Positions 1 to 64,000 of a stretch of 64,000 nt of DNA are shown piece after piece (the first letter of the stretch is position 1; every line of letters starts with the position of its first letter). Both the position numbers and the translations under genes were made by a program. The notes below the pieces were generated by a model. That model was not told the DNA's origin. It made no database searches and saw only the letters and a program-made list of their open reading frames with translations. The DNA is from an uncultured bacterium (GTDB lineage: Bacteria; Planctomycetota; UBA1135; GCA-002686595), in contig CALSNU010000004.1 in the NCBI GenBank assembly GCA_943787795.1, positions 731,345 to 795,344 on the forward strand, in the 5' to 3' direction.

Positions 1-1134
1 CAGCTTGGCATCGCCGGGGTCGGCACCATGGTCCTCCTCGCGGCCACCTTGGTGGGCCTCCGCCTGCCCGCCGCGATCTTCCCGGACGCTGGCGGGTCCT
101 TCATCGGGGACCTTCGGGCGTTGCTCGGCTGGTCCGTTGGTCTGGCGCTGGTCACGCTGCCGGTCGAGGCGTTAGGCGGCTTCTTCGTACCGAGGGCCTT
201 CCGGCGCCGCCACCCGTCCCTTGTGACCTGGATCCTGGGCTGGCTGAGGGGAGCGCTGGTCGTGGCGGTGCTGATGTCGGCCTGCGGGGCGACGACCCTC
301 GCGGCAGCGCGAGCCGCCGGATCGGGCGCCGCGATCGGTGTGTTCGGGATCCTCCTGTTCGCGCTCCTGTTCCTCCAGCTCCCGATCGCGCGCGCCGTCG
401 CAGGGCTGCGCGCGAGCCAGGCAGGGCTCGGCGCCATGGAGGAGGAACTGAAGAGCCTCGGCGCCAAGGCCCCCGCCATCACGGTCCTGGAGGCCGAGGA
501 TGAGGGCTTCACGGGGGGTATCGCAGGGCTCCCGGGGCGCGAGACGTGCGTGCTCCCGGTCGCCTGGGTTGGACGGTTCGAGCCGCGCGCGCTGGCGCTC
601 CTCGTGGACCGCCGGGCCCGCATCGTCAGCGGTGGCCTCCGAGCAGCAGGGGTGGCCCTGGCCGCCCTGTGGACCCTGGGTACCTTCGCTGCGGCGACCA
701 CCCTCCCCGGCGCAGGCCTCGCCTCCGTCGCTGGCTTCGTCGCCACCTCGCTCTGGTTCAGCCTCTTCTCCTTCGTCGGCCTCCTCGTGCTCCCCACACC
801 GAGCCGAAGGGGCACCCGGGCGGCCGATACCCGAGCGGCCGCGGAGCTCGGAGACGACGACCGAGCGCTCTTCGCCGCGACGCTCAGCGCCCTGGATCAG
901 CTGCAGGATGATGAGCCCGAGCGATCGGCATCCGTCGAGAGCATCTTCCACCCGATCCCGTCCCTCGGCTCTCGCCAGCGTGCTCTCGGAGAGCCCCCTC
1001 GAGGGCTCGCGCCCTGGCACGTTGCGCGCACCGCGATCTACCTCTCCATCGCCGGCATGAACCCCCTCCACCGCCTGGTCCACTGCAACGTGGGCCGGCC
1101 CGAGCTGTGGGCCTTCCTCCCCTCGGACGGATAG
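1..1134 (+). CDS. Multi-pass membrane protein, M48/Ste24 peptidase-like but lacking HEXXH; 5' end lies outside the window
   Basis: Frame open from position 1; several hydrophobic helices; C-terminal ADxxAA...FHPIPSLGSR resembles the M48 'HP..R' motif; no HEXXH. Confidence 0.5.
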   Translation, partial: QLGIAGVGTMVLLAATLVGLRLPAAIFPDAGGSFIGDLRALLGWSVGLALVTLPVEALGGFFVPRAFRRRHPSLVTWILGWLRGALVVAVLMSACGATTLAAARAAGSGAAIGVFGILLFALLFLQLPIARAVAGLRASQAGLGAMEEELKSLGAKAPAITVLEAEDEGFTGGIAGLPGRETCVLPVAWVGRFEPRALALLVDRRARIVSGGLRAAGVALAALWTLGTFAAATTLPGAGLASVAGFVATSLWFSLFSFVGLLVLPTPSRRGTRAADTRAAAELGDDDRALFAATLSALDQLQDDEPERSASVESIFHPIPSLGSRQRALGEPPRGLAPWHVARTAIYLSIAGMNPLHRLVHCNVGRPELWAFLPSDG

Positions 1135-1215
1135 GGGCCAGCGAGGCTCTCCATCACGGACAACGCCCGCGACCTCCCGAGGGAGATCGCGGGCGTCGCC
1201 ATCTCGGGGCCCGCA

Positions 1216-1275
1216 GCAGCGGGCCGTCGATCAGCAGGCCGTCGATCAGCGCGCCGTCGATCAGCGCGCCGTCGA
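1216..1275. repeat. 4 x 15-bp tandem repeat (TCAGCGCGCCGTCGA-like) overlapping the stop codon of the minus-strand gene
   Basis: Units at 1216, 1231, 1246, 1261. Confidence 0.85.
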
Positions 1276-2004
1276 GAGGGCGACCGGGCCGATCCAGGCG
1301 TGGTAGGACATGCGCTCGTCGTCCGGGCAGACCTCGCCCATGAACATGCGAGCGTCCTCGACGTCCGTACAGTCGAGGATGGTCATGCTGCGGCCGGCGA
1401 GCGCGCCTTCGACGCAGTCACCCTGGCAGAGCACCATGGGCCCGAGCTTCCCGAGGGTGGCGCGCATGGCCAGCGAGCTGGGGCCGGTGACGACCACGTA
1501 CGGCCGGCGGATGGCGTTCCCGCTGCCGCTCATGACGGCGCTGCGGACCATCGAGAGGTCCGTGGTGGTGACGAAGCGGGAGGCGTCGTTCCTGTAGAGC
1601 CCCGTCCCGCTCGCGGGTCCTTCGCAGCAGCGCTCGAGCGCCGAGGCGGTGTCGTCGGTGTCGAAGAACATGAGCTGCCGGACACCGCTGTTCCCGCGCG
1701 GCGCGACCACAGGGCCCGCCGCGACGAGGGAGCCGTTCATGTGCAGCCAATCCACGAACGCCGCCTGCTCGGAGGAGATCGCGGTCATCTCTGCCGACGT
1801 CGGGACCTCGTTGGCGTCGATGAGGCTCGTCGCAACGACGGTGTAGGCCTGGCCCTCAGGGCTGTACGCCGAGCCAGCGGCCGCCATGTCGACCTGCACG
1901 GCTGAGGGTTCGGCGCCGGTCTCAATGGAGGCACTCAGCTCAGGAGAGGTGGAGCAGGCTGCGAGAGCGAGGCCGGTCACGAAGATCGCCGGGAAGATGC
2001 GCAT
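1261..2004 (-). CDS. Lipoprotein, possibly YCII-like domain
   Basis: ATG 2004; MRIFPAIFVTGLALAAC lipobox; 'WLHMNGSLVAAGPV' resembles YCII-related proteins. Confidence 0.6.
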   Translation of the reverse strand: MRIFPAIFVTGLALAACSTSPELSASIETGAEPSAVQVDMAAAGSAYSPEGQAYTVVATSLIDANEVPTSAEMTAISSEQAAFVDWLHMNGSLVAAGPVVAPRGNSGVRQLMFFDTDDTASALERCCEGPASGTGLYRNDASRFVTTTDLSMVRSAVMSGSGNAIRRPYVVVTGPSSLAMRATLGKLGPMVLCQGDCVEGALAGRSMTILDCTDVEDARMFMGEVCPDDERMSYHAWIGPVALSTAR

Positions 2005-2161
2005 GTTGATCGTCAGATGTGGTTCAGGGGTGAGCGGGTCATCCGGGGGAATCTTCGACCTGCGTTTCCCCACACCTTGAGGCTCTTCACGAGACACCGC
2101 TGGCCGCTCGGTCAGCAGCCCGACATCGGCGGCGCCGAGGCCCCTCTAACCTCGGGTATCC

Positions 2162-2233
2162 CCTGACGCCTCCTGGATGCCTGACACCTCCTGGAACCCT
2201 GACACCTCCTGGAACCCCCACACCTCCTGGAAC
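2162..2233. repeat. 4 x 18-bp intergenic tandem repeat (CCTGACACCTCCTGGAAC)
   Basis: Units at 2162, 2180, 2198, 2216; no spacers. Confidence 0.9.
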
Positions 2234-2272
2234 ATCGACGAGGCCGGTGGATCGCTCCTCGGCCCCGAGCCG

Positions 2273-2812
2273 TCACCGTCGCCGAGCTCTGAAGGCGCGG
2301 AGCGCGAGGATCAGCCGCGCCGAGAGGCCGAAGTTCCACCAGAAGAACCGGTTCACGCCGCCCCAGAGCGCGCCGAAGCCCCGTCGCACATCGGTGTCGA
2401 GGCGCATGCGCAGGGTGGTCCGCCCGGGCCCGGCCTCCTCGAACCAGAACTGGAGCCGGCGCGGCCGCGCGATCCGCATGGACAGGGCGTACGAGCCATA
2501 GCCGTAGATCAGGTCGCGATACTCCGGTGACCGCACCTCGCCGATGACGCCGTGGAAGCTCATCAGCGGGCCGTGGTGTGCGTTCAGGCAGCCAGGCTCG
2601 AAGCCGCCAGGGCGGCCGTCCGGCATGGGCAGGAACTCAACCCTGAAGGGGGGCAGCTGGCCGCGCGTGAATGTCTTGGGGTCGTTGAGCCAACCCCAGA
2701 CCACCTCTCGCGGGACCCCGAAGGTCCATGCCAGCTCGAGGGCGTGGGCGCGAAACCCGGGCGGGGTCGCGCCGGTCGCCAGGGGCGCGGTGAGCTTGGG
2801 ATCGACGTCCAT
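2273..2812 (-). CDS. SRPBCC/polyketide cyclase-like ligand-binding protein
   Basis: ATG 2812; 'FGVPREVVWGWLNDP' and 'GRTTLRMRL' match the SRPBCC pattern. Confidence 0.6.
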   Translation of the reverse strand: MDVDPKLTAPLATGATPPGFRAHALELAWTFGVPREVVWGWLNDPKTFTRGQLPPFRVEFLPMPDGRPGGFEPGCLNAHHGPLMSFHGVIGEVRSPEYRDLIYGYGSYALSMRIARPRRLQFWFEEAGPGRTTLRMRLDTDVRRGFGALWGGVNRFFWWNFGLSARLILALRAFRARRR

Positions 2813-2855
2813 GGATGGAGCTATTCGCCGGCAGCCAGGCTTCGGGTGCGCGAGA

Positions 2856-3575
2856 TCAGTACCAGATGGCGACGGCTCGACCGTGCTCGTCCAGCTCGGG
2901 GGCGTGCGGGACGCGATCCGCCTCCCGCCTCGCGATACGCCGCGCCGACCACGCTGCCGCGGCAGCATCCAGGACGTCATCCACGGGGACAGCCCCCGCG
3001 TCATCGAGGGCGGAGGGAATCTCCAGCCCCTCTGCAGCGAGCAGGTCCCGCCGCTCGCACGCCCCGTTCCAGGATCGCTTGCCCGTGAGGAGCACCCGCC
3101 CGGCCATGGCTCTGAATGCGAGCTCGGGGTGGACCTCGAAGACCCGCGGGTCAGCCCGCAGCCCGTCCGCCTCGAGCACGTTATGGCGCAGCGCGTAGCT
3201 CTGAGCCGAGATGCTCTTGCCCGTGAGCGCTGTGGCCCGGACCCGAGCGTCGGCGTAGGTAGGCGCCTCGAGGACGGCCCGCGGCGGCGTCATGAAGATC
3301 GTGGCCCGCCTCGAGCCGAGCGCGAGCCGCGCCTCGGCGTCCGCTGCGCGGGGGCCCGTCTCGGGCATGCCCAGCGGGACGTCGATCCCGAAGGCGTCCG
3401 CGTCACCGTGCAGCGCGAGCACATCCTGGAGGCTCTCAAGGACCGCAGCGCCGCTGAAGCGCCCATCACGATCCACGGCGATCGTCACCCATCGGCCGCG
3501 GGTCCCATCCACGCCCACATAGGGGCCGCCCCTGTTCGCGGGGAGCTCCCTCTCGGTGCCGCTGGCCTCGTCCAT
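2856..3575 (-). CDS. DUF429 family protein (predicted RNase H-like nuclease)
   Basis: GVDGTRGRW, GIDVPLG, FEVHPELAF, DDVLDAAAAAWSA motifs. Confidence 0.85.
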   Translation of the reverse strand: MDEASGTERELPANRGGPYVGVDGTRGRWVTIAVDRDGRFSGAAVLESLQDVLALHGDADAFGIDVPLGMPETGPRAADAEARLALGSRRATIFMTPPRAVLEAPTYADARVRATALTGKSISAQSYALRHNVLEADGLRADPRVFEVHPELAFRAMAGRVLLTGKRSWNGACERRDLLAAEGLEIPSALDDAGAVPVDDVLDAAAAAWSARRIARREADRVPHAPELDEHGRAVAIWY

Positions 3576-3631
3576 GGCCGCCGTTCTACCAGCAAGCTCC
3601 GTCCGCCGCCCGCGCCGGATAGCATCGTCCC

Positions 3632-4681
3632 ATGAGAACCGCTCTCCTCGCCCTCGCCTGCCTCGCCCTCCCAGCCCTCTCCTGCAGCGGGACCGGACCC
3701 CACCACGTGCAGACCCTCGACCCACTCTCCACCGGCACAGAGTCCAGCCTCCGCGGCCTGTGCGCCGTGGACCGTGACATCGCCTGGGCAACCGGCAGCC
3801 GCGGAACCGTCGTGGTCACCTCTGATGGCGGGTCGACCTGGCGCGCGGTCGCACCCATGAAAATCGCCGAGCTCGACGTCCGTGACGTCCACGCCCTCGA
3901 CGACAGCACGGCCTGGATCATGTGCGCTGGCCCCGGCGAGAAGTCCCGCATCCTCTTCACCGAGGACGGCGGCGACACCTGGGAGGAGCAGCACCGCGAG
4001 CGGGACGAGGCGGCCTTCCTGGACGGCTTCGCCTTCTTCGACGCCGAGCACGCGCTCTGCTACGGGGACCCCATGGCGGACGGCGGCTTCCGACTGCTTC
4101 GGACCGATGACGGCGGCGCGAGCTGGATTCCCGTCACGCCGAGCCCCCTCGCCCTGCCCTCCGGCGAGGCGAGCTTCGCGGCGAGCGGCACCGGGATCCG
4201 AGCGCTGGAGTCGGGCGAGGTGTGGATCGTCACCGGCGCCAATGACGGCGTGTCCCGCGTGTTCGCGAGCTCAGCTGCTGACGGGGCACTCTGGAGCGTC
4301 TCCGATTCGACGGTCCGCGCACCCAAGCCGGCCGCCGGGGCCTTCAGCATCGCCTTCCAAGCGGACGGTCACGGCGTCCTCGTGGGCGGCGACTACCAGC
4401 GCCGGGAGGAGGGCGGCGTCCACTGCGCCTCGTGGAGCGACGATTTTGGCGCCAACTGGCACCCCTGCGAGGTCGGGCCGCGCGGGCAGCGCGCGGGCTC
4501 CGCAGCCCTCGGCGGCGGCTTGTTCGTGGCCACCGGCCAGACCGGGACCGACATCAGCCGCGACGCAGGGCGCACCTGGTCGGCCCTCTCAGACCTCGGC
4601 TTCCACTGCGTCGAGGTCTCCCCGTCCGACGGGAGCGTCTGGTTCGCCGGACCTGCCGGGCGCGCCGGACGACTCCGCTGA
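3632..4681 (+). CDS. BNR/Asp-box beta-propeller lipoprotein (Ycf48-like)
   Basis: Lipobox ALSC; repeated (S/T)xDGGxTW Asp-box motifs. Confidence 0.85.
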   Translation: MRTALLALACLALPALSCSGTGPHHVQTLDPLSTGTESSLRGLCAVDRDIAWATGSRGTVVVTSDGGSTWRAVAPMKIAELDVRDVHALDDSTAWIMCAGPGEKSRILFTEDGGDTWEEQHRERDEAAFLDGFAFFDAEHALCYGDPMADGGFRLLRTDDGGASWIPVTPSPLALPSGEASFAASGTGIRALESGEVWIVTGANDGVSRVFASSAADGALWSVSDSTVRAPKPAAGAFSIAFQADGHGVLVGGDYQRREEGGVHCASWSDDFGANWHPCEVGPRGQRAGSAALGGGLFVATGQTGTDISRDAGRTWSALSDLGFHCVEVSPSDGSVWFAGPAGRAGRLR

Positions 4682-4727
4682 TCCGGACACGAACGCCGCA
4701 CCCCGCGGCGCTATCCTCTCTGCACCG

Positions 4728-5846
4728 ATGCCGACGCTCTACTCCGCGCTCCGCCCGCTCCTGTTCCGGGCCAGCCCCGAGGGCGCTCACCACCTCAGCA
4801 TCCGCGCGGGCAAGCTCGGCCAGCGCGCGCCCGGGGTGCTGCGAGCGGTCTTTCGCTCGGGCCTCAGCCGCGAGCAGGCCGCGCGGCTCTCCGTGCGCGC
4901 TCTCGGCCTCGAGTTCGCGAACCCCATCGGGGTCGCCGCCGGCCTGGATAAGAACGCCGAGCTGATCCCCATGTGGGCGGCGGTCGGCCTCGGCTTCTGC
5001 GAGGTCGGCTCCATCAGCGCGCTCCCGAGCGCGGGCAACCCCAAGCCGCGCGCGTTCAGGCTCCCCGAGGATCGCGCGCTGGTGAACCGCATGGGCCTGA
5101 ATAACCACGGGCTCGACGCGATCGCGCGGCGCATCGAGCGGACCCGCCGCCCCGCGGGCTTCCCGCTGGCGATCAACATCGTCAAGACCCACGACCCGAG
5201 CATCCTCGGCGACGCGGGGATCCAGGACTTCGCCGCGAGCGCCCGGCGCCTCCTGCCCCTCGCGGACCTGCTCGTCCTCAATGTCTCCTGCCCGAACACC
5301 ACGGAGGGCAAGACCTTCGAGGATCCCGAGGCCCTTGAGCCCCTGCTCGACGCCGTGATGCGCGTCCGAGCGGAGCTCGCCTCCACCGTCCCCGTCCTCG
5401 TCAAGCTCTCCCCCCCCGCGACCGTGGACTTCGACAGCGCCGCCGTGGACGAGCTCGTCGACCTCTCCCTTGAGCGGGGAATCGCGGGCTTCGTCGCCAC
5501 CAACACCGCGTCGGACCGCGCCGGTCTGCGGACCTCCCCTGGACGCCTCGACGCCATCGGCCGCGGCGGCCTGAGCGGCGCCCCGCTGGCGTCCCGCGCG
5601 GAGGCTCTCGTCCGGCACCTCGCCCGCCGCGCCGGCGACCGCGCCGTGATCATCGGGGTCGGCGGGATCGACTCACCCGAGGAGGCCTATCGGCGAATCC
5701 GGGCCGGCGCCAGCCTCGTGGAGCTCTACACGGGCCTCGTGTACGAGGGGCCCGGCCTGATTCCGCGGACCGCACGGCGCCTGGTGGAACTCCTCGACGC
5801 GGACGGTCTCGAGCTCCTGGAGGATGCGGTGGGGCTCGATCGGTGA
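4728..5846 (+). CDS. pyrD: Dihydroorotate dehydrogenase (quinone), class 2
   Basis: NPIGVAAGLDKNA, GNPKPRAFRL, NRMGLNN, NVSCPNT, GGLSGAPL motifs; ATG 4728. Confidence 0.96.
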   Translation: MPTLYSALRPLLFRASPEGAHHLSIRAGKLGQRAPGVLRAVFRSGLSREQAARLSVRALGLEFANPIGVAAGLDKNAELIPMWAAVGLGFCEVGSISALPSAGNPKPRAFRLPEDRALVNRMGLNNHGLDAIARRIERTRRPAGFPLAINIVKTHDPSILGDAGIQDFAASARRLLPLADLLVLNVSCPNTTEGKTFEDPEALEPLLDAVMRVRAELASTVPVLVKLSPPATVDFDSAAVDELVDLSLERGIAGFVATNTASDRAGLRTSPGRLDAIGRGGLSGAPLASRAEALVRHLARRAGDRAVIIGVGGIDSPEEAYRRIRAGASLVELYTGLVYEGPGLIPRTARRLVELLDADGLELLEDAVGLDR

Positions 5847-6884
5847 GTGAGGCCGGATCCAACCGGAGGCGACGTGAGCCCACGTGAGAAGAGGCGCTCC
5901 AGGGGAGTGGCGTTCCTGATCCTCGCCCTGCTCTGCAGCGGGGTCATGATCGGCATCGACTCTATTCTCGGGCGCCAGCTCCTGCAGGAGCGCAGGGCCC
6001 GTCTCGAGTGGACCCCCGTGGATGCCGTGGTCCGCTCGTCCGAGGTCGAGAAGCGGCGCTCCGAGGACGGGACGACGTATTCGCCCAAGGTCGCCTTCCG
6101 GTATCGCTTCGAGGGAGCGCAGTACGAGTCGAGCAGGTACGCCTTCGGTCACTTCCGCAGCAACGACCTGGACTATGCGCGCGAGGTCGTCCATCGCCAC
6201 CCCGAGGGTTCCGCCATCAGCGTCCACGTCGATCCAGAGGACCCTGGCGAGGCGGTGGTCGACGTGACCGGCCAGGCCTTCCCCTCCTTCATCGTGGTCT
6301 TCCTGACGCCCTTCCACTGCATGGCTGTCCTGGCACTGGGGTCCGCTCTGCGGGCGCTCACCGCGGGCCGTTCACGCAGCGATCGGCGGTACCGCGACCT
6401 GGTGGCCATGGTCCGAACGGACCGGCTCATCCTCCGCGAGCCTCGGCGTGCGCCGTGGGAGATCACCCTGATCACCTTTGGCGGCCTTGCGATGCTGTGC
6501 GGCCTCCCCCTCATCTTCGCGCTCGGGCTCATGGGCGCGAGCGCGTGGACCGTGCCCGTCCTCACAGGCTGCGCCGTTGGCGCCGCAGTGAGCGCACGCG
6601 TGAGTCGGAGCCGTAACGCCCCGAGGTTCCTCCAGATCGACCGCCGCCTGGGGACCTTCGCCTTCCCCGCCGACGAGGAGGCGGCTCCGATCCGGCATGT
6701 CAGGTCACTAAAGGTCCGCTCCAGGGACTCCGACGTGGCCGTGAACGAGGTGCCGCAGTTTGATCACGTCATCACCGCCGAACTGGAAGAAGGCCCGTTG
6801 CCCGTCTTCAGCTTCCGCGGTGAACGGAACCAGGGGCAGGCTGTTCGGGACGCCCTCGCGTCCGAGTTCGGTCTCCCGTCCTGA
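5847..6884 (+). CDS. DUF3592 domain membrane protein
   Basis: TM helix followed by W..V.A.V..S...YSPKVAFRY...VHVDPEDPGEAV; further TM helices; start may be GTG 5874. Confidence 0.7.
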   Translation: MRPDPTGGDVSPREKRRSRGVAFLILALLCSGVMIGIDSILGRQLLQERRARLEWTPVDAVVRSSEVEKRRSEDGTTYSPKVAFRYRFEGAQYESSRYAFGHFRSNDLDYAREVVHRHPEGSAISVHVDPEDPGEAVVDVTGQAFPSFIVVFLTPFHCMAVLALGSALRALTAGRSRSDRRYRDLVAMVRTDRLILREPRRAPWEITLITFGGLAMLCGLPLIFALGLMGASAWTVPVLTGCAVGAAVSARVSRSRNAPRFLQIDRRLGTFAFPADEEAAPIRHVRSLKVRSRDSDVAVNEVPQFDHVITAELEEGPLPVFSFRGERNQGQAVRDALASEFGLPS

Positions 6885-6936
6885 TCCAGTTCGGCGCCCC
6901 CCTCCTCGCCGATAGGGGGTCAACGAGCGGGGCCGC

Positions 6937-7758
6937 TCAGACCATCGCCGCGAGCGCATCCCACAGGGCGCGCCTGGCCTCGAGGGCCTTCTCGGCGGCC
7001 TCGCGGGCCTCCCTTTCCTTGCGTGGATCACCGGCCAGGATCCGGCCAAGGATCCGACGCGCGAGGGGGCCGTGGTGCTCCCCGTCGGCCTCGATGTGGC
7101 GCTCGAGGTATCGCTTGAACAGCGAGCAGTCGGTGCCGCCTGCGGAGAGCTCGTCCACGATGGGGATGAACAGCTGCGGGATCACGTCTTCGCGGCCGTG
7201 GAAGAAGATGGACGCGCGAACATGGAGCGGCCCCTCGAGCAGCTCGAACGTCTGCCTGCCGAAGCGCACGGCTGCGCCTGGCAGCGCACAGTCCGAGAGG
7301 ACATCGAGCGGCGCCTCGCCCCCGCGGAGGCGCTCGGTGACGCCACGGATAGGAAGCGTGTCCGCGCCGACTTGCTCCATCGCGGCGAGGTACCACTCGT
7401 AGTGACTCAAGGCGTGCTCACCAAACTCGGCGTCCGACTCCTCGTCGAGGACGATCTCGTTGATGAACCGCGCGCCTTCTCGGTCGAGCGGCGGGGTCCA
7501 GACGGGGCCGACGCTGGTGAGGTCTCGCTGGAGACTCTTCACGATGGACATGAAGTCCAGCACACACATCACGTGGTGCTCCATGAAGTTTCGAAGCGCG
7601 ACAGGTGAGCGCAGCGTGTTGGCGCAGCGGTGCGAGGCCAGTTCGGCCTTCGCGCGGGCGACCGTCACGGAGTCGGCGGACTCGACAGTGTCGACGGGGA
7701 CAGTGTCGACGGGAACGGGGTCGACGGGGTCGACGGGGACGGAATCGATGGAGGACAT
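6937..7758 (-). CDS. DUF3050 family heme-oxygenase-like (diiron) protein
   Basis: FMEHHVxxVxDFMSxxKxLQ, INEIVLDEESD, SHYEWYLxAM, YLERHIExDGEHHGP. Confidence 0.9.
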   Translation of the reverse strand: MSSIDSVPVDPVDPVPVDTVPVDTVESADSVTVARAKAELASHRCANTLRSPVALRNFMEHHVMCVLDFMSIVKSLQRDLTSVGPVWTPPLDREGARFINEIVLDEESDAEFGEHALSHYEWYLAAMEQVGADTLPIRGVTERLRGGEAPLDVLSDCALPGAAVRFGRQTFELLEGPLHVRASIFFHGREDVIPQLFIPIVDELSAGGTDCSLFKRYLERHIEADGEHHGPLARRILGRILAGDPRKEREAREAAEKALEARRALWDALAAMV

Positions 7759-7789
7759 GCCAAGAGGCTAGCCCAATATCGCCAGTCCT

Positions 7790-8875
7790 TCAGGCTGCTG
7801 TTGCTCGCTTGGCGTTCACTTGATCGATATCGATCCCGACGCCGCGGCGCATTGTCGCGGAGTACTCCGCGAGCGGGTCCGGGAAGTAGTAGTTCCTCAT
7901 GACAGGCCGCGGCGGCATGAGCGCCAGCGACTGCGCGGAGCCTTCAGGAAAGCGGCTCGGATCGATCCAGTTGAAGGGGGTCTCGTGGACCAGTTCGAAG
8001 CGCTGGAGGACGCCCATGAAGACGGCGCGCTCGCGACCGCGATGGACGCGACTTCCCTGATGCAGCGTCGTGGAGGTATCCAGGAGCAGCATCCGACCTC
8101 GCTTGCCGGTCATCGTGACCAGGTCCCCGGGGTCCACGATCTCACGCACCGACTCGTCCGAGTAGGGACCCGCTCTCATGTACGAGCCGATCGGGCCCAG
8201 CGGGCGCTTGCCGAGCTTCCGCACGGCCTCGCGAGACGCCCTCGCCGGGAGGAAGGTAAGCGGACCATCTCGTTCATCTTCCACGTCCGTGAGCAGCACG
8301 AAGACCTTGACCTGCCGATCGTCCTCGCCGTCGAAGTGGAAGAGCTGACTTCCGACCCAGCTGCTCCGCGGTGAGTCCTCCTGACCGGGCGAGTAGCCCA
8401 CAGCAATGCGTCGCACCAGAGGCACTCCCCCGAGGTAGTCCGCGGCGCAGGCGAGCAGCTCGTCGGAGACCATGGCGTCCACGAGTTCCGGGCGCCGGTC
8501 GACCCCGTCGTCGCCGAGCAGGTCGAACGCGATCCGATACCTCCCCGGGGCCTCGGCCTTGAGCCGAGGAAGGTGGGGTCGAGCCTCCTCCACCACCCCG
8601 TCACATGAGCGAATGAGCGCATCCATGCCCGGCAATTCACCGGGTTCGACCCATCGATAGCCGAGCTCAGGGTCAATCGTCACCGGGCAGCCTGTGCGCT
8701 CGATGAGCTCCCGGCCCGCCGCCGCGCGCTCCCGCCGCGCGCCCTGGTATGAGAGCTTGCGGTGACCCTTGAGGAGCCTGAAGCCCAGCTCGCTCGCGTA
8801 GACGGCGAAGTGCAGCCTGGTCAGCAGGCCGACCTCATGGTCGGGGAGGGCATCTTTGGGGGCGGGATTGGCCAT
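7790..8875 (-). CDS. Fe(II)/2-oxoglutarate dioxygenase, PhyH-like
   Basis: FHFD (HxD) ... LTDV...GP ... DTSTTLHQG distal His. Confidence 0.75.
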   Translation of the reverse strand: MANPAPKDALPDHEVGLLTRLHFAVYASELGFRLLKGHRKLSYQGARRERAAAGRELIERTGCPVTIDPELGYRWVEPGELPGMDALIRSCDGVVEEARPHLPRLKAEAPGRYRIAFDLLGDDGVDRRPELVDAMVSDELLACAADYLGGVPLVRRIAVGYSPGQEDSPRSSWVGSQLFHFDGEDDRQVKVFVLLTDVEDERDGPLTFLPARASREAVRKLGKRPLGPIGSYMRAGPYSDESVREIVDPGDLVTMTGKRGRMLLLDTSTTLHQGSRVHRGRERAVFMGVLQRFELVHETPFNWIDPSRFPEGSAQSLALMPPRPVMRNYYFPDPLAEYSATMRRGVGIDIDQVNAKRATAA

Positions 8876-8925
8876 CGGTCGGTGGGCCCGGCAGTCCCCG
8901 GGCTCAAGTCCGACCTCAGGGCGCC

Positions 8926-10578
8926 TCAGTGGGCGTAGGCATCTTTCGGCCGTTGCGACCCCCGCAATTGCCACTGGATCCAGAATTGGCTGCGGTCTGC
9001 CCAGGCGAAGGGACGCTCGCCGGGCCGGAGGGGAGAGAAGTACGGCTTGAAGCGCTCAGGAGCCGCGTCCTCGAGGGCCGTGAGCGACTCTCCGAAGCCG
9101 AGGATCTTTGCCTCAATCCGAGCCCTGGCAGGCCCGGGCGGCATTTCCGGAGGCGGCGCCATCGTCGACCCGTACTTGAGCCTGCCCGAGAGCGTGAACA
9201 GGACGATGTCCGCCTCGAGGCTCGAGCGGAGCTCGATGGCCCGGTTCATGGCCTCCACCAGCCGCTCCGGGTCGTCCCCGGCCCGCTCGAAGAGGAAGCC
9301 CCCGACGCTCTCCACGAGGTGCCCCGGCGCCGTGGCGTTGAGGTGGGCCCGGTCGGGGCGCAGGTACGTGGCGGTGGAAGCTCCGAGGGTGACGATCACG
9401 AGGCTGGTCACGGCCCAGGCCGGCGCGGGTCGCCACCGCGAGAGCCAGACGCCGAGGCTGATCCACGCCACAGGGTGGAGCGGCAGCATGTAGCGATAGC
9501 CGTTGACGCCCTTGAGCGGCTGCCCCTGAAACGACCCGAGCACATAGGTGAGGGTCCAGAGCATCGGGTAGAGAGCCAGCGCGAGCTCCGGGCGGACCTC
9601 ACGCTCGCGCAGGAGCGCGCGGAAGGCGCCGAGCGACACCACCACCCAGGCGATGATCGCGAGGGAGAGGAGCACGAACTCGATCACTCGCCCGGCGCCC
9701 GAGAGCTCCGGGAGAAACAGCGAGTGCGGGAGGTACTCGGTGACGAGCGCCACGAAGGCGTCACGGACCCCCGACAGCGAGCTCTGGAAGTGGCCCGCTG
9801 CCGACTTGCCGTAGACGCCGAGGCCCTGCCACTGGTGGGTCAGGTTGTAGATCCACCAGGGACCGAGTCCGACGACGGCGCCCGCGACGCGGGCCGCCAT
9901 GTCGGCCCGGAGCAACGCCCTGCGATCCCGGAGCGCCTCGACCAACAACATCACCGCGAGCCACAGCGCGAGGCCGTAGTGGAACCAGAGCGCGAGGCCG
10001 GCGACCACGCCCACTCCGAATGCCCCGGCGAGGCGCCGCTCCTCACTGAAGACGTGGAGGGTCCAGAGCCACAGCACGAGCATGGCAAACGCGTTGGCCT
10101 CCACGTGGGAGGCCCAGGCGATCGCCCCGACCATCGCGTAACCGGGCGACGGCACGCAGGCGAGGAGGCCCGCGATCCAGGCTGCGCGGCGCGAGAAGAG
10201 CCGGTCGACGAGCAGGAACAGGCAGGCGATGGTCACCCAGTCGTAGAGCAGGTTCGGCAGCCGCATGGTCAGCGGTGATCCGCCGAACACCCTGAAGCTC
10301 AGCGCGTCGAGCCCGATGGTGAGCAGGGTGCCGCCCTGGAAGTGCCCCTGCTGATAGTCGAAGTACGGAACGAGCGGACCGTCCACCCACTCCTGCGCCG
10401 CCATCCCTCGGCGCCACTCCTCGGTGTCCGGGAGGCCGCCAGGGGAGATCTCCTCGGGCGGCATCGCGACGAGCGTGAGCTTGACCAGCGCCGCGATCAG
10501 CAGGAGCACCGCGATGGCGCCCGCCCGTCGCTGACCCTGCGATCCGTGCCGCGCGCTTTCGTGGATCTCTTCCGCCAT
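8926..10578 (-). CDS. GT-C fold membrane glycosyltransferase (ArnT/PMT-like)
   Basis: Many TM helices; DTEE acidic loop after TM1; 'RLPNLL', 'SRRAAWIAGLL', RYMLP motif; ATG 10578. Confidence 0.7.
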   Translation of the reverse strand: MAEEIHESARHGSQGQRRAGAIAVLLLIAALVKLTLVAMPPEEISPGGLPDTEEWRRGMAAQEWVDGPLVPYFDYQQGHFQGGTLLTIGLDALSFRVFGGSPLTMRLPNLLYDWVTIACLFLLVDRLFSRRAAWIAGLLACVPSPGYAMVGAIAWASHVEANAFAMLVLWLWTLHVFSEERRLAGAFGVGVVAGLALWFHYGLALWLAVMLLVEALRDRRALLRADMAARVAGAVVGLGPWWIYNLTHQWQGLGVYGKSAAGHFQSSLSGVRDAFVALVTEYLPHSLFLPELSGAGRVIEFVLLSLAIIAWVVVSLGAFRALLREREVRPELALALYPMLWTLTYVLGSFQGQPLKGVNGYRYMLPLHPVAWISLGVWLSRWRPAPAWAVTSLVIVTLGASTATYLRPDRAHLNATAPGHLVESVGGFLFERAGDDPERLVEAMNRAIELRSSLEADIVLFTLSGRLKYGSTMAPPPEMPPGPARARIEAKILGFGESLTALEDAAPERFKPYFSPLRPGERPFAWADRSQFWIQWQLRGSQRPKDAYAH

Positions 10579-10728
10579 ACCTCGCTGGGACGCCTGTCCC
10601 CGGCTGGAGGCCGAGGATATGGAGTAGCAGAAGCAGGAATGGCCGTGATTCGATAGCTTCTCTGGGCAGCCCGCAACGCCCGCAGCGCGAGCCCTCAAGG
10701 GGCGTCGCACGCTTGGACCGGCTGGATC

Positions 10729-11088
10729 ATGGAGCCCCAATCTGTACTCGTCGTCGAGGACAACCCTGTCCTCGCCGAAGCGATCACGTTCGCCCTCGGC
10801 ACGTTCGGCTGGACCGTGGTCGGTCCCCACGCGACGAACGCAGCGGCCATCGCGGCGATCGACGCGGAGACGTTCCACGCGGCGGTGCTCGACCTCGACC
10901 TCGGGGAGACCCTGTCGGCCCCCACGGCCACAAGACTGCGTGAGCGTGGGATCCCCTTCGTATTCATGACCGGGCACGACGCCTCGGTGGTCCTCCCCGC
11001 CGAATTCCACGGTGAGCGCTGCCTCGTGAAGCCGGTGGAGCCCGAGCAGCTGGTCGAGGCGCTCGAGGCCCTGATCAGCGCTTCCTGA
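10729..11088 (+). CDS. Single-domain response regulator receiver
   Basis: LVVEDN, VLDLDL phosphoacceptor Asp, FMTG, VKP. Confidence 0.9.
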   Translation: MEPQSVLVVEDNPVLAEAITFALGTFGWTVVGPHATNAAAIAAIDAETFHAAVLDLDLGETLSAPTATRLRERGIPFVFMTGHDASVVLPAEFHGERCLVKPVEPEQLVEALEALISAS

Positions 11089-11274
11089 GCGGGGCGTTCC
11101 GCTCCCCAGGATCCCGCGCCGCAGCCCTGCCGGTTGAGGCGCTCGAGGAGGGGGGGCAGCCCGTCGGAGCGCTGGCGGAGGAGAGCCCCCTGTCGAGGCT
11201 GGAAGCTCCGCTCAAGATGGGCCGCCACCCCTGCCGATGGACCAAAGGTAGGTCCAGCCAACGGACCACCTGCC

Positions 11275-11802
11275 ATGGCCAAGCCTCCCCGGACCCAGAG
11301 TGAACCCCGTCGCGGCTTCACCATCCTCGAGCTGCTGATCATCCTCGCCTTGCTGACGATCACGGCGAGCGTCGGGATCCCGGCCTACTTCGCGCGACCC
11401 GAGGTGACCCTCGACAGCGCCGCTCGGCTCCTGGCATCCGACATGCGCGAGATCCAGAACCGCGCCGCCCTCTACCGCACTCCCCTGTCGCTGGAGTTCG
11501 CCACGGGTGGCGGCGGATACAGCGGCCTCCATGCCAACGGAGACCCGCTCACCTCGCCGTACGAGGACGGCCCATACGTGCGCGTCTACGACGCGGACGC
11601 GGTCTTCCAGGGCGTGCGGGTCGTCGAGGTGCAATCGCCGGAGGGCGACCGGGTGTCCTTCACCCCGCGGGGCCTCTCCGCCGCCACCGCGTCCGTCGTC
11701 CTCAGCTTCGATGGCGAGACCCGCACGGTCCGGATCCGCAAGGGCTCAGGCCTCGTCGAGATCACGGGCCTCGAAGACCCCTGGTTCGACGCGGGCCTCT
11801 AG
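11275..11802 (+). CDS. Type IV pilin/pseudopilin, GspH/FimT-like
   Basis: RRG/FTILELLIIL prepilin cleavage-methylation motif; ATG 11275. Confidence 0.85.
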   Translation: MAKPPRTQSEPRRGFTILELLIILALLTITASVGIPAYFARPEVTLDSAARLLASDMREIQNRAALYRTPLSLEFATGGGGYSGLHANGDPLTSPYEDGPYVRVYDADAVFQGVRVVEVQSPEGDRVSFTPRGLSAATASVVLSFDGETRTVRIRKGSGLVEITGLEDPWFDAGL

Positions 11803-12317
11803 CGGCTCGCCGTCCAAGCCTCGAGCCCACCGCGGACCGCGAAGACGTTCTCGAAGCCGTGGCCGAGGAAGTAGCTGGCCACGTCGAGGCTCCGGTCCCC
11901 GTTCGCGCAGATGAACACGATCCGGCGATCCTTCGGGAGCGACATGTACTTGTCCGAAGCGTCGTAGTCGAGGGCCTCGGCGCCCTCGGCCACGGCCTCG
12001 GTCCGCTCGTCGGGCGTACGCACGTCGACGAAGGAGAAGTCCTCCGACGCGGCGGTGAGCGCTCGGACCTCGTCGGGGTTGACCTGCCGATCCCGATCCA
12101 TCGTCTCGGCGCGGATGATGGTCTCGACCATATCCTTGATGTCGAGGATGTTGTGGTCCTTGGCCACCTGGGCCAGGGTGTCCGACGGCTGAAAGCCGCA
12201 GGCCGAGCAGCCCCCAACGTGGTAGCGCTGGAACAGCGCGCGCTGGGCGGCGGGTGCGACGGAGAGGATCTGCTCCATCGTCATCTCGGGGGTGATCGTG
12301 AGGCTCTGGTCGGTCAT
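11799..12317 (-). CDS. Rhodanese-domain protein with N-terminal CxxC (DUF1858-like) domain
   Basis: N-terminal ITPEMTM...GGCSACG...TLAQVA; C-terminal DVRT, ICANGDRS, GGLEAW. Confidence 0.8.
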   Translation of the reverse strand: MTDQSLTITPEMTMEQILSVAPAAQRALFQRYHVGGCSACGFQPSDTLAQVAKDHNILDIKDMVETIIRAETMDRDRQVNPDEVRALTAASEDFSFVDVRTPDERTEAVAEGAEALDYDASDKYMSLPKDRRIVFICANGDRSLDVASYFLGHGFENVFAVRGGLEAWTASR

Positions 12318-12551
12318 CGTGTCTTGGCGGTCAGGAGTGCGGCGGGAGCATAGTCTACGGCCGGCCGCATCCCACCCGCCTGAGCCGGGTTCGCTTCCTC
12401 TGGCCGCGGATTGCCCCGTCGTGAGCACATTCCGGGGGCGCGCCGCGCCGGCGCGGGGCTGCTCCAGCTAACCTCCCCCCACCCAGCGACCGAGGAAGGC
12501 CCCGCCCGAAAGGGCCTCCGGCGCTGGAGACCCGACCAGAGAGGAATGCCA

Positions 12552-14024
12552 GTGGCCCAGGCCAAGATCAAACCCCGCGCCGAAGACTACGCGCAGTGGT
12601 ATCAGGACATCATCCAGCACGCTGACCTCGCGGAGCCCGCGGGCGTCGTCAAGGGCTGCATGGTCATCAAGCCCCACGGCTATGCCATCTGGGAGGCCAT
12701 GCAGGCCGACCTCGACCGGCGCTTCAAGGACACCGGGCACAAGAACGCCGCGTTCCCCATGCTCATCCCCATGAGCTTCCTCGAGAAGGAAGCCGAGCAC
12801 GTGGAGGGCTTCGCGCCGGAGCTCGCGGTCGTGACCCACGCGGGCGGCAAGGAGCTCGAGGAGCCGTACTGCATTCGGCCCACGTCCGAGACCATCATCG
12901 GGCACTTCTTCGCGAAGTGGATCGACTCCCACCGCGACCTCCCGCTGCTGATCAACCAGTGGGCCAACGTCATGCGCTGGGAGCTGCGCACGCGCATGTT
13001 CCTGCGCACGAGCGAGTTCTTCTGGCAGGAGGGGCACACCGCGCACGCGACCCACGACGAGGCGAAGGAGGAGGTCGCGCGGATGCTCGACGTCTACCGC
13101 GACTTCGCGCGCGACATGATGGCCATGCCGGTGGTGCGCGGCATCAAGAGCGCCCACGAGCGCTTCGCCGGCGCCCTCGAGACCCTCACCATCGAGGCCA
13201 TGATGCAGGACGGCAAGTCGCTGCAGTCGGGCACCAGCCACGACCTCGGCCAGAACTTCGGCAAGGCCTTCGACGTCACGTTCCAGAACGCCGAGGGTGA
13301 GCGCGAGTACGTGTGGCAGACCTCATGGGGTCTCTCGACGCGCATGATCGGTGCCCTGATCATGACCCACTCGGACGACGACGGCCTCGTGCTCCCGCCG
13401 CGCCTCGCGCCGATCCACGTGGTGATCGTCCCGATCTACCGCAAGGACGAGGAGCGCGACGCGGTCCTCGAGGCGGCAGACCGCATCGGCGCCGAGCTGC
13501 GCGAGGATGGCCTGCGGGTCGAGGTCGACAAGCGGACGGGCATGAAGCCCGGGGCAAAGTACTACGAGTGGGAGCGCAAGGGCGTCCCCATGCGCCTCGA
13601 GATCGGCCCGCGCGACCTCGAGCAGCGCGCGGTCATGAGCAAGATGCGCCTCGCCGAGCTCGACGAGCGCGGCCGCCCCGTGAAGGAGGTCCTGCCCTGG
13701 GACGGGCTCGGGATTGAGATCGGCAAGCGCCTGGACCGCTTCCAGGAGGAGCTCTACGAGCGCGCCCTCAAGATGCGCGAGGAGAACACCCACCTCGTGG
13801 ACTCCTGGGACGACTTCGTGGCCGCCTTCGAGGGCTCCAAGAGCTCCTTTGTCTACGCCCACTGGGACGGGACGACCGAGACCGAGCTCGCCATCAAGGA
13901 GGCCACCAAGGCCACGATCCGCTGCATCCCCCTCGAGGGTGAGGGCCCGCCGGTGGAGGCCGGGACGTGCATCAAGACCGGGGCGCCCAGCGCCCAGCGC
14001 GTGCTCTTCGCCAAGAACTACTGA
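12552..14024 (+). CDS. proS: Proline--tRNA ligase (archaeal/eukaryote-like type)
   Basis: [43 protein letters not shown]-terminal FAKNY; GTG 12552 behind AGAGGA (ATG 12546 alternative). Confidence 0.97.
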
Positions 14025-14047
14025 GCACCAGCGGACCCCTGGTTCAC

Positions 14048-14085
14048 GAGGAGGCCCCACCGCGGCGACGCGGAGGGGCCTCCTC
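14048..14085 (+). terminator. GC-rich hairpin downstream of proS
   Basis: GAGGAGGCCCC-A-CCGCG-GCGA-CGCGG-A-GGGGCCTCCTC; no U-tract. Confidence 0.55.
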
Positions 14086-14390
14086 CGATGGAGCCCAGGT
14101 GCCGTCCGCTCGCCCTCTCCAGGCCGTCGGCAGCGGCCCAAGGGCTGCCCAGCCCCCGCTCGAGCTCTGGCCTCCATCGGAACCGGGAGCCGCCCGTCCT
14201 GGCCGAGCCGCCGCAGTGAGCCGCTGCGCCAGCCAGGCTCCCTCCTGTGGCCCCTCCCGCGGCCCTTCCTGGGGCCCCAGCTGCGGCCCCTTCGGACACC
14301 GAGCTCACTCCCCGCCGGGACCGGCCACACCGGGGCAGAACCACGGACGCCTTGGGGGTAGAATGGTCCGCCGCTTCCCGCTCCAACGCC

Positions 14391-15392
14391 GTGATCTTCC
14401 TCTGTCTCTCCGCCGCCGTCCTGCTCCTCGGCCTGCTCGTGGAGACCGCGGCCCGTCGTCGGGACGGCAAGCGCTGGCCGCGCCCTGGCCGCGCCATCGA
14501 CGTCGGCGGGCATGGCCTGCACGCCCGGGTCTTCGGTGAGGGAGAGCGCCTGGTCGTCTTCGAGGCGGATGAGGGCGCGTGGTCCTCGCACTGGGGCCGA
14601 CTCCCCGAGGAGCTGGGCAAGGTGGCGACGGCGGTGGTGTACGACCGCGCGGGGTTGGGCTGGAGCGAGAGCGGTCCCCCGCCGCGTGACGTCGAGACGC
14701 TGGCGCGCGAGCTGCATCACCTCCTGCAGCAGCTGGCCCCCGGGCGGCCCGTGATCCTCGTAGGTCACGGCACCGGCGCCGGCGTGGCCCGAACATACGC
14801 CCACCGATACCCCTTCGAGACGTCCGCCTTGGTGCTCGTCGATCCCATGCACGAGGGCTTTGGCGACCTGCTTCGCAGGGAACAGGTCGCTCCCCTCAAG
14901 CCCTCGGCCTGGGGCATCGGACTCGCCTCGCTGCTCGGACGCTTCGGGGTCTTGAGGCTGCTGAACTCCCGCCAGTCCCCCAACGAGCACCTGCCGCTGC
15001 CCCCTTCCCAGCGAGCTGAACTGGACGCCCACGAGCTCGAGCCACGGGTCCGGCGCGCGGCCGCGAATGAGCTGGAGTGCGAGGCCAGGAACGTGGCCTA
15101 CCTCTCCGGCCTCGCCGCGGTCCCCGAGCTGCCCCTCCGGGTCATCGTCGCGACGGAGACCCTCGACCCGGCGGACACCCCGCCGGACTTCCCGCACGAG
15201 GACTACAACCGCCTCTGGGTGGAGCAGAGCGCGGCCTTCCTGGACGTCTCAAGGAGGGCGCAACGCGTGCTCGTGGAAGGATCCGGGCATCAGCTCCAAC
15301 TCGAGCGGCCCGAGATCGTTCTTGAGGCCATCCTCGACGTCATCGGTGAGGTCGAAGAGGTCGAGGCCCTCCGCGCCGCCGAGGAGTCCTGA
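14391..15392 (+). CDS. Membrane-anchored alpha/beta hydrolase fold protein with nucleophile Ser replaced (GHGTG)
   Basis: YDRAGLGWSE, LVGHGTGA, LVLVD, GSGHQLQLERP; GTG 14391 downstream of TAGAAT (14359-14364). Confidence 0.8.
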   Translation: MIFLCLSAAVLLLGLLVETAARRRDGKRWPRPGRAIDVGGHGLHARVFGEGERLVVFEADEGAWSSHWGRLPEELGKVATAVVYDRAGLGWSESGPPPRDVETLARELHHLLQQLAPGRPVILVGHGTGAGVARTYAHRYPFETSALVLVDPMHEGFGDLLRREQVAPLKPSAWGIGLASLLGRFGVLRLLNSRQSPNEHLPLPPSQRAELDAHELEPRVRRAAANELECEARNVAYLSGLAAVPELPLRVIVATETLDPADTPPDFPHEDYNRLWVEQSAAFLDVSRRAQRVLVEGSGHQLQLERPEIVLEAILDVIGEVEEVEALRAAEES

Positions 15393-15604
15393 GGGTCGCC
15401 GGGGAGCGCCTCGACGGTCATCCCCCGCGTCACTTCCTCCCGCTTCGCCCGGACGCCGGCTGACGCCCTTACCATGCGCCAGCGGAACGCCCGCTGCCTC
15501 CACTGTTCAGATTGCCCCGCCCTGGGCTCCCCGCCGCACGCCCGCTGGCGCCCGTCCGGAACGACGGGACGCCACCAAGCCGTCCCCCCACCAAGACCCG
15601 TCTG

Positions 15605-17326
15605 ATGATGCGCCCCAATCCCCTCACCCGCTTGATCCAGGGGGCGGCCGTGGTCGCCCTCACCGCATGGGGCGGCGCTGCCCAGACCCAGGAGCCGGTC
15701 GCCAAGGTGGACGGCCCGCCCACCATCGCCGACACCTCGGCCATGGATCCCGGGCTCGTGCGCCTGCTCGATGATCTCCTGGCGGAGGTCGCGGCCAACC
15801 CGACGAGCGCGGAGGCCCGGGCCGAGCTCGGCCTCGCCTACGAGGGCAACACCATCTGGTCCCTCGCCGAGCAGTGCTACGACCAGGCGCTGCAGCTGGA
15901 TGGCGACGGCACCCAGTGGCTGTTCCGGCGCGGCATCTGCCGGTTCGCCTCCGGGGACCTTGAGCCCGCCATCGCGGACCTGCGGGCGACCGCCGAGGTC
16001 TTCAAGAACACCCCCGTCGTCCAGGCCCGCCTCGGTGACGCCCTCCGCCTCGCCGGCGAGCTCGAGGCCGCCGAGGTCGCGTGGCGCCGAGCCATCGAGA
16101 CCGAGGACCGCCAACCGCAGGTGGTGCGCTACGCAGCGAGCCGGGTCGGGCTCGCCCAGACGCTGCTCGACCTCGAGCAGCCGGAGGAAGCGGTCAGCCT
16201 CTGCCGCAAGGCCCTCGAGCTGGCACCTGGCTATCGTCACGCCCACTACACCCTCGGGCTGGCCCTGCTGGAACTCGGGCAAGTCGAAGAGGGAGAGGCC
16301 GAGCTGATCGCCGGAGAGAACGCCTATCCCGAGTTCCCGCCAGGGCCCCACACCGCGCGGCTCACCGCTTACGGGCGCGGCTTCGGTCGCCGGATGATGG
16401 TCATCGAGATGATCGTGCAGTCCGGAGACCTCGAGGAAGCGAACCGGCGCCTCGCTGAGATCATGGAGAGCCGCGGCGACGAGTACCTCGTGCTCAACCT
16501 GGCGTCGCGCGTCGCTCAGCGCAGCGGCGACAACGCCCGCGCCCGTGAGCTGCTCGCCCGCAGCCTCGAGGCCTCGCCGGGCGAGCCGTCGACCCTGACA
16601 CAGCTCTGCCTGCTCGACCTCCAGGAAGCGGACTCCATCAAGTTCCAGCTCGGCAACATGCAGCAGCAGGCCAGCCAGGGCGTCGCCGTCGATCCCGCCG
16701 TCGTCACCCAGCTCCAGGAGCGGGGCCGAGAGCTCTGCGCGTCCGCCCTCGCCAGCGCCAACGCCGCGGCCAGCGCCGCGCCGACGGTCGGCTCACTGCA
16801 CTACTGGGTTGGCGTGAGCCACCAGACCAGCGCGAGCTTCGCGGCGGACCAGAACGCCATGGGCCAGTCTCTTCAGACGGCCCTCGCGTCTTTCCAGATG
16901 GCGCTTCGCCTCGGCTGCACGGAACCCGAGTTCAACATCCAGCTGGCCAACCTCTACGCGCAGATGGGGCGCCCGCGGGAGCTCCTGCGCTACGCCCTCC
17001 GCCACCTCGACACCGTCCCGCGGGACCCCGCCACGCTCTCGACCGTGATCCAGGCGCTGATCTCCAATCAGCGCTCCGCGGAGATACGCCCCTACATCGA
17101 GCGCCTGCGCGCAGCCGGCACCGGACAGCTCCCTTCCCTCCAGTTCTGTGTGCAGGCCTATCTGACCATCGGCGACTTCAGCGCGGCCGAGTCCGCCCTG
17201 GCCGAGTTCGAGGCCGCCGGCCCCGGCAACCCGCAGGTCGCCCAGTTCGTGACAGCCGTCCAGGCCCACATCGCGCAAGAGCGCGCCAAGACCCCCCCGC
17301 CCGCCGAGGGTGGCGGGCGTCCCTGA
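15605..17326 (+). CDS. Secreted tetratricopeptide repeat protein
   Basis: Signal peptide then multiple TPR-like helices (e.g. ALELAPGYRHAHYTLGLALLELG). Confidence 0.85.
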   Translation: MMRPNPLTRLIQGAAVVALTAWGGAAQTQEPVAKVDGPPTIADTSAMDPGLVRLLDDLLAEVAANPTSAEARAELGLAYEGNTIWSLAEQCYDQALQLDGDGTQWLFRRGICRFASGDLEPAIADLRATAEVFKNTPVVQARLGDALRLAGELEAAEVAWRRAIETEDRQPQVVRYAASRVGLAQTLLDLEQPEEAVSLCRKALELAPGYRHAHYTLGLALLELGQVEEGEAELIAGENAYPEFPPGPHTARLTAYGRGFGRRMMVIEMIVQSGDLEEANRRLAEIMESRGDEYLVLNLASRVAQRSGDNARARELLARSLEASPGEPSTLTQLCLLDLQEADSIKFQLGNMQQQASQGVAVDPAVVTQLQERGRELCASALASANAAASAAPTVGSLHYWVGVSHQTSASFAADQNAMGQSLQTALASFQMALRLGCTEPEFNIQLANLYAQMGRPRELLRYALRHLDTVPRDPATLSTVIQALISNQRSAEIRPYIERLRAAGTGQLPSLQFCVQAYLTIGDFSAAESALAEFEAAGPGNPQVAQFVTAVQAHIAQERAKTPPPAEGGGRP

Positions 17327-17381
17327 ACTCCGCCCCGCCCGCCGTTCGACCCAGCGCCACCACACTGTCCTCCCCTTGACG

Positions 17382-19088
17382 ATGATCACCTCCGTTTCGC
17401 TGCTCGCCCTGCTCGCTCCCGCCGCCCCCGCCGCCGCGCAGGAAGCCGCCGCGCCCCCCGTCTGGTTCAGGGAGGTCGGCGCCGACGCCGGCGTCGACTT
17501 TGTCCACCTGGCCGACCGAACCGACCGCCACCGCTTCCCCGAGATCATGGGCGGCGGCGTCGCCCTGCTGGACCATGACGGCGACGGCGACCTGGACATC
17601 TACCTGGTCCAGGGGGGCATCCTCGGCGACGCCGCGGAAGGGGTCGAGCGCCCCGGCAACCGGCTGTTCCGGAACGACACTGAGGCCGGCGGACCGCTCC
17701 GGTTCACCGACGTGACCGAGCAGGCAGGGGTCGGCAACAACGAGTACGGCATGGGCGTCGCCTGCGGAGACTTCGACCGAGACGGTGACACGGACCTCTT
17801 TGTCACCAACGTCGGCCCGAACGTCATGTATGTGAACAACGGTGACGGGACCTTCACCGACAAGACCGCGAAGCTGAAGGTCGGCGACCCCCGCTGGGCC
17901 ACCAGCGCGGCCATGTTCGACGCCAACGGTGACGGGAAGCTCGACCTCTACGTGGTGAACAACCTCGGCTGGTCCGACGCGATCGAGATCGAGTGCTTCA
18001 ACTACTACGGGGAGCCCGACTACTGCAGCCCGAACAACTACAACGCGCCCTCCGCCGACCTCTTCTACACGTTCGGGCGGCTCGGCTTCACCGACGCGAC
18101 CCTGCGCACGGGCATCGACGCCGCCTTCGGCAACGGGCTCGGCCTCGCGGTTGGTGACTCCGACCTCGACGGCGACCTCGACGTCTACGTGGCGAACGAC
18201 GCCACCACCAACCTGCTCTGGGTCAACGACGGTCGAGCGCTCTTCGAGGACCGCGGGATCCGCGCGGGCTGCGGCCTGAACGGCAACGGCACCCCCGAGG
18301 CGGGGATGGGCGTTCAATTCGTCGACCTCGACGAGGACGGCGACCTGGACCTCTACATGACACACCTGAGGCGGGAGACCAACACCTACTACCGCAACCG
18401 CAACGGCAAGTTCAGTGACATGAGCAACGTCACCGGGACCGCCGGCGTGAGCATGAAGTTCACGGGCTTCGGCATGGGCTTCCAGGACTTCGACCTGGAC
18501 GGGACCCTTGACCTCTACGTCGCCAACGGCGCGGTCCAGGCCTGGAAGGAGGGCGAGCGCTTCGACCAGAACGACGCCTACGCGGAGCCCAACCACCTGT
18601 TCCAGGGTGCCCGCAAGGGCAAGCGAGTGACCTTCAAGCTCACCCAGCCCGCCGGAGCGACCGCTGAACCGCTCCTAGGAACGAGCCGCGGCGCGGCCTT
18701 CGGAGACCTGGAGGGAGACGGCGACGTGGACATCATCGTCGTGGACCTGGACGCCCGGGTGAAGGTGCTAGAGAACGTCGCCCCGAGGGAGGGCGAGGCC
18801 GCGAGCTGGGTCGGCTTCCAGGCGACCTCCGGCAAGAAGAGCGCCATCGTGCACGGCGCGACGGTCTCCATCGCGCGCGGCGACGAGGGCAAGCGCCAGT
18901 ACCGGCAGGCCAACCCGGCCTACAGCTACCTCTCGAGCAACGACCCCCGGGCCCACTTCGGACTCGGCGGCGCCTCGACCGCGAAGGACGTTCAGGTCCG
19001 GTGGCCGGACGGCACGGTCGAACGCTTCGGAGATCGGCCGGCCGGCCAGTACCACGTCCTCGCGAAGGGCGAAGGCCAGAAGCAGTGA
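17382..19088 (+). CDS. CRTAC1/ASPIC-UnbV family FG-GAP repeat protein
   Basis: Signal peptide; repeated DxDGDGDLDxY; SRGAAFGDL; YLSSNDPRAHFGLG...VRWPDG. Confidence 0.92.
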   Translation: MITSVSLLALLAPAAPAAAQEAAAPPVWFREVGADAGVDFVHLADRTDRHRFPEIMGGGVALLDHDGDGDLDIYLVQGGILGDAAEGVERPGNRLFRNDTEAGGPLRFTDVTEQAGVGNNEYGMGVACGDFDRDGDTDLFVTNVGPNVMYVNNGDGTFTDKTAKLKVGDPRWATSAAMFDANGDGKLDLYVVNNLGWSDAIEIECFNYYGEPDYCSPNNYNAPSADLFYTFGRLGFTDATLRTGIDAAFGNGLGLAVGDSDLDGDLDVYVANDATTNLLWVNDGRALFEDRGIRAGCGLNGNGTPEAGMGVQFVDLDEDGDLDLYMTHLRRETNTYYRNRNGKFSDMSNVTGTAGVSMKFTGFGMGFQDFDLDGTLDLYVANGAVQAWKEGERFDQNDAYAEPNHLFQGARKGKRVTFKLTQPAGATAEPLLGTSRGAAFGDLEGDGDVDIIVVDLDARVKVLENVAPREGEAASWVGFQATSGKKSAIVHGATVSIARGDEGKRQYRQANPAYSYLSSNDPRAHFGLGGASTAKDVQVRWPDGTVERFGDRPAGQYHVLAKGEGQKQ

Positions 19089-19118
19089 AGCACTAGGCGC
19101 CGCCCACCTGGCGGCGCC

Positions 19119-19997
19119 GTGACCATCATGGGCACCCCTATCCCCACCCCCACACACGTCACCGCGGTGCTCTTCAGGGAGGCTCCCGCGCTGGAGCGCC
19201 TCTTCGAGGTCTTCCGCCGGCTCCCTGACAGCAGCGACGTGGTCCTGGAGACCACACACGTCCGGCTCGACACCCCCGCCGGTGTGGTGCACGCCTCCAC
19301 CTTCGGCGCCCCCTGGCCGGACATGGACCCCGAGTCCCTCGCTGAACTTGGCGGCGTCGGAGCTGGCCTCCACCCCGGATCGCTTCAGCGCGCCGCGGAC
19401 CAGAGCGTCGTCTGGCCAGGCGGCGCGTTGGCAGCGGACGCACACCAGGGCTTCGTCCACCTGATCATGGCCGAGGGCACGGGGACTCCGCAGGCACAGG
19501 TGGAGGCGCTGGAACGCCTCGCCCTCGCCATGCTGGCGGACCCCGCCAGCCTGTGCCTCTTCTTCCCGTGGGGCGAGTCCCTGCGCGACGGCCACGTCAT
19601 GGGCAACATCCGCGCGGCCGCCGTGGAACAAGGCGCCGTCCCCCTGCAGAACTGGGTCAACGGTCGGCTCGCGCAGAGCGGCGAGGGCGCGGTGATCGCG
19701 GACCTCATCGGCCTCGGGCTCGTCGGCCTCCCGGACACCGAGGCGGTCTTCCCCGATCGCCCTGACCTGCCCCCCTACGAGGTGCTCGGGTTCCTGCTCG
19801 ACATCGCGCACCACCTCGCGCTCGAGGGCGGCGCCCTCGAGGAGGGTGTCGTCTACGAGGGCCCCGGCGGTCTTCGATGGCGAGCCGGCCTGGACGTCGA
19901 GTCACAGATCGAGCCCGCCCGCAAGCTGGTGCGCTGGATCCCGCTCGCTCCTGGAGAAGGGGCGGCTTCGACCGACAGCTCGGAGACCAGCCAATGA
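19119..19997 (+). CDS. Hypothetical protein, DUF4261-like C-terminus
   Basis: 'ADLIGLGLVGLPDTE' resembles the DUF4261 motif; ATGA overlap with next gene. Confidence 0.55.
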   Translation: MTIMGTPIPTPTHVTAVLFREAPALERLFEVFRRLPDSSDVVLETTHVRLDTPAGVVHASTFGAPWPDMDPESLAELGGVGAGLHPGSLQRAADQSVVWPGGALAADAHQGFVHLIMAEGTGTPQAQVEALERLALAMLADPASLCLFFPWGESLRDGHVMGNIRAAAVEQGAVPLQNWVNGRLAQSGEGAVIADLIGLGLVGLPDTEAVFPDRPDLPPYEVLGFLLDIAHHLALEGGALEEGVVYEGPGGLRWRAGLDVESQIEPARKLVRWIPLAPGEGAASTDSSETSQ

Positions 19998-20728
19998 GCT
20001 CCCCCGACAAGAACATCGAGCACTTCGGTGCGACGCTCGCCGCCCTCGACCAAGAGGTCAACTGGGACCTCGTCGCCACGGTCTACTGCGACGGTGACTC
20101 CGAGGGCTTCTTCGACGACGAGCGCCGGAACGCCGTCCTCGACGCCGGGCTCAAGGTGGCCTCAGATCTCGGCGAGGCGCTCGAGCCCGGAGGGCGCTCG
20201 CTCTACGTCGGCGCCGCGGTGGCCGAGCTCGCGCCGATGCTCTTCGAGGCCATCGTCCTCGGCCGGCGCGTGGTCTGGAAGGCGCTGCCCTCGGTCGAGA
20301 TGGAGGAGCTGACCCGGGCCCTGCGCGCGGTCTCAGTGGAAGGGCGCTCCGCGCTCCCGATCCCCAAGACCGAGCCGTGGCTCGGCCGCGAGCTCGGCCG
20401 CTGCGACCACGTCTGGATGACCAGCGTCCTCACCGACCCGGACGCCTTCCCCGCCCTGCATGACGCGCTCTATCAGCGCCAGGGCACCCCGGAGGCGGTG
20501 GGCGGTGGACACCCCAAGGAGGAGCGCCGACGAGCGCGAGAGCTCGTGGACGAGGCCCTGGTCGCGTCGGGAGAGGGCGCGGTCATCAGCACCTCCGACG
20601 AGGAGGTCCAGGTTTGGGAGGCCGCGGCAGAGGACTTCGGTCTCACCCTCGAGGTCGCCCCCACCGGGCGGATGTCCGGGGTGGTCGGTGACGTCATCCG
20701 TAGGGGCAGGCTCCGCCGCCGGGCCTAG
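19994..20728 (+). CDS. Hypothetical protein (possibly degenerate Rossmann/methyltransferase-like)
   Basis: ATG 19994 overlaps previous TGA; typical codon usage; SLYVGAAVAE. Confidence 0.6.
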   Translation: MSSPDKNIEHFGATLAALDQEVNWDLVATVYCDGDSEGFFDDERRNAVLDAGLKVASDLGEALEPGGRSLYVGAAVAELAPMLFEAIVLGRRVVWKALPSVEMEELTRALRAVSVEGRSALPIPKTEPWLGRELGRCDHVWMTSVLTDPDAFPALHDALYQRQGTPEAVGGGHPKEERRRARELVDEALVASGEGAVISTSDEEVQVWEAAAEDFGLTLEVAPTGRMSGVVGDVIRRGRLRRRA

Positions 20729-20820
20729 CGCATCAATTCGAACCAGATGCAGCCACGCTGCGCCCAGGCCGCCCTTTCCCTCCTGTGACCCGCGCGCTCG
20801 GGACGAGACATAGGGAAGGA

Positions 20821-23025
20821 ATGGCCAACGGCAACAACGCGAATGACCCTGGCTCCGCTGACGGGTCCGAGGCTGGGAACGAGCCGGGAGCTCCCGAGCG
20901 AGGGGCCGCCCAGTACGAGACCGCGCCCGAGCACTTCATCAACCGCGAGCTGAGCCTGCTGGAGTTCAATCGGCGGGTGCTCGCCCAGGCGCTGGACGAG
21001 TCAGTCCCGCTGCTCGAGCGGCTCCGCTTCCTGACCATCTCCAGCACGAACCTCGATGAGTTCTTCGAGGTCCGCAAGGCCTCCCACCAGGAGCGCCTCA
21101 CCCTTCGCTCCAGCAGCATCGGGTTCGACGGTCGCTCGACCCACCAGCTCCTCGAGGACATCGCCACCGAGGCGGCCGAGCTCGTGCGAGAGCACTACGA
21201 GGTCCTCAACAACATCCTGCTCCCGCTGCTCGCGGCCGAGGGCATCAAGGTGCTCAAGCGCCAGCTGTGGACGCCGGCGCAGGCGTCCTGGATCAGCGGC
21301 TTCTTCGGGCGGGAGGTCGAGCCGATCCTCACACCGGTGGGCCTCGACCCCTCTCATCCGTTCCCCAAGATCCTCAACAAGAGCCTCAACTTCATCGTCA
21401 TCGTCGAGGGTGAGGACGCCTTCGCTCGCGACACGGGCCTCGGCGTGGTGCAGGTCCCCCGGGCGCTCCCGCGGCTGATCTCTCTCCCCCCGTCCGTGCG
21501 CGGCAATGAGCTCGCCTTCGTTCTCCTGTCCTCGATCATCCACGCCCACGTGGAGACGCTCTTTCCCGGGATGCGGGTCGTGGGCTGCCACCAGTTTCGC
21601 GTCACGCGCAACAGCGAGCTGTGGGTCGACGACGAGGAGGTGGAGAACATCCTCGAGGCCATCGAGGGCGAGCTCCCCGAGCGCAAGTACGCCGAGGCCG
21701 TTCGCCTAGAGGTCGCGACCGACTGCCCGGAGAAGGTCGTGCGCCTCCTCCGGCAGCGCTTCGAGCTGGACGACGCCGACGTGTACCGGGTCAACGGCCC
21801 CGTCAACGTCGGCCGGCTGGGCGTGCTCCACGACATGGTGGACCGTCCAGACCTGAAGTACCCGCTGCTGACGCCGCGGGTCCCGCGGGCGCTCGCCAGA
21901 GCCGAGGACCCGTTCGCCGCGATCCGGGAGCGGGACATCCTCCTGCACCACCCCTACGAGTCCTTCGCCCCGGTGATCGACCTCGTTCGCCGCGCAGCCT
22001 CCGACCCCGACGTGCTCGCGATCAAGCAGACCCTCTATCGCACGGAGCGCAACTCCGCCATCGTCGCGGCCCTCGTGGAGGCGGCCCGAAACGGGAAGCA
22101 AGTGGTCGCCGTCGTGGAGCTTCGAGCGCGCTTCGATGAGGCAGAGAACATCGACCTCGCCAACCAGCTCCAGGAGATCGGCGCCCAGGTGGTGTACGGC
22201 ATCGTGGGCTACAAGACCCACTCGAAGATGACGCTCATCGTCCGTCGCGAACCGGACGGGCTTGTGCGCTATGTCCACATGGGCACCGGCAACTACCACG
22301 CGCGGACCGCGCGGACGTACACCGACCTCGGCTTCCTGACCGCGGACCCGCGCATCGCCGAGGACGTCCACCAGGTCTTCCACCGGCTCACGGGGCTCGG
22401 TGCGACGCGGCCGCTCCAGCTCCTCCTCGACGCGCCCTTTACCCTCCGCCAGGAGATGCGGCGGCGCATCGAGCAAGAGGCCGAGCACGCGCGCGCAGGC
22501 CGCCCCGCGCGGATCATCGCCAAGATGAACGCGCTCACCGAGGTCAACACGATCCGAGCGCTCTATGACGCGAGCGCCGCCGGCGTCAAGATCGACCTCA
22601 TCGTCCGCGGAGCCTGCTGCGTCCGACCGGGGCTCCCGGGAGTCTCCGAGAACATCCGGGTCCGCTCGGTCCTCGGCCGGTTCCTCGAGCACTCGAGGCT
22701 CTTCTACTTCGAGGACGGCGGCCGCCGCGCAGTGTTTGCGTCCAGCGCGGACTGGATGTCTCGCAACCTGTACCGGCGCGTGGAGACCTGCTTCCCCATC
22801 CTCGACCCCGAGCTCAAGAAGCGGGTCATCGAGGAGGACCTGCTGATCTACCTCGGCGACCACGTGGCGGCGTGGGAGCTCCAAGCCGACGGGAGCCACG
22901 TGCGCACCGGGGGCGACCTCGATCCCCAGCAGGAGATCCTGCGGAAGATGGGGCTCCTGGGCGAGATGAACGACGGCGATGGGGACCTCCCCACAGGGGG
23001 CGATCACGGCCTCCGATCGATCTAA
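20821..23025 (+). CDS. ppk1: Polyphosphate kinase 1
   Basis: INRELSLLEFNRRVL, NLDEFFEVR, HHPYESF, ELRARFDE, KTHSK, GTGNY, RFLEHSR, SADWMSRNL. Confidence 0.97.
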   Translation: MANGNNANDPGSADGSEAGNEPGAPERGAAQYETAPEHFINRELSLLEFNRRVLAQALDESVPLLERLRFLTISSTNLDEFFEVRKASHQERLTLRSSSIGFDGRSTHQLLEDIATEAAELVREHYEVLNNILLPLLAAEGIKVLKRQLWTPAQASWISGFFGREVEPILTPVGLDPSHPFPKILNKSLNFIVIVEGEDAFARDTGLGVVQVPRALPRLISLPPSVRGNELAFVLLSSIIHAHVETLFPGMRVVGCHQFRVTRNSELWVDDEEVENILEAIEGELPERKYAEAVRLEVATDCPEKVVRLLRQRFELDDADVYRVNGPVNVGRLGVLHDMVDRPDLKYPLLTPRVPRALARAEDPFAAIRERDILLHHPYESFAPVIDLVRRAASDPDVLAIKQTLYRTERNSAIVAALVEAARNGKQVVAVVELRARFDEAENIDLANQLQEIGAQVVYGIVGYKTHSKMTLIVRREPDGLVRYVHMGTGNYHARTARTYTDLGFLTADPRIAEDVHQVFHRLTGLGATRPLQLLLDAPFTLRQEMRRRIEQEAEHARAGRPARIIAKMNALTEVNTIRALYDASAAGVKIDLIVRGACCVRPGLPGVSENIRVRSVLGRFLEHSRLFYFEDGGRRAVFASSADWMSRNLYRRVETCFPILDPELKKRVIEEDLLIYLGDHVAAWELQADGSHVRTGGDLDPQQEILRKMGLLGEMNDGDGDLPTGGDHGLRSI

Positions 23026-23166
23026 GGCCCCCCCAGCCGCTAAGATCTCGCCCCTGCCGCTCGCCCGGCGCATCAACGTTCAGCGTACTCGTGATCCAGC
23101 GGCCCTCTCCCTGGGGCGCCTCCCCCCAGCCGCCACGTACGACGCGGCGCCAGCCTCCTGATCCAC

Positions 23167-23901
23167 ATGTCCAACGACATCCAGAAGCTCGACCTCGAAT
23201 ACAGCGCTGCGGGCGCCACCTGCAAGAGCTACCTCGCGCTCCCTGCCGACACCACCGCTCCCGTCCCCGGCATCATCGTGCTTCACGAGTGGTGGGGCTG
23301 CGATGACTACGTCCGCGGCCGCGCGGATCAACTCGCAGGCCTCGGCTACGCGGCGCTCGCCGCCGACATGTACGGTGAGGGACAGCAAGCGGACGACCCC
23401 GAGGCGGCGGGCGCGCTGATGACCGGGCTCATGGGAGACCCCGCCCAGCTCTCCGCGCGGTTCGAGGCGGCCCGAAGCGCGCTCGCCTTGAGGGCTGAGG
23501 TGGACGGCAGCCGGATCGCGGCTGCGGGCTACTGCATGGGCGGTGGGATCGCACTGGAGATGGCCCGAGCCGGCGCCGAACTCGCCGCCGTGGCGAGCTT
23601 CCACGGTGCTCTCGAGACCCAGACCCCCGCGACCGAGGGGGCGATTCAAGCCAAGCTGCTCGTGTGCACCGGCGCCGCCGATCCCTTCGTCCCGACCGAG
23701 CACGTGGACAGCCTGCGCTCCGAGATGGCCGCCGCCGGCGCGAGCTGCGAGATCGTCGCCTACCCCGACGTGATCCACGCGTTCACCAACCCCGGTGCGA
23801 CCGCGCGCGGCGAGCGCTTCGGCCTGCCGCTTCGATATGACGAGGGCGCGGATCAGGACAGCTGGACGCGCATGGCCGCCCTGCTCAAGGACGTCTTCTG
23901 A
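23167..23901 (+). CDS. Dienelactone hydrolase family protein
   Basis: HEWWG, GYCMGG nucleophile, GAADP, HAFTNP. Confidence 0.93.
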   Translation: MSNDIQKLDLEYSAAGATCKSYLALPADTTAPVPGIIVLHEWWGCDDYVRGRADQLAGLGYAALAADMYGEGQQADDPEAAGALMTGLMGDPAQLSARFEAARSALALRAEVDGSRIAAAGYCMGGGIALEMARAGAELAAVASFHGALETQTPATEGAIQAKLLVCTGAADPFVPTEHVDSLRSEMAAAGASCEIVAYPDVIHAFTNPGATARGERFGLPLRYDEGADQDSWTRMAALLKDVF

Positions 23902-23937
23902 GCGGCGCGGGAGGCGGCCAAGCCCCGTCCGGCCCGG

Positions 23938-24888
23938 TCACTCTCCCCAGAGTTCTGCGACCGGATAGGGCCCGCCAGCGCGCTCCCAGAAGGCCCCGGT
24001 GACAAAGCGAAAGTGCCGATCAAGGCCCGCCAGGCGCTCCAGCTGGGCACCTGTCAGCGTCACCTGCGCCGCGGCGAGGTTTTCGGCCAGCCGCCCCGGG
24101 TCTACGGACTTCGGGATGACCGCCGTCCCTCGCTGGATCGCCCAGGCGATCAGGACCTGGGCGGGCGATGCCCCCTGCTCCGCCGCGATCGCGGCGACCG
24201 CCTCGTCCTCCAGCAGCAGCGGCTCGTCCTCGCTCTTCATGGCCTCTGGCCGGTCCATGGATCCCAGCGGCGAGTAGGCCGTCGGCAGGACGCCGAGCGC
24301 TTGACTACCCTCCACGAGCGCCCGCTGCTGCAGGTAGGGGTGGAGCTCCACCTGGATCACCTCCGGCGGCGAGGCAAGTTGCGCGTGAGACCGGAGGCGC
24401 TCGAGGCTGTAGTTGGACACGCCGATGTGCCGCGTGAGCCCGAGCTCGAGCGCTGCGGTCATCCCTGCCCAGGTCTCCTCGAGGGGGACCTCATCAAGGC
24501 TCAGGAAGTCCTCAGGACCGCTCGGCCCCACCACGTCGAAGCGGACGGCGACCGGCCAGTGCACGAGGTAGAGGTCGAGGTACTCGACCCCGAGCGCCTC
24601 GATCGAGGCCCGAGCGCCGAGCTCGACCTCCTCCTCCCGGTGCCGATTGCACCAGAGCTTCGAGGTGACCCAGAGCTCCTCTCTCGAGACGACGCCCTCA
24701 TCAAACGCCCGCCGCAACGCCGCGCCGATCTCCTCCTCGTTGCCGTAGATCGCGGCGCAGTCGAGGTGCCGATAGCCGAGGGCGAGGGCGGCGTAGACCG
24801 CCTCCCCCACATCGCCCCGGGCTGACTTCCAGGTCCCCAGCCCGAGCAGGGGCATCCGGTCTCCGTTACTGAACTCGTGGAATCTCAC
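23938..24888 (-). CDS. Aldo/keto reductase
   Basis: GLGTW, YRHLDCAAIYGNE, TSKLW, DLYLVHWP, IGVSN, VIPKS; GTG 24888 overlaps ppx stop. Confidence 0.95.
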   Translation of the reverse strand: MRFHEFSNGDRMPLLGLGTWKSARGDVGEAVYAALALGYRHLDCAAIYGNEEEIGAALRRAFDEGVVSREELWVTSKLWCNRHREEEVELGARASIEALGVEYLDLYLVHWPVAVRFDVVGPSGPEDFLSLDEVPLEETWAGMTAALELGLTRHIGVSNYSLERLRSHAQLASPPEVIQVELHPYLQQRALVEGSQALGVLPTAYSPLGSMDRPEAMKSEDEPLLLEDEAVAAIAAEQGASPAQVLIAWAIQRGTAVIPKSVDPGRLAENLAAAQVTLTGAQLERLAGLDRHFRFVTGAFWERAGGPYPVAELWGE

Positions 24889-26393
24889 CGGTCCTCGTTG
24901 ACCACCAGGATCAGATCCAGAGACGCGAGGTGCCTCGCCTCCCGCTCCAGGTCCGCCCGCGTGAGCGGGTTCTCCTCCAGCCACCCTGCGCTGAACTGAA
25001 GGGAGAGGCGGCCCTCGGAGGCGATGAGGTTCGGGGTCGGGATGGGCCGATCCGAGCGGTCTCGCCGCATGCGGAGGGCGATCCGGAGCAGCGGGAGGAG
25101 CCTTCGAATCGTCCGTTCTCGCGCCGGGGCGTGGTCCGTCAATGGTCCGAGCCGCGGGCGCCGCCGCTGCCCGAGGACGAGCGCCGCGATCTCCTGCCGA
25201 TCGCGCGTGGAGAACCCGGCCAGGTCTGCGTGCTCCACCAGGTACGCGCCGTGCCTGTGATAAGCGGAGTGGGCCACGGCGAGGCCGACGTCGTGGAGTT
25301 GGGCCGCCCAGCCGAGCAGGAGCCGATCCGCCTCCGTCAGCTCGAGGACGCCGGAGACCTGATCGAAGAGGCTCTCGGCCAACGCGCGGCAGCGTGCCCC
25401 GTGCGCGGGGTCCTGCCCGAGCCGCTCGCCAAAGCTCGCGGCGCTGACCTCGCGGACGTCCTCGTGGTGGATCCGGCCGACCAGGTCATGCAGGACTCCC
25501 TCTCGCAGCGCGCCGCTCGAGGGGCGCATGACCTCCACCGAGAAGGCGTCAAAGACGGCCCTCAGCACGGCGACACCCCCGGCGATCACCTCGCGTCGAT
25601 CCGGACGGAGCCCCTCGAGGTCAAGCGCGCTGGTCTCGCGAGCCGTCTCGAGGAGGTCCTGCAAGCGGTCGAGCCCCTCACGGGTGACCTCGCCGCCCGT
25701 CCACCCGTTGCCCTCGAGGATCGAGCCGACGGCGCGGATGGTCCCGCTGGAGCCGATCGCGTGGTCCCAGTTGGAGGGGCCATACCGCTCGGCGATAGGC
25801 TCGAGCTCGACCCTGGCCGCGAGGGCGGCCTTCTCGAAGCGCCCGCGCTTCATGAGGCCGTCAGGGAAGAAGCGCTGGCTCCACGTGACACACCCCATGG
25901 AGAGGCTGTTGACCTGTGAAGAGACGAACCGCTGCCCGAGGATGCACTCGGTGCTGGCCCCGCCGATGTCCACGACGAGCCGCCGGCCGTCGTCATCTCC
26001 GAGGGTGTGCGCCACCCCCAGGTAGACCAGGCGAGCCTCCTCGGTCCCAGGGACGACCTCGATGTCCACCCCGAGGGCCTTTGAGGCTTTGCGGAGGAAC
26101 GCCCCCCGATCCCGGAGCTTGCGGAACGTCGCCGTCCCCACGGCTCGGACCCGGCCGGGAGGGACACCCTGGAGCCGCTCGGACATGCGCTCGAGGGTGG
26201 CGAGCGCGCGGGCCTGAACCACGGCGTCGAGCTGACGGTCGTTCAACCCCTCCGCCAACGCGACGCGCTCGCGGAGCTTGTCCACGAGGAGCGGTCGGCC
26301 GTCCACCTCCCGCGCCACCACGAGGTGAAATGAGTTGGAGCCAAGATCAACCGCCGCCAGCGCCGACGGGTCGTGCTCGTCCCGCACCGTCAC
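24885..26393 (-). CDS. ppx: Exopolyphosphatase Ppx/GppA with HD domain
   Basis: AAVDLGSNSFH, GTATFR, EEARLVYLG, DIGGASTE, ALREG, LHDVG; GTG 26393. Confidence 0.95.
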   Translation of the reverse strand: MTVRDEHDPSALAAVDLGSNSFHLVVAREVDGRPLLVDKLRERVALAEGLNDRQLDAVVQARALATLERMSERLQGVPPGRVRAVGTATFRKLRDRGAFLRKASKALGVDIEVVPGTEEARLVYLGVAHTLGDDDGRRLVVDIGGASTECILGQRFVSSQVNSLSMGCVTWSQRFFPDGLMKRGRFEKAALAARVELEPIAERYGPSNWDHAIGSSGTIRAVGSILEGNGWTGGEVTREGLDRLQDLLETARETSALDLEGLRPDRREVIAGGVAVLRAVFDAFSVEVMRPSSGALREGVLHDLVGRIHHEDVREVSAASFGERLGQDPAHGARCRALAESLFDQVSGVLELTEADRLLLGWAAQLHDVGLAVAHSAYHRHGAYLVEHADLAGFSTRDRQEIAALVLGQRRRPRLGPLTDHAPARERTIRRLLPLLRIALRMRRDRSDRPIPTPNLIASEGRLSLQFSAGWLEENPLTRADLEREARHLASLDLILVVNEDR

Positions 26394-27457
26394 GCGATCA
26401 GGGAACGCAGGCGCGCGACGCGCTCCAGGGCGGCGCCCGACTCCAGGGCGCTGGTCGCAGCATCCACGCCCTCGGCGATGGTCATACACCGTCCGCAGGC
26501 CTTCAGCATGAGCGCGGCGCTGAGCAAGGTCGCCTTGCGCGCCGGCCCCGGCTCACCCGCGAGCACCGCCTGCACCAGGTCCGATGCGGACTGGCAGAGG
26601 ACAGGGTTGTCCGAGGAGCCCTGCCCATCCTCGGCCGGGCCAAAGAGCGGCAGCTCCGGCTCCGCGGCGTCCTCGAGGCCGAAGTCTGCGGGTTCCACGG
26701 TGACCGAGACCAGGTGGTTCCCGTCCAGCTCGATGCCCCGGGTCCGCTTGGTGACGAAGGGGACCACGCTGCCTTCAGGGCCCTGCAGGGCGACACCTCG
26801 TCGGTGCCCGAGGCCCTTGAGTACCTCGACCGCCGCGCCGAGCACCGGCCCGCGCTGAGCGCCAATCAACATGGCGGAGCCAGGCGGCGCGATGAGCTTC
26901 TCGAGGGTGGAGAGCGGCGTGCGGACGATCATGTCGCCGCGAACCTTGCGGAGCGAGAGGAGCGGCGGGCAGAGCCCCGCCACGGAGACGGTCGCAAAGC
27001 CCCCCTTGGTGATCCAATCCTCGGCCTCGGTGGAGTCCCAGGTCATGGAGAGCCCGAGGCCTTCGAGGACATTGGCCGCGGTCAAGCCGCGCCGGGGCGG
27101 GACACAGCGGTCCGATACGATGAGCACTCGCGCCCCGGCGGCCGCCGCGACGATCCCGGCCGCCACCTCGAGGGGCGGGATCGTGTCGTGTCCATCCTGA
27201 GGGGGAGCCACGGTCACCAGCCCGCTCATGCCCATGCAGGGGATCCGCGACTGGGCGCGAGCCGACATGGCCATGCCCATCAGCTCCTCCGTCGATACGC
27301 CCTTCCAGCGCAGGGTCACGAGGAACGAGGCGACCGTCGCGTCACTCTCGGACCCGCTCAGGATCGCCGTGAAGGCCTGGGCCGCCTCTTCTCGGGAGAG
27401 GTTGCGAGGGGGCTTCGGGCCTGTCCCGAAGGAACGCATGAGGCGGCGGAGGACCAT
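26390..27457 (-). CDS. Glycosyltransferase family 3 protein, TrpD-like/YbiB-like
   Basis: LSREEA..AF..IL, FLVTLRWKG..EEL N-domain, RTPLSTLEKL; lacks the TrpD GTGGD motif. Confidence 0.75.
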   Translation of the reverse strand: MVLRRLMRSFGTGPKPPRNLSREEAAQAFTAILSGSESDATVASFLVTLRWKGVSTEELMGMAMSARAQSRIPCMGMSGLVTVAPPQDGHDTIPPLEVAAGIVAAAAGARVLIVSDRCVPPRRGLTAANVLEGLGLSMTWDSTEAEDWITKGGFATVSVAGLCPPLLSLRKVRGDMIVRTPLSTLEKLIAPPGSAMLIGAQRGPVLGAAVEVLKGLGHRRGVALQGPEGSVVPFVTKRTRGIELDGNHLVSVTVEPADFGLEDAAEPELPLFGPAEDGQGSSDNPVLCQSASDLVQAVLAGEPGPARKATLLSAALMLKACGRCMTIAEGVDAATSALESGAALERVARLRSLIA

Positions 27458-27572
27458 GGCAGAAGTGTAACGGCTCTCCTGGCCCGTCTGCGCGTTGCCT
27501 CCACCCTAACAGCGCACGGCCGGCGTCCCGCGAAGTGCAGGACGCCGGCCGCGTCATGGGAACCGGAGTCGG

Positions 27573-29069
27573 TCAGGCTCCGGCGGTCTGCTCGGTGTTC
27601 TCTGACTCCTCAGACTCCTCGGGGTCCTCCGACTCTTCGGGATCCTCGGGATCCTCGGGGTCCTCGTTGGCTTCCGGCTCCTCGCCGCCGGATTCTTCGA
27701 TCACCGGCTCCTCACCAGCGTCCTCCGCGGGCTCTTCCTCCGGCGCATCCGCCGGCGCCTCTTCACCAGAGTCCATCCTCTCCGCCGGCGCCAGGGCGGT
27801 CTCCGGACGCGGTCGAATGTGTGCGAAGAACATCTCGGCCTGCTTGTCGTAGACGATCTCGCCGTCGACGATCGCCCACTGGACAAAGGTCTGATAGTGG
27901 AGCAGGTCGCCGTCCGTGACGATCAGGTCGGCGTCCTTGCCCACCTCGATCGAACCGATCCGGTAGTCCACACCGAGCACCCGGGCGGCCTCGATCGTGA
28001 TCGAGCGCAGTCCCGCGAGCTGGGGCAGTCCACCGCGGATCGCGAAGCCCGCCTCGATGGGAAGGTGGAGCAGGTCCTGTCCAACGATGCCACCCAGCGA
28101 GATACCACGTGAGGCCGGGACGACCACCACGTTGACGCCGTGGCTGTAGAGCGTCGCGGCGTTCTCGATGCTCGACCCGCCCTCGCGGAGCAGCGACTCG
28201 TCCTTCGGACGGCGCGTTCTGGGAGTCACGATCGCCGTGGCCCCGGCGCGTCCGAGCTCGTCCGCGACGGTCCAGCCCTCACGGCAGCCGTTGATGATCG
28301 GGCGGAAGCCGTAGCGCTGGGCGAGTTGCGCGATCTCCAGCAGGTCCGTGCGATCGTCTGCGTTGAAGCGCGGCCTCACCTCACCCCGCAGGATCCGCAG
28401 GGACTTCTGGTCGACGCCCTTCTTGGACGGCTCCTTGGCCTCCTTGTTGGACTTCTTCTCCTGCTCCCAGGCGCGGTAGGCGCGGATGTAGTCCGCCGCC
28501 CCCTTCAGGTCGCCCTCGACCTTCAGCTGCCCCTGGGGGTTGCCGTTGGAGTAGCTCATGGTCTCGAACGCCGAGCTGCTGACGACGAGGCCGTCCACGT
28601 GCCCGCGCTTCAGCTTCGCCACCGAGTTGCCGTCGACGGCGGTGGTGATGCCCGCCGCGAGCGCGAGGGTCATGTTCTGGTTGTAGGGGTCGACCGAGTC
28701 GTCGAGGTTCCCGCTGCTGCCGAAGAGCCCGAAGGAGCCGACGGCGATCAGGCCAGGGTAGACCCGCATCCCGGAGACGTCGACAACCTCGGCGTCCTCA
28801 GGGACATCGACGTCATAGCCGAAGGCGCCGATCTTGCCGTCGCGGACGAGGATGGTCGCATCACGGAGGACGCCACCGAGGCCGGTGTGGATCTCTCCGC
28901 CGACGAGGGCCAGGACCTCCTCCTTGTCCTCTTCAGCCTCAGCCTCCTCGGCGGGCTCATCGTCGATCGAGACGTTCGCCAGCGCGGTGGGCGCGAGAAA
29001 CAGGGAGGCCGCCATGAGGAGCCACGTGGGCCGCGAGGTGCGGCGCTGCTGGTTGGGTCGGAGGTGCAT
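27573..29069 (-). CDS. Secreted amidohydrolase-fold protein, metal ligands degenerate; acidic C-terminal tail (array gene 11)
   Basis: ATG 29069 (TGATG overlap); PGLIAVGSFG instead of HxH; GSIEVGKDADLIVTDGD. Confidence 0.85.
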   Translation of the reverse strand: MHLRPNQQRRTSRPTWLLMAASLFLAPTALANVSIDDEPAEEAEAEEDKEEVLALVGGEIHTGLGGVLRDATILVRDGKIGAFGYDVDVPEDAEVVDVSGMRVYPGLIAVGSFGLFGSSGNLDDSVDPYNQNMTLALAAGITTAVDGNSVAKLKRGHVDGLVVSSSAFETMSYSNGNPQGQLKVEGDLKGAADYIRAYRAWEQEKKSNKEAKEPSKKGVDQKSLRILRGEVRPRFNADDRTDLLEIAQLAQRYGFRPIINGCREGWTVADELGRAGATAIVTPRTRRPKDESLLREGGSSIENAATLYSHGVNVVVVPASRGISLGGIVGQDLLHLPIEAGFAIRGGLPQLAGLRSITIEAARVLGVDYRIGSIEVGKDADLIVTDGDLLHYQTFVQWAIVDGEIVYDKQAEMFFAHIRPRPETALAPAERMDSGEEAPADAPEEEPAEDAGEEPVIEESGGEEPEANEDPEDPEDPEESEDPEESEESENTEQTAGA

Positions 29070-30298
29070 CACTGGTCCATGTCTCCGCTGACGAACTTGC
29101 CGTCGAGCATGACGGCGTCGAGCTTGGTGTCCGGCTGGAAGGGGTCGCCGGAGAAGATGAGGAGGTTGGCGCGCTTGCCCTCGGAGAGGCTCCCGAGCCG
29201 GTCGCCCAGCCCCATGAAGGTGGCGGGGTTGTGGGTGATCGCGCGGACGGCGGCCTTGCGGTCGAGCCCGGCGCCGATCATCACACCCACGTCCTCGAGG
29301 AACGACTCGAAGCCGGCCTTGGAGTCCGTGCGGGGCAGCAGGACGAGCTTGGCGCCTGCGCGCTCGAACTCGGCCGGCAGGTTCCGCTGGCGAAGCGTGC
29401 CGGGGACGAGGGTGATCAGCGGCTCCATGAGCACGAAGCACCCGCGCTCACCGACCTTGTCGGCGACGTGGAAGACGTCGATGTCCCGCGTGAGCGGGAC
29501 GCGCAGGTGCCACTCGAACTCCTCGTCGCCGATGGCATCGATCAGGTGCTCGTAGCTCGCGGCGTTCCGGATGGAGACCAGCGCGCGGAGCTTCCCCTCG
29601 CGAAGGTCGAAGAACGGCTGCACCCGGGGGTCCGCGGGGGGCGGGACGAAGGTCTCCTTCGACTTCGACTTGGACGAGGACTTCTTCTTGTCCCCCTTCG
29701 CCTTGGCCTGGGCCTTGTCGAACTTCTCGCGCTCCTTCTCGACCTTCTTGAGATGGTCATCCGCCTTCTTGAAGCCGTCGCGCAGGTTGCGCTTTGCGCT
29801 GCTGTTGTTGCGCATGACGACCTTCAGGTAGACGCCGTCCTCGACGATCATCTCCTCGGCGGAGTCGCCCTTGGGGCGGACCGCGACCGCCTGGCCGGGG
29901 ATACCCTGGCCGGCGGGGTACTGCCCCACCGTGGTGACACCGTTCTCGAAGAAGGCCTTGTACGCGGCCGACGGGTAGAGCTCCGCGGACGCCATGACCT
30001 GGGGCCGTGAGTCGTTGTAGCCGCCCCCCGACATGCCGACGCGAGAGTAAGGGTTCACGAGGCCAGGCATGACGACCTGTCCCTCCTCGAGCTCGATCAC
30101 GGGGATGCCGCGCTCGACCGGGAGGTCCTGGCCCATGGTGACGATCTCGCCGTCTTCGACGAGGATCACGGCGTGCTCCATGACCTCCCCGTCGCCGAGT
30201 TCGACGCGGGGGGCCTTGATCACGAATAGATCTCCCTGGACCGGCGCAGCGGGAGCCGCGGCGATCGGGCCGAGGAGGAGGAGGGGTGAGAGGATCAT
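29069..30298 (-). CDS. Secreted amidohydrolase-fold protein, HxH lost (array gene 10)
   Basis: ATG 30298; signal peptide; PGLVNPYSRVG; GSLSEGKRANLLIFSGDP. Confidence 0.85.
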   Translation of the reverse strand: MILSPLLLLGPIAAAPAAPVQGDLFVIKAPRVELGDGEVMEHAVILVEDGEIVTMGQDLPVERGIPVIELEEGQVVMPGLVNPYSRVGMSGGGYNDSRPQVMASAELYPSAAYKAFFENGVTTVGQYPAGQGIPGQAVAVRPKGDSAEEMIVEDGVYLKVVMRNNSSAKRNLRDGFKKADDHLKKVEKEREKFDKAQAKAKGDKKKSSSKSKSKETFVPPPADPRVQPFFDLREGKLRALVSIRNAASYEHLIDAIGDEEFEWHLRVPLTRDIDVFHVADKVGERGCFVLMEPLITLVPGTLRQRNLPAEFERAGAKLVLLPRTDSKAGFESFLEDVGVMIGAGLDRKAAVRAITHNPATFMGLGDRLGSLSEGKRANLLIFSGDPFQPDTKLDAVMLDGKFVSGDMDQ

Positions 30299-30353
30299 GT
30301 GAGGTAGGTCCTGCGGGACACGCGACACTGCGCCGGCGTCCCGAGGTGTTCTG

Positions 30354-31553
30354 CTAGAAGAGCTGACCGTCGCGGTCGCGGTCGTACTCGAGGTCTCCGT
30401 CGATGAAGACGGAGCGCACGGAGGAGCGGGGGTCGAGCGGATCGCCGTCCCAGAGGACGACGTCCGCGTCCTTACCCACCTCGAGGCTTCCGACTCGATG
30501 GGCAAGGTTGAAGGAGAGAGCCGGGTGGATCGTGATCGCCCGGAGCATCTGATAGGCGTCCGCGCCGTAGCGCGCACTCATCGAGCCCTGGAGGAAGAAG
30601 TACTCCTCCGCGATCACGCCCGAGTCCGTGTTGAGGGAGAAGAGCGGCACGCCGGCGTCGACGAACTCCGCCGCGGTCCCGACGATCCGACCCTCTCGGC
30701 TGGAGTAGTAGTCGATGGTGCGCGGCCCGTGGTTCACCGGGATATCGATGGCTGCGAGCGCCGGGGCGACCTTCCACCCATCGAAGCTCCCGTGGGAGAT
30801 CACGGCGACGGCGCCGTACTTCACCTTCCACATGCGCGCAGTGTTCACTACGCCCTCGCTGCCGGCGGTGTGGATCAGCACGGGCAGGTCCCCGGAGACC
30901 ACCCTGGAGAGGTTCTCCAGCGCAGGGTCTCGTCGGCCCTGGCGGTAGGCTCCCAGGGCACGGTCCGCCACGTCGCGCAGGTTCCACTCCATCCCAGCGC
31001 GGGTGACGCCCACGTCCGTCGAGTTACGGCGCTGTGGGTTCGAGTCCTGGGCGACCTTGAGGCCCCCCGGATCTCGCACGACGCTGGCCTGGAAGCCGCC
31101 AGTGGAGCGTGACTTGTAGACGAGGCCGAAGCCGCCCATGTTGGACCCGCTCCCCGGGATCCCAAAGAGCGTGGTCACGCCGCCGGCGCGCCCCACCTCG
31201 ATCACGCCGTTCCCCGGGCGGTAGGACGGCGCAGCGCGGAGCTCAGGGTTCACGGCGTGGACCGTGTCGTTGATGTCCCCGAAGCCGCCGCTGTGGATGT
31301 GGGTGTGCAGATCGACGAAGCCAGGCACGGCCCATGTGTCCAGCGCAACCACGGGTGCGGGGCCCCCTTCGCGGGCCTCGATCGGCCCCGCGTAGGTGAT
31401 CTTGCCGTCCTCGAGCACGATCATCCCCGGAGAGTGGATCGCGTCGGCTTCGTTCATGGTGAGCACCTTGCCCACGTGCAGAACGACGGTGTCCAGCGCC
31501 GTCACCGGCGAGGCCAGGGCAGGCACAATCAGGGCGGCCAGGGAGTGCAGCAT
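30354..31553 (-). CDS. Secreted amidohydrolase, intact metal site (array gene 9)
   Basis: DLHTH, LKVAQ, IHTA, SHGS, NTD; TGATG overlap (ATG 31559 alternative). Confidence 0.92.
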   Translation of the reverse strand: MLHSLAALIVPALASPVTALDTVVLHVGKVLTMNEADAIHSPGMIVLEDGKITYAGPIEAREGGPAPVVALDTWAVPGFVDLHTHIHSGGFGDINDTVHAVNPELRAAPSYRPGNGVIEVGRAGGVTTLFGIPGSGSNMGGFGLVYKSRSTGGFQASVVRDPGGLKVAQDSNPQRRNSTDVGVTRAGMEWNLRDVADRALGAYRQGRRDPALENLSRVVSGDLPVLIHTAGSEGVVNTARMWKVKYGAVAVISHGSFDGWKVAPALAAIDIPVNHGPRTIDYYSSREGRIVGTAAEFVDAGVPLFSLNTDSGVIAEEYFFLQGSMSARYGADAYQMLRAITIHPALSFNLAHRVGSLEVGKDADVVLWDGDPLDPRSSVRSVFIDGDLEYDRDRDGQLF

Positions 31554-32800
31554 CACCATGCCCGGCCCCCGATCTCGGCGTCGTAGACCTTCTCGCCGTT
31601 GACCCAGACCGCGTCGAAGTGCGTCCGAGGATCGATCGGGTCGCCGTTGCAGACGAGGATGTCCGCGTGCTTGCCCGGCTCGAGGCTGCCGACTCGGTCG
31701 GCGATGCCCGACGTGCGCGCAGGAATGATCGTGACCCCACGGAGCCCCTGGGCCCGGTCGTTCCGGAGCCCATAGCGCACCCCCATGGCGGCCTGCGTCG
31801 TGAGCTCTTCCTGGGGGACGACGGGCGCGTCGGTGTTGAAGCCGATGTCGACCATGCCCTGCTCCTGGAAGCCCCAGGCGGTGCCCTCGATGCGCCCGTC
31901 CGTATCGAAGCGCGGGGGGCGGGGGGCCATGATCTCGCGCGGCCCCAGGATCGCACCGACGCCGAACTCCTTGGCCAGCGGCGTGGTGAGGTAGCTGTCG
32001 AAGGACCCGTGGTCGATGTAGGTCGGCAGGCCGAAGTCCCGCGCCAGCATCGTGATCGTCATCAGCACCAGCTGGTAGTACTGCGTGTGGGTCGAGACCT
32101 GGGTGTCGCCGGCATACAGGAAGCGGAAGATGTCCAGCTCGAGCTCACGCTCGGGCTTGTCCCCCTCCCCCTCGAGGTAGGCGTCCCACGCCTTGGCATA
32201 GGCCTGTCCGCGGCGGAGCCGGAACCGCAGCCCGTAGTTCATGAGGATGCGGCCCATGCCGTAGCCCCAGCGCGTCGGGTTATCGCCCTGGGCGATCTTC
32301 AGGGACCCGGGGTCGCGCAGCAGCGCCTCCTCGTAGCCGTCGATCCCGAGCTTCATGAGGACGCCGGTGCCCCCCATGTTGGTGCCCGAGCCAGGGATGA
32401 AGAGGATCGTCGTCACCCCTGCGGCGAGGGGCTTCTCCAAGTCGGAGTTGTTCGGGATGACCGCGGGCGACACGCGCAGCTCGGAGTTGAGCTGGTAGAC
32501 CATGTCGTTGATGTCGCCGCGCGAACCGCCCACGTGGCTGTGCAGGTCCACGAAGCCGGGCGCCAGCCACCGGTCGCCGTAGTCGATGACCTCGGCCCCC
32601 TCGGGGATCTCCACCGAGCCGGCAGGACCGATGGCCTCGATCTCGCCGTCGCGCAGGACCACGACTGGGTCCAGGATGAAGCCAGGGCCCTCGTACTCAC
32701 AGGTCAGCGCCTTCGCCGCCCGCAGGACCACAGCCTCTCCCTGGACGGCCGGAGCGGCGGTCCAGAGCAGGGCACAGGTGCTGGCGACGAGGGTGATCAT
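31553..32800 (-). CDS. Secreted amidohydrolase, intact metal site (array gene 8)
   Basis: DLHSH, LKIAQ, STHTQ, DHGS, NTD. Confidence 0.92.
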   Translation of the reverse strand: MITLVASTCALLWTAAPAVQGEAVVLRAAKALTCEYEGPGFILDPVVVLRDGEIEAIGPAGSVEIPEGAEVIDYGDRWLAPGFVDLHSHVGGSRGDINDMVYQLNSELRVSPAVIPNNSDLEKPLAAGVTTILFIPGSGTNMGGTGVLMKLGIDGYEEALLRDPGSLKIAQGDNPTRWGYGMGRILMNYGLRFRLRRGQAYAKAWDAYLEGEGDKPERELELDIFRFLYAGDTQVSTHTQYYQLVLMTITMLARDFGLPTYIDHGSFDSYLTTPLAKEFGVGAILGPREIMAPRPPRFDTDGRIEGTAWGFQEQGMVDIGFNTDAPVVPQEELTTQAAMGVRYGLRNDRAQGLRGVTIIPARTSGIADRVGSLEPGKHADILVCNGDPIDPRTHFDAVWVNGEKVYDAEIGGRAW

Positions 32801-32835
32801 GGGCGCTTCAGAGGCGGCGCGGGGCCGCCGTCACC

Positions 32836-34188
32836 TCACCAGAGGCGAGGCTCCTCCTTGGTGTCGTAGACCGTCTCGCCGCTCTGCCAGACATGCTTGA
32901 CGTAGCTGCGGGGGTCGGCGGGGTCGCCGGTGATGACGATCAGGTCGGCGATCTTCCCGACCTCGATGCTGCCGACGGCGTCGCCGAGGCCGCAGGCCAT
33001 GGCGGGGACGATCGTGAGGCCGCGGACCGCGTCCATGTTCTTGTTGTCGAACCCGTAGCGGACGCCCATGGCGGCCTGGAGCTGGAGCTCCTCCTGCGGG
33101 ATCACGGGTGAGTCCGTGTTGAATCCGAGGCGGGTCGTCCCCATCTCCTGGTAGCCGGCGACGCAGCCCTGGATCTTCTCCGGGTTAGACCCCGACCAGT
33201 TGATGAAGCCGCGGGTCGGCACGTCGATGGCGCGCGGCCCGACGATCGCGAACATCTCGCGCTTCTCGACCTCGGCGCCGAGGCGCCAGGTGTCGAACGT
33301 GCCGTGGTCGATGAAGACCGGGATGCCGAGCTCGTCGTGCACCATGGTCAGCGTCATCAGCGCGACCTGGTAGATCTGCGTGTGGGTCGAGACCTGGCAC
33401 TCGTTCTTCCGCAGCGAGCGGAAGATCTCGAACTGCGGGTTGATGGTCGGCTTGGCGCCGCCGTCCTTCTCGTAGGCCTCCCACTGCTTCGCGTAGGCGA
33501 TCCCGCGCTTGAACGTGTTGCGCGTGTGCCAGTTCATGAACGACCGGTTGGGCCGCAGCATCCAGCGCTCCGGGTTGCCGGCCTGGGCCAGCTTCATGGA
33601 GCCGGGGTCGCGGATGATCGCGCGCTCGTACTCGTCGAAGCCGGTGCGCAGGAGCACGCCCTGCCCGCCGATGTTCGTGCCCGAGCCAGGGAGGTAGAGC
33701 ACCGTCGTGACCCCTGCCGCGAGGCCGACGCGCAGCAGCGGATTGCCGCTGATGACGTCGCTGGAGGCCCGGATACCCGGGTTGGTGAGGTAGACGGTGT
33801 CGTTCAGGCCGAAGGCGCCCGCCACGTGGCAGTGCAGCTCGACCAGGCCGGGCATGACCCAGTCATCGCCCGCGTCGTAGACCGAGTATCCCTCCGGGAT
33901 CTCCGTCTCCGCCGCCGAACCGACCGCCTCGATGCGCCCGTCCTTCACGAGGACGACGCCGTTGTTGACCACGGAGCGCCCCTGCCACTCGGCCGTGAGG
34001 ATCTTCGACGAGCGGATCGCGAGGCCGGGGCCACCCTCCGCGCCAGGCTTCGCCACGGCTGCGGAGTTCGCCGGCGCCGGGGCCACGCCGAGCGGGTCGT
34101 TGCCGCCCGCCGCCGCGGTGACCATGGAGAGCGCGGCCACTGTCGCGCCGGCGAGAAGAGATCGGAGGGTGATGTTTCGTTCAGACAT
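32836..34188 (-). CDS. Secreted amidohydrolase, intact metal site (array gene 7)
   Basis: ELHCH, MKLAQ, STHTQ, DHGT, NTD. Confidence 0.92.
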   Translation of the reverse strand: MSERNITLRSLLAGATVAALSMVTAAAGGNDPLGVAPAPANSAAVAKPGAEGGPGLAIRSSKILTAEWQGRSVVNNGVVLVKDGRIEAVGSAAETEIPEGYSVYDAGDDWVMPGLVELHCHVAGAFGLNDTVYLTNPGIRASSDVISGNPLLRVGLAAGVTTVLYLPGSGTNIGGQGVLLRTGFDEYERAIIRDPGSMKLAQAGNPERWMLRPNRSFMNWHTRNTFKRGIAYAKQWEAYEKDGGAKPTINPQFEIFRSLRKNECQVSTHTQIYQVALMTLTMVHDELGIPVFIDHGTFDTWRLGAEVEKREMFAIVGPRAIDVPTRGFINWSGSNPEKIQGCVAGYQEMGTTRLGFNTDSPVIPQEELQLQAAMGVRYGFDNKNMDAVRGLTIVPAMACGLGDAVGSIEVGKIADLIVITGDPADPRSYVKHVWQSGETVYDTKEEPRLW

Positions 34189-34197
34189 GGTGTTCGC

Positions 34198-35547
34198 TCA
34201 GAAGCGCCGCTCCACCTCGGCGTCGTAGACCCGCTCACCCTCCTGGAAGGTGAGGTGGACCTGCGTCCGAGGGTCAGTGGGGTCACCGGAGGTGATGATG
34301 AAGTCCGCGTCCTTGCCGGGCTCGAGGCTCCCGATCCGGTCGTGGATGCCCGCCGCGAAGGCAGGAATGATGGTGAGGCCGCGGACGTGCTCGACCGCGT
34401 CGTTCTTGAACCCGTAGCGCACGGCCATGGAGGCCTGCAAGGGCAGCGCCTCCTGACCGATCACCGGGGCATCGGTGTTGAACCCGATCAGGGTGCAGCC
34501 GCCCTCCTGGTACTTCGCCGCCATCCCGAAGATGGCGCCGTCGTTGTCGTTCACGATGAACATCCCGGGGCGGTACTCGATGTTGATGCTCGCGCTGATC
34601 TGGCGCGGGCCGAGGATCGCAGGGACGCCCGCCTTGGCGGCGAAGGGCGCGGCGCGCCAGCCGTCGAAGGAGCCGTGGTCGATGTACACGTCGAGGCCCA
34701 GGTCCTCCTTGATCATCTGCACGGTGCGCAGGACGACCTGGTAGATCTGGGTGTGGGCCGACAGCTGGGTCTGCTTGGCGTAGAGGTCGCGGAAGACCTC
34801 CCACATCGGGTCGACCTTGGGGCGCGGCCCGTCGCCGTTGCTGAAGGCCTCCCAGCGCTTGGCGTAGGCGATCCCCCGCTCGATCGTGTTGCGGGTGTTC
34901 CAGTTCATGAAGGAACGCCCGACCCCGGAGAGGTAGCTCTCCGGGTTCCCTGCCTGCGCCAACTTCAGCGAGCCCGGATTGCGGATCTCCATCCGCTCGT
35001 AGCTGTCGAAGCCCGTCTTGAGCAGGACCCCGTGACCGCCGATGTTCGTGCCTGACCCGGGGATGTAGAGCACGCTCGTCACCCCTGCCGCCCTGCCGAC
35101 GACGAAGTCCGAGTTGCCCGGCACCACCGACGTGAACGCCCGGATACCGGGGTTGGTCAGATAGACCATGTCGTTCAGATCGTTGGTGAAGAAGCTCCGC
35201 CCAGCGACGTGACTGTGGAGGTCGATCAGGCCCGGCGAGACCCAGTCTCCCGACCGATCGAGCACGTCGTGCGTGGTGGCCATCGCCTCCAGATCCACGT
35301 CGGCGCGGGGCGTGACGCTCACGATCTTCCCGTCCTCGACCACGACGGCAGCGTTGTCGATGACCTGCTGCCCTTCCATGGGCAGCACGAGGGCCTTGCC
35401 GCAGAGCACGACCAGCCCCCGCTCCACACCCGCGGCCCCGCTCTCCCCCACGTCGACTCCAACGCCGGCCCCAAAGGAGGCGGACGCCGTGGAGGCGACA
35501 GCGAGCCACGCGCAGGCGGCGGTGCGGGCGAGGGAGGCGGCGCGCAT
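34198..35547 (-). CDS. Secreted amidohydrolase, intact metal site (array gene 6)
   Basis: DLHSH, LKLAQ, SAHTQ, DHGS, NTD. Confidence 0.92.
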   Translation of the reverse strand: MRAASLARTAACAWLAVASTASASFGAGVGVDVGESGAAGVERGLVVLCGKALVLPMEGQQVIDNAAVVVEDGKIVSVTPRADVDLEAMATTHDVLDRSGDWVSPGLIDLHSHVAGRSFFTNDLNDMVYLTNPGIRAFTSVVPGNSDFVVGRAAGVTSVLYIPGSGTNIGGHGVLLKTGFDSYERMEIRNPGSLKLAQAGNPESYLSGVGRSFMNWNTRNTIERGIAYAKRWEAFSNGDGPRPKVDPMWEVFRDLYAKQTQLSAHTQIYQVVLRTVQMIKEDLGLDVYIDHGSFDGWRAAPFAAKAGVPAILGPRQISASINIEYRPGMFIVNDNDGAIFGMAAKYQEGGCTLIGFNTDAPVIGQEALPLQASMAVRYGFKNDAVEHVRGLTIIPAFAAGIHDRIGSLEPGKDADFIITSGDPTDPRTQVHLTFQEGERVYDAEVERRF

Positions 35548-35552
35548 AGGGC

Positions 35553-38513
35553 TCAGCGGACCTCTTCCCCGTTGACGAAGACCCGCTCAATGGTGGAGGA
35601 GATCTCCATGGGAGAGCCGTCGAGGATGAGGATGTCGGCGTCCTTGCCGGGCTCGATGGTCCCGACGCGGTCATCGATGCAGAGCATGTGAGCCGCATCA
35701 AAGGTCAGCGCGCGCAGGGCGGCGGAGGGCGAGAGCCCCATGGCCACGGCGCGCGCCGCGATGACGCCAAGCTCCGCGGCGCCCTCCTCGGCTTGACTCA
35801 TGAACGCGACGGGGATCCCCGCGGCCGAGAGCTGGCCGAGGCGGCTGGTGGGGTTCCCGGCGCTATCGGTCGTCGACATGCGCGAGCGAGGCACGAGCAC
35901 GCCGCTGACGCGGCCGGCGATCTGGTCCGCGACCTTGTTGGCATCGTTCGCCTCGAAGAGGATCGGACGGATCCCGTACTGCTCGAAGGCGTCGACGCAG
36001 CTGAGGATCTGGTCGTCACGGTTGACCCGTACCAGGACCGCGGCCCCACCGGACATCGCCCGGCGGAGAGGCTCCAGGTCCGGATCGATCGACGGCTTCT
36101 TGGGCATGCCCTTCGGCGTCGAGGCCCGCTTGACCTTCTCCGGGATCCGCACCGGGCGGGCAGCGACCTTGTACTCGGTCGAGACCTGCTTGAGATCGAG
36201 GGTCTCGACCCGATCCCCTTCCCACTTGGCCTCGCCCCGCAGGAAGGTCTCGACCGGCTTCTCGGCGTCGGCTTTCTCCTCCTCCTTGGACTTCTTCTTG
36301 GCCCCCTTGGGCGGCGGGTCGTTGGAGTAGATCTGCGCGAGGCTGACGGCGAGGGCGCCGTCGAGGAGGTCGACCTCGAGCGTGACGTCGTAGCCGTCTC
36401 GGCTGCCCGTGACCGGATAGAGGCCGTCGAGATACGAGGCGCGCATCGAGCCCGTGATGGACCCGTCAGCATCCTCGAGGAGCCGCAGACGGACCTTCGA
36501 GCCCTCGACGCTGGGAGAGGTGCCCTCGAAGACGCCCGTCACCGGCTTGGCCGGGTCGCGCTCCTTCTTCTTCTTTTTCTTCTTCTCCTCGTCCTTCTTC
36601 TTCTCGCCGTCTTCCTCGTCGTCCTCGTCTTCCTTCTCCTCGTCGTCCGAGGCCGGCTCGGGGGCGGGCGGGGTCCACTTGGCCATGTCGGCCTCGTACT
36701 TGGCCCACTTGGCCGCGTAGTCCTTGGCCTTCTTGAGCGTCGCGCGGACGCTCGCGCCCGACTGGGTGACGATGCTCGAGTCCCACTGGAGCATCACGCT
36801 GGCGACAGGATCGATCACGAGGCCGCCGAAGTCAGTGGCGGCGGGCTTGTAGGCGATGGAGGGGGTCACGCTGCCGCGGTCCGGGGAGGTCAGGTTCACC
36901 GAGGTGACGCCGCGCTTCGAGACCTCACGGTCCGCGTAGTCCCCCGGCTCCAGCATGCGCGTCAGGTCGAAGCGCGTGGAGAACGCGCGCCTCCCGCCGC
37001 CATTGCCGAGGTAGCCGTAGGCATCGATCATGCCAGGCATGGCCGCGGCGCCGCGCACGACCCGTGCGCCGGCGGGCCGACCCACGCGGGCCGAGACCTC
37101 GGCGATCTTGCCGTCGCGCACGAGGATCTCGCCGGGGGTGTGGACCACGCCATCCCCCACGTACAGTTCGTCCACGCTGATGACCACGGACGTGCTGGGC
37201 TTGACGCCCTCGCGCTTCGACCCGGCGAGTTCCGTCGACCAGGCCAGCTCTCCGTTCACGTAGGTGGCCAGGACGCTCGAGCTGAGGGACATGGGGTCGC
37301 CGGACATGACGACCATGTCGCCGTCTTTGCCCGGAGACAGGCTCCCCACTCGATCCTCAACGCCGAGCACCTTCGCTGCGTTCAACGTGATGCCCGAGAG
37401 CGCCGCGCCGCGGGGCATCCCGCCACGCATGGCGAGCGCCGCGCCGAAGCGCAGGTCCGGAGCGCCAAGGGACCTCGGGGCGCGGATCGCCACCTGGACG
37501 CCCTCCCCCGCCAGGCGGGAGATCGTGTCGTAGCGAGGCCACGCCGCCGTGGCTCCCTTGCCGAAGTTGTTGCCGCCGTTGTAGTCGGGCCCAGCGATCA
37601 CGGGCACGCCCGCCTCCGCGATGGCGGCGGCCATGGAGGCCGAGCGGCTCGCGCCGTCAATCACCAGGTTCATCCCGTACCGCTCCTTGAGCTCCAGCAG
37701 GGCCTGGACCTCGCCGGCCGTCTCGGCGCCCATGCGCCAGGTGGCGCCAGCCTTCATGGCCTCTGCCAGGGCGGGGCCCGCCTGCGCGCCGTACTCGGCA
37801 ACCAGGGCGTCATCACCACCAGCGAGGGCCATGAGCTCATCGACCGCGAGGACCGCGCCCATGGTCGTGGTGGGCAGCTGCGGCTTGGGGACACCGAGAC
37901 CGACGTCCACCGTCGCGGGGACGGGGGGTTCCCAGTAACCGGGGGTCCGGCGAGCCTCGGAAGAGATCGAGCCGTGGATGCCGCTGCGCTCCCGGAGGAT
38001 CCGCTCGTCGGCGCTGACCGCGCTGCCGCCTCCCGTCTTCACGACGGCTCCCTGGCCGGCGATCAGGCGACCGCGGGCGGGGGGCAGGTAGACGGTGGTG
38101 ATCCCGTTCCGCAGGGCGGAGACGATCGGCGTATACGGATCGAACTGATCGATGGCAAGCAGGGTCGGGTCCGCCGTCCTGGGACCGGCGGTCTGCTGCG
38201 TGTAGTTCGAGTCCACGGCGACCAGCCCCGGCACGATGACCGCGTCAGGACCGTGGTCGATCACCTCGGCTCCGCCGGGCACGTCGATCGTGTCAGCCGG
38301 GCCGATGGCGACGATCTTGCCGTCCTCGACCAGCACGGCGCCGTCGCGGATGAGCTCCCCCACCTCAACGAGGTGAATGGTGCCGGCCTTGACGACGACG
38401 GCGTCACCCGCCGTGGGGGTCGCGGCGGAGGTGGCGATGGGCGCGGCCGAGGCCGCGGCGGTGAACGCCGCAAGCGTGAGGGCAGCGGCTCGTAGTTTCG
38501 GGGTCATGTGCAT
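35553..38513 (-). CDS. Secreted double amidohydrolase-domain protein, both domains degenerate, with inserted domain (array gene 5)
   Basis: PGLVAVDSN and PGMIDAYGY at HxH positions; two GS/TxxPGKDxD C-terminal motifs. Confidence 0.88.
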   Translation of the reverse strand: MHMTPKLRAAALTLAAFTAAASAAPIATSAATPTAGDAVVVKAGTIHLVEVGELIRDGAVLVEDGKIVAIGPADTIDVPGGAEVIDHGPDAVIVPGLVAVDSNYTQQTAGPRTADPTLLAIDQFDPYTPIVSALRNGITTVYLPPARGRLIAGQGAVVKTGGGSAVSADERILRERSGIHGSISSEARRTPGYWEPPVPATVDVGLGVPKPQLPTTTMGAVLAVDELMALAGGDDALVAEYGAQAGPALAEAMKAGATWRMGAETAGEVQALLELKERYGMNLVIDGASRSASMAAAIAEAGVPVIAGPDYNGGNNFGKGATAAWPRYDTISRLAGEGVQVAIRAPRSLGAPDLRFGAALAMRGGMPRGAALSGITLNAAKVLGVEDRVGSLSPGKDGDMVVMSGDPMSLSSSVLATYVNGELAWSTELAGSKREGVKPSTSVVISVDELYVGDGVVHTPGEILVRDGKIAEVSARVGRPAGARVVRGAAAMPGMIDAYGYLGNGGGRRAFSTRFDLTRMLEPGDYADREVSKRGVTSVNLTSPDRGSVTPSIAYKPAATDFGGLVIDPVASVMLQWDSSIVTQSGASVRATLKKAKDYAAKWAKYEADMAKWTPPAPEPASDDEEKEDEDDEEDGEKKKDEEKKKKKKKERDPAKPVTGVFEGTSPSVEGSKVRLRLLEDADGSITGSMRASYLDGLYPVTGSRDGYDVTLEVDLLDGALAVSLAQIYSNDPPPKGAKKKSKEEEKADAEKPVETFLRGEAKWEGDRVETLDLKQVSTEYKVAARPVRIPEKVKRASTPKGMPKKPSIDPDLEPLRRAMSGGAAVLVRVNRDDQILSCVDAFEQYGIRPILFEANDANKVADQIAGRVSGVLVPRSRMSTTDSAGNPTSRLGQLSAAGIPVAFMSQAEEGAAELGVIAARAVAMGLSPSAALRALTFDAAHMLCIDDRVGTIEPGKDADILILDGSPMEISSTIERVFVNGEEVR

Positions 38514-38531
38514 GGTTTGAACCCGCAGGGA

Positions 38532-39971
38532 TCAGCCGTTGTTCTCGGTCTCGTCGTCGTCCTCGGGATCGTCGCCGTCACCCGGCCAATCCTCCTCGCC
38601 AGAGGTATCAGAGGCCGTGCCGGGGGGACGCGTACCGTCGAAGAGCTGCTTGACGCGGACGTCCTTGCTCCGGTCGTAGACGTGAGCTCCGTCGAGGATG
38701 ACGTGCTCCACGACCGAGGTGATGTCGAGCGGGTCACCGCTGAAGAGCACGACGTGTCCGTCGGTCCCCTTCGCGATCTTGCCGACGCGATCGCCGAGGC
38801 CGAGCATCTCGGCCGGCGCCGTCGTCACGGCGGCGAGGGCATCCGCGCGCGGGATGCCGTTGGCGACGCAGCGGGCCGCCTGGTACCAGAGGGAGCGGTT
38901 GGCGTCTCCCGTGGACATCAGAGCGAAGGGGATGCCCGCGTCGTGGAACACCTTGGGGACGAAGGTCTCGATGGACTCACCGGTGACCGGGTCCAGCTCT
39001 TCGTCCTCGAGCCCCGCCAGGATCACGCTGCAGCCCGACGCCTTGATCTTGGCCGCTGCCTTCCAGCATGCAGGCGCGAGGGCCAAGGTCATGGTCGCGG
39101 TGAAGCCGTTGGCCTCGGCGACGCGGAGGGCGGCATGCACGTCCATGGGCGTGGCGCACCACATGATCACGGGGAGCTTGCCCTCGATGATCCGCAGCAG
39201 CGGCTCACGCTTCTCGTCGACCTCGCCGCGCGGGACGCGCTCGAAGCCGTCAATGGTCCAACCGGAGCACGCGAGGGGCTTGCCCTTCGCGGCCTCACCC
39301 TCGAGCTCACGCCCCTGGTAGAGGGCCTCTCGGCGATCGAAGTCATCGCCGTCCTTCTGCCTCTGGACCATCTCCTCGAGATAGCGACGGAGGTCGTCGA
39401 AGGCGCCCCGCAGCGCCTGAGCCTGGGTCGCCCGGGTCTTGCCCCGCTTGGGAGCGGCGGAGATCTTCACGCCCGACCGCGGCCGCACCATCATCTGCTC
39501 GACGGTCATCCCGAAGGGCTTCACCACCATGCCCTGACCGGCGACGACGGTGTCGTTGCCCTGCTGGACGTTGATGGTCAGGATGCCCTGCCGGAGAGCC
39601 TCCTCGAAGTAGAAGTTGACCGGGTCGATCGAGTCCTTCACATCGAGGAAGGGCGCCACGTCCAGGGTCTCGTTCGGACGATCGATGCCGCGAGCGGCGT
39701 GCGCCTCCACGAAGCCCGGGAAGGCGACCATGCCCGGCTGATCGATCACGGTCGCGTCCCAGGGGATCTGGACCTCGCTCGCGGCGCCGACGGCGGTCAC
39801 GCGGCCGCCCTCGATGACGATCACGCCGTCGGGGATGGCCTCACCGGTGAGGGTGATGACGGTCCCGGCCTTGACGGCGGTCTTGTCGACCTGGGGAGCA
39901 GCGGCGGCGGAGGACGCCAGGAGGAGCGTCGCCCCGAGCGCCAGGAGAGGTTGGGAGAGAGAAGACTTCAT
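38532..39971 (-). CDS. Secreted amidohydrolase-fold protein, partly degenerate (array gene 4)
   Basis: PGFVEAHAAR (single His); later His ligands absent; GKIAKGTDGHVVLFSGDP. Confidence 0.87.
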   Translation of the reverse strand: MKSSLSQPLLALGATLLLASSAAAAPQVDKTAVKAGTVITLTGEAIPDGVIVIEGGRVTAVGAASEVQIPWDATVIDQPGMVAFPGFVEAHAARGIDRPNETLDVAPFLDVKDSIDPVNFYFEEALRQGILTINVQQGNDTVVAGQGMVVKPFGMTVEQMMVRPRSGVKISAAPKRGKTRATQAQALRGAFDDLRRYLEEMVQRQKDGDDFDRREALYQGRELEGEAAKGKPLACSGWTIDGFERVPRGEVDEKREPLLRIIEGKLPVIMWCATPMDVHAALRVAEANGFTATMTLALAPACWKAAAKIKASGCSVILAGLEDEELDPVTGESIETFVPKVFHDAGIPFALMSTGDANRSLWYQAARCVANGIPRADALAAVTTAPAEMLGLGDRVGKIAKGTDGHVVLFSGDPLDITSVVEHVILDGAHVYDRSKDVRVKQLFDGTRPPGTASDTSGEEDWPGDGDDPEDDDETENNG

Positions 39972-40042
39972 CGTGATGAGGGGGTGGTCCGAAGGTCGGG
40001 CCGGTGGGTCGTGTTCGGTTCGGGATCGCGCCGCGGGCGCGG

Positions 40043-41227
40043 TCAGCGGGGATCGAGGGCGAGGTGGCCGCTGACGAGGACGCCAACGGGTCGGGTGGTC
40101 GCCTCGAAGGGCTCACCGTTCCAGAGGATGAGGTCGGCGTCCTTGCCGGCCTCCACAGAGCCCACGCGGCCGTCAACGCCGAGCAGCTGGGCGGGGGTGA
40201 GAGTCACGGCGCGAAGCGCCTCCTCCCGAGTCAGGCCGCCGCGCATGGCGAGGCCGGCCTGCAGATCGAGCCGCGAGCCACCGTGACCGGAGAGCGCGAA
40301 CGAGACGCCGTTATCGCGGAGCACGCTCGCGCACTCCACGGACATGAGGGCACCGTCGGTGGTGCGCCCCTGGGCGGGGACCGGCGGGAGGATCACGGCG
40401 GTGTTGCTGCGCACGAGCATGGCCGGCTCGCGCCAGGCCTCCGCGCCCGCATCGATCACGAGGCGCATCTCACCGAAGCCCTCGCGCGCCATCTCCTCCT
40501 TGAGGAAAACGGCGGTCCGGATGTCCTGGGTCGCCCAGGCCTGGACGAAGACGCCCACCTTGCCGGCGAGCGCGTCGAGGAGCACCTTCTGAGACGCGTC
40601 CGGCTCCTTCGCCTGGGCAGCCTCGAAGAGCGACTTTCTCCACTCCCACTCCACACCCATGCGGGTCGTTGGGCGACGGTTGAAGAAGGAGGTCGGTCGG
40701 CCGAACGCCGAGCTGTTGCGCTGGCTCGGCTGGGAGCCGATGGCGCCGCAGATCATCGGCGCCCCTTCGACCGTACGCCCCTTCACGGAGCGGTCCCCGG
40801 CGGTCTTGAGCACCGTGCCCATGCCGCCGATGCAGTTCTGGTTGAGGGGCGTGATGAAGGCGCTCGTGACGCCCTTGCGCGCCAGGCGACCCCAGCCCGG
40901 GGAGAAGAGATCGACGCCGAACTCGGCGCTGACGAGCGGCGTGACCTCACTGGACTGTTCGACGGAGGTCGTCCCTGAGTTGAGGCGGGCGCTCGCGTCG
41001 ATCATTCCGGCCGTGACGACCGCGGCCTTGAGGGCATCGCGGGTCGCCTCGACGCCGGGCGTGATCGCGCGGATCTTCCCGCCTTCAACGACGATGAGGG
41101 CGCTCTCGTGAACCTTGCCGGTCGAGGTGTAGACCTTGTCGGCATGGATCGTCCAGCTCGTACCGTCGGCCGGCACGCTGGATCCCGAGGCCGCGACTGC
41201 GGCGGAGAGAATCAGGCTTGTGAGCAT
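40043..41227 (-). CDS. Secreted amidohydrolase-fold protein, HxH lost (array gene 3)
   Basis: AGMIDASARL; GSVEAGKDADLILWNGEP; TGATG overlap. Confidence 0.87.
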   Translation of the reverse strand: MLTSLILSAAVAASGSSVPADGTSWTIHADKVYTSTGKVHESALIVVEGGKIRAITPGVEATRDALKAAVVTAGMIDASARLNSGTTSVEQSSEVTPLVSAEFGVDLFSPGWGRLARKGVTSAFITPLNQNCIGGMGTVLKTAGDRSVKGRTVEGAPMICGAIGSQPSQRNSSAFGRPTSFFNRRPTTRMGVEWEWRKSLFEAAQAKEPDASQKVLLDALAGKVGVFVQAWATQDIRTAVFLKEEMAREGFGEMRLVIDAGAEAWREPAMLVRSNTAVILPPVPAQGRTTDGALMSVECASVLRDNGVSFALSGHGGSRLDLQAGLAMRGGLTREEALRAVTLTPAQLLGVDGRVGSVEAGKDADLILWNGEPFEATTRPVGVLVSGHLALDPR

Positions 41228-42333
41228 CACTGGTGGGCTCCGTGGGCGTGGGCTGAGTGGACGAGGTGGCCGCCCGCGTAGACGGAGTGAACTCGGCTTG
41301 TGAGGTCGGTGGGAGGACCGCTCCAGACCACGAGGTCCGCGGCCCGTCCGGTGGCGATGGTTCCGTGGGTCGCGTCAACGCCTGCGATCCGCGCGGCGTC
41401 AGCGGTCATGGCGCGCAGCGCGGCGCCGGCCTCCAGGCCTGCCCGCATGCACGCCGCGGCCTGCATCCGCATACCAAGGGGGCCCTGGCTGCCCGCGTCG
41501 GAGGTGAAGGCGAAGGGCACCTCGGCCTTTGACAGAGCCAGCGCACTCTTCACCACGTCCTTCGAGCTCGCCGGGGCGGCCTTGCTCTCGAACACGACGC
41601 CGAGGCCCGAGGCCTTGATCTCGTCCACGAGGTCGTCCGCCTCGGGCGCGCCCAGAACGGCACCCTTGAGGCCGTGCGCGGCCGCGAAGTCGAGGGCGCG
41701 GGAGACCTCCGAGCGGGTGACCGCGCGCATCATCACGGGGACCTTGCCCGCCTTGGCGTCGGCCAGGGGGCTCCCCTCGGGAGCGGTGTCGAACTGCTCG
41801 CCGAGGTGAGCGTAGAGGCCAGCGAAGCTCGTGGGTGCTGTCGAGGAGCCGAGCGCAGAGCGCGAGAGCCCGAGGGTCACCACGGCGTTCCGCTTCAGCA
41901 CCTCGCCCGCCGCGGGGGAGACGATGGCGGCTTGACCGCCGGCGATCTGCGAGCTGCCGGCCGGGAGGAGGACCGTCGTGACGCCCTCAGCGACCAGACC
42001 CTTCCAGCTGGGGCTGGTGGGGTCGAAGGCGAAGGACAGGTCCGCGGTTGGCGTCGACTTGCGCGTCCGCTCCGAGTTCTCCGAGCCTGCGCCGAGGGTC
42101 TCCCGCAGGCTGATGAACCCAGGGGCGATGTGCCCGTCGACTTCGACCACGCGGACCCCGCGCGGAGCGTTATTCGAGACGCTCTTCACGACGCCGTCCT
42201 CGACGACAACGAAGGCATCCAGGACGACCTGTCCGTCCCCGACGTGCACATGGCTCGCGCGGAGGGCGAAGGCGTCGTCCGCGGCCGTGGCGCCCAGGAG
42301 CGGCGCGGCGGCGATGAGGCAAGAAATCAGCAT
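41227..42333 (-). CDS. Secreted amidohydrolase-fold protein, HxH lost (array gene 2)
   Basis: PGFISLRET; GTIATGRAADLVVWSGPP. Confidence 0.87.
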   Translation of the reverse strand: MLISCLIAAAPLLGATAADDAFALRASHVHVGDGQVVLDAFVVVEDGVVKSVSNNAPRGVRVVEVDGHIAPGFISLRETLGAGSENSERTRKSTPTADLSFAFDPTSPSWKGLVAEGVTTVLLPAGSSQIAGGQAAIVSPAAGEVLKRNAVVTLGLSRSALGSSTAPTSFAGLYAHLGEQFDTAPEGSPLADAKAGKVPVMMRAVTRSEVSRALDFAAAHGLKGAVLGAPEADDLVDEIKASGLGVVFESKAAPASSKDVVKSALALSKAEVPFAFTSDAGSQGPLGMRMQAAACMRAGLEAGAALRAMTADAARIAGVDATHGTIATGRAADLVVWSGPPTDLTSRVHSVYAGGHLVHSAHAHGAHQ

Positions 42334-42356
42334 GTTGATGGCTCCGGCTGCGGCAA

Positions 42357-43754
42357 TCAGTTGCCCGCCTGGTGGACGACCTTGCCGCCCGAGATGGACG
42401 CGAGGACGCGTGTTGAACTGGACAGCGGGTCCCCGCTGAGAACGAGCAGGTCGGCGTGCAAGCCACGCCGGACGGAACCGACCTTCGACTGGAGGTCGAA
42501 GACGCGGGCGGGGCCCGCGGTGATCGCGTGGAACGCAGCGTCTTCGTCGAGGCCGTGCCCGACCGCCGCGGCGGCGAGCAGCGGGAGGTCGCGGGAGGCG
42601 CTCGCGGAGGTGGCGCCCGATCCGATCAGCACCTCCACACCGCGCGCGGAGAGCTCACCGGCGAGGGCGAAGCCCGGGTCCATCTCACCGACGTCGCCGC
42701 CGGGCGAGCTAGGGGCGGGCGTGACGATCACGGGGATGCCCCTCTCCGCCAACTCGTCGGCGAACAGCAGGGCGCAGCGGCCCCCCGCGATGACCATCCG
42801 CATGCGAGTGAACGGGCGCGTGACGCGGAGGAGTTCGCGCAGCTCGAGGGCCTGCTCCACATGGATGACCATGGGCACCTCGCCGCCGACGGCGCGGGCC
42901 AGCGAGGCCTTCTTGGCGTCGAACTTGGGCGGACGGGGCCGCTTGTCCTCCTTGTACTTCTTCTCCTTGACCTCTTCGCCGTCTTCCTTGGCCTCCTTGA
43001 CCTTCTTGTCGCGGGCCTTCTTGGCCTTCTTGAAGTCCTCGGTGAGCTCGGTCTCCTTCTTGGCGATCTCCTCCTCCCAGGTCTTCAGGTTGCTCTCGAA
43101 GGCGGCCGTGTCGTCGGCGTACTTCTTCGCCCCGCCCAGCGCGCTGGCAAGCCGATCGACCTGACCTACGCGAGAGACAGGGTCGAGCCCCGGGGTGTTG
43201 AGGCGGGCGGAGATGGCGGCGTCCGCGAGGACCGGCGTCGCGCCGTCGGCCCGGATGACGGCGCCGACGCCAGAGACCGAGGCCGCGCTGCCGATCTCGA
43301 CGCGCATCATCAGGACGCCGGACGCCAGCAGGTCGTCGAGCACCTCATCTTGGCCGTAGGGATCGAGGGCGTCCGTGGCCCGGCTCGCGGTGTCCACGCG
43401 ATCCGAGCGAGCGGATGAGGCGTCGACACCAGCCACCGACCACGGATCGATGAACGCGGCGCAGATGACCTCGCCTTCGATGGTCTGCGCGCCCTCGGGC
43501 GCCGCGAGGTCCTTGCCCATGGCGACGATGCGGCCATCGCGGACGAGCAGGCCCATGTTGTCCAGGGACTTGCCCGGACTCACGATGACCTTGTTGGCGC
43601 GCAGGAACAGGTCCGGGGACGCAGCCGGATCGGGTTCATCCTGGGCTGCCAGGGAAGCTGCCGAGAGCGCCGCGCCGGCGGTGAGCGCAATGCCGAGGGT
43701 GCGAAGCTTCCGCAGCGGGGAGCGGCGGTCGGAGCGCGAGGGGTAGGAACGCAT
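42357..43754 (-). CDS. Secreted amidohydrolase-fold protein, HxH lost (array gene 1)
   Basis: ATG 43754; AFIDPWSV; GSVRRGLHADLLVLSGDP; Lys/Glu-rich insertion. Confidence 0.87.
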   Translation of the reverse strand: MRSYPSRSDRRSPLRKLRTLGIALTAGAALSAASLAAQDEPDPAASPDLFLRANKVIVSPGKSLDNMGLLVRDGRIVAMGKDLAAPEGAQTIEGEVICAAFIDPWSVAGVDASSARSDRVDTASRATDALDPYGQDEVLDDLLASGVLMMRVEIGSAASVSGVGAVIRADGATPVLADAAISARLNTPGLDPVSRVGQVDRLASALGGAKKYADDTAAFESNLKTWEEEIAKKETELTEDFKKAKKARDKKVKEAKEDGEEVKEKKYKEDKRPRPPKFDAKKASLARAVGGEVPMVIHVEQALELRELLRVTRPFTRMRMVIAGGRCALLFADELAERGIPVIVTPAPSSPGGDVGEMDPGFALAGELSARGVEVLIGSGATSASASRDLPLLAAAAVGHGLDEDAAFHAITAGPARVFDLQSKVGSVRRGLHADLLVLSGDPLSSSTRVLASISGGKVVHQAGN

Positions 43755-44111
43755 GTGCTGGGTGTACGAGGGTCCTTGAGGACGTCGGAGGGAGAGAGGC
43801 CCCGACGGCATGGGCGCGCAACGCAGGAGTCCTCGGATGAGAACTCGAGAGTCCGGCGCCGCCTCATTCGATCGAGTCTTCGTCATCCTAGGCAGCGCGG
43901 GCTCTCCAGACCAGAAGTGCCGTTGCCGCTTAGTGGAGGGGCGGGAAAGACTTACGGGCTGGAGACTCCCTGCTGTTTTCGTCCCGAATCGAGGCGGTGG
44001 AGTCCCCCCCACGACGCCAGGGACCGCTCCCCGAGCCGAGCCGAGGCCCCAGGCTCCAAAGTTGGTCGATTCGTCGTTCGACGCGCGGGCAAACCGCGCT
44101 CTCCCCGCGCG

Positions 44112-44708
44112 ATGAGCCCTGCCAAGTCCCTTCACCCGCTGCTCCTGGAGCCCTCATACTGGAAAGGGCGGGCGCAGGCCCTCGAGGCGCACCGTGGAGG
44201 CGTGATCTGGACCCCGAGGCCTGACCTCGAGGCGCCCGGGATCCGCGTCCTGGAGTTCAGGTTGAGGTCGCTGGACGGGGTCCATCTCCGGGGCCTTTTC
44301 TCTCGATCTACATGGCGATCCGGGAACTCAAGAGCTGTTCTTCGCACCGTAGGGCCGGCTTCAAGACTCGAGGTTCGCGAGGACGAGGTCCGGGGCGGCA
44401 CGGCCGAGTTTGTCCTTCAGGAGCCCGCAGGACGCCCCCTCGCCGACCGCGTCCTCGACGTGGTGCTCCTGAGCCAGGTGGCGGCCGAGATGGACGGGAT
44501 TGGGCAGGTCGAGGTCGATCGATGGCGGAAGCAGGTACGCCTGGAAGATCGAGACCACCCGGACAATCAGGGCCCGGAGGGCCGTAGGAAGACCGGGGAC
44601 CAGCGAGGCTGCGAGGTCCATCAGTGGGAGTCCGACGCGGCCGCCATCGCCCAGCAGCTCCTCATTCATCGGATCGTCGCGCCCTCGGCGGACGATCCGA
44701 GTCTCTAG
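44112..44708 (+). CDS. Hypothetical protein
   Basis: ATG 44112; 'FRLRSLDGVHLRGLF' loosely resembles an esterase N-terminal strand; no catalytic motif seen. Confidence 0.5.
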   Translation: MSPAKSLHPLLLEPSYWKGRAQALEAHRGGVIWTPRPDLEAPGIRVLEFRLRSLDGVHLRGLFSRSTWRSGNSRAVLRTVGPASRLEVREDEVRGGTAEFVLQEPAGRPLADRVLDVVLLSQVAAEMDGIGQVEVDRWRKQVRLEDRDHPDNQGPEGRRKTGDQRGCEVHQWESDAAAIAQQLLIHRIVAPSADDPSL

Positions 44709-44738
44709 GTCGGCCCAATCAGCGGAGAGGCTGCGGGG

Positions 44739-45653
44739 TCAGTACCCGGAGCCTGCTGCGGCTGGGGCTCCCTGGGCGATCGCGACCGAGGCGGAGGCCC
44801 CGATCCGCGTGGCGCCAGCCTCGAGCATCGCCCGCGCCGCAGCCGCGTCCCTGACGCCGCCCGAGGCCTTGACGCCGACCACGGGGCCAACGGCACGCCG
44901 CATCAGGGAGACATCCTCGACGGTCGCCCCGCCGCTGCTGAAGCCAGTGGACGTCTTGACGAAGTCGGCGCCTGCAGCCTTGCAGAGCTCACTCGCCCGC
45001 ACGATCTCGTCCTTGGTGAGCAAGCAGGTCTCCAGGATGACCTTCAGGCGCGCCCCGAGCCCATGGCAGGTGGCGGCCACCGCCGCCACGTCCGAGCGGA
45101 CGGCCTCGAGGAGCCCCGACTTCATCGCGCCGACGTTGAGGACCATGTCCACCTCACAGGCCCCGTCCTCGATGGCACGACGAGCCTCGTAGCTCTTCAC
45201 CTCCGTGAGCGCTGCCCCGAGGGGGAAGCCCACGACCGTGCACACGAGTACGCCAGAGCCGTCCAGGATCTCCGCGCAGCGGCGGACCCAGGTCGAGTTG
45301 ACGCAGACCGAGGCGAAGCGGTTGTCGATGGCCTCCGCGCAAAGCTGGTCGACCTCCGCCTGGGTGGCGTCCGGCTTGAGCAGGGTGTGATCGATGGAGC
45401 TTGCAATGTCGCCGAGGCGTGACGGGTCCGGGCAGCGGGCGCTCCCGTCCCCGGGCGCGACGGAAGAGCAGACCCCGAGCCGGCATGCGCCCGCGGCCAC
45501 CAGCGGACGCGCAGCCGCCGCGAGGTCCACCTGGAGCGAGAACGAGGAACCGGCGCCATGGAGGCGCTCGCCGGAGAGCAACCGCGCGCCGATCTCCGCG
45601 AGGAGATCCTCGAGGGCCGTGGGGTCCAGGCCGTTCTGAGTGGGTTCAATCAT
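44739..45653 (-). CDS. deoC: Deoxyribose-phosphate aldolase with N-terminal extension
   Basis: [49 protein letters not shown]. Confidence 0.96.
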
Positions 45654-45665
45654 CGAAACACGGGG

Positions 45666-46585
45666 TCATCCTCGCCCCTCTTCGAAGGTCCGAGCCAGCT
45701 GGCGAGCCCGCAAATGAGCGGCCTCCACCTCAAGCGTCTTGTGGTTCCGCCGGGCGTGCCGCCCCTCGCCCACCGGGGTGGAGAGGAAGGCCGCCAGCAC
45801 GTCGCGCGCCCCAGAGAGGTCGAGATGCCCTGACCCCAGGGTGAGCACGTTGGCGTGGTTGTGCTCCCTCGCATTGCGCGCCGAAGCTGCGTTCCAGCAG
45901 TTCGCGGCGAGCACCCCGGGGACCTTGTTGGCAACCATCGCAGAGCCGATCCCTGCCCCGTCGACGATGATGCCCAGGTGCACCCGTCCCTCGGAGACCT
46001 CGCGCGCCACCAGGCTCGCGAAGTCCGGGTAGTCGACCGAGACCTCCGCGGTGTCGGGGCCGAGGTCCACGGGCCGCTCCCCCATCTCCCTGAGGAGCGG
46101 GATGAGCTGGGACTTCAGCTCGAAGCCGCCATGATCGCTGGCCACCGCGATACGAGCGGGTTGGCGTCCGACGCTGGCCACCGGCGCGAGGGGCTCCGCA
46201 GAGCGCCCTGTCACGAACGTGATGCCCTTCTGAAAAGCAAGGTCCCTCGCCATGGGCGTGACGCGCGCGCGGGGCGGAATCACGAGCTCTGAGCCCTCTG
46301 CGGCTGCCCGTACGAGTCCCTCGCCCACCAGCTCGCGCTCCGCCGACTCTCCAGGCGCGGGGATCGAGGCCCCAGGCCCTGAACGCCCCATGGACTCCAG
46401 CGCGACGGCCCCCGGTAGCGCAGCAGGCATCTGCCCCTGTTCGATGGACCCCTGTCTATGGACCCCTGATTCATCGGCACCTGACTCATGGGCGCCTGCT
46501 TCATGGCACGACGCGCGGCGCGGCGCGCGATGGCTCGCACCGACTGGCGCGGGTCGTTTCCGGCGGGTCCCTCGGGGCTGGACAT
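45666..46585 (-). CDS. rpiB: Ribose-5-phosphate isomerase B with N-terminal extension; apparent 1-bp frameshift at 46454/46455
   Basis: ASDHGGFELK, DYPDFA, DGAGIGSAMVANKVPG, AREHNHANVL, GRHARR; the probable ATG 46585 is out of frame by 1 nt (in-frame alternative ATG 46430). Confidence 0.85.
46425..46498. repeat. Five ~15-bp tandem units (CAGGxxxxxATxxxx on minus strand) in the rpiB linker; the middle unit is 14 bp
   Basis: Units 46484-98, 46469-83, 46455-68 (14 nt), 46440-54, 46425-39. Confidence 0.8.
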
Positions 46586-46724
46586 AGGGCGCCAAGTGTA
46601 GTGCGGCCGCTGGAGAACGTGCGGACCGTCCCGCCAGCCTTTGGATTCCTCATCTCCACGCCTATAGTGGGGATCGAAGGGGTACGCACGCCCCCTCCTC
46701 ATCGCACCCCAACAGGACGCCGCC

Positions 46725-48959
46725 ATGCGCACACTGCTCAGCCAGTTCTGCGAGGCCTTCGACGCCACGGTCCGACCCCTCCTCCAGCCCATCAGCGAGG
46801 CCAACGCCGCGCTGACCGAGGCCGAGGGAGATCTCGGGATCCCCGAGGTTCGAGCCGACCTCCTCGACCTTCAACATCGCATCCAGGGCCTCGTCGACAA
46901 GGTCGCTGAGCAGCAGGCGTATGTCCTCCTGTTCGGGCCCCTGAAGAGCGGTAAGTCCACGCTGATGAACGCCCTCGCGGGCACCTACGTCAGCGAGGTC
47001 TCGAGCCTCCCCGCCTACCCGTGCATGGTGTACCTCTCCCATGCCGAGGAGCGCGTGTTCTACGTCTCGCGCTACAGCGGCGAGATGGAGCGCTTCACCG
47101 ACCCCGCGGCCCTCTACGGGCACGTCAACGGCGCCCACGAGGAGCTGGCCACAAAGCTCCGCGCTTCCGAAGCGGCAGAGATCGAGTTCGACCCCTCAAG
47201 GCACTTCCAGGACGCCATCCGGAAGGTAGACGTGCGCCTGCCCGCAGGCGACCTCGCCCAGTCCGGCGCCGTGCTCGTGGACACGCCTGGCCTCTACAGC
47301 CGGATGAAGTTCGGCTACGACCGCATGACCAAGGAGTTCCGTGACTCCGCGTCCTGCGCCATCTTCGTGGTGAAGTCCGACAACCTGTTCCTCGAGCAGG
47401 TGTTCGAGGAGTTCGAGGATCTGCTCGAGCTCTTCAGTCGGATCTTCCTGGTGGTCAACCTCGACACCACCAAGAGCGACCTCTCCCCCGACGGCAGCCT
47501 CGTGCCCAGCCTCGAACAGGAAGACCCGCTCCGGATCATCGACGCCTTCGAGAACCTCGCCATGAGCGCGCCCCTGAAGCGCGCTGCCGACGACGGTCGA
47601 CTGAAGATCTACCCCGTGGACCTCCTCCGCGCCGCCAGCCACCGACTCAGCGAGTCCTCCACCGACTCACCGGAGGTCCCCGTCCGCGGTCAGGCGAACT
47701 TCGACGCCTTCCTCGAGGACCTGACCGAGTACCTCAACAGCACGGACTACCTGGTGGCGTTCCTTGGGGACAGCCTCAGGCGCGCCTCCTGCCTCCTCGG
47801 GGACGTCGAGGAAGTGTGCAGCCACGATTCGATCACCGCCCTGCGGGATCACGCGGACGCCCTCGACGCACAGCGCCAGGAGCTGCAGCGACGCCGCCAC
47901 GCGGTCCACAGGCTCGGCGCCTTCGACTGGCGCAGCGCGTTCCAGGAGCTTGACGAGAAGCTCGCTCCCTCGATCCGCGAGCGCGCGACCATCGCCAGCA
48001 AGGCCACCGAGAAGGAACTCGACCGGCTGGTGAACCAGTGGTTCCTCTCCGACGCCAGCTTCGAGTCCCTGATCCATGACGACCTGATTCCCAGGCTCGC
48101 GGGCTTCGAGGCCGAGCTGACCGGTTTCGTGGCCGAGACCCTCGAAGACGAGGTTCAGCCCGGGACGGCGGGCCTGCTGCTGCCCAGCAACACCGGCGCG
48201 GACCTACACGCGGCGGGCATCGACCTGGGCGAGCTCGGCCTCGAGTCCCTGGGCGCCATGAGCAAGGACTCGGCCCTCGGCCACGTCACGACGCCTGTGG
48301 CCGTTGGCCGAATCCCGGTCAAGCGCAGCTTGCTGGACTGGCTCCTGCTCCGCTCGCAGGCCAGGTGCCGCGAGCGCCTCTTCGGTAACGAGTCCAACCC
48401 CGCCGCGCGGATCCCTGTCGACCGCAAGGCCCGCCGCCTCGGTGAGGACGGCCGGCGGACCATCCTGCGGGAGCTCGACCTCTTCAAGAGTCGCTTCTTC
48501 GTCGAGACCATCCAGCGCGCTCACCGCCACCTCGTGTCGCGCTATGCGGACTTCGCCGTGGACGCCATGGCGGAGCGGCTCGAGGCTCGCGAAGAGGCCA
48601 TCGGGGTCCGCCTTCAGGACCTCGTGGATTCGCTCATGGAGCGCCGCAAGGTGCTCAGCCACATCGCGTCCCTGCAAGCACGCGCCCGCGAGGTCCGCGG
48701 CGGCGTCGACGAGTTGACCGCCGCTTACGGCCAGACCGAACCCGAGAAGCTCATCCAGCCGGTCCCCTCCGGCGGCCTCCCGAGCGCTCCCCAGATCGAG
48801 GGCGGGGTCACATCGATCCCCCTGCCTGCGGCCCTGAATGCGGCCGTCTCGGATTCGAAGGACGAGGCTGAGCCCCCCGCCCCCAAGCTGATGGAGATTC
48901 CTCCGGTGCCGATGCCGGAGGATGACCGGATCGGGGAAGACGAGCTCTCGACCAGCTGA
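46725..48959 (+). CDS. Dynamin-like GTPase family protein
   Basis: GPLKSGKSTLMNAL (G1), LVDTPGL (G3), FLVVNLD (G4-like); long helical C-terminal region. Confidence 0.82.
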   Translation: MRTLLSQFCEAFDATVRPLLQPISEANAALTEAEGDLGIPEVRADLLDLQHRIQGLVDKVAEQQAYVLLFGPLKSGKSTLMNALAGTYVSEVSSLPAYPCMVYLSHAEERVFYVSRYSGEMERFTDPAALYGHVNGAHEELATKLRASEAAEIEFDPSRHFQDAIRKVDVRLPAGDLAQSGAVLVDTPGLYSRMKFGYDRMTKEFRDSASCAIFVVKSDNLFLEQVFEEFEDLLELFSRIFLVVNLDTTKSDLSPDGSLVPSLEQEDPLRIIDAFENLAMSAPLKRAADDGRLKIYPVDLLRAASHRLSESSTDSPEVPVRGQANFDAFLEDLTEYLNSTDYLVAFLGDSLRRASCLLGDVEEVCSHDSITALRDHADALDAQRQELQRRRHAVHRLGAFDWRSAFQELDEKLAPSIRERATIASKATEKELDRLVNQWFLSDASFESLIHDDLIPRLAGFEAELTGFVAETLEDEVQPGTAGLLLPSNTGADLHAAGIDLGELGLESLGAMSKDSALGHVTTPVAVGRIPVKRSLLDWLLLRSQARCRERLFGNESNPAARIPVDRKARRLGEDGRRTILRELDLFKSRFFVETIQRAHRHLVSRYADFAVDAMAERLEAREEAIGVRLQDLVDSLMERRKVLSHIASLQARAREVRGGVDELTAAYGQTEPEKLIQPVPSGGLPSAPQIEGGVTSIPLPAALNAAVSDSKDEAEPPAPKLMEIPPVPMPEDDRIGEDELSTS

Positions 48960-49177
48960 GGTGCGGCCCGGCCGACCGCCAACCGGCAACCGGCGAGGGG
49001 CCAGGACACGGCGGCGTGACTCCAGAATCACGGAACGGCGCGGAACGGGGGCGGCTCACCCTGCGGGGTGGTCGCCGCCGTTCGTCCGGGGACCTTCGCA
49101 CGAGGACAGGCCACCCGCTCGAACGCGGCTCTGCGCTCACGTTCGCGGCCCGCGCCGCCGCCCGGCGCGACCCCTCC

Positions 49178-49237
49178 GTCCGCGACTACTGGGTCCGCGA
49201 CTGCTGGGTCCGCAACTACTGGGTCCGCAACTACTGG
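49178..49237. repeat. 4 x 15-bp tandem repeat (GTCCGCRACTRCTGG)
   Basis: Units at 49178, 49193, 49208, 49223. Confidence 0.9.
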
Positions 49238-49413
49238 GAGGGCGTCCCGCCGGTCACGAAGACAGGCGGGCCGACCGGCTCGGGATCGGGCGCTCGCTCG
49301 TCGTCTCCTCGCTGCACGGAGACCGCGAAGAGGGTGATCACCGAGGCAGTGATCGCCACGAGTAGCACGCTCAGGAGCGTGCGGTGCTGGAGGGCGGGGA
49401 AGATGGATCGCAT
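49231..49413 (-). CDS. Small single-TM protein (60 aa)
   Basis: MRSIFPALQHRTLLSVLLVAITASVITLFAV hydrophobic helix; follows the ATPase gene. Confidence 0.45.
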   Translation of the reverse strand: MRSIFPALQHRTLLSVLLVAITASVITLFAVSVQRGDDERAPDPEPVGPPVFVTGGTPSQ

Positions 49414-49500
49414 GGCTGCCGGGCCGGGGTATTTTCCTCTGCGGCATTGGCTTCTGCTTCAAAAACCGCAGGAAGTGCGCTCCGGTGGCGACCCCCGCTC

Positions 49501-51009
49501 TCAGTTCAGCGCTCGCCTGAGACCGCGGGCGCGATCCAACCAGCTGGCGCGCAGGAGATCGAACCGGCGTCGCGGCACGCGCCACTCGGGGCTGTCCCCG
49601 TCGAGGTCATCCCCAAGGTCTCGAGCGTGCTCCGCCAACACCGCCCCGAGGAAGCCAAAGGCAAGGCGGGGCGTCCCGAGCTCGGCGAGCGTTCCGCGGA
49701 GCTCGTCCTCCGTGATCTCCGCATCGAAGTAGTCCCGGAGGCTGGCGCCTGGCGAGTCGACCGATGCGCGCACGTCCCGGACCGCGACCAGCCGCTGGGT
49801 TGCGACCTGGGCGAGCTCCTGCCCGGTCCAGCGCAGCTCGGGAATCGTGTTCGCCTTGTCCAGCCGCATGTTCTTCAGCTCCTCGGGCGAAGCGCCGAGG
49901 TAGAGCCGACTGAGCTCGATGGGGAGGAACAGCTTGAGGGCGAGCCCTTCGAACTGAAGCAGCCGGTGCTCCAGCAGCGGCTCGACAAACGGGCGCATGA
50001 GCTCGGCCCGGCCCGAGAGCATGGTGGCCTCGTCCACGCGGTCCATCAGCACGTAGAAGCTGTCCTTACCCAGCTCGCGCAGGATGGCCACGAAGCGCTG
50101 CAGGAGAACGAGGCGTGACCCGACCGAGCTCCCGTCCGGCAGGGCGAGGTCACGGCGGGTGCTCGGGGGGACGAGCTGCAAGAGACGTGCGAGGGGCTCG
50201 GGGTCCCGGGGGACGACCCGGATCGCGCGGATGGCGGCGCTCGCGCGGCTACGGAGCCAGAAGCGGCGACCGGCGGCCCAAACGCCAGCCGCACCGAGGA
50301 GCGCGAACCCGAGCGCGGTCTGGGTGTCGACCGACGGTCGAGGGACCGCGCCCAGCTCGAGGGGGAGGTCGAAGTGCGCATCGACCAGAAAGAGCGCGCC
50401 GACGAGCGCCAGGAGCAGGATCACCGCGCGCCGCGCGAAGGCCAGCGGCCGGCGCGCACGGATCGCGCGTCGCAGGGCGCCCTGCAGCTCAACGCCCGAG
50501 TGCTCATCGCTCCGCGAGAAGAGCGCCGCGAGGGTCAGCAGGGTCGCCTTCTGCTTGGGGACCAGCCCGCGTACGCCGGGGTGGGCCCCCTCGACGATCT
50601 CGTGACTCAGCTGAGACACCCCGAGGCTCAGGATCCCGTCCAGATGGTCGGCGAGCCCGAAGCGCTCCACCACTCGCCGCGGGGTCTTCGCCCCATGCGG
50701 GGGGAGTCGATCCGCCTTGCGCGCCTCGTTCAGGAAGGCGTCGAACTCCGTGTACTCCACGACGAAGGCCCCTGAATCACCCCCCTCCAGCCGCCTGCGC
50801 ATGGCCAGCCGAAGGCCGCTCTTGCCGCTGCCCTTCTCACCAAAGACCACGCCAGGGCCGGGCATCCGGGGGTCTCCGAAGAGCCGGTCAAAGGACGAGT
50901 GCACGGCCTCGGGCGGGACCCTGGGGAGGACCGGGTCCTTGTCGGCGTCTTGCTGGACGAAGGGGTCCTCTTCGAGGCCCCAGTGGTGGCGCCAGGTCTG
51001 CGTGAACAT
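49501..51009 (-). CDS. P-loop NTPase with two TM helices inserted between Walker A and B
   Basis: GEKGSGKS; YVLMDRVDE; TM segments VILLLALVGALFLV and LGFALLGAAGVWA. Confidence 0.75.
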   Translation of the reverse strand: MFTQTWRHHWGLEEDPFVQQDADKDPVLPRVPPEAVHSSFDRLFGDPRMPGPGVVFGEKGSGKSGLRLAMRRRLEGGDSGAFVVEYTEFDAFLNEARKADRLPPHGAKTPRRVVERFGLADHLDGILSLGVSQLSHEIVEGAHPGVRGLVPKQKATLLTLAALFSRSDEHSGVELQGALRRAIRARRPLAFARRAVILLLALVGALFLVDAHFDLPLELGAVPRPSVDTQTALGFALLGAAGVWAAGRRFWLRSRASAAIRAIRVVPRDPEPLARLLQLVPPSTRRDLALPDGSSVGSRLVLLQRFVAILRELGKDSFYVLMDRVDEATMLSGRAELMRPFVEPLLEHRLLQFEGLALKLFLPIELSRLYLGASPEELKNMRLDKANTIPELRWTGQELAQVATQRLVAVRDVRASVDSPGASLRDYFDAEITEDELRGTLAELGTPRLAFGFLGAVLAEHARDLGDDLDGDSPEWRVPRRRFDLLRASWLDRARGLRRALN

Positions 51010-51132
51010 GAGCGGAGCGGAGGTCCGGGGGTGGAAGCGGAGTGGGTCCGGACCCGGGGATCATAGGACCGGGCCCGAGCTTGCTCCCGTGAGCGCTCCG
51101 GGGAATCGAGAGGGGTGCCGCGCTCGGCCCGC

Positions 51133-51987
51133 TCAGAGAGCCCCGATGGCGGGGATCGCAGCCTCGAGCAGGCGGGCAAAGTCGCCCGCGATCTGCTTGC
51201 CGGCCTCGACCACCTCCTCGTGGTGGAGCGGAGCGACGGCGATCCCCGCCGCCGGGTTCGTGATGCACGACACCGCCCCGACCCGCAGCCCGGCGCCCGC
51301 CGCCGCCTTGGCCTCCAGTACGGTGCTCATGCCCACCGCCTGGGCCCCCGCTCGATCGAGCATCCGGATCTCCGCGGCCGTCTCGTAGGTCGGCCCCGCC
51401 AATCCAGCGTAGACGCCCTCTCTCAGGTCGATGTCCTGGGCGTCCCCGGCGGCCGCGAGCGCCCGCCCCACCTCCTCGTCGTAGACCCGCGCCTGACGGC
51501 CGCGACCATCCATCGGCGGGACGACCCCCTGCATGTTGAGGTGGTCGCGGATTCGCATCAGGCAGGGCACCGGCCAGCCGGGCCCCAGACCGCCCGCCGC
51601 GTTGGTCAGGAGGAGGGACCGGACGCCGAGCGCGGGGAGCGCCCGCACGGCGCGGGTGACCACCTCGGCGCAGTGGCCCTCGTAGAGATGAACGCGTCCC
51701 TGCTGACAGAGGACCTGGACGCCGCCGACCTCGCCGGCCACGAAGCGTCCGGCGTGGCCGGGCACGGTGCTCGACGGCATGGACGGGAGCGCCTCGAAGG
51801 GCACCGCGACCGCGCCCTCGAGGCCGTCGGCGAAGGCCCCGAGCCCCGAGCCCAGGACCAGCGCGAGACGAGGCGGCGCGGCGCCGGCGTCCTCGAGCGC
51901 CCCGGCCAACTCCGCCGCGAGCGCCCCCGCCAGGGCCGCCGCCAGGGCCGCCTGGCGGCCGGGGTCGACGACAGACCGGTCGTTCAC
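51133..51987 (-). CDS. punA: Purine-nucleoside phosphorylase (trimeric type)
   Basis: LVLGSGLG, GRVHLYEG, LTNAAGG, GPTYETAAE, VGMSTV, CITN, HEEV; GTG 51987. Confidence 0.95.
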   Translation of the reverse strand: MNDRSVVDPGRQAALAAALAGALAAELAGALEDAGAAPPRLALVLGSGLGAFADGLEGAVAVPFEALPSMPSSTVPGHAGRFVAGEVGGVQVLCQQGRVHLYEGHCAEVVTRAVRALPALGVRSLLLTNAAGGLGPGWPVPCLMRIRDHLNMQGVVPPMDGRGRQARVYDEEVGRALAAAGDAQDIDLREGVYAGLAGPTYETAAEIRMLDRAGAQAVGMSTVLEAKAAAGAGLRVGAVSCITNPAAGIAVAPLHHEEVVEAGKQIAGDFARLLEAAIPAIGAL

Positions 51988-53297
51988 AGGAACATCCCCG
52001 CGATGGTCGCGGTCATCCAGGAGGCCATGGCGCCGCCGAGCATGGCGCGCAGCGCGAGCCGGCTGAGGTCCCGGCGCCGGCCCTCCGCCAGGGAGCTGAT
52101 GCCGCCGATCTGGATGCCCACCGACGCGAAGTTGGCGAAGCCGCACAGGGCGTAGGCCGCCATGGTGTAGCTGCGGGTGGAGATCTCACCCTGGAGGGCC
52201 TGCATGTCGCTGAAGGCGATGAACTCGTTCACGGCGACCTTGGTGCCCAGAAGGCTGCCGAAGGCGATGCAGTCGCCCCACTCGATGCCCATCATCCAGG
52301 CCACCGGCGCGAAGACGTAGCCGAAGATCCGCTGGAGCGTCATGGGCTCCTCGAGGCCGAGGGGCAGGAGGCCCAGACCAGCGTTGATGAGGCCGACGAT
52401 CGCCACGAAGGCCACGAGCATCGCGACCACGTTGAGGTAGAGCTTCAGGCCGTCGCTGGTGCCCGCCGCCGCGGCATCGAGGACGTTGGCCGGCTGATCC
52501 TCGCCATCCGCCACCTGCTCGGCGCCGCCCGCCGTGAGCGGCGTCTCGGTCTCGGGAACCATGATCTTCGCCAGCACGAACGCCGCAGGGGCGGACATGA
52601 AGCTCGCCGCCAGGAGGTGCCCGGCGAACTCCTCACCGAGCAGGCCGATATAGACCGCCAGCACCGAGCCAGCGATCGTGGCGAAGCCGCCGGTCATGAG
52701 CGCCATAAGCTCAGACCTCGTCATCTTCGCGATGTAAGGGCGGACGACCAGCGGCGCCTCGGTCTGTCCCACGAACACGTTGGCCGCCATGGCGAGGGAT
52801 TCAGCGCCGGAGACCCGGAGCGTGTACCGCATGGCGTTGGCCAACAGCCTGACGAAGAACTGGACGATCCCGAGGTGGTAGAGGATCGCCATCAACGCCG
52901 AGAAGTAGATGATCGTCGTCAGCGCCCCGAAGGCGAAGGAGACGGGCGCGGCGTAGGCCACGGACTCCGAGGGGAGGTGACCGGGGAAGTCCGCGAAGAC
53001 CTGGATCGAGCTCGGTCCTTCCGAGGCGGAGGGGTCGACCCCGAAGCCGGTGAGGATCGGACCAAAGACCATCCGCGCGCCCTCTTGCCCGAAGCTCAGG
53101 ACCGAGGTGGCGATGATCGACAGCCTGTCGAGCACCGCGCGGCCAGGCACGGTCTTGAGGATCAGCAGAGCGAGGCCGATCTGCAGCCCGATGCCTCCGA
53201 GGACGACCCGCAGGTTGACCCGCCGGCGGTCCGAAGAGAGGGCCCAGGCCACAGCGCAGAAGAAGGCGAGACCGAGGAGGGCGCGGAGGATGGTCAT
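51984..53297 (-). CDS. nupC: Concentrative nucleoside transporter (CNT, NupC family)
   Basis: NVFVGQTEAPL, GGFATIAGSV, NEFIAF, YALCGFANFASVGIQIGG; ATG 53297. Confidence 0.95.
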   Translation of the reverse strand: MTILRALLGLAFFCAVAWALSSDRRRVNLRVVLGGIGLQIGLALLILKTVPGRAVLDRLSIIATSVLSFGQEGARMVFGPILTGFGVDPSASEGPSSIQVFADFPGHLPSESVAYAAPVSFAFGALTTIIYFSALMAILYHLGIVQFFVRLLANAMRYTLRVSGAESLAMAANVFVGQTEAPLVVRPYIAKMTRSELMALMTGGFATIAGSVLAVYIGLLGEEFAGHLLAASFMSAPAAFVLAKIMVPETETPLTAGGAEQVADGEDQPANVLDAAAAGTSDGLKLYLNVVAMLVAFVAIVGLINAGLGLLPLGLEEPMTLQRIFGYVFAPVAWMMGIEWGDCIAFGSLLGTKVAVNEFIAFSDMQALQGEISTRSYTMAAYALCGFANFASVGIQIGGISSLAEGRRRDLSRLALRAMLGGAMASWMTATIAGMFL

Positions 53298-54622
53298 GGG
53301 CGGGTCATGGGCCTTGGGAGCACGCGCTCCAGGACGAGCGGCTGTAGGGGGGGAGCTTCGGGCTCGAGGGAGATCCCCCGGCCAAGCAGGCGCAGGCATT
53401 CCTCGAGCCCGGTACCTGCGCGGTGATGGATCGTCGCGATCGCTTCACCGGACCGAACCCGTTCACCGCGGAACTTGTGAGAGACGATACCGACCGCGTG
53501 GTCGATCTGATCCATCGCCTTGTTCCGCCCCCCGCCCAGGGCCGCCACGGCGAGCCCCACGTCGCGGAGGTCGTGGATGGTCAGGTATCCGTCCCGGGGT
53601 GCGGTCCACTCGGCGAGGTCTGGCGCCTGCTCGAGCGGCGCGCGGGGGTCCAGGGCGCCCTGGGCCGCGATCATGCGCTCGAACCGGTCCATGGCCGAGC
53701 CGTCCTCGAGCACCTTGGAGATGGCCGCGCGGCCCGCCGCCTCGTCCGGCGTGACCCCAGCTGCCGCCAACAGGTCGCCCCCGAAGAGGGTCACGAGCTC
53801 CACCAGGTCCGCGGGCCCCTCCCCCCTCAGCACGGCGACCGACTCCTCGATCTCGAGGGTGTGGCCGATACTCAGCCCCAGGGGCTGCCCCATCCGCGTG
53901 AGCCGGGCCGAGGTGTGGACGCCCGCCGCGCTGGCGAGGTTGACCATCGTCTGGGCCACCGCCCGGGCCTCGTCCTCCTCGATGAGGAAAGACCCCGTAC
54001 CGACCTTCACGTCGAGGACGAGGGCGTGGATGTCCTCGGCCACCTTCTTGGACACGATTGAGCTGGAGATCAGGGGCAACGACTCCACCAGCTCCACCCG
54101 GTCACGCAGCGCGTAGAGCACGCGGTCCGCCGGCGCGATCGATTCGGTCTGGGCGCAGATCACACACCCCGCGGCCTCGAGCACCCGGCGGATCTCCGCC
54201 TCGTCGAGGTCCGTCCGGACGCCGGGGATGGCCTCGAGCTTGTCCAGCGTGCCCCCGGTGTGTCCGAGGCCTCGACCCGAGATCATGGGAACGATGCAGC
54301 CGGCAGCGGCGAGCGCCGGTGCGAGCGGCAAGGAGACCTTGTCCCCCACCCCCCCCGTGGAGTGCTTGTCCACCCGGGGCTGCTCGAAGCCCGCCAGGTC
54401 CAGGACGTCACCGGAGGCGACCATGCCCCGCGTCCACCCCTCGAGCTCGCCCATCTCCATTCCGTGGAAGAAGATGGAGGACAGGAGGGCCGCCTGCTCG
54501 GCCTCACCGATCCTGCCGAGCGCGACCTCCTTCAGGAACCAGTGGGCGTCCTCCTCCTTGAGCACGCCGCCGTCCCGCTTCGTACGCAGGAGCTCCCGGA
54601 GCCGAAAGGGCGCGGCGCTCAA
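53294..54622 (-). CDS. pdp: Thymidine/pyrimidine-nucleoside phosphorylase
   Basis: DKHSTGGVGDK, MISGRGLGHTGGTLDKLE, SSIVSKK, LDVKVG. Confidence 0.95.
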   Translation of the reverse strand: MSAAPFRLRELLRTKRDGGVLKEEDAHWFLKEVALGRIGEAEQAALLSSIFFHGMEMGELEGWTRGMVASGDVLDLAGFEQPRVDKHSTGGVGDKVSLPLAPALAAAGCIVPMISGRGLGHTGGTLDKLEAIPGVRTDLDEAEIRRVLEAAGCVICAQTESIAPADRVLYALRDRVELVESLPLISSSIVSKKVAEDIHALVLDVKVGTGSFLIEEDEARAVAQTMVNLASAAGVHTSARLTRMGQPLGLSIGHTLEIEESVAVLRGEGPADLVELVTLFGGDLLAAAGVTPDEAAGRAAISKVLEDGSAMDRFERMIAAQGALDPRAPLEQAPDLAEWTAPRDGYLTIHDLRDVGLAVAALGGGRNKAMDQIDHAVGIVSHKFRGERVRSGEAIATIHHRAGTGLEECLRLLGRGISLEPEAPPLQPLVLERVLPRPMTRP

Positions 54623-55875
54623 GCTTCACCCGCTCTGGGGAGGATCTCCTCGAGGAATGAGGAGCCCGCGCCGTCATGGGGAACACCGAAGGCGGCTGCG
54701 ACCGTGGCGCCGATGTCTGCGAAGGTCGCGCGGGTGCCGAGCGGAGCCCCGCGCTGGACACGATCTCCGTAGACCAGCAGCGGGACGAACTCGCGAGTGT
54801 GGTCTGTGTGGTCGCCGTTGGTCGGATCGTTCCCGTGGTCCGCCGTGAGGATGAAGAGGTCGTCCGCCCGACGGTGCCCTTCGACCTCCACGAGGGCTCG
54901 GTCGAAGGCCTCGATGGCGCGGCGGTAGCCGGCGGGGTCCCGCCGGTGTCCGAAGAGCATGTCGAAGTCCACGAGGTTCAGGAACACGAGGCCATGGTCG
55001 AGGTCGCGCGCGAGGCTCCCGGTCTGGACCATGCCGTCCTCGTTCCCCTTCGTATGGACCGCTCGGGTCAGCCCGTGCCCCGCGAAGATATCCTCGATCT
55101 TCCCGACGCCGACCACCGGCACGCCGGCCGCCTTGAGGCCGTCGAGGACCGTCGGGTTCGGGGGAGTGAGTGAGAAGTCCCGTCGGTTGTAGGTCCGCTC
55201 GTAGCGATGGACCGAGCCAGGGGCCGCGTCCACAAACGGCCGCGCGATGACCCGTGCGAGGCCCCGATCCAGGGTCAACTCCCGCGCGACCTCGCAGACA
55301 GCGAGCAGGCGCTCAAGCCCGAAGGAGCCCTCATGCGCCGCGATCTGGAGGACGGAGTCGGCGCTCGTGTAGACGATGAGCTTGCCCGTCTCGACGTGCT
55401 CCGGCCCGTACTGTTCGATGACCGCCGTCCCCGAAGCCGGTGCGTTACACAGCCAGCCCGAGACACCGGTTCTCTCGGCGATCGCGGCCAGCAGCTCTTC
55501 GTCGAAGCCGTCGGGGAAGGTCGGGAAGGCTCGCTCCAGCGGAACGCCGGCCATCTCCCAGTGCCCGGTGGTGGTGTCCTTGCCAGCGCTCGCCTCGCTC
55601 ATCTTCCCGAAGGCCGCCTCAGGCGACTCCGTCGCAGGAAACGCGTGGACGCCCTCAATGTTCCCGAGGCCGAGCGCGCGCAGCCGCGGCGCGTCCGGAA
55701 CGCCGGCCGCCTCGCAGATGTGATCGAGGGTGTGCGCGCCAGCGTCACCGAAGTCCGGCGCGTCCGGCATGGCCCCGACTCCGAGCGAGTCGAGGACGAG
55801 CAGGAAGATCCGGCGCGAGCCGCCATCGGCGGCCTCCACGCTCGACCCGGCGCTGGAGAGTTCGCGGTCGATCAC
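54619..55875 (-). CDS. deoB: Phosphopentomutase
   Basis: VLDSLGVG, GKDTTTGHWE, YTSADSV, RVIARPF, NLVDFDMLFGHRRD, TADHGNDP, DHTRE. Confidence 0.96.
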   Translation of the reverse strand: MIDRELSSAGSSVEAADGGSRRIFLLVLDSLGVGAMPDAPDFGDAGAHTLDHICEAAGVPDAPRLRALGLGNIEGVHAFPATESPEAAFGKMSEASAGKDTTTGHWEMAGVPLERAFPTFPDGFDEELLAAIAERTGVSGWLCNAPASGTAVIEQYGPEHVETGKLIVYTSADSVLQIAAHEGSFGLERLLAVCEVARELTLDRGLARVIARPFVDAAPGSVHRYERTYNRRDFSLTPPNPTVLDGLKAAGVPVVGVGKIEDIFAGHGLTRAVHTKGNEDGMVQTGSLARDLDHGLVFLNLVDFDMLFGHRRDPAGYRRAIEAFDRALVEVEGHRRADDLFILTADHGNDPTNGDHTDHTREFVPLLVYGDRVQRGAPLGTRATFADIGATVAAAFGVPHDGAGSSFLEEILPRAGEA

Positions 55876-56111
55876 TCGCCGCCGCCCGCGGCCTCGACCC
55901 CTTGCGCGATGAGCTTCTCGATCTGCTCTTCCATCTCATCGACCCACTCCTCGCCGAAGTCGCGCTCCAACAGGTCGCGCTCGCTGAACTCCCAGCGACC
56001 GGAGCTGGGGTCAAAGTCGAACTGGTAATCGTGCTCGCTGCCGTCGTCCTCCGTGACGACGACCTGGACGATGTGGCTTTCGGAGTCGAGCTCGGCTGCG
56101 AACGAGGCCAT
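55872..56111 (-). CDS. Small highly acidic hypothetical protein (79 aa)
   Basis: ATG 56111; stop overlaps deoB GTG start; 24 D/E versus 4 K/R. Confidence 0.7.
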   Translation of the reverse strand: MASFAAELDSESHIVQVVVTEDDGSEHDYQFDFDPSSGRWEFSERDLLERDFGEEWVDEMEEQIEKLIAQGVEAAGGGE

Positions 56112-56266
56112 GGGTGGAATGCCCCGGTGGAGAGGGACAGGAGAGGCTGATGGTGAATGGAGTGGGGCCCACAAAATGGCCCTGTCGGACCACCGCTCGC
56201 CCCGGCGAAGAATAGGAGTCGACCGAGATCGTGCAACCGCGGAGCAGGGCGAAGTGCGCGCGCTGC

Positions 56267-57814
56267 TCAACGACCGCCCTGATCCTCGCTCGCGCGGTCG
56301 TCCCCCTCTGGATTCGAGACCACCAGTGGATTGGGGCGCGGCATGCGGGCGTCCACCTCGGCCCGCCAGAGCGCGAGGCGCGCCGCCATGGCGGCCGCGC
56401 GTTCGGGCTCCAGCTGCGCCCGATCGCTGGTCTCCCCCGGGTCCTCTTCGAGGTGGTAGAGCTCCCCCTTGATCCCGTCAGGGCCGAAGCGCTCGACCCA
56501 CTTCCAGGGGCCTGCGCGCAGGGCGCCGCCGGGCGCCCCCCCCTGGTTGCCCCAGTGCGGGTAGTGCCAGAAGAGGTCCCGAGGCGGCATGGCCTCCCCC
56601 TTGCGCAGGGCAGGCAGGAGGTCGACTCCATCCATGGCGACGCCATCGGGGAGCGAGGCGCCCGTCGCGGCCGCGAGCGTTGGGAGGAAGTCCACCGATT
56701 GCACGGGCTGCTCCCACACCGTTCCCTGCCCGAGCTGTCCCGGCCAGCGGATGACGCAGGGCTCTTTGATGCCCCCCTCGTAGAGCCAGCCCTTGCCCGC
56801 CCGCAGGGGGAGGTTGCTCGTCGGGTGCCCCTCGCTCGTGGAGAGGCCGCCGTTGTCCGAGAAGAAGACCACCACGGTGTCGTCCGCAAGCTCGAGGCGC
56901 TCCAAGGCGTCGAGCACCCTCCCCGCGGCCTCGTCCATGGCCGCGACCATGGCGGCGTACACGGCGTGCTCCTGCACCAACCGAACCCGGCGCTCCCCCT
57001 CCTCGCCCCAGCGCGCCTCGAGACCGAGGCGCGCCCGCTTCGCCTTGTAGCGCTCCACGAGGTCCGGCCGCCCGACCAGGGGCGTGTGCACGGAGTAGAA
57101 GCTCAGGTAGCAGAGCCACGGCTCGTCCGCGTGCCCCTCGATGAAGGAGATCGCCTCGTCCGCGAGCCGCGCCGGGAGATGGTCCCCCTCCTTCGACGTC
57201 AGGTTGGGCATGCCAAAGGGATGGAAGTACTTGCCCGGGCCGTACGGCCCACCCCGCCTGTTTCCGGCGATGTTGACGTCGAACCCCTGGGTGGTGGGGT
57301 CAAAGCCGTCGCCGCCCAGGTGCCACTTGCCCGCGAAGAACGTCGCGTAGCCCGAGTCGCGGAGGACCTCCGCCAGGGTGACCTCGGCGTGCGGGAGGTG
57401 GTTCACGTAGGGCGCCGGGAGCATCGGGAGCTTCTGGAACCGGCCCGGCTTCTTCTGCTGGCTCTTCTGTCGAGCGGCGGCCTCGAGGATCCCCTCCGGC
57501 TGCGGCGCGCCGAAGTAGTCCGTGGTGTTCAAGCGCGCCGGGTGGCGGCCCGTCATCAGGCTGACGCGGGTCGGGCTGCAGACCGGACAGGCGGCATACG
57601 CGTTGGTGAGGCGCACACCCTGGGCCGCGAGGCGGTCGAGGGCCGGCGTGTCGTAGAAGGTGTCGGGGTTGTTGAAGCCCACATCCATCCAGCCGAGATC
57701 GTCGGCGAGCAAGACGAGGACGTTGGGCCCACGCGCATCTGCCTGGGGTCCGATCGGAAGCGAGGCGGCAGGCGCGGTGGCCGCTGCGAGGGTGAGGATC
57801 AGGGCCTGGAGCAT
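56267..57814 (-). CDS. Secreted formylglycine-dependent sulfatase (S1 family)
   Basis: PNVLVLLADDLG, CSPTRVSLMTG, GKWHLG, FFSDNGG, GKGWLYEGG; ATG 57814. Confidence 0.95.
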   Translation of the reverse strand: MLQALILTLAAATAPAASLPIGPQADARGPNVLVLLADDLGWMDVGFNNPDTFYDTPALDRLAAQGVRLTNAYAACPVCSPTRVSLMTGRHPARLNTTDYFGAPQPEGILEAAARQKSQQKKPGRFQKLPMLPAPYVNHLPHAEVTLAEVLRDSGYATFFAGKWHLGGDGFDPTTQGFDVNIAGNRRGGPYGPGKYFHPFGMPNLTSKEGDHLPARLADEAISFIEGHADEPWLCYLSFYSVHTPLVGRPDLVERYKAKRARLGLEARWGEEGERRVRLVQEHAVYAAMVAAMDEAAGRVLDALERLELADDTVVVFFSDNGGLSTSEGHPTSNLPLRAGKGWLYEGGIKEPCVIRWPGQLGQGTVWEQPVQSVDFLPTLAAATGASLPDGVAMDGVDLLPALRKGEAMPPRDLFWHYPHWGNQGGAPGGALRAGPWKWVERFGPDGIKGELYHLEEDPGETSDRAQLEPERAAAMAARLALWRAEVDARMPRPNPLVVSNPEGDDRASEDQGGR

Positions 57815-58020
57815 GGATCTCGGAGTGCCGGGGTAGAAACGGCCGAAGGCCCGGAGCGGCCTGGGGTGTCGCGAGCGCCCATACTGGGGCCAGAGAGCCA
57901 TGGCGGCGATAGATCCGCGTAAGGGCATCCCCCTAACGTGCCCATGAGTCCATAGTTCATCTATCGGACGGGGCGCCGAGGCGCCTGCCCGCTGACCACC
58001 TCCCGATCCACAAGACCACC

Positions 58021-58995
58021 ATGACCACCCTCTCGCTCCTGCCTGTTGCCCTCCCGGCGCTGGCACTCGGGGCCTCCCTGGCGCTCCCGCTCCCCGCGGC
58101 CGGCGTCGGCGACCCGCTCCCCACGCCTGAACTGGAGAAGTTCAAGCAGACCGAGGCAGAGTCCTTCGAGGACCTGTTCGGCCGCGTCGTCATCATCGAG
58201 TTCTTCGAGTACTGGTGAGGCCCCTGCCGCGGCCAGGTCTCTCACCTCAACGAGCTCAAGGAAGAGTTCGAGAGCGAGGGCCTGACCATCGTTGGCGTTG
58301 CCAGCGAGAGTGAGAGTCAGACCGACCCCTGGATCAAGGAGCACGGCGCCAAGTACGCCTACGCCTTCGACCACTCCAAGAAGCTCATGCGCGCCGTCGG
58401 CGCGAGCGGCTTCCCCTCGGCCGTCGTCGTCGATGCCCAGGGGAACATCGCCTACTCGGGGCACCCCGCGAGCATCAACGCGTCCGTCCTGAAGCCGCTC
58501 CTCAAGGGCGCGCTGAAGACGCCGATGTACGAGTGGCCCAAGTCCTGCAGCAAGGTCGCCAAGGCCCTGCGCAAGGGCAACCTGGGCGACGCCATCAAGG
58601 CCTCCGCCAAGATCGAAGAGGAGCACCCCGACATCGCCGCCGCCGTGGTCGGCATGGCCGACGGCCGCCTCGCCACCATGGAGAAGGCCGCGAAGGCGGG
58701 CGACTGGCTGAAGGTCCAATCCACCGGCGAGTCCCTCAAGGACGCCGTCAAGGTCTGGCCCGGCGGCGAGCAGGTCACCGCGATCCTCGCGGAGCTCAAG
58801 GGCGACAAGGAGGCCCAAGCGATCCTCAAGGCCCAGGAGAAGGTCGCCAAGCTGACCGCCGGCAAGGTGAAGGCCTCGCGCTACGAGAAGACCAAGAAGG
58901 AGCTCGAGAAGATCCGGGACAAGCACAAGGGCACGGCGGCCGAGCGCGACGCGCGCGCGGCCATCGAGCGGCTCAAGGCGTCCAGGCGCCGCTGA
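58021..58995 (+). CDS. Secreted TlpA/redoxin-like thioredoxin-fold protein with in-frame TGA (putative Sec, WUGPC)
   Basis: 58021..58218 and 58387..58995 share a frame; reading through TGA 58216-58218 gives IIEFFEYW-U-GPCRGQVSHLNEL...GLTIVGV...GFPSAVVVD. Confidence 0.88.
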
Positions 58996-59017
58996 GCGAC
59001 GCCTGCCCCCAAGACCG

Positions 59018-59057
59018 GACGAGCCCGGCGCCCCTCCATCGGGGCGTCGGGCTCGTC
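59018..59057 (+). terminator. Strong hairpin downstream of the redoxin gene
   Basis: GACGAGCCCGGCGCCCC-TCCATC-GGGGCGTCGGGCTCGTC between convergent genes. Confidence 0.65.
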
Positions 59058-59229
59058 GCCTTCTGTGCCGTCCTGCGGCCTCGAGGCACGGCCAAAGCCC
59101 GGCCTCGAGGAGTCACCGTGTCGCCCTGTTGCCTCCTCCATCAGGACCTCGATCCCCGGCCCCACCTGGCCCCTGCCGGCCCGAGGGGCAGAGGGCCAAA
59201 GGGGCAGAGGGCCCAAGACCGGGCATGAG

Positions 59230-61614
59230 TCAGTCCTTGAAGGGAGCCAGCCAGGCCTCGTCCACGTCAGCCTCGCTCCACCACGTCGACTCCGAGCGCT
59301 CGGTGTACCCGCCATATCCAAGCTCCTCGAGGTTCGCCGCGGCCTGCGCCGAGAGGTCCACGGCGCTGCCAAGGCCCCCCGAGGTCCCGCGGCCGAGCCA
59401 ATCGACAAGCGCCGCCCGCATGGCCTTGGCCCGCTTGGGGTGCTGATTCAGGACGTCCTCCGAGCTGTCGACCCCGTTGCGGCGGTCGAACAGCTGCACG
59501 CGGCCCTTCTCCCACGGTTCGCCGAACTTGGCCGCCTGGAAGGAGCGCAGGTCCAACGAGAGGTACCAGTCTCCCACGCTGATCCCAGCCTGCAGCCCAT
59601 GCGCCGCGATGGAATACCTGGGCTCATCCCCCGGCTCGTCCTCGACCAGCTGGATCAGGTCGCGACCCGGGAACTCCACGTCGATCTCCGCGAGGCCGAG
59701 GAGGGTCCGCCCCACGTCGATCTGCTGAACGGGTAGCTCGACTCGTCGCGCGTCGATCCCCGGTCCCGCGAGGATCATCGGCACCTGCAGGTTCGGTAGG
59801 TACAGGCCCGCGTGGTCCCACCAGACCCCCTTGGTCCCGAGGCTCTCGCCGTGGTCCGACGTGAACGCAATCCAGGCGCTCTCCATCCTCGGGAGCGCCA
59901 GCAGCCCTCGCAGGGAGGCGTCGATCCCGTCGATCTCACCGCGGTAGAGGGCGTTCACATAGTCCACGTCCGTGATCTTCTCGCGAGCGACCCAGTGGGG
60001 CACCTCGACGCCGCCGATCGCGAGCGTCCGCGAGGGGTCGCGCGGGTCGTCGCCAGCGTAGTAAGCGCTGTTCAAGCCGCCGGGCGGCTCGTAGGGCGCG
60101 TGGGCGTCGAAGAGGTGAATCCAGGCAAAGACCGGCTCGCCCCTCGCCTCCTTGATCCAGTCCTCGACGTTCTCCACGGACTCCTCTCCCCGCCGCTTGA
60201 AGTCCTCCGTGGAATTGAAGCGGTCAAACCCCTGCCCAAGACCGGATTGATTCGGGCCAAGGTGCTGCGTGCTGATGGAGGCGAAGGTCCTGTACCCGGC
60301 TCGCTGGAACGCCTCGGCGAGGGTGTCCACCTGTGATGAGAGCACCGTCGTGTTGTCCACGATCTGGTGATCCCGAGGATGGATACCCGTCATCACCGAG
60401 ATATGGGACGGGTTCGTGACGTTCGTCGTCGACTGGCAGTCAGTGAAGTAGAAGCCGCGCTCGGCGAGGGCATTCAGAGCAGGCGTGTCGACCATCGGGC
60501 GGGTGAATGCCACTCCCAGGTGGTCCGCGCGGTGCGTGTCAGAGGTGATCAAGAGGACCGTCGGAGCCGAAGCGGAGGGGCTCGTGATGACCGCGTCTCC
60601 CAGCAGAACACCCGCCACCCGGCCGGGGTCTCCACCATCGCTAACCTCCAGCTCGATCGATGCGCTGCCCTCACCCAAGGCCGTCAGGTCCACCTCGAGG
60701 TCGACCCAACGGTCCCTCGCGGCAGCAGGGACCCTCGTTTGCTCCTCCAGGCTCCCCACCGATCCGGTCGCACGAATCGTGATCGTCGGCCTATCACCAC
60801 CTCTGCGGACGGCGAAGGGCCAGTGCATCGACAGATGGACCCGTGAATCGCCGGGCGTCTGGAAGTCCGCGCGCCAAACAGACCCCTCAATCAAACCCGC
60901 AGCGGTCCGCGATTGATCCCCCGCGACCACGACGGCAGGTGAGACACCGACCTGCGGCATGGCGGCGCCCACCGGGCTCGCGAGGACGTCGAGCGCGATC
61001 ACGCCCCCGTGGGCTCCGCGCCCCTCGAACTCAAGCACCACACCTCCCATCACCTGACCCTTCCGCTCAGGCTCTGACAGCGAGAACTCGAGGACTCGCG
61101 GCTCACGTCGCCGCTCAAATTCCGACCACTCGGTCCGTTCAGCGACCGCTCCGTCCTCGCCGAGGAGCGCGACTCGGGCCCGCTCGAGGCCATCCCCGTA
61201 GCACGAGATGAACGCCGTCACGGTGGTCGCGCGGTCGCGATCGAAGGGCGCTTGGTAAGTGATCGACTTCTCGCCGGCACCCCGAACGACAAACGCTGGT
61301 AGGAAATCCTTGGGGTCCTCGCTTCGCCCCATCGGACGAACAAGAGTCACCAGGGTGCCGCCAGACCCGACCCCGGTCACCGGAGGGCTGTCCCGGTCCG
61401 TCCGCTCGATGCGGACACCGACCAACCGCTCGACCTGGCGATCTGCGGGCACGAGCTCCGAGGAGTCTTCCAGGAGCCGATACATGCTCCCTTCGCGCTC
61501 GGGCAGGGGCTGCGGCTGTCCGCAACTGGAGGCACTGACCAGGAGCGAGATGAGGGTCGCCGTGAGGAACGGCGAGGTGCAGCGTGATTCGTCGGTCTGT
61601 CGCACTTGGGTCAT
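59230..61614 (-). CDS. Lipoprotein with C-terminal sulfatase/alkaline-phosphatase-superfamily domain (TxPSH type)
   Basis: Lipobox-like SASSC; LITSDTHRADHL, VTNPSHISVMTG, HLFDAHAPY, FTSDHGESL; start uncertain. Confidence 0.8.
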   Translation of the reverse strand: MTQVRQTDESRCTSPFLTATLISLLVSASSCGQPQPLPEREGSMYRLLEDSSELVPADRQVERLVGVRIERTDRDSPPVTGVGSGGTLVTLVRPMGRSEDPKDFLPAFVVRGAGEKSITYQAPFDRDRATTVTAFISCYGDGLERARVALLGEDGAVAERTEWSEFERRREPRVLEFSLSEPERKGQVMGGVVLEFEGRGAHGGVIALDVLASPVGAAMPQVGVSPAVVVAGDQSRTAAGLIEGSVWRADFQTPGDSRVHLSMHWPFAVRRGGDRPTITIRATGSVGSLEEQTRVPAAARDRWVDLEVDLTALGEGSASIELEVSDGGDPGRVAGVLLGDAVITSPSASAPTVLLITSDTHRADHLGVAFTRPMVDTPALNALAERGFYFTDCQSTTNVTNPSHISVMTGIHPRDHQIVDNTTVLSSQVDTLAEAFQRAGYRTFASISTQHLGPNQSGLGQGFDRFNSTEDFKRRGEESVENVEDWIKEARGEPVFAWIHLFDAHAPYEPPGGLNSAYYAGDDPRDPSRTLAIGGVEVPHWVAREKITDVDYVNALYRGEIDGIDASLRGLLALPRMESAWIAFTSDHGESLGTKGVWWDHAGLYLPNLQVPMILAGPGIDARRVELPVQQIDVGRTLLGLAEIDVEFPGRDLIQLVEDEPGDEPRYSIAAHGLQAGISVGDWYLSLDLRSFQAAKFGEPWEKGRVQLFDRRNGVDSSEDVLNQHPKRAKAMRAALVDWLGRGTSGGLGSAVDLSAQAAANLEELGYGGYTERSESTWWSEADVDEAWLAPFKD

Positions 61615-61747
61615 CCGGAGTGAGGTGCTCTCGAAGGTGGCCGTGAAGTCTAACCCTGGGATCATCGACATGGTCGAGGGGTGATCTCGCCCCAGAAATG
61701 GCCGGAACCCGGGAGAGAATCTCGGCCTGAAGCGCTCGCAGCTGCCC

Positions 61748-62140
61748 TCACTCGTGGTGGAAGACCTCTTCCGCCGTGAGCCATTGCTCCCCATCCGGCG
61801 TCCCCGGCAGGGTCATCTGACAGGGCTCGGTCTCCCGCCACCAGCGCCGCGTCTCCTCGTCGTCGGCGATCCGGCTCATATCCCGCTCGAAGTCCTCACC
61901 CACGTAGCGGAAGTGGCTGAACAGCAGGAGGCGGCCGTGGACCCTGGCGAGATAGATGGAGTAGTCGCGGATGTTGGACCCCGTGATCCGGCGCAGCACG
62001 GCCTCCCAGGGGTCCGCGTGCAGCGCCCGGTAGCGCGCCTCCATCTCCGGGCGGAGCTCGATCACGAGCCCCACACGGCGGTTCCGGGACCGGGCTCCGG
62101 ATGAGTCTTCGTGGCTCCGGTCTTGATCAGGGGCGTTCAT
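61748..62140 (-). CDS. rhaM: L-rhamnose mutarotase family protein
   Basis: YRALHADPW...NIRDYSIYL...TRRWW...EEVFH. Confidence 0.85.
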   Translation of the reverse strand: MNAPDQDRSHEDSSGARSRNRRVGLVIELRPEMEARYRALHADPWEAVLRRITGSNIRDYSIYLARVHGRLLLFSHFRYVGEDFERDMSRIADDEETRRWWRETEPCQMTLPGTPDGEQWLTAEEVFHHE

Positions 62141-62390
62141 CGTGCGGACCACGATACCTGAGGAGTCACCCGGTCGATGGAGCGGAGGCTCCTCCGGAGC
62201 GGGCTGAGCCCGGAATCGAGCCGTTGGGCAAGGCCTGGCCCAGAACACGCCACCCGTGCCCGCGGGCCGCCGCTGACCCCCCGGTCCCCGACCACCGGCC
62301 GTCCACGAGCCGACCACGCAGCCGCCAGAGGACTTGGGCTTCACCCTCCGTCCTCGCCGCCAGCACGCTAGGTTAAGACAGAGCGAAACA

Positions 62391-63795
62391 ATGATCTCCA
62401 CAACACGAAAGAGCCTTCCCTGCCTGGCCCTCTTCCTGGCCGCGAGTTGCGGTCAGCCGGGTCCGATCGATCCGGGTGCGGCCTCAGGATGAGAGCTCTC
62501 TGGGGCCCCTGATCAAAGAGACCATCAGCCAGTACGTGGCCCAGGTCGAGGCGCGGCCGGCGAGCGCTGCGTCCCACGGCCGCCTCGCGCTCCTCTATGA
62601 GGCGAACGACCTCACCAACGAGGCAGCGCTGTCCTACGCCAACGCCCTGACCCTCGATCCGGACGATCCGGTCTGGAACTTCCGCCTCGGCATCGCAAGG
62701 GTCGAGATGGGAGAGATCGAGGAGGGTTCCAAGCGGCTCCTCACCGCCACAAGAGAGCTCCCCCAGAGCGCTGCCGCTCACCACCGTCTCGGATACGTCT
62801 ACATGGATCAAGGCGACGTGGAGCAGGCGCTCTCGAGCTTCCGTACCGCTGCCACGCTGGCCCCCGCAGCTGCCGCTCCGCTGGCCGAGGCCAGCGTCGG
62901 AGAGGCGCTCGTCTCCCTCGATCGCGCAGCCGAGGCGCTGGAGCCGCTTGAGCACGCGCTCGAAGTGATCCCGACCCTGAAGCCTGCGCTCTACGCCTAT
63001 GGCCTCACCCTGCAGGCGCTCGGGCGCGTCGACGAGGCAGAGGTCGCCCTCCAGGCGGGGCTCGGCGCCACGCGGACCATGATCCCGCACGCGAGCGGCG
63101 CGAGCCTGCAAGAGCTCGGAAAGGGGTACGGACAACGGAATAGCTACGCCGCCTCGCTCAGCGGTCAGGGAGAGAACGGGCGAGCCATTCGAGTCCTGAT
63201 GGACCTCCTCGAGTACTACCCTGGGGACGAGGTCACCCTGAACAACCTCGCGGGCATCTACATCGAACTCGAAGACTGGGAGAAGGCGCTGGGCCTCCTC
63301 GATGGCCTCGTGGAGTCAGGCGCCGATCGATTCGGTATCTGGATCAATCTCGCCACCGTGCAGCGGGCCCTCGGGAACTTGCCTGAGGCGCGGAGAGCGA
63401 TCGATCGCGCGGTGGCCCTCTCGCCCGATCAAAGTCTCGGGCAGTTGACGCGAGCGGAGATCTGCATGTTGCAGGGAGACACCCCCGCGGCGCGGGAGTC
63501 CGGCCTGCGCGTCTGCGAGCTTGAGCCCAGGAACGCTCAAGCGTTCCTGATGGTGGCAGAGGCGAGCGTCAAGCTCGGCCTCACCGCCGAGGCGTGCGCG
63601 GCGTTTGAGCAGGTGAACCGCCTGAACAAGCGCTTCCTCCCCTCCCGGGTCAGCGCCGCGTCCCTCTACATCTCCGTGGGCCGCCTCGCCGACGCCGAGC
63701 GGCTGATCCGAGAGGCCGAGGAGATCGACCCGAGCCAAGCACGTGTCATCCAGATCCGCTCACGCATCCAGCAGGCGAAGCGAGGTGCCCGTTGA
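62391..63795 (+). CDS. TPR lipoprotein with apparent +1 frameshift near 62474-62476
   Basis: ATG 62391 gives MISTTRKSLPCLALFLAASC lipobox, stopping at 62490-62492; the TPR body continues in the +1 frame (62476..63795). Confidence 0.75.
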
Positions 63796-63821
63796 GCGTC
63801 CACCCGTGCGCCGCATGGCCC

Positions 63822-64000
63822 ATGCCTCGCCGGCAGATGGCCACGCTCCTGCTCGCCGCCGCGACCCTCTGCGCCTGCTCAGGGGACTCGCCGACGCGCG
63901 AGACCAACGGGGCGACAGGGGACCAGGTCTGGTTCGAGGACGTAACCGCGGAGTCCGGCCTGGGCTTTGAGCACGTCGCCTACGACGAGCAGAGGTTCCG
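63822..64000 (+). CDS. CRTAC1/ASPIC-UnbV family lipoprotein, partial (runs off window)
   Basis: MPRRQMATLLLAAATLCAC...VWFEDVTAESGLGFEH, matching the N-terminus of the 17382 protein. Confidence 0.75.
   Translation, partial: MPRRQMATLLLAAATLCACSGDSPTRETNGATGDQVWFEDVTAESGLGFEHVAYDEQRF

What the first reader, a model, noticed from the sequence alone, without database searches (positions are those of the whole stretch)
27573..43754. Operon of 11 secreted amidohydrolase paralogues: 4 intact enzymes flanked by 7 pseudo-enzyme genes
Seen: 11 consecutive minus-strand genes with gaps of 0-71 bp, three of them TGATG overlaps. Each has an N-terminal signal-like peptide and the amidohydrolase small beta-domain / G-x-x-x-x-G-K-x-A-D C-terminus. 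No transporter or regulator is interleaved. Genes 6-9 (30354-35547) keep HxH, the beta4 Lys, two further His and the NTD Asp. Genes 1-5, 10 and 11 (8 domains) have HxH replaced (DPWSV, SLRET, DASAR, EAHAA, AVDSN/DAYGY, NPYSR, AVGSF). Established: these residues bind the metal centre in the amidohydrolase superfamily, and many members form oligomers. Inference: a stoichiometric periplasmic hetero-oligomer with 4 catalytic and 8 scaffold/binding domains, comparable in logic to proteasome alpha/beta subunits. I know of no described system like this.
Basis: partly seen in the sequence, partly recalled or inferred. Interest (0 to 1): 0.9.

Follow-up and report, generated by a model that had tools for sequence, protein, structure and literature searches.

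The report
Amidohydrolase array, eight dead modules
Eleven back-to-back genes of a marine planctomycete encode twelve exported copies of one enzyme fold; eight copies have lost their catalytic metal site yet are kept in the same order across many lineages, while the number of working copies varies from one to four, which points to an undescribed multi-subunit enzyme built mostly from inactive copies of itself.

Summary
In detail: 11 minus-strand genes, 12 amidohydrolase domains, four with the full H-H-K-H-H-D metal set and eight without. The dead genes are not decaying: dN/dS 0.07-0.15, and the order g1-g2-g3-g4-g5a/g5b-[intact]n-g10-g11 is exact in 67 of 87 related loci, the rest partial or split. 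It spans several planctomycete classes and also occurs in Aminicenantes and Armatimonadia MAGs. The fixed 4:8 ratio is not supported: the eight dead modules are constant, but intact genes number 1 (39 loci), 2 (8), 3 (7) or 4 (13), and g6-g8 are a family-level triplication. The g2 position still has all six ligands in 3 of 69 orthologues. The closest structure is the uncharacterised Thermotoga enzyme 3OOQ (10 chains, dihedral). Best reading (0.6): one periplasmic hetero-oligomer, possibly a pseudo-D5 decamer, with eight fixed scaffold positions and catalytic slots filled by interchangeable paralogues; substrate probably a peptide or N-acyl amide. Assembly is inferred, not shown. Eight literature searches found no description. 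This scan has reported the same array before in other genomes; this window adds the four-catalytic extreme.

The parts
42357..43754 (-). g1, dead amidohydrolase module with leader and a K/E-rich helical insert; 0 of 6 ligands
41227..42333 (-). g2, dead here (only the Asp kept); full ligand set in orthologues L033, L066, L074
40043..41230 (-). g3, dead module; keeps the conserved post-beta4 Arg motif
38532..39971 (-). g4, dead module keeping His1 and the Lys; AF2 pLDDT 93, top fold match 3OOQ (TM 0.84 by target)
35553..38513 (-). g5, two dead domains: g5a (about 37218-38513) and g5b (about 35553-37217); separate genes with their own leaders in L087
36180..36536 (-). about 120-residue all-beta insert in g5b, flanked by acidic and Lys-rich linkers; no family assigned
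34198..35547 (-). g6, intact amidohydrolase (H111, H113, K195, H265, H291, D359)
32836..34188 (-). g7, intact amidohydrolase, 49% identical to g6
31553..32800 (-). g8, intact amidohydrolase; closest PDB sequence 3OOQ, E 9e-41
30354..31559 (-). g9, intact amidohydrolase of an older paralogue type (32-37% to g6-g8)
29069..30298 (-). g10, dead module (Lys and perhaps Asp kept), Lys-rich insert
27573..29072 (-). g11, dead module with acidic N- and C-terminal tails

Best explanation
The operon encodes one exported hetero-oligomeric metallo-amidohydrolase. SHOWN: nine module types (g1, g2, g3, g4, g5a, g5b, intact, g10, g11) are kept in fixed order and under selection; only the intact type keeps the complete binuclear-metal ligand set; modules carry hydrophobic leaders, whereas solo relatives do not. 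INFERRED: the family ancestor was a cytoplasmic homo-oligomer like 3OOQ (10 chains, dihedral, so probably D5); after export and repeated duplication each copy specialised to one position of the particle and most lost catalysis, one at a time (g4 and g2 are caught part-way). The dead modules fix the architecture and probably gate or position a large substrate; the catalytic slot or slots (two if the decamer is kept: 8 + 2) are filled by the intact gene, and lineages with 2-4 intact paralogues, like this one, build isoforms with different specificity. The chemistry is most likely binuclear Zn-type hydrolysis of an amide bond in a peptide or N-acyl amino acid in the periplasm (inferred from the ligand set and from distant characterised relatives).
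For: Exact order in 67 of 87 operon loci, with the eight dead domains constant and 1/2/3/4 intact genes in 39/8/7/13 loci. g4 found in 150 of 151 class genomes, with one match in 128 of the 150, and the full array in genomes of 1.8 and 2.1 Mb. All 38 g4-positive phylum genomes are among the 61 with the intact gene. dN/dS 0.065-0.145 for dead genes versus 0.047-0.059 for intact. Ligands complete in 101 of 101 intact domains. Natural fusions g1+g2 (L043, L045, L047, L049, L088), g1+g2+g3 (L048, L053) and g10+g11 (L069), and a natural g5a/g5b split (L087). Each dead group has its own strongly conserved residues away from the ligand positions. Closest structure for both intact and dead modules is 3OOQ, with 10 chains and listed as dihedral in a 10-30-chain benchmark (bioRxiv 10.64898/2026.08.06.736029). 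Simpler intact+dead pairs, some fused, occur in other phyla. A second intact gene arose more than once (L098, L064, and the g9 type).
Against: No direct evidence of assembly. AF2 folds both g5 domains well but does not fix their relative position (pTM 0.47). Nine module types do not map simply onto ten positions when only one intact gene is present. In G223 and G205 the array is split into g1-g5 and intact-g10-g11 at separate loci, so one transcript is not required. Deep tree nodes are unresolved, so the route from homo-oligomer to nine types is not demonstrated. G027 (same order, 91% complete) had no g7 match. No flanking gene is shared beyond the class, so nothing in the context names the substrate.
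Confidence: 0.6

Rival explanations
1. Several smaller complexes: the modules form separate hetero-dimers or -trimers (for example g1-g2-g3, g4-g5a-g5b, intact-g10-g11), each a descendant of the widespread intact+dead pair or triple, and share an operon because they serve one pathway.
For: Pairs and triples exist on their own, also in this genome (L038, L039). g2 and g4 keep part of the ligand set, giving three blocks of one intact-type plus two dead modules. The operon splits naturally between g5 and the intact gene.
Against: Two of the three blocks would have no active site in most genomes, yet g4 never appeared without the intact gene (38 of 38). Profile comparisons show no clear three-fold repeat.
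Confidence: 0.2
2. The dead modules work independently as periplasmic binding, sensing or carrier proteins, or as enzymes with new metal-free chemistry.
For: Each has its own conserved polar residues and inserts, such as the beta insert of g5b.
Against: Residues at the ligand positions vary widely within each dead group, unlike a conserved binding or catalytic pocket. No transporter, receptor or regulator is linked. An all-or-none set of eight in fixed order, with fusions, is unusual for independent proteins.
Confidence: 0.12
3. The modules build a structural polymer or envelope-associated lattice in which catalysis is secondary.
For: Near-universal, mostly single-match presence in the class, including small genomes; long charged helical inserts in g1, g5b and g10. 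Amidohydrolase-fold pseudoenzymes with structural roles exist (CRMPs; listed, role recalled).
Against: The intact gene is never lost from a complete array and its ligands are invariant; no repeat, anchor or membrane segment was noticed beyond the leaders.
Confidence: 0.07
4. A recent tandem amplification whose copies are decaying to pseudogenes.
For: Dead genes evolve somewhat faster than intact ones.
Against: dN/dS at most 0.22 in any pair; paralogues only about 22-45% identical in local alignments; most positions form their own clades across lineages; broken frames in only 2 of 87 loci, affecting intact and dead genes alike.
Confidence: 0.01

Closest known systems
PDB 3OOQ, amidohydrolase of Thermotoga maritima MSB8 (structural genomics, no function in its title)
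   Same: By far the closest solved relative of intact and dead modules (profile E 4e-84; Foldseek TM 0.84 for g4); same six ligand positions in the alignment.
   Different: A single-gene homo-oligomer; solo relatives lack leaders (4 of 44 scored). Here nine exported module types, eight of them dead.
Binuclear amidohydrolases Cc2672 (Arg/Lys carboxypeptidase, 3MTW), Xaa-Pro dipeptidases (2QS8, 3FEQ), ochratoxin amidohydrolase ADH3 (8IHQ)
   Same: Same fold and ligand type; nearest characterised enzymes (E 1e-17 to 1e-21); many have 8 chains per entry.
   Different: Matches cover only the termini; best NCBIfam scores 84 bits or less against a cut-off of 500; homo-oligomers; substrate cannot be transferred.
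Intact+dead amidohydrolase pairs and triples (Bacteroidota, Acidobacteriota, Gemmatimonadota, Glaciecola, Aminicenantes loci; also L038 and L039 of this genome)
   Same: Same clade, exported, one intact gene next to dead partner(s), sometimes fused.
   Different: Two or three modules rather than nine to twelve; not found described in my searches either.
Plastid and cyanobacterial ClpP/ClpR core, 20S proteasome, RNA exosome core, CCT/TRiC (all recalled, not tested here)
   Same: Rings of paralogous subunits with fixed positions, several of them catalytically dead.
   Different: Unrelated folds, cytoplasmic or organellar; an analogy of logic only.
CRMP / dihydropyrimidinase-related proteins
   Same: Amidohydrolase-fold proteins (weak N-terminal matches) that lost metal ligands and oligomerise (recalled).
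   Different: Animal, cytosolic, tetrameric, a different branch of the superfamily.

Membership tests
Amidohydrolase superfamily (fold) | TIM barrel plus small beta-sandwich from both termini | tested here: met
   Pfam hits for all 11 proteins; AF2 and Foldseek for g4 and g5
Binuclear-metal amidohydrolases (g6-g9) | H-x-H, bridging Lys, His, His, Asp | tested here: met
   101 of 101 intact domains
Binuclear-metal amidohydrolases (g1-g5, g10, g11) | H-x-H, bridging Lys, His, His, Asp | tested here: not met
   window modules keep 0-2 ligands; only g2 orthologues ever reach four or more (6 of 69)
Binuclear-metal amidohydrolases (g6-g9) | Bound metal, carbamylated Lys, amide hydrolysis | not testable with these tools
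   needs protein
Named NCBIfam families (Xaa-Pro dipeptidase NF051886, HutI, PhnM and others) | Score above the curated cut-off | tested here: not met
   best 84 bits versus 500 for NF051886; none reaches its cut-off
3OOQ-like clade | Full-length best match to 3OOQ by sequence and fold | tested here: met
3OOQ-like clade | Decameric dihedral assembly | not testable with these tools
   D5 for 3OOQ itself is inferred from 10 chains and 'dihedral' in a 10-30-chain set; a 10-chain model exceeds the tools' limits
Pseudoenzyme-rich hetero-oligomer (ClpPR or proteasome logic) | Dead paralogues conserved as a fixed set under purifying selection | tested here: met
Pseudoenzyme-rich hetero-oligomer (ClpPR or proteasome logic) | Stoichiometric co-assembly of live and dead subunits | tested here: inconclusive
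   indirect only: fusions and one split; g5 pTM 0.47
Sec-exported proteins | Cleavable N-terminal signal peptide | tested here: inconclusive
   heuristic: hydrophobic leader in most operon rows (for example intact 146 of 159, g4 71 of 73) versus 4 of 44 solo; no SignalP

The most novel reading that the evidence does not exclude
A bacterial periplasmic compartment-like particle in which every one of about ten positions is a different gene product, eight are pseudoenzymes, and the catalytic slots are exchangeable cartridges (four versions in this organism). It would be a core machine of a whole planctomycete class, and the living series solo, pair or triple, nine types would record step by step how a homo-oligomer becomes an all-different hetero-oligomer.
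Probability: 0.35. Interest if true: 0.9.

Novelty: new variant of a known kind. Interest (0 to 1): 0.72.

Why it matters
If the complex is real, it is a bacterial counterpart of the paralogue-ring machines (proteasome, CCT, ClpPR) in an enzyme superfamily where my searches found none, and it acts outside the cytoplasm. Homomeric, two- or three-module and nine-module forms all survive, and two positions (g2, g4) are caught losing catalysis, so the question of how homomers turn into obligate heteromers with dead subunits becomes directly testable. Its presence in nearly all sampled genomes of this class, small ones included, suggests a core, still unknown function of abundant marine planctomycetes.

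Tried and rejected
Complex prediction of g9 with g10 (alignments of 76 rows each): verdict 'no answer', score 0.00 against a mark of 0.32, controls not folded; neither for nor against binding. RNA contigs of four metatranscriptomes cover the stretch thinly, flanks included, and DNA cannot be excluded, so expression and co-transcription are undecided. Promoter and terminator scan: nothing above shuffles. ESM Atlas for the g5b insert: best score 0.82, no family. Plasmid collection with g4: no match at 1e-30. Deep phylogeny (FastTree 209 domains, IQ-TREE 99 domains) and profile-profile scores could not tell whether the dead modules descend from the dead partner of the pair systems, or from three repeats of a triple; long-branch attraction is likely. 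An apparent intact-g10 fusion in L167 is a frameshift in the second intact gene, not a fusion; the g5 pieces in L098 look like frameshifts and were not counted as a natural split. A conserved tenth gene was sought among flanking ORFs and not found beyond the class. Alternative metal ligands in the dead modules: none consistent. Literature searches with no description of the system.
Full report
Observation. The eleven ORFs lie on the minus strand between 27573 and 43754 with no other gene between them. All hit Pfam Amidohydro_1/3, g5 twice. Gaps are 5-71 bp, plus three stop/start overlaps at g2/g3, g8/g9 and g10/g11. g6, g7 and g8 are 48-49% identical, g9 32-37% to them; the dead domains match each other and the intact ones only weakly (40-97 bits). 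No NCBIfam family reaches its cut-off. The organism is a planctomycete by its closest named relatives, from marine samples.

Conservation. A g7 search of 41 related genomes matched 40; G027 (same order, 91% complete) had no match. I fetched 35 array loci from these relatives; in all of them the genes present follow the order g1-g2-g3-g4-g5-[intact]n-g10-g11. g4 was found in 150 of 151 class genomes at E 1e-30 or better, with exactly one match in 128 of the 150; the miss, G037, has g4 in L032. Genomes of 1.8 and 2.1 Mb carry the whole array (L168, L169). Across the phylum, 61 of 201 genomes have the intact-clade gene at E 1e-45 or better; 40 regions from 39 of the 47 positives outside the class all showed array modules. 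A g4 profile found 38 of 201, all among the 61; this search scored only 8 candidates per genome and missed known cases such as G172. Named loci add Phycisphaerales, Gemmataceae and Pirellula MAGs and, outside the phylum, an Aminicenantes and an Armatimonadia MAG. Of 87 operon loci, 67 are complete in exact order, with one intact gene in 39, two in 8, three in 7 and four in 13; the other 20 are cut by contig or locus ends, split, or carry spurious or broken frames. These loci are kin and not independent. No flanking gene is shared beyond the class.

Dead but selected. All 101 intact domains from 36 loci keep the six ligands. With profile-profile mapping on 65-80 sequences per group (L001-L004 left out as near-identical), no g1, g3, g4, g5a, g5b, g10 or g11 sequence keeps four or more; g4 keeps His1 in 67 of 76 and the Lys in 64 of 76; g2 keeps all six in 3 of 69 (L033, L066, L074) and five in 2 more. 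The mapping is less sure at the last two positions (low posterior in several groups). So ligands were lost position by position after duplication. Nei-Gojobori dN/dS over 15 pairs among six same-genus genomes is 0.065-0.145 for dead genes and 0.047-0.059 for intact ones. Broken frames away from locus ends occur in 2 of the 87 loci (L087, L098) and hit intact and dead genes alike, as in L167 of a later batch, which suggests assembly errors.

Why four here. In a tree of 86 sequences, g6, g7 and g8 types form one clade (SH 1.0) drawn only from this family, g9 belongs to an older type shared with other families of the order, and further duplications arose separately in L098, L064 and L025. Same-genus genomes lack g6 (L006) or g9 (L007, L008, L010, L014). 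Intact genes also occur alone elsewhere in genomes that have the array (L036, L037, L164). The four types differ in 27 columns that are fixed within each type, many in the loop after beta7, which fits different substrate preference. The 4:8 ratio is therefore a local state, not the design.

Family context. The clade has three architectures in my sample: solo intact genes (mostly Bacillota and archaea), intact+dead pairs or triples, some fused (Bacteroidota, Acidobacteriota, Gemmatimonadota, Glaciecola, Aminicenantes; also L038 and L039 of this genome), and the nine-type array. A hydropathy screen found a leader in 146 of 159 intact, 22 of 23 g1, 53 of 56 g2, 68 of 69 g3, 71 of 73 g4, 74 of 78 g5a, 57 of 58 g10 and 45 of 51 g11 rows, in 41 of 50 pair members, and in 4 of 44 solo genes; rows whose first ligand could not be placed were dropped, which cut g1 most. 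The closest structure is 3OOQ by sequence and by fold of the g4 and g5 models. It has 10 chains, and a preprint lists it as dihedral in a benchmark of 10-30 chains (bioRxiv 10.64898/2026.08.06.736029, passages only; its supplements, which may state the symmetry, were closed). D5 is my inference.

Mechanism. Shown: a fixed set of eight dead, selected, probably exported modules always accompanies at least one intact enzyme. Signs of joint action: fusions g1+g2, g1+g2+g3 and g10+g11 in other lineages, and g5a/g5b as two genes with separate leaders in L087. Inferred: one particle derived from a 3OOQ-like homo-oligomer, eight positions structural and the rest catalytic; 8 + 2 would keep a decamer, with one gene filling both slots in one-intact genomes and isoforms in this one. 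Against or open: AF2 does not fix the two g5 domains relative to each other (pTM 0.47); the array is split between g5 and the intact gene in G223 and G205; nine types fit three trimers or a nine-membered ring as well; deep trees are unresolved. The substrate is inferred only from the ligand set and from distant peptidase and N-acyl amide hydrolase relatives.

Novelty. Eight full-text searches returned no description; the three other papers listed (PMC4207490, PMC11672702, PMC10176493) were seen as listings only and look unrelated. The library lacks most subscription journals. The analogies to ClpPR, proteasome, exosome, CCT and CRMP are recalled, not tested. Earlier notes of this scan describe the same array in other genomes with one or two intact genes and a three-module form; I saw them after forming my reading, and they are not independent support. 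What this window adds is the four-catalytic extreme, the count of intact genes against a constant dead set, the still-intact g2 orthologues, and the natural split and fusions. Verdict: real, ancient and undescribed in the searches made; complex formation likely (0.6) but unproven; interest 0.72.

Noticed in passing
L038 (own genome, C4 about 252.7-255.2 kb): A second locus of the same clade: intact + dead amidohydrolase pair, both with leaders.
   Followed up: partly
L039 (own genome, C3 about 489-493.8 kb): A third locus: dead domain fused to a near-intact one (His4 replaced by Gln), followed by another dead gene; same layout type as L134.
   Followed up: partly
window about 44100-44708 (+), within ORF 43755-44708: Divergent ORF upstream of g1 with no Pfam or NCBIfam family; 44% identical to the ORF at the same place in L009, whose cluster spans 17 loci of this family.
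   Followed up: partly
window 26390-27457 (-): TrpD/YbiB-like glycosyltransferase-family-3 gene directly downstream of g11; a gene of this family sits there in 25 loci, followed here by ppx.
   Followed up: partly
window 36180-36536 (-): All-beta insert in g5b with no family; the beta4-beta5 region of g5b varies from 54 to 404 residues among orthologues.
   Followed up: partly
window 46725-48959 (+) and 49501-51009 (-): A dynamin-like GTPase and a P-loop ATPase with weak, below-cut-off similarity to the anti-phage model NF053860.
   Followed up: no
L036, L037, L164: Intact paralogues of the array type standing alone elsewhere in genomes that also have the array.
   Followed up: partly
L094, L102, L120, L127, L150, L151, L153, L158: Solo relatives in Bacillota are often followed by tsaE and tsaB/rimI-like genes; not linked to the array.
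   Followed up: no
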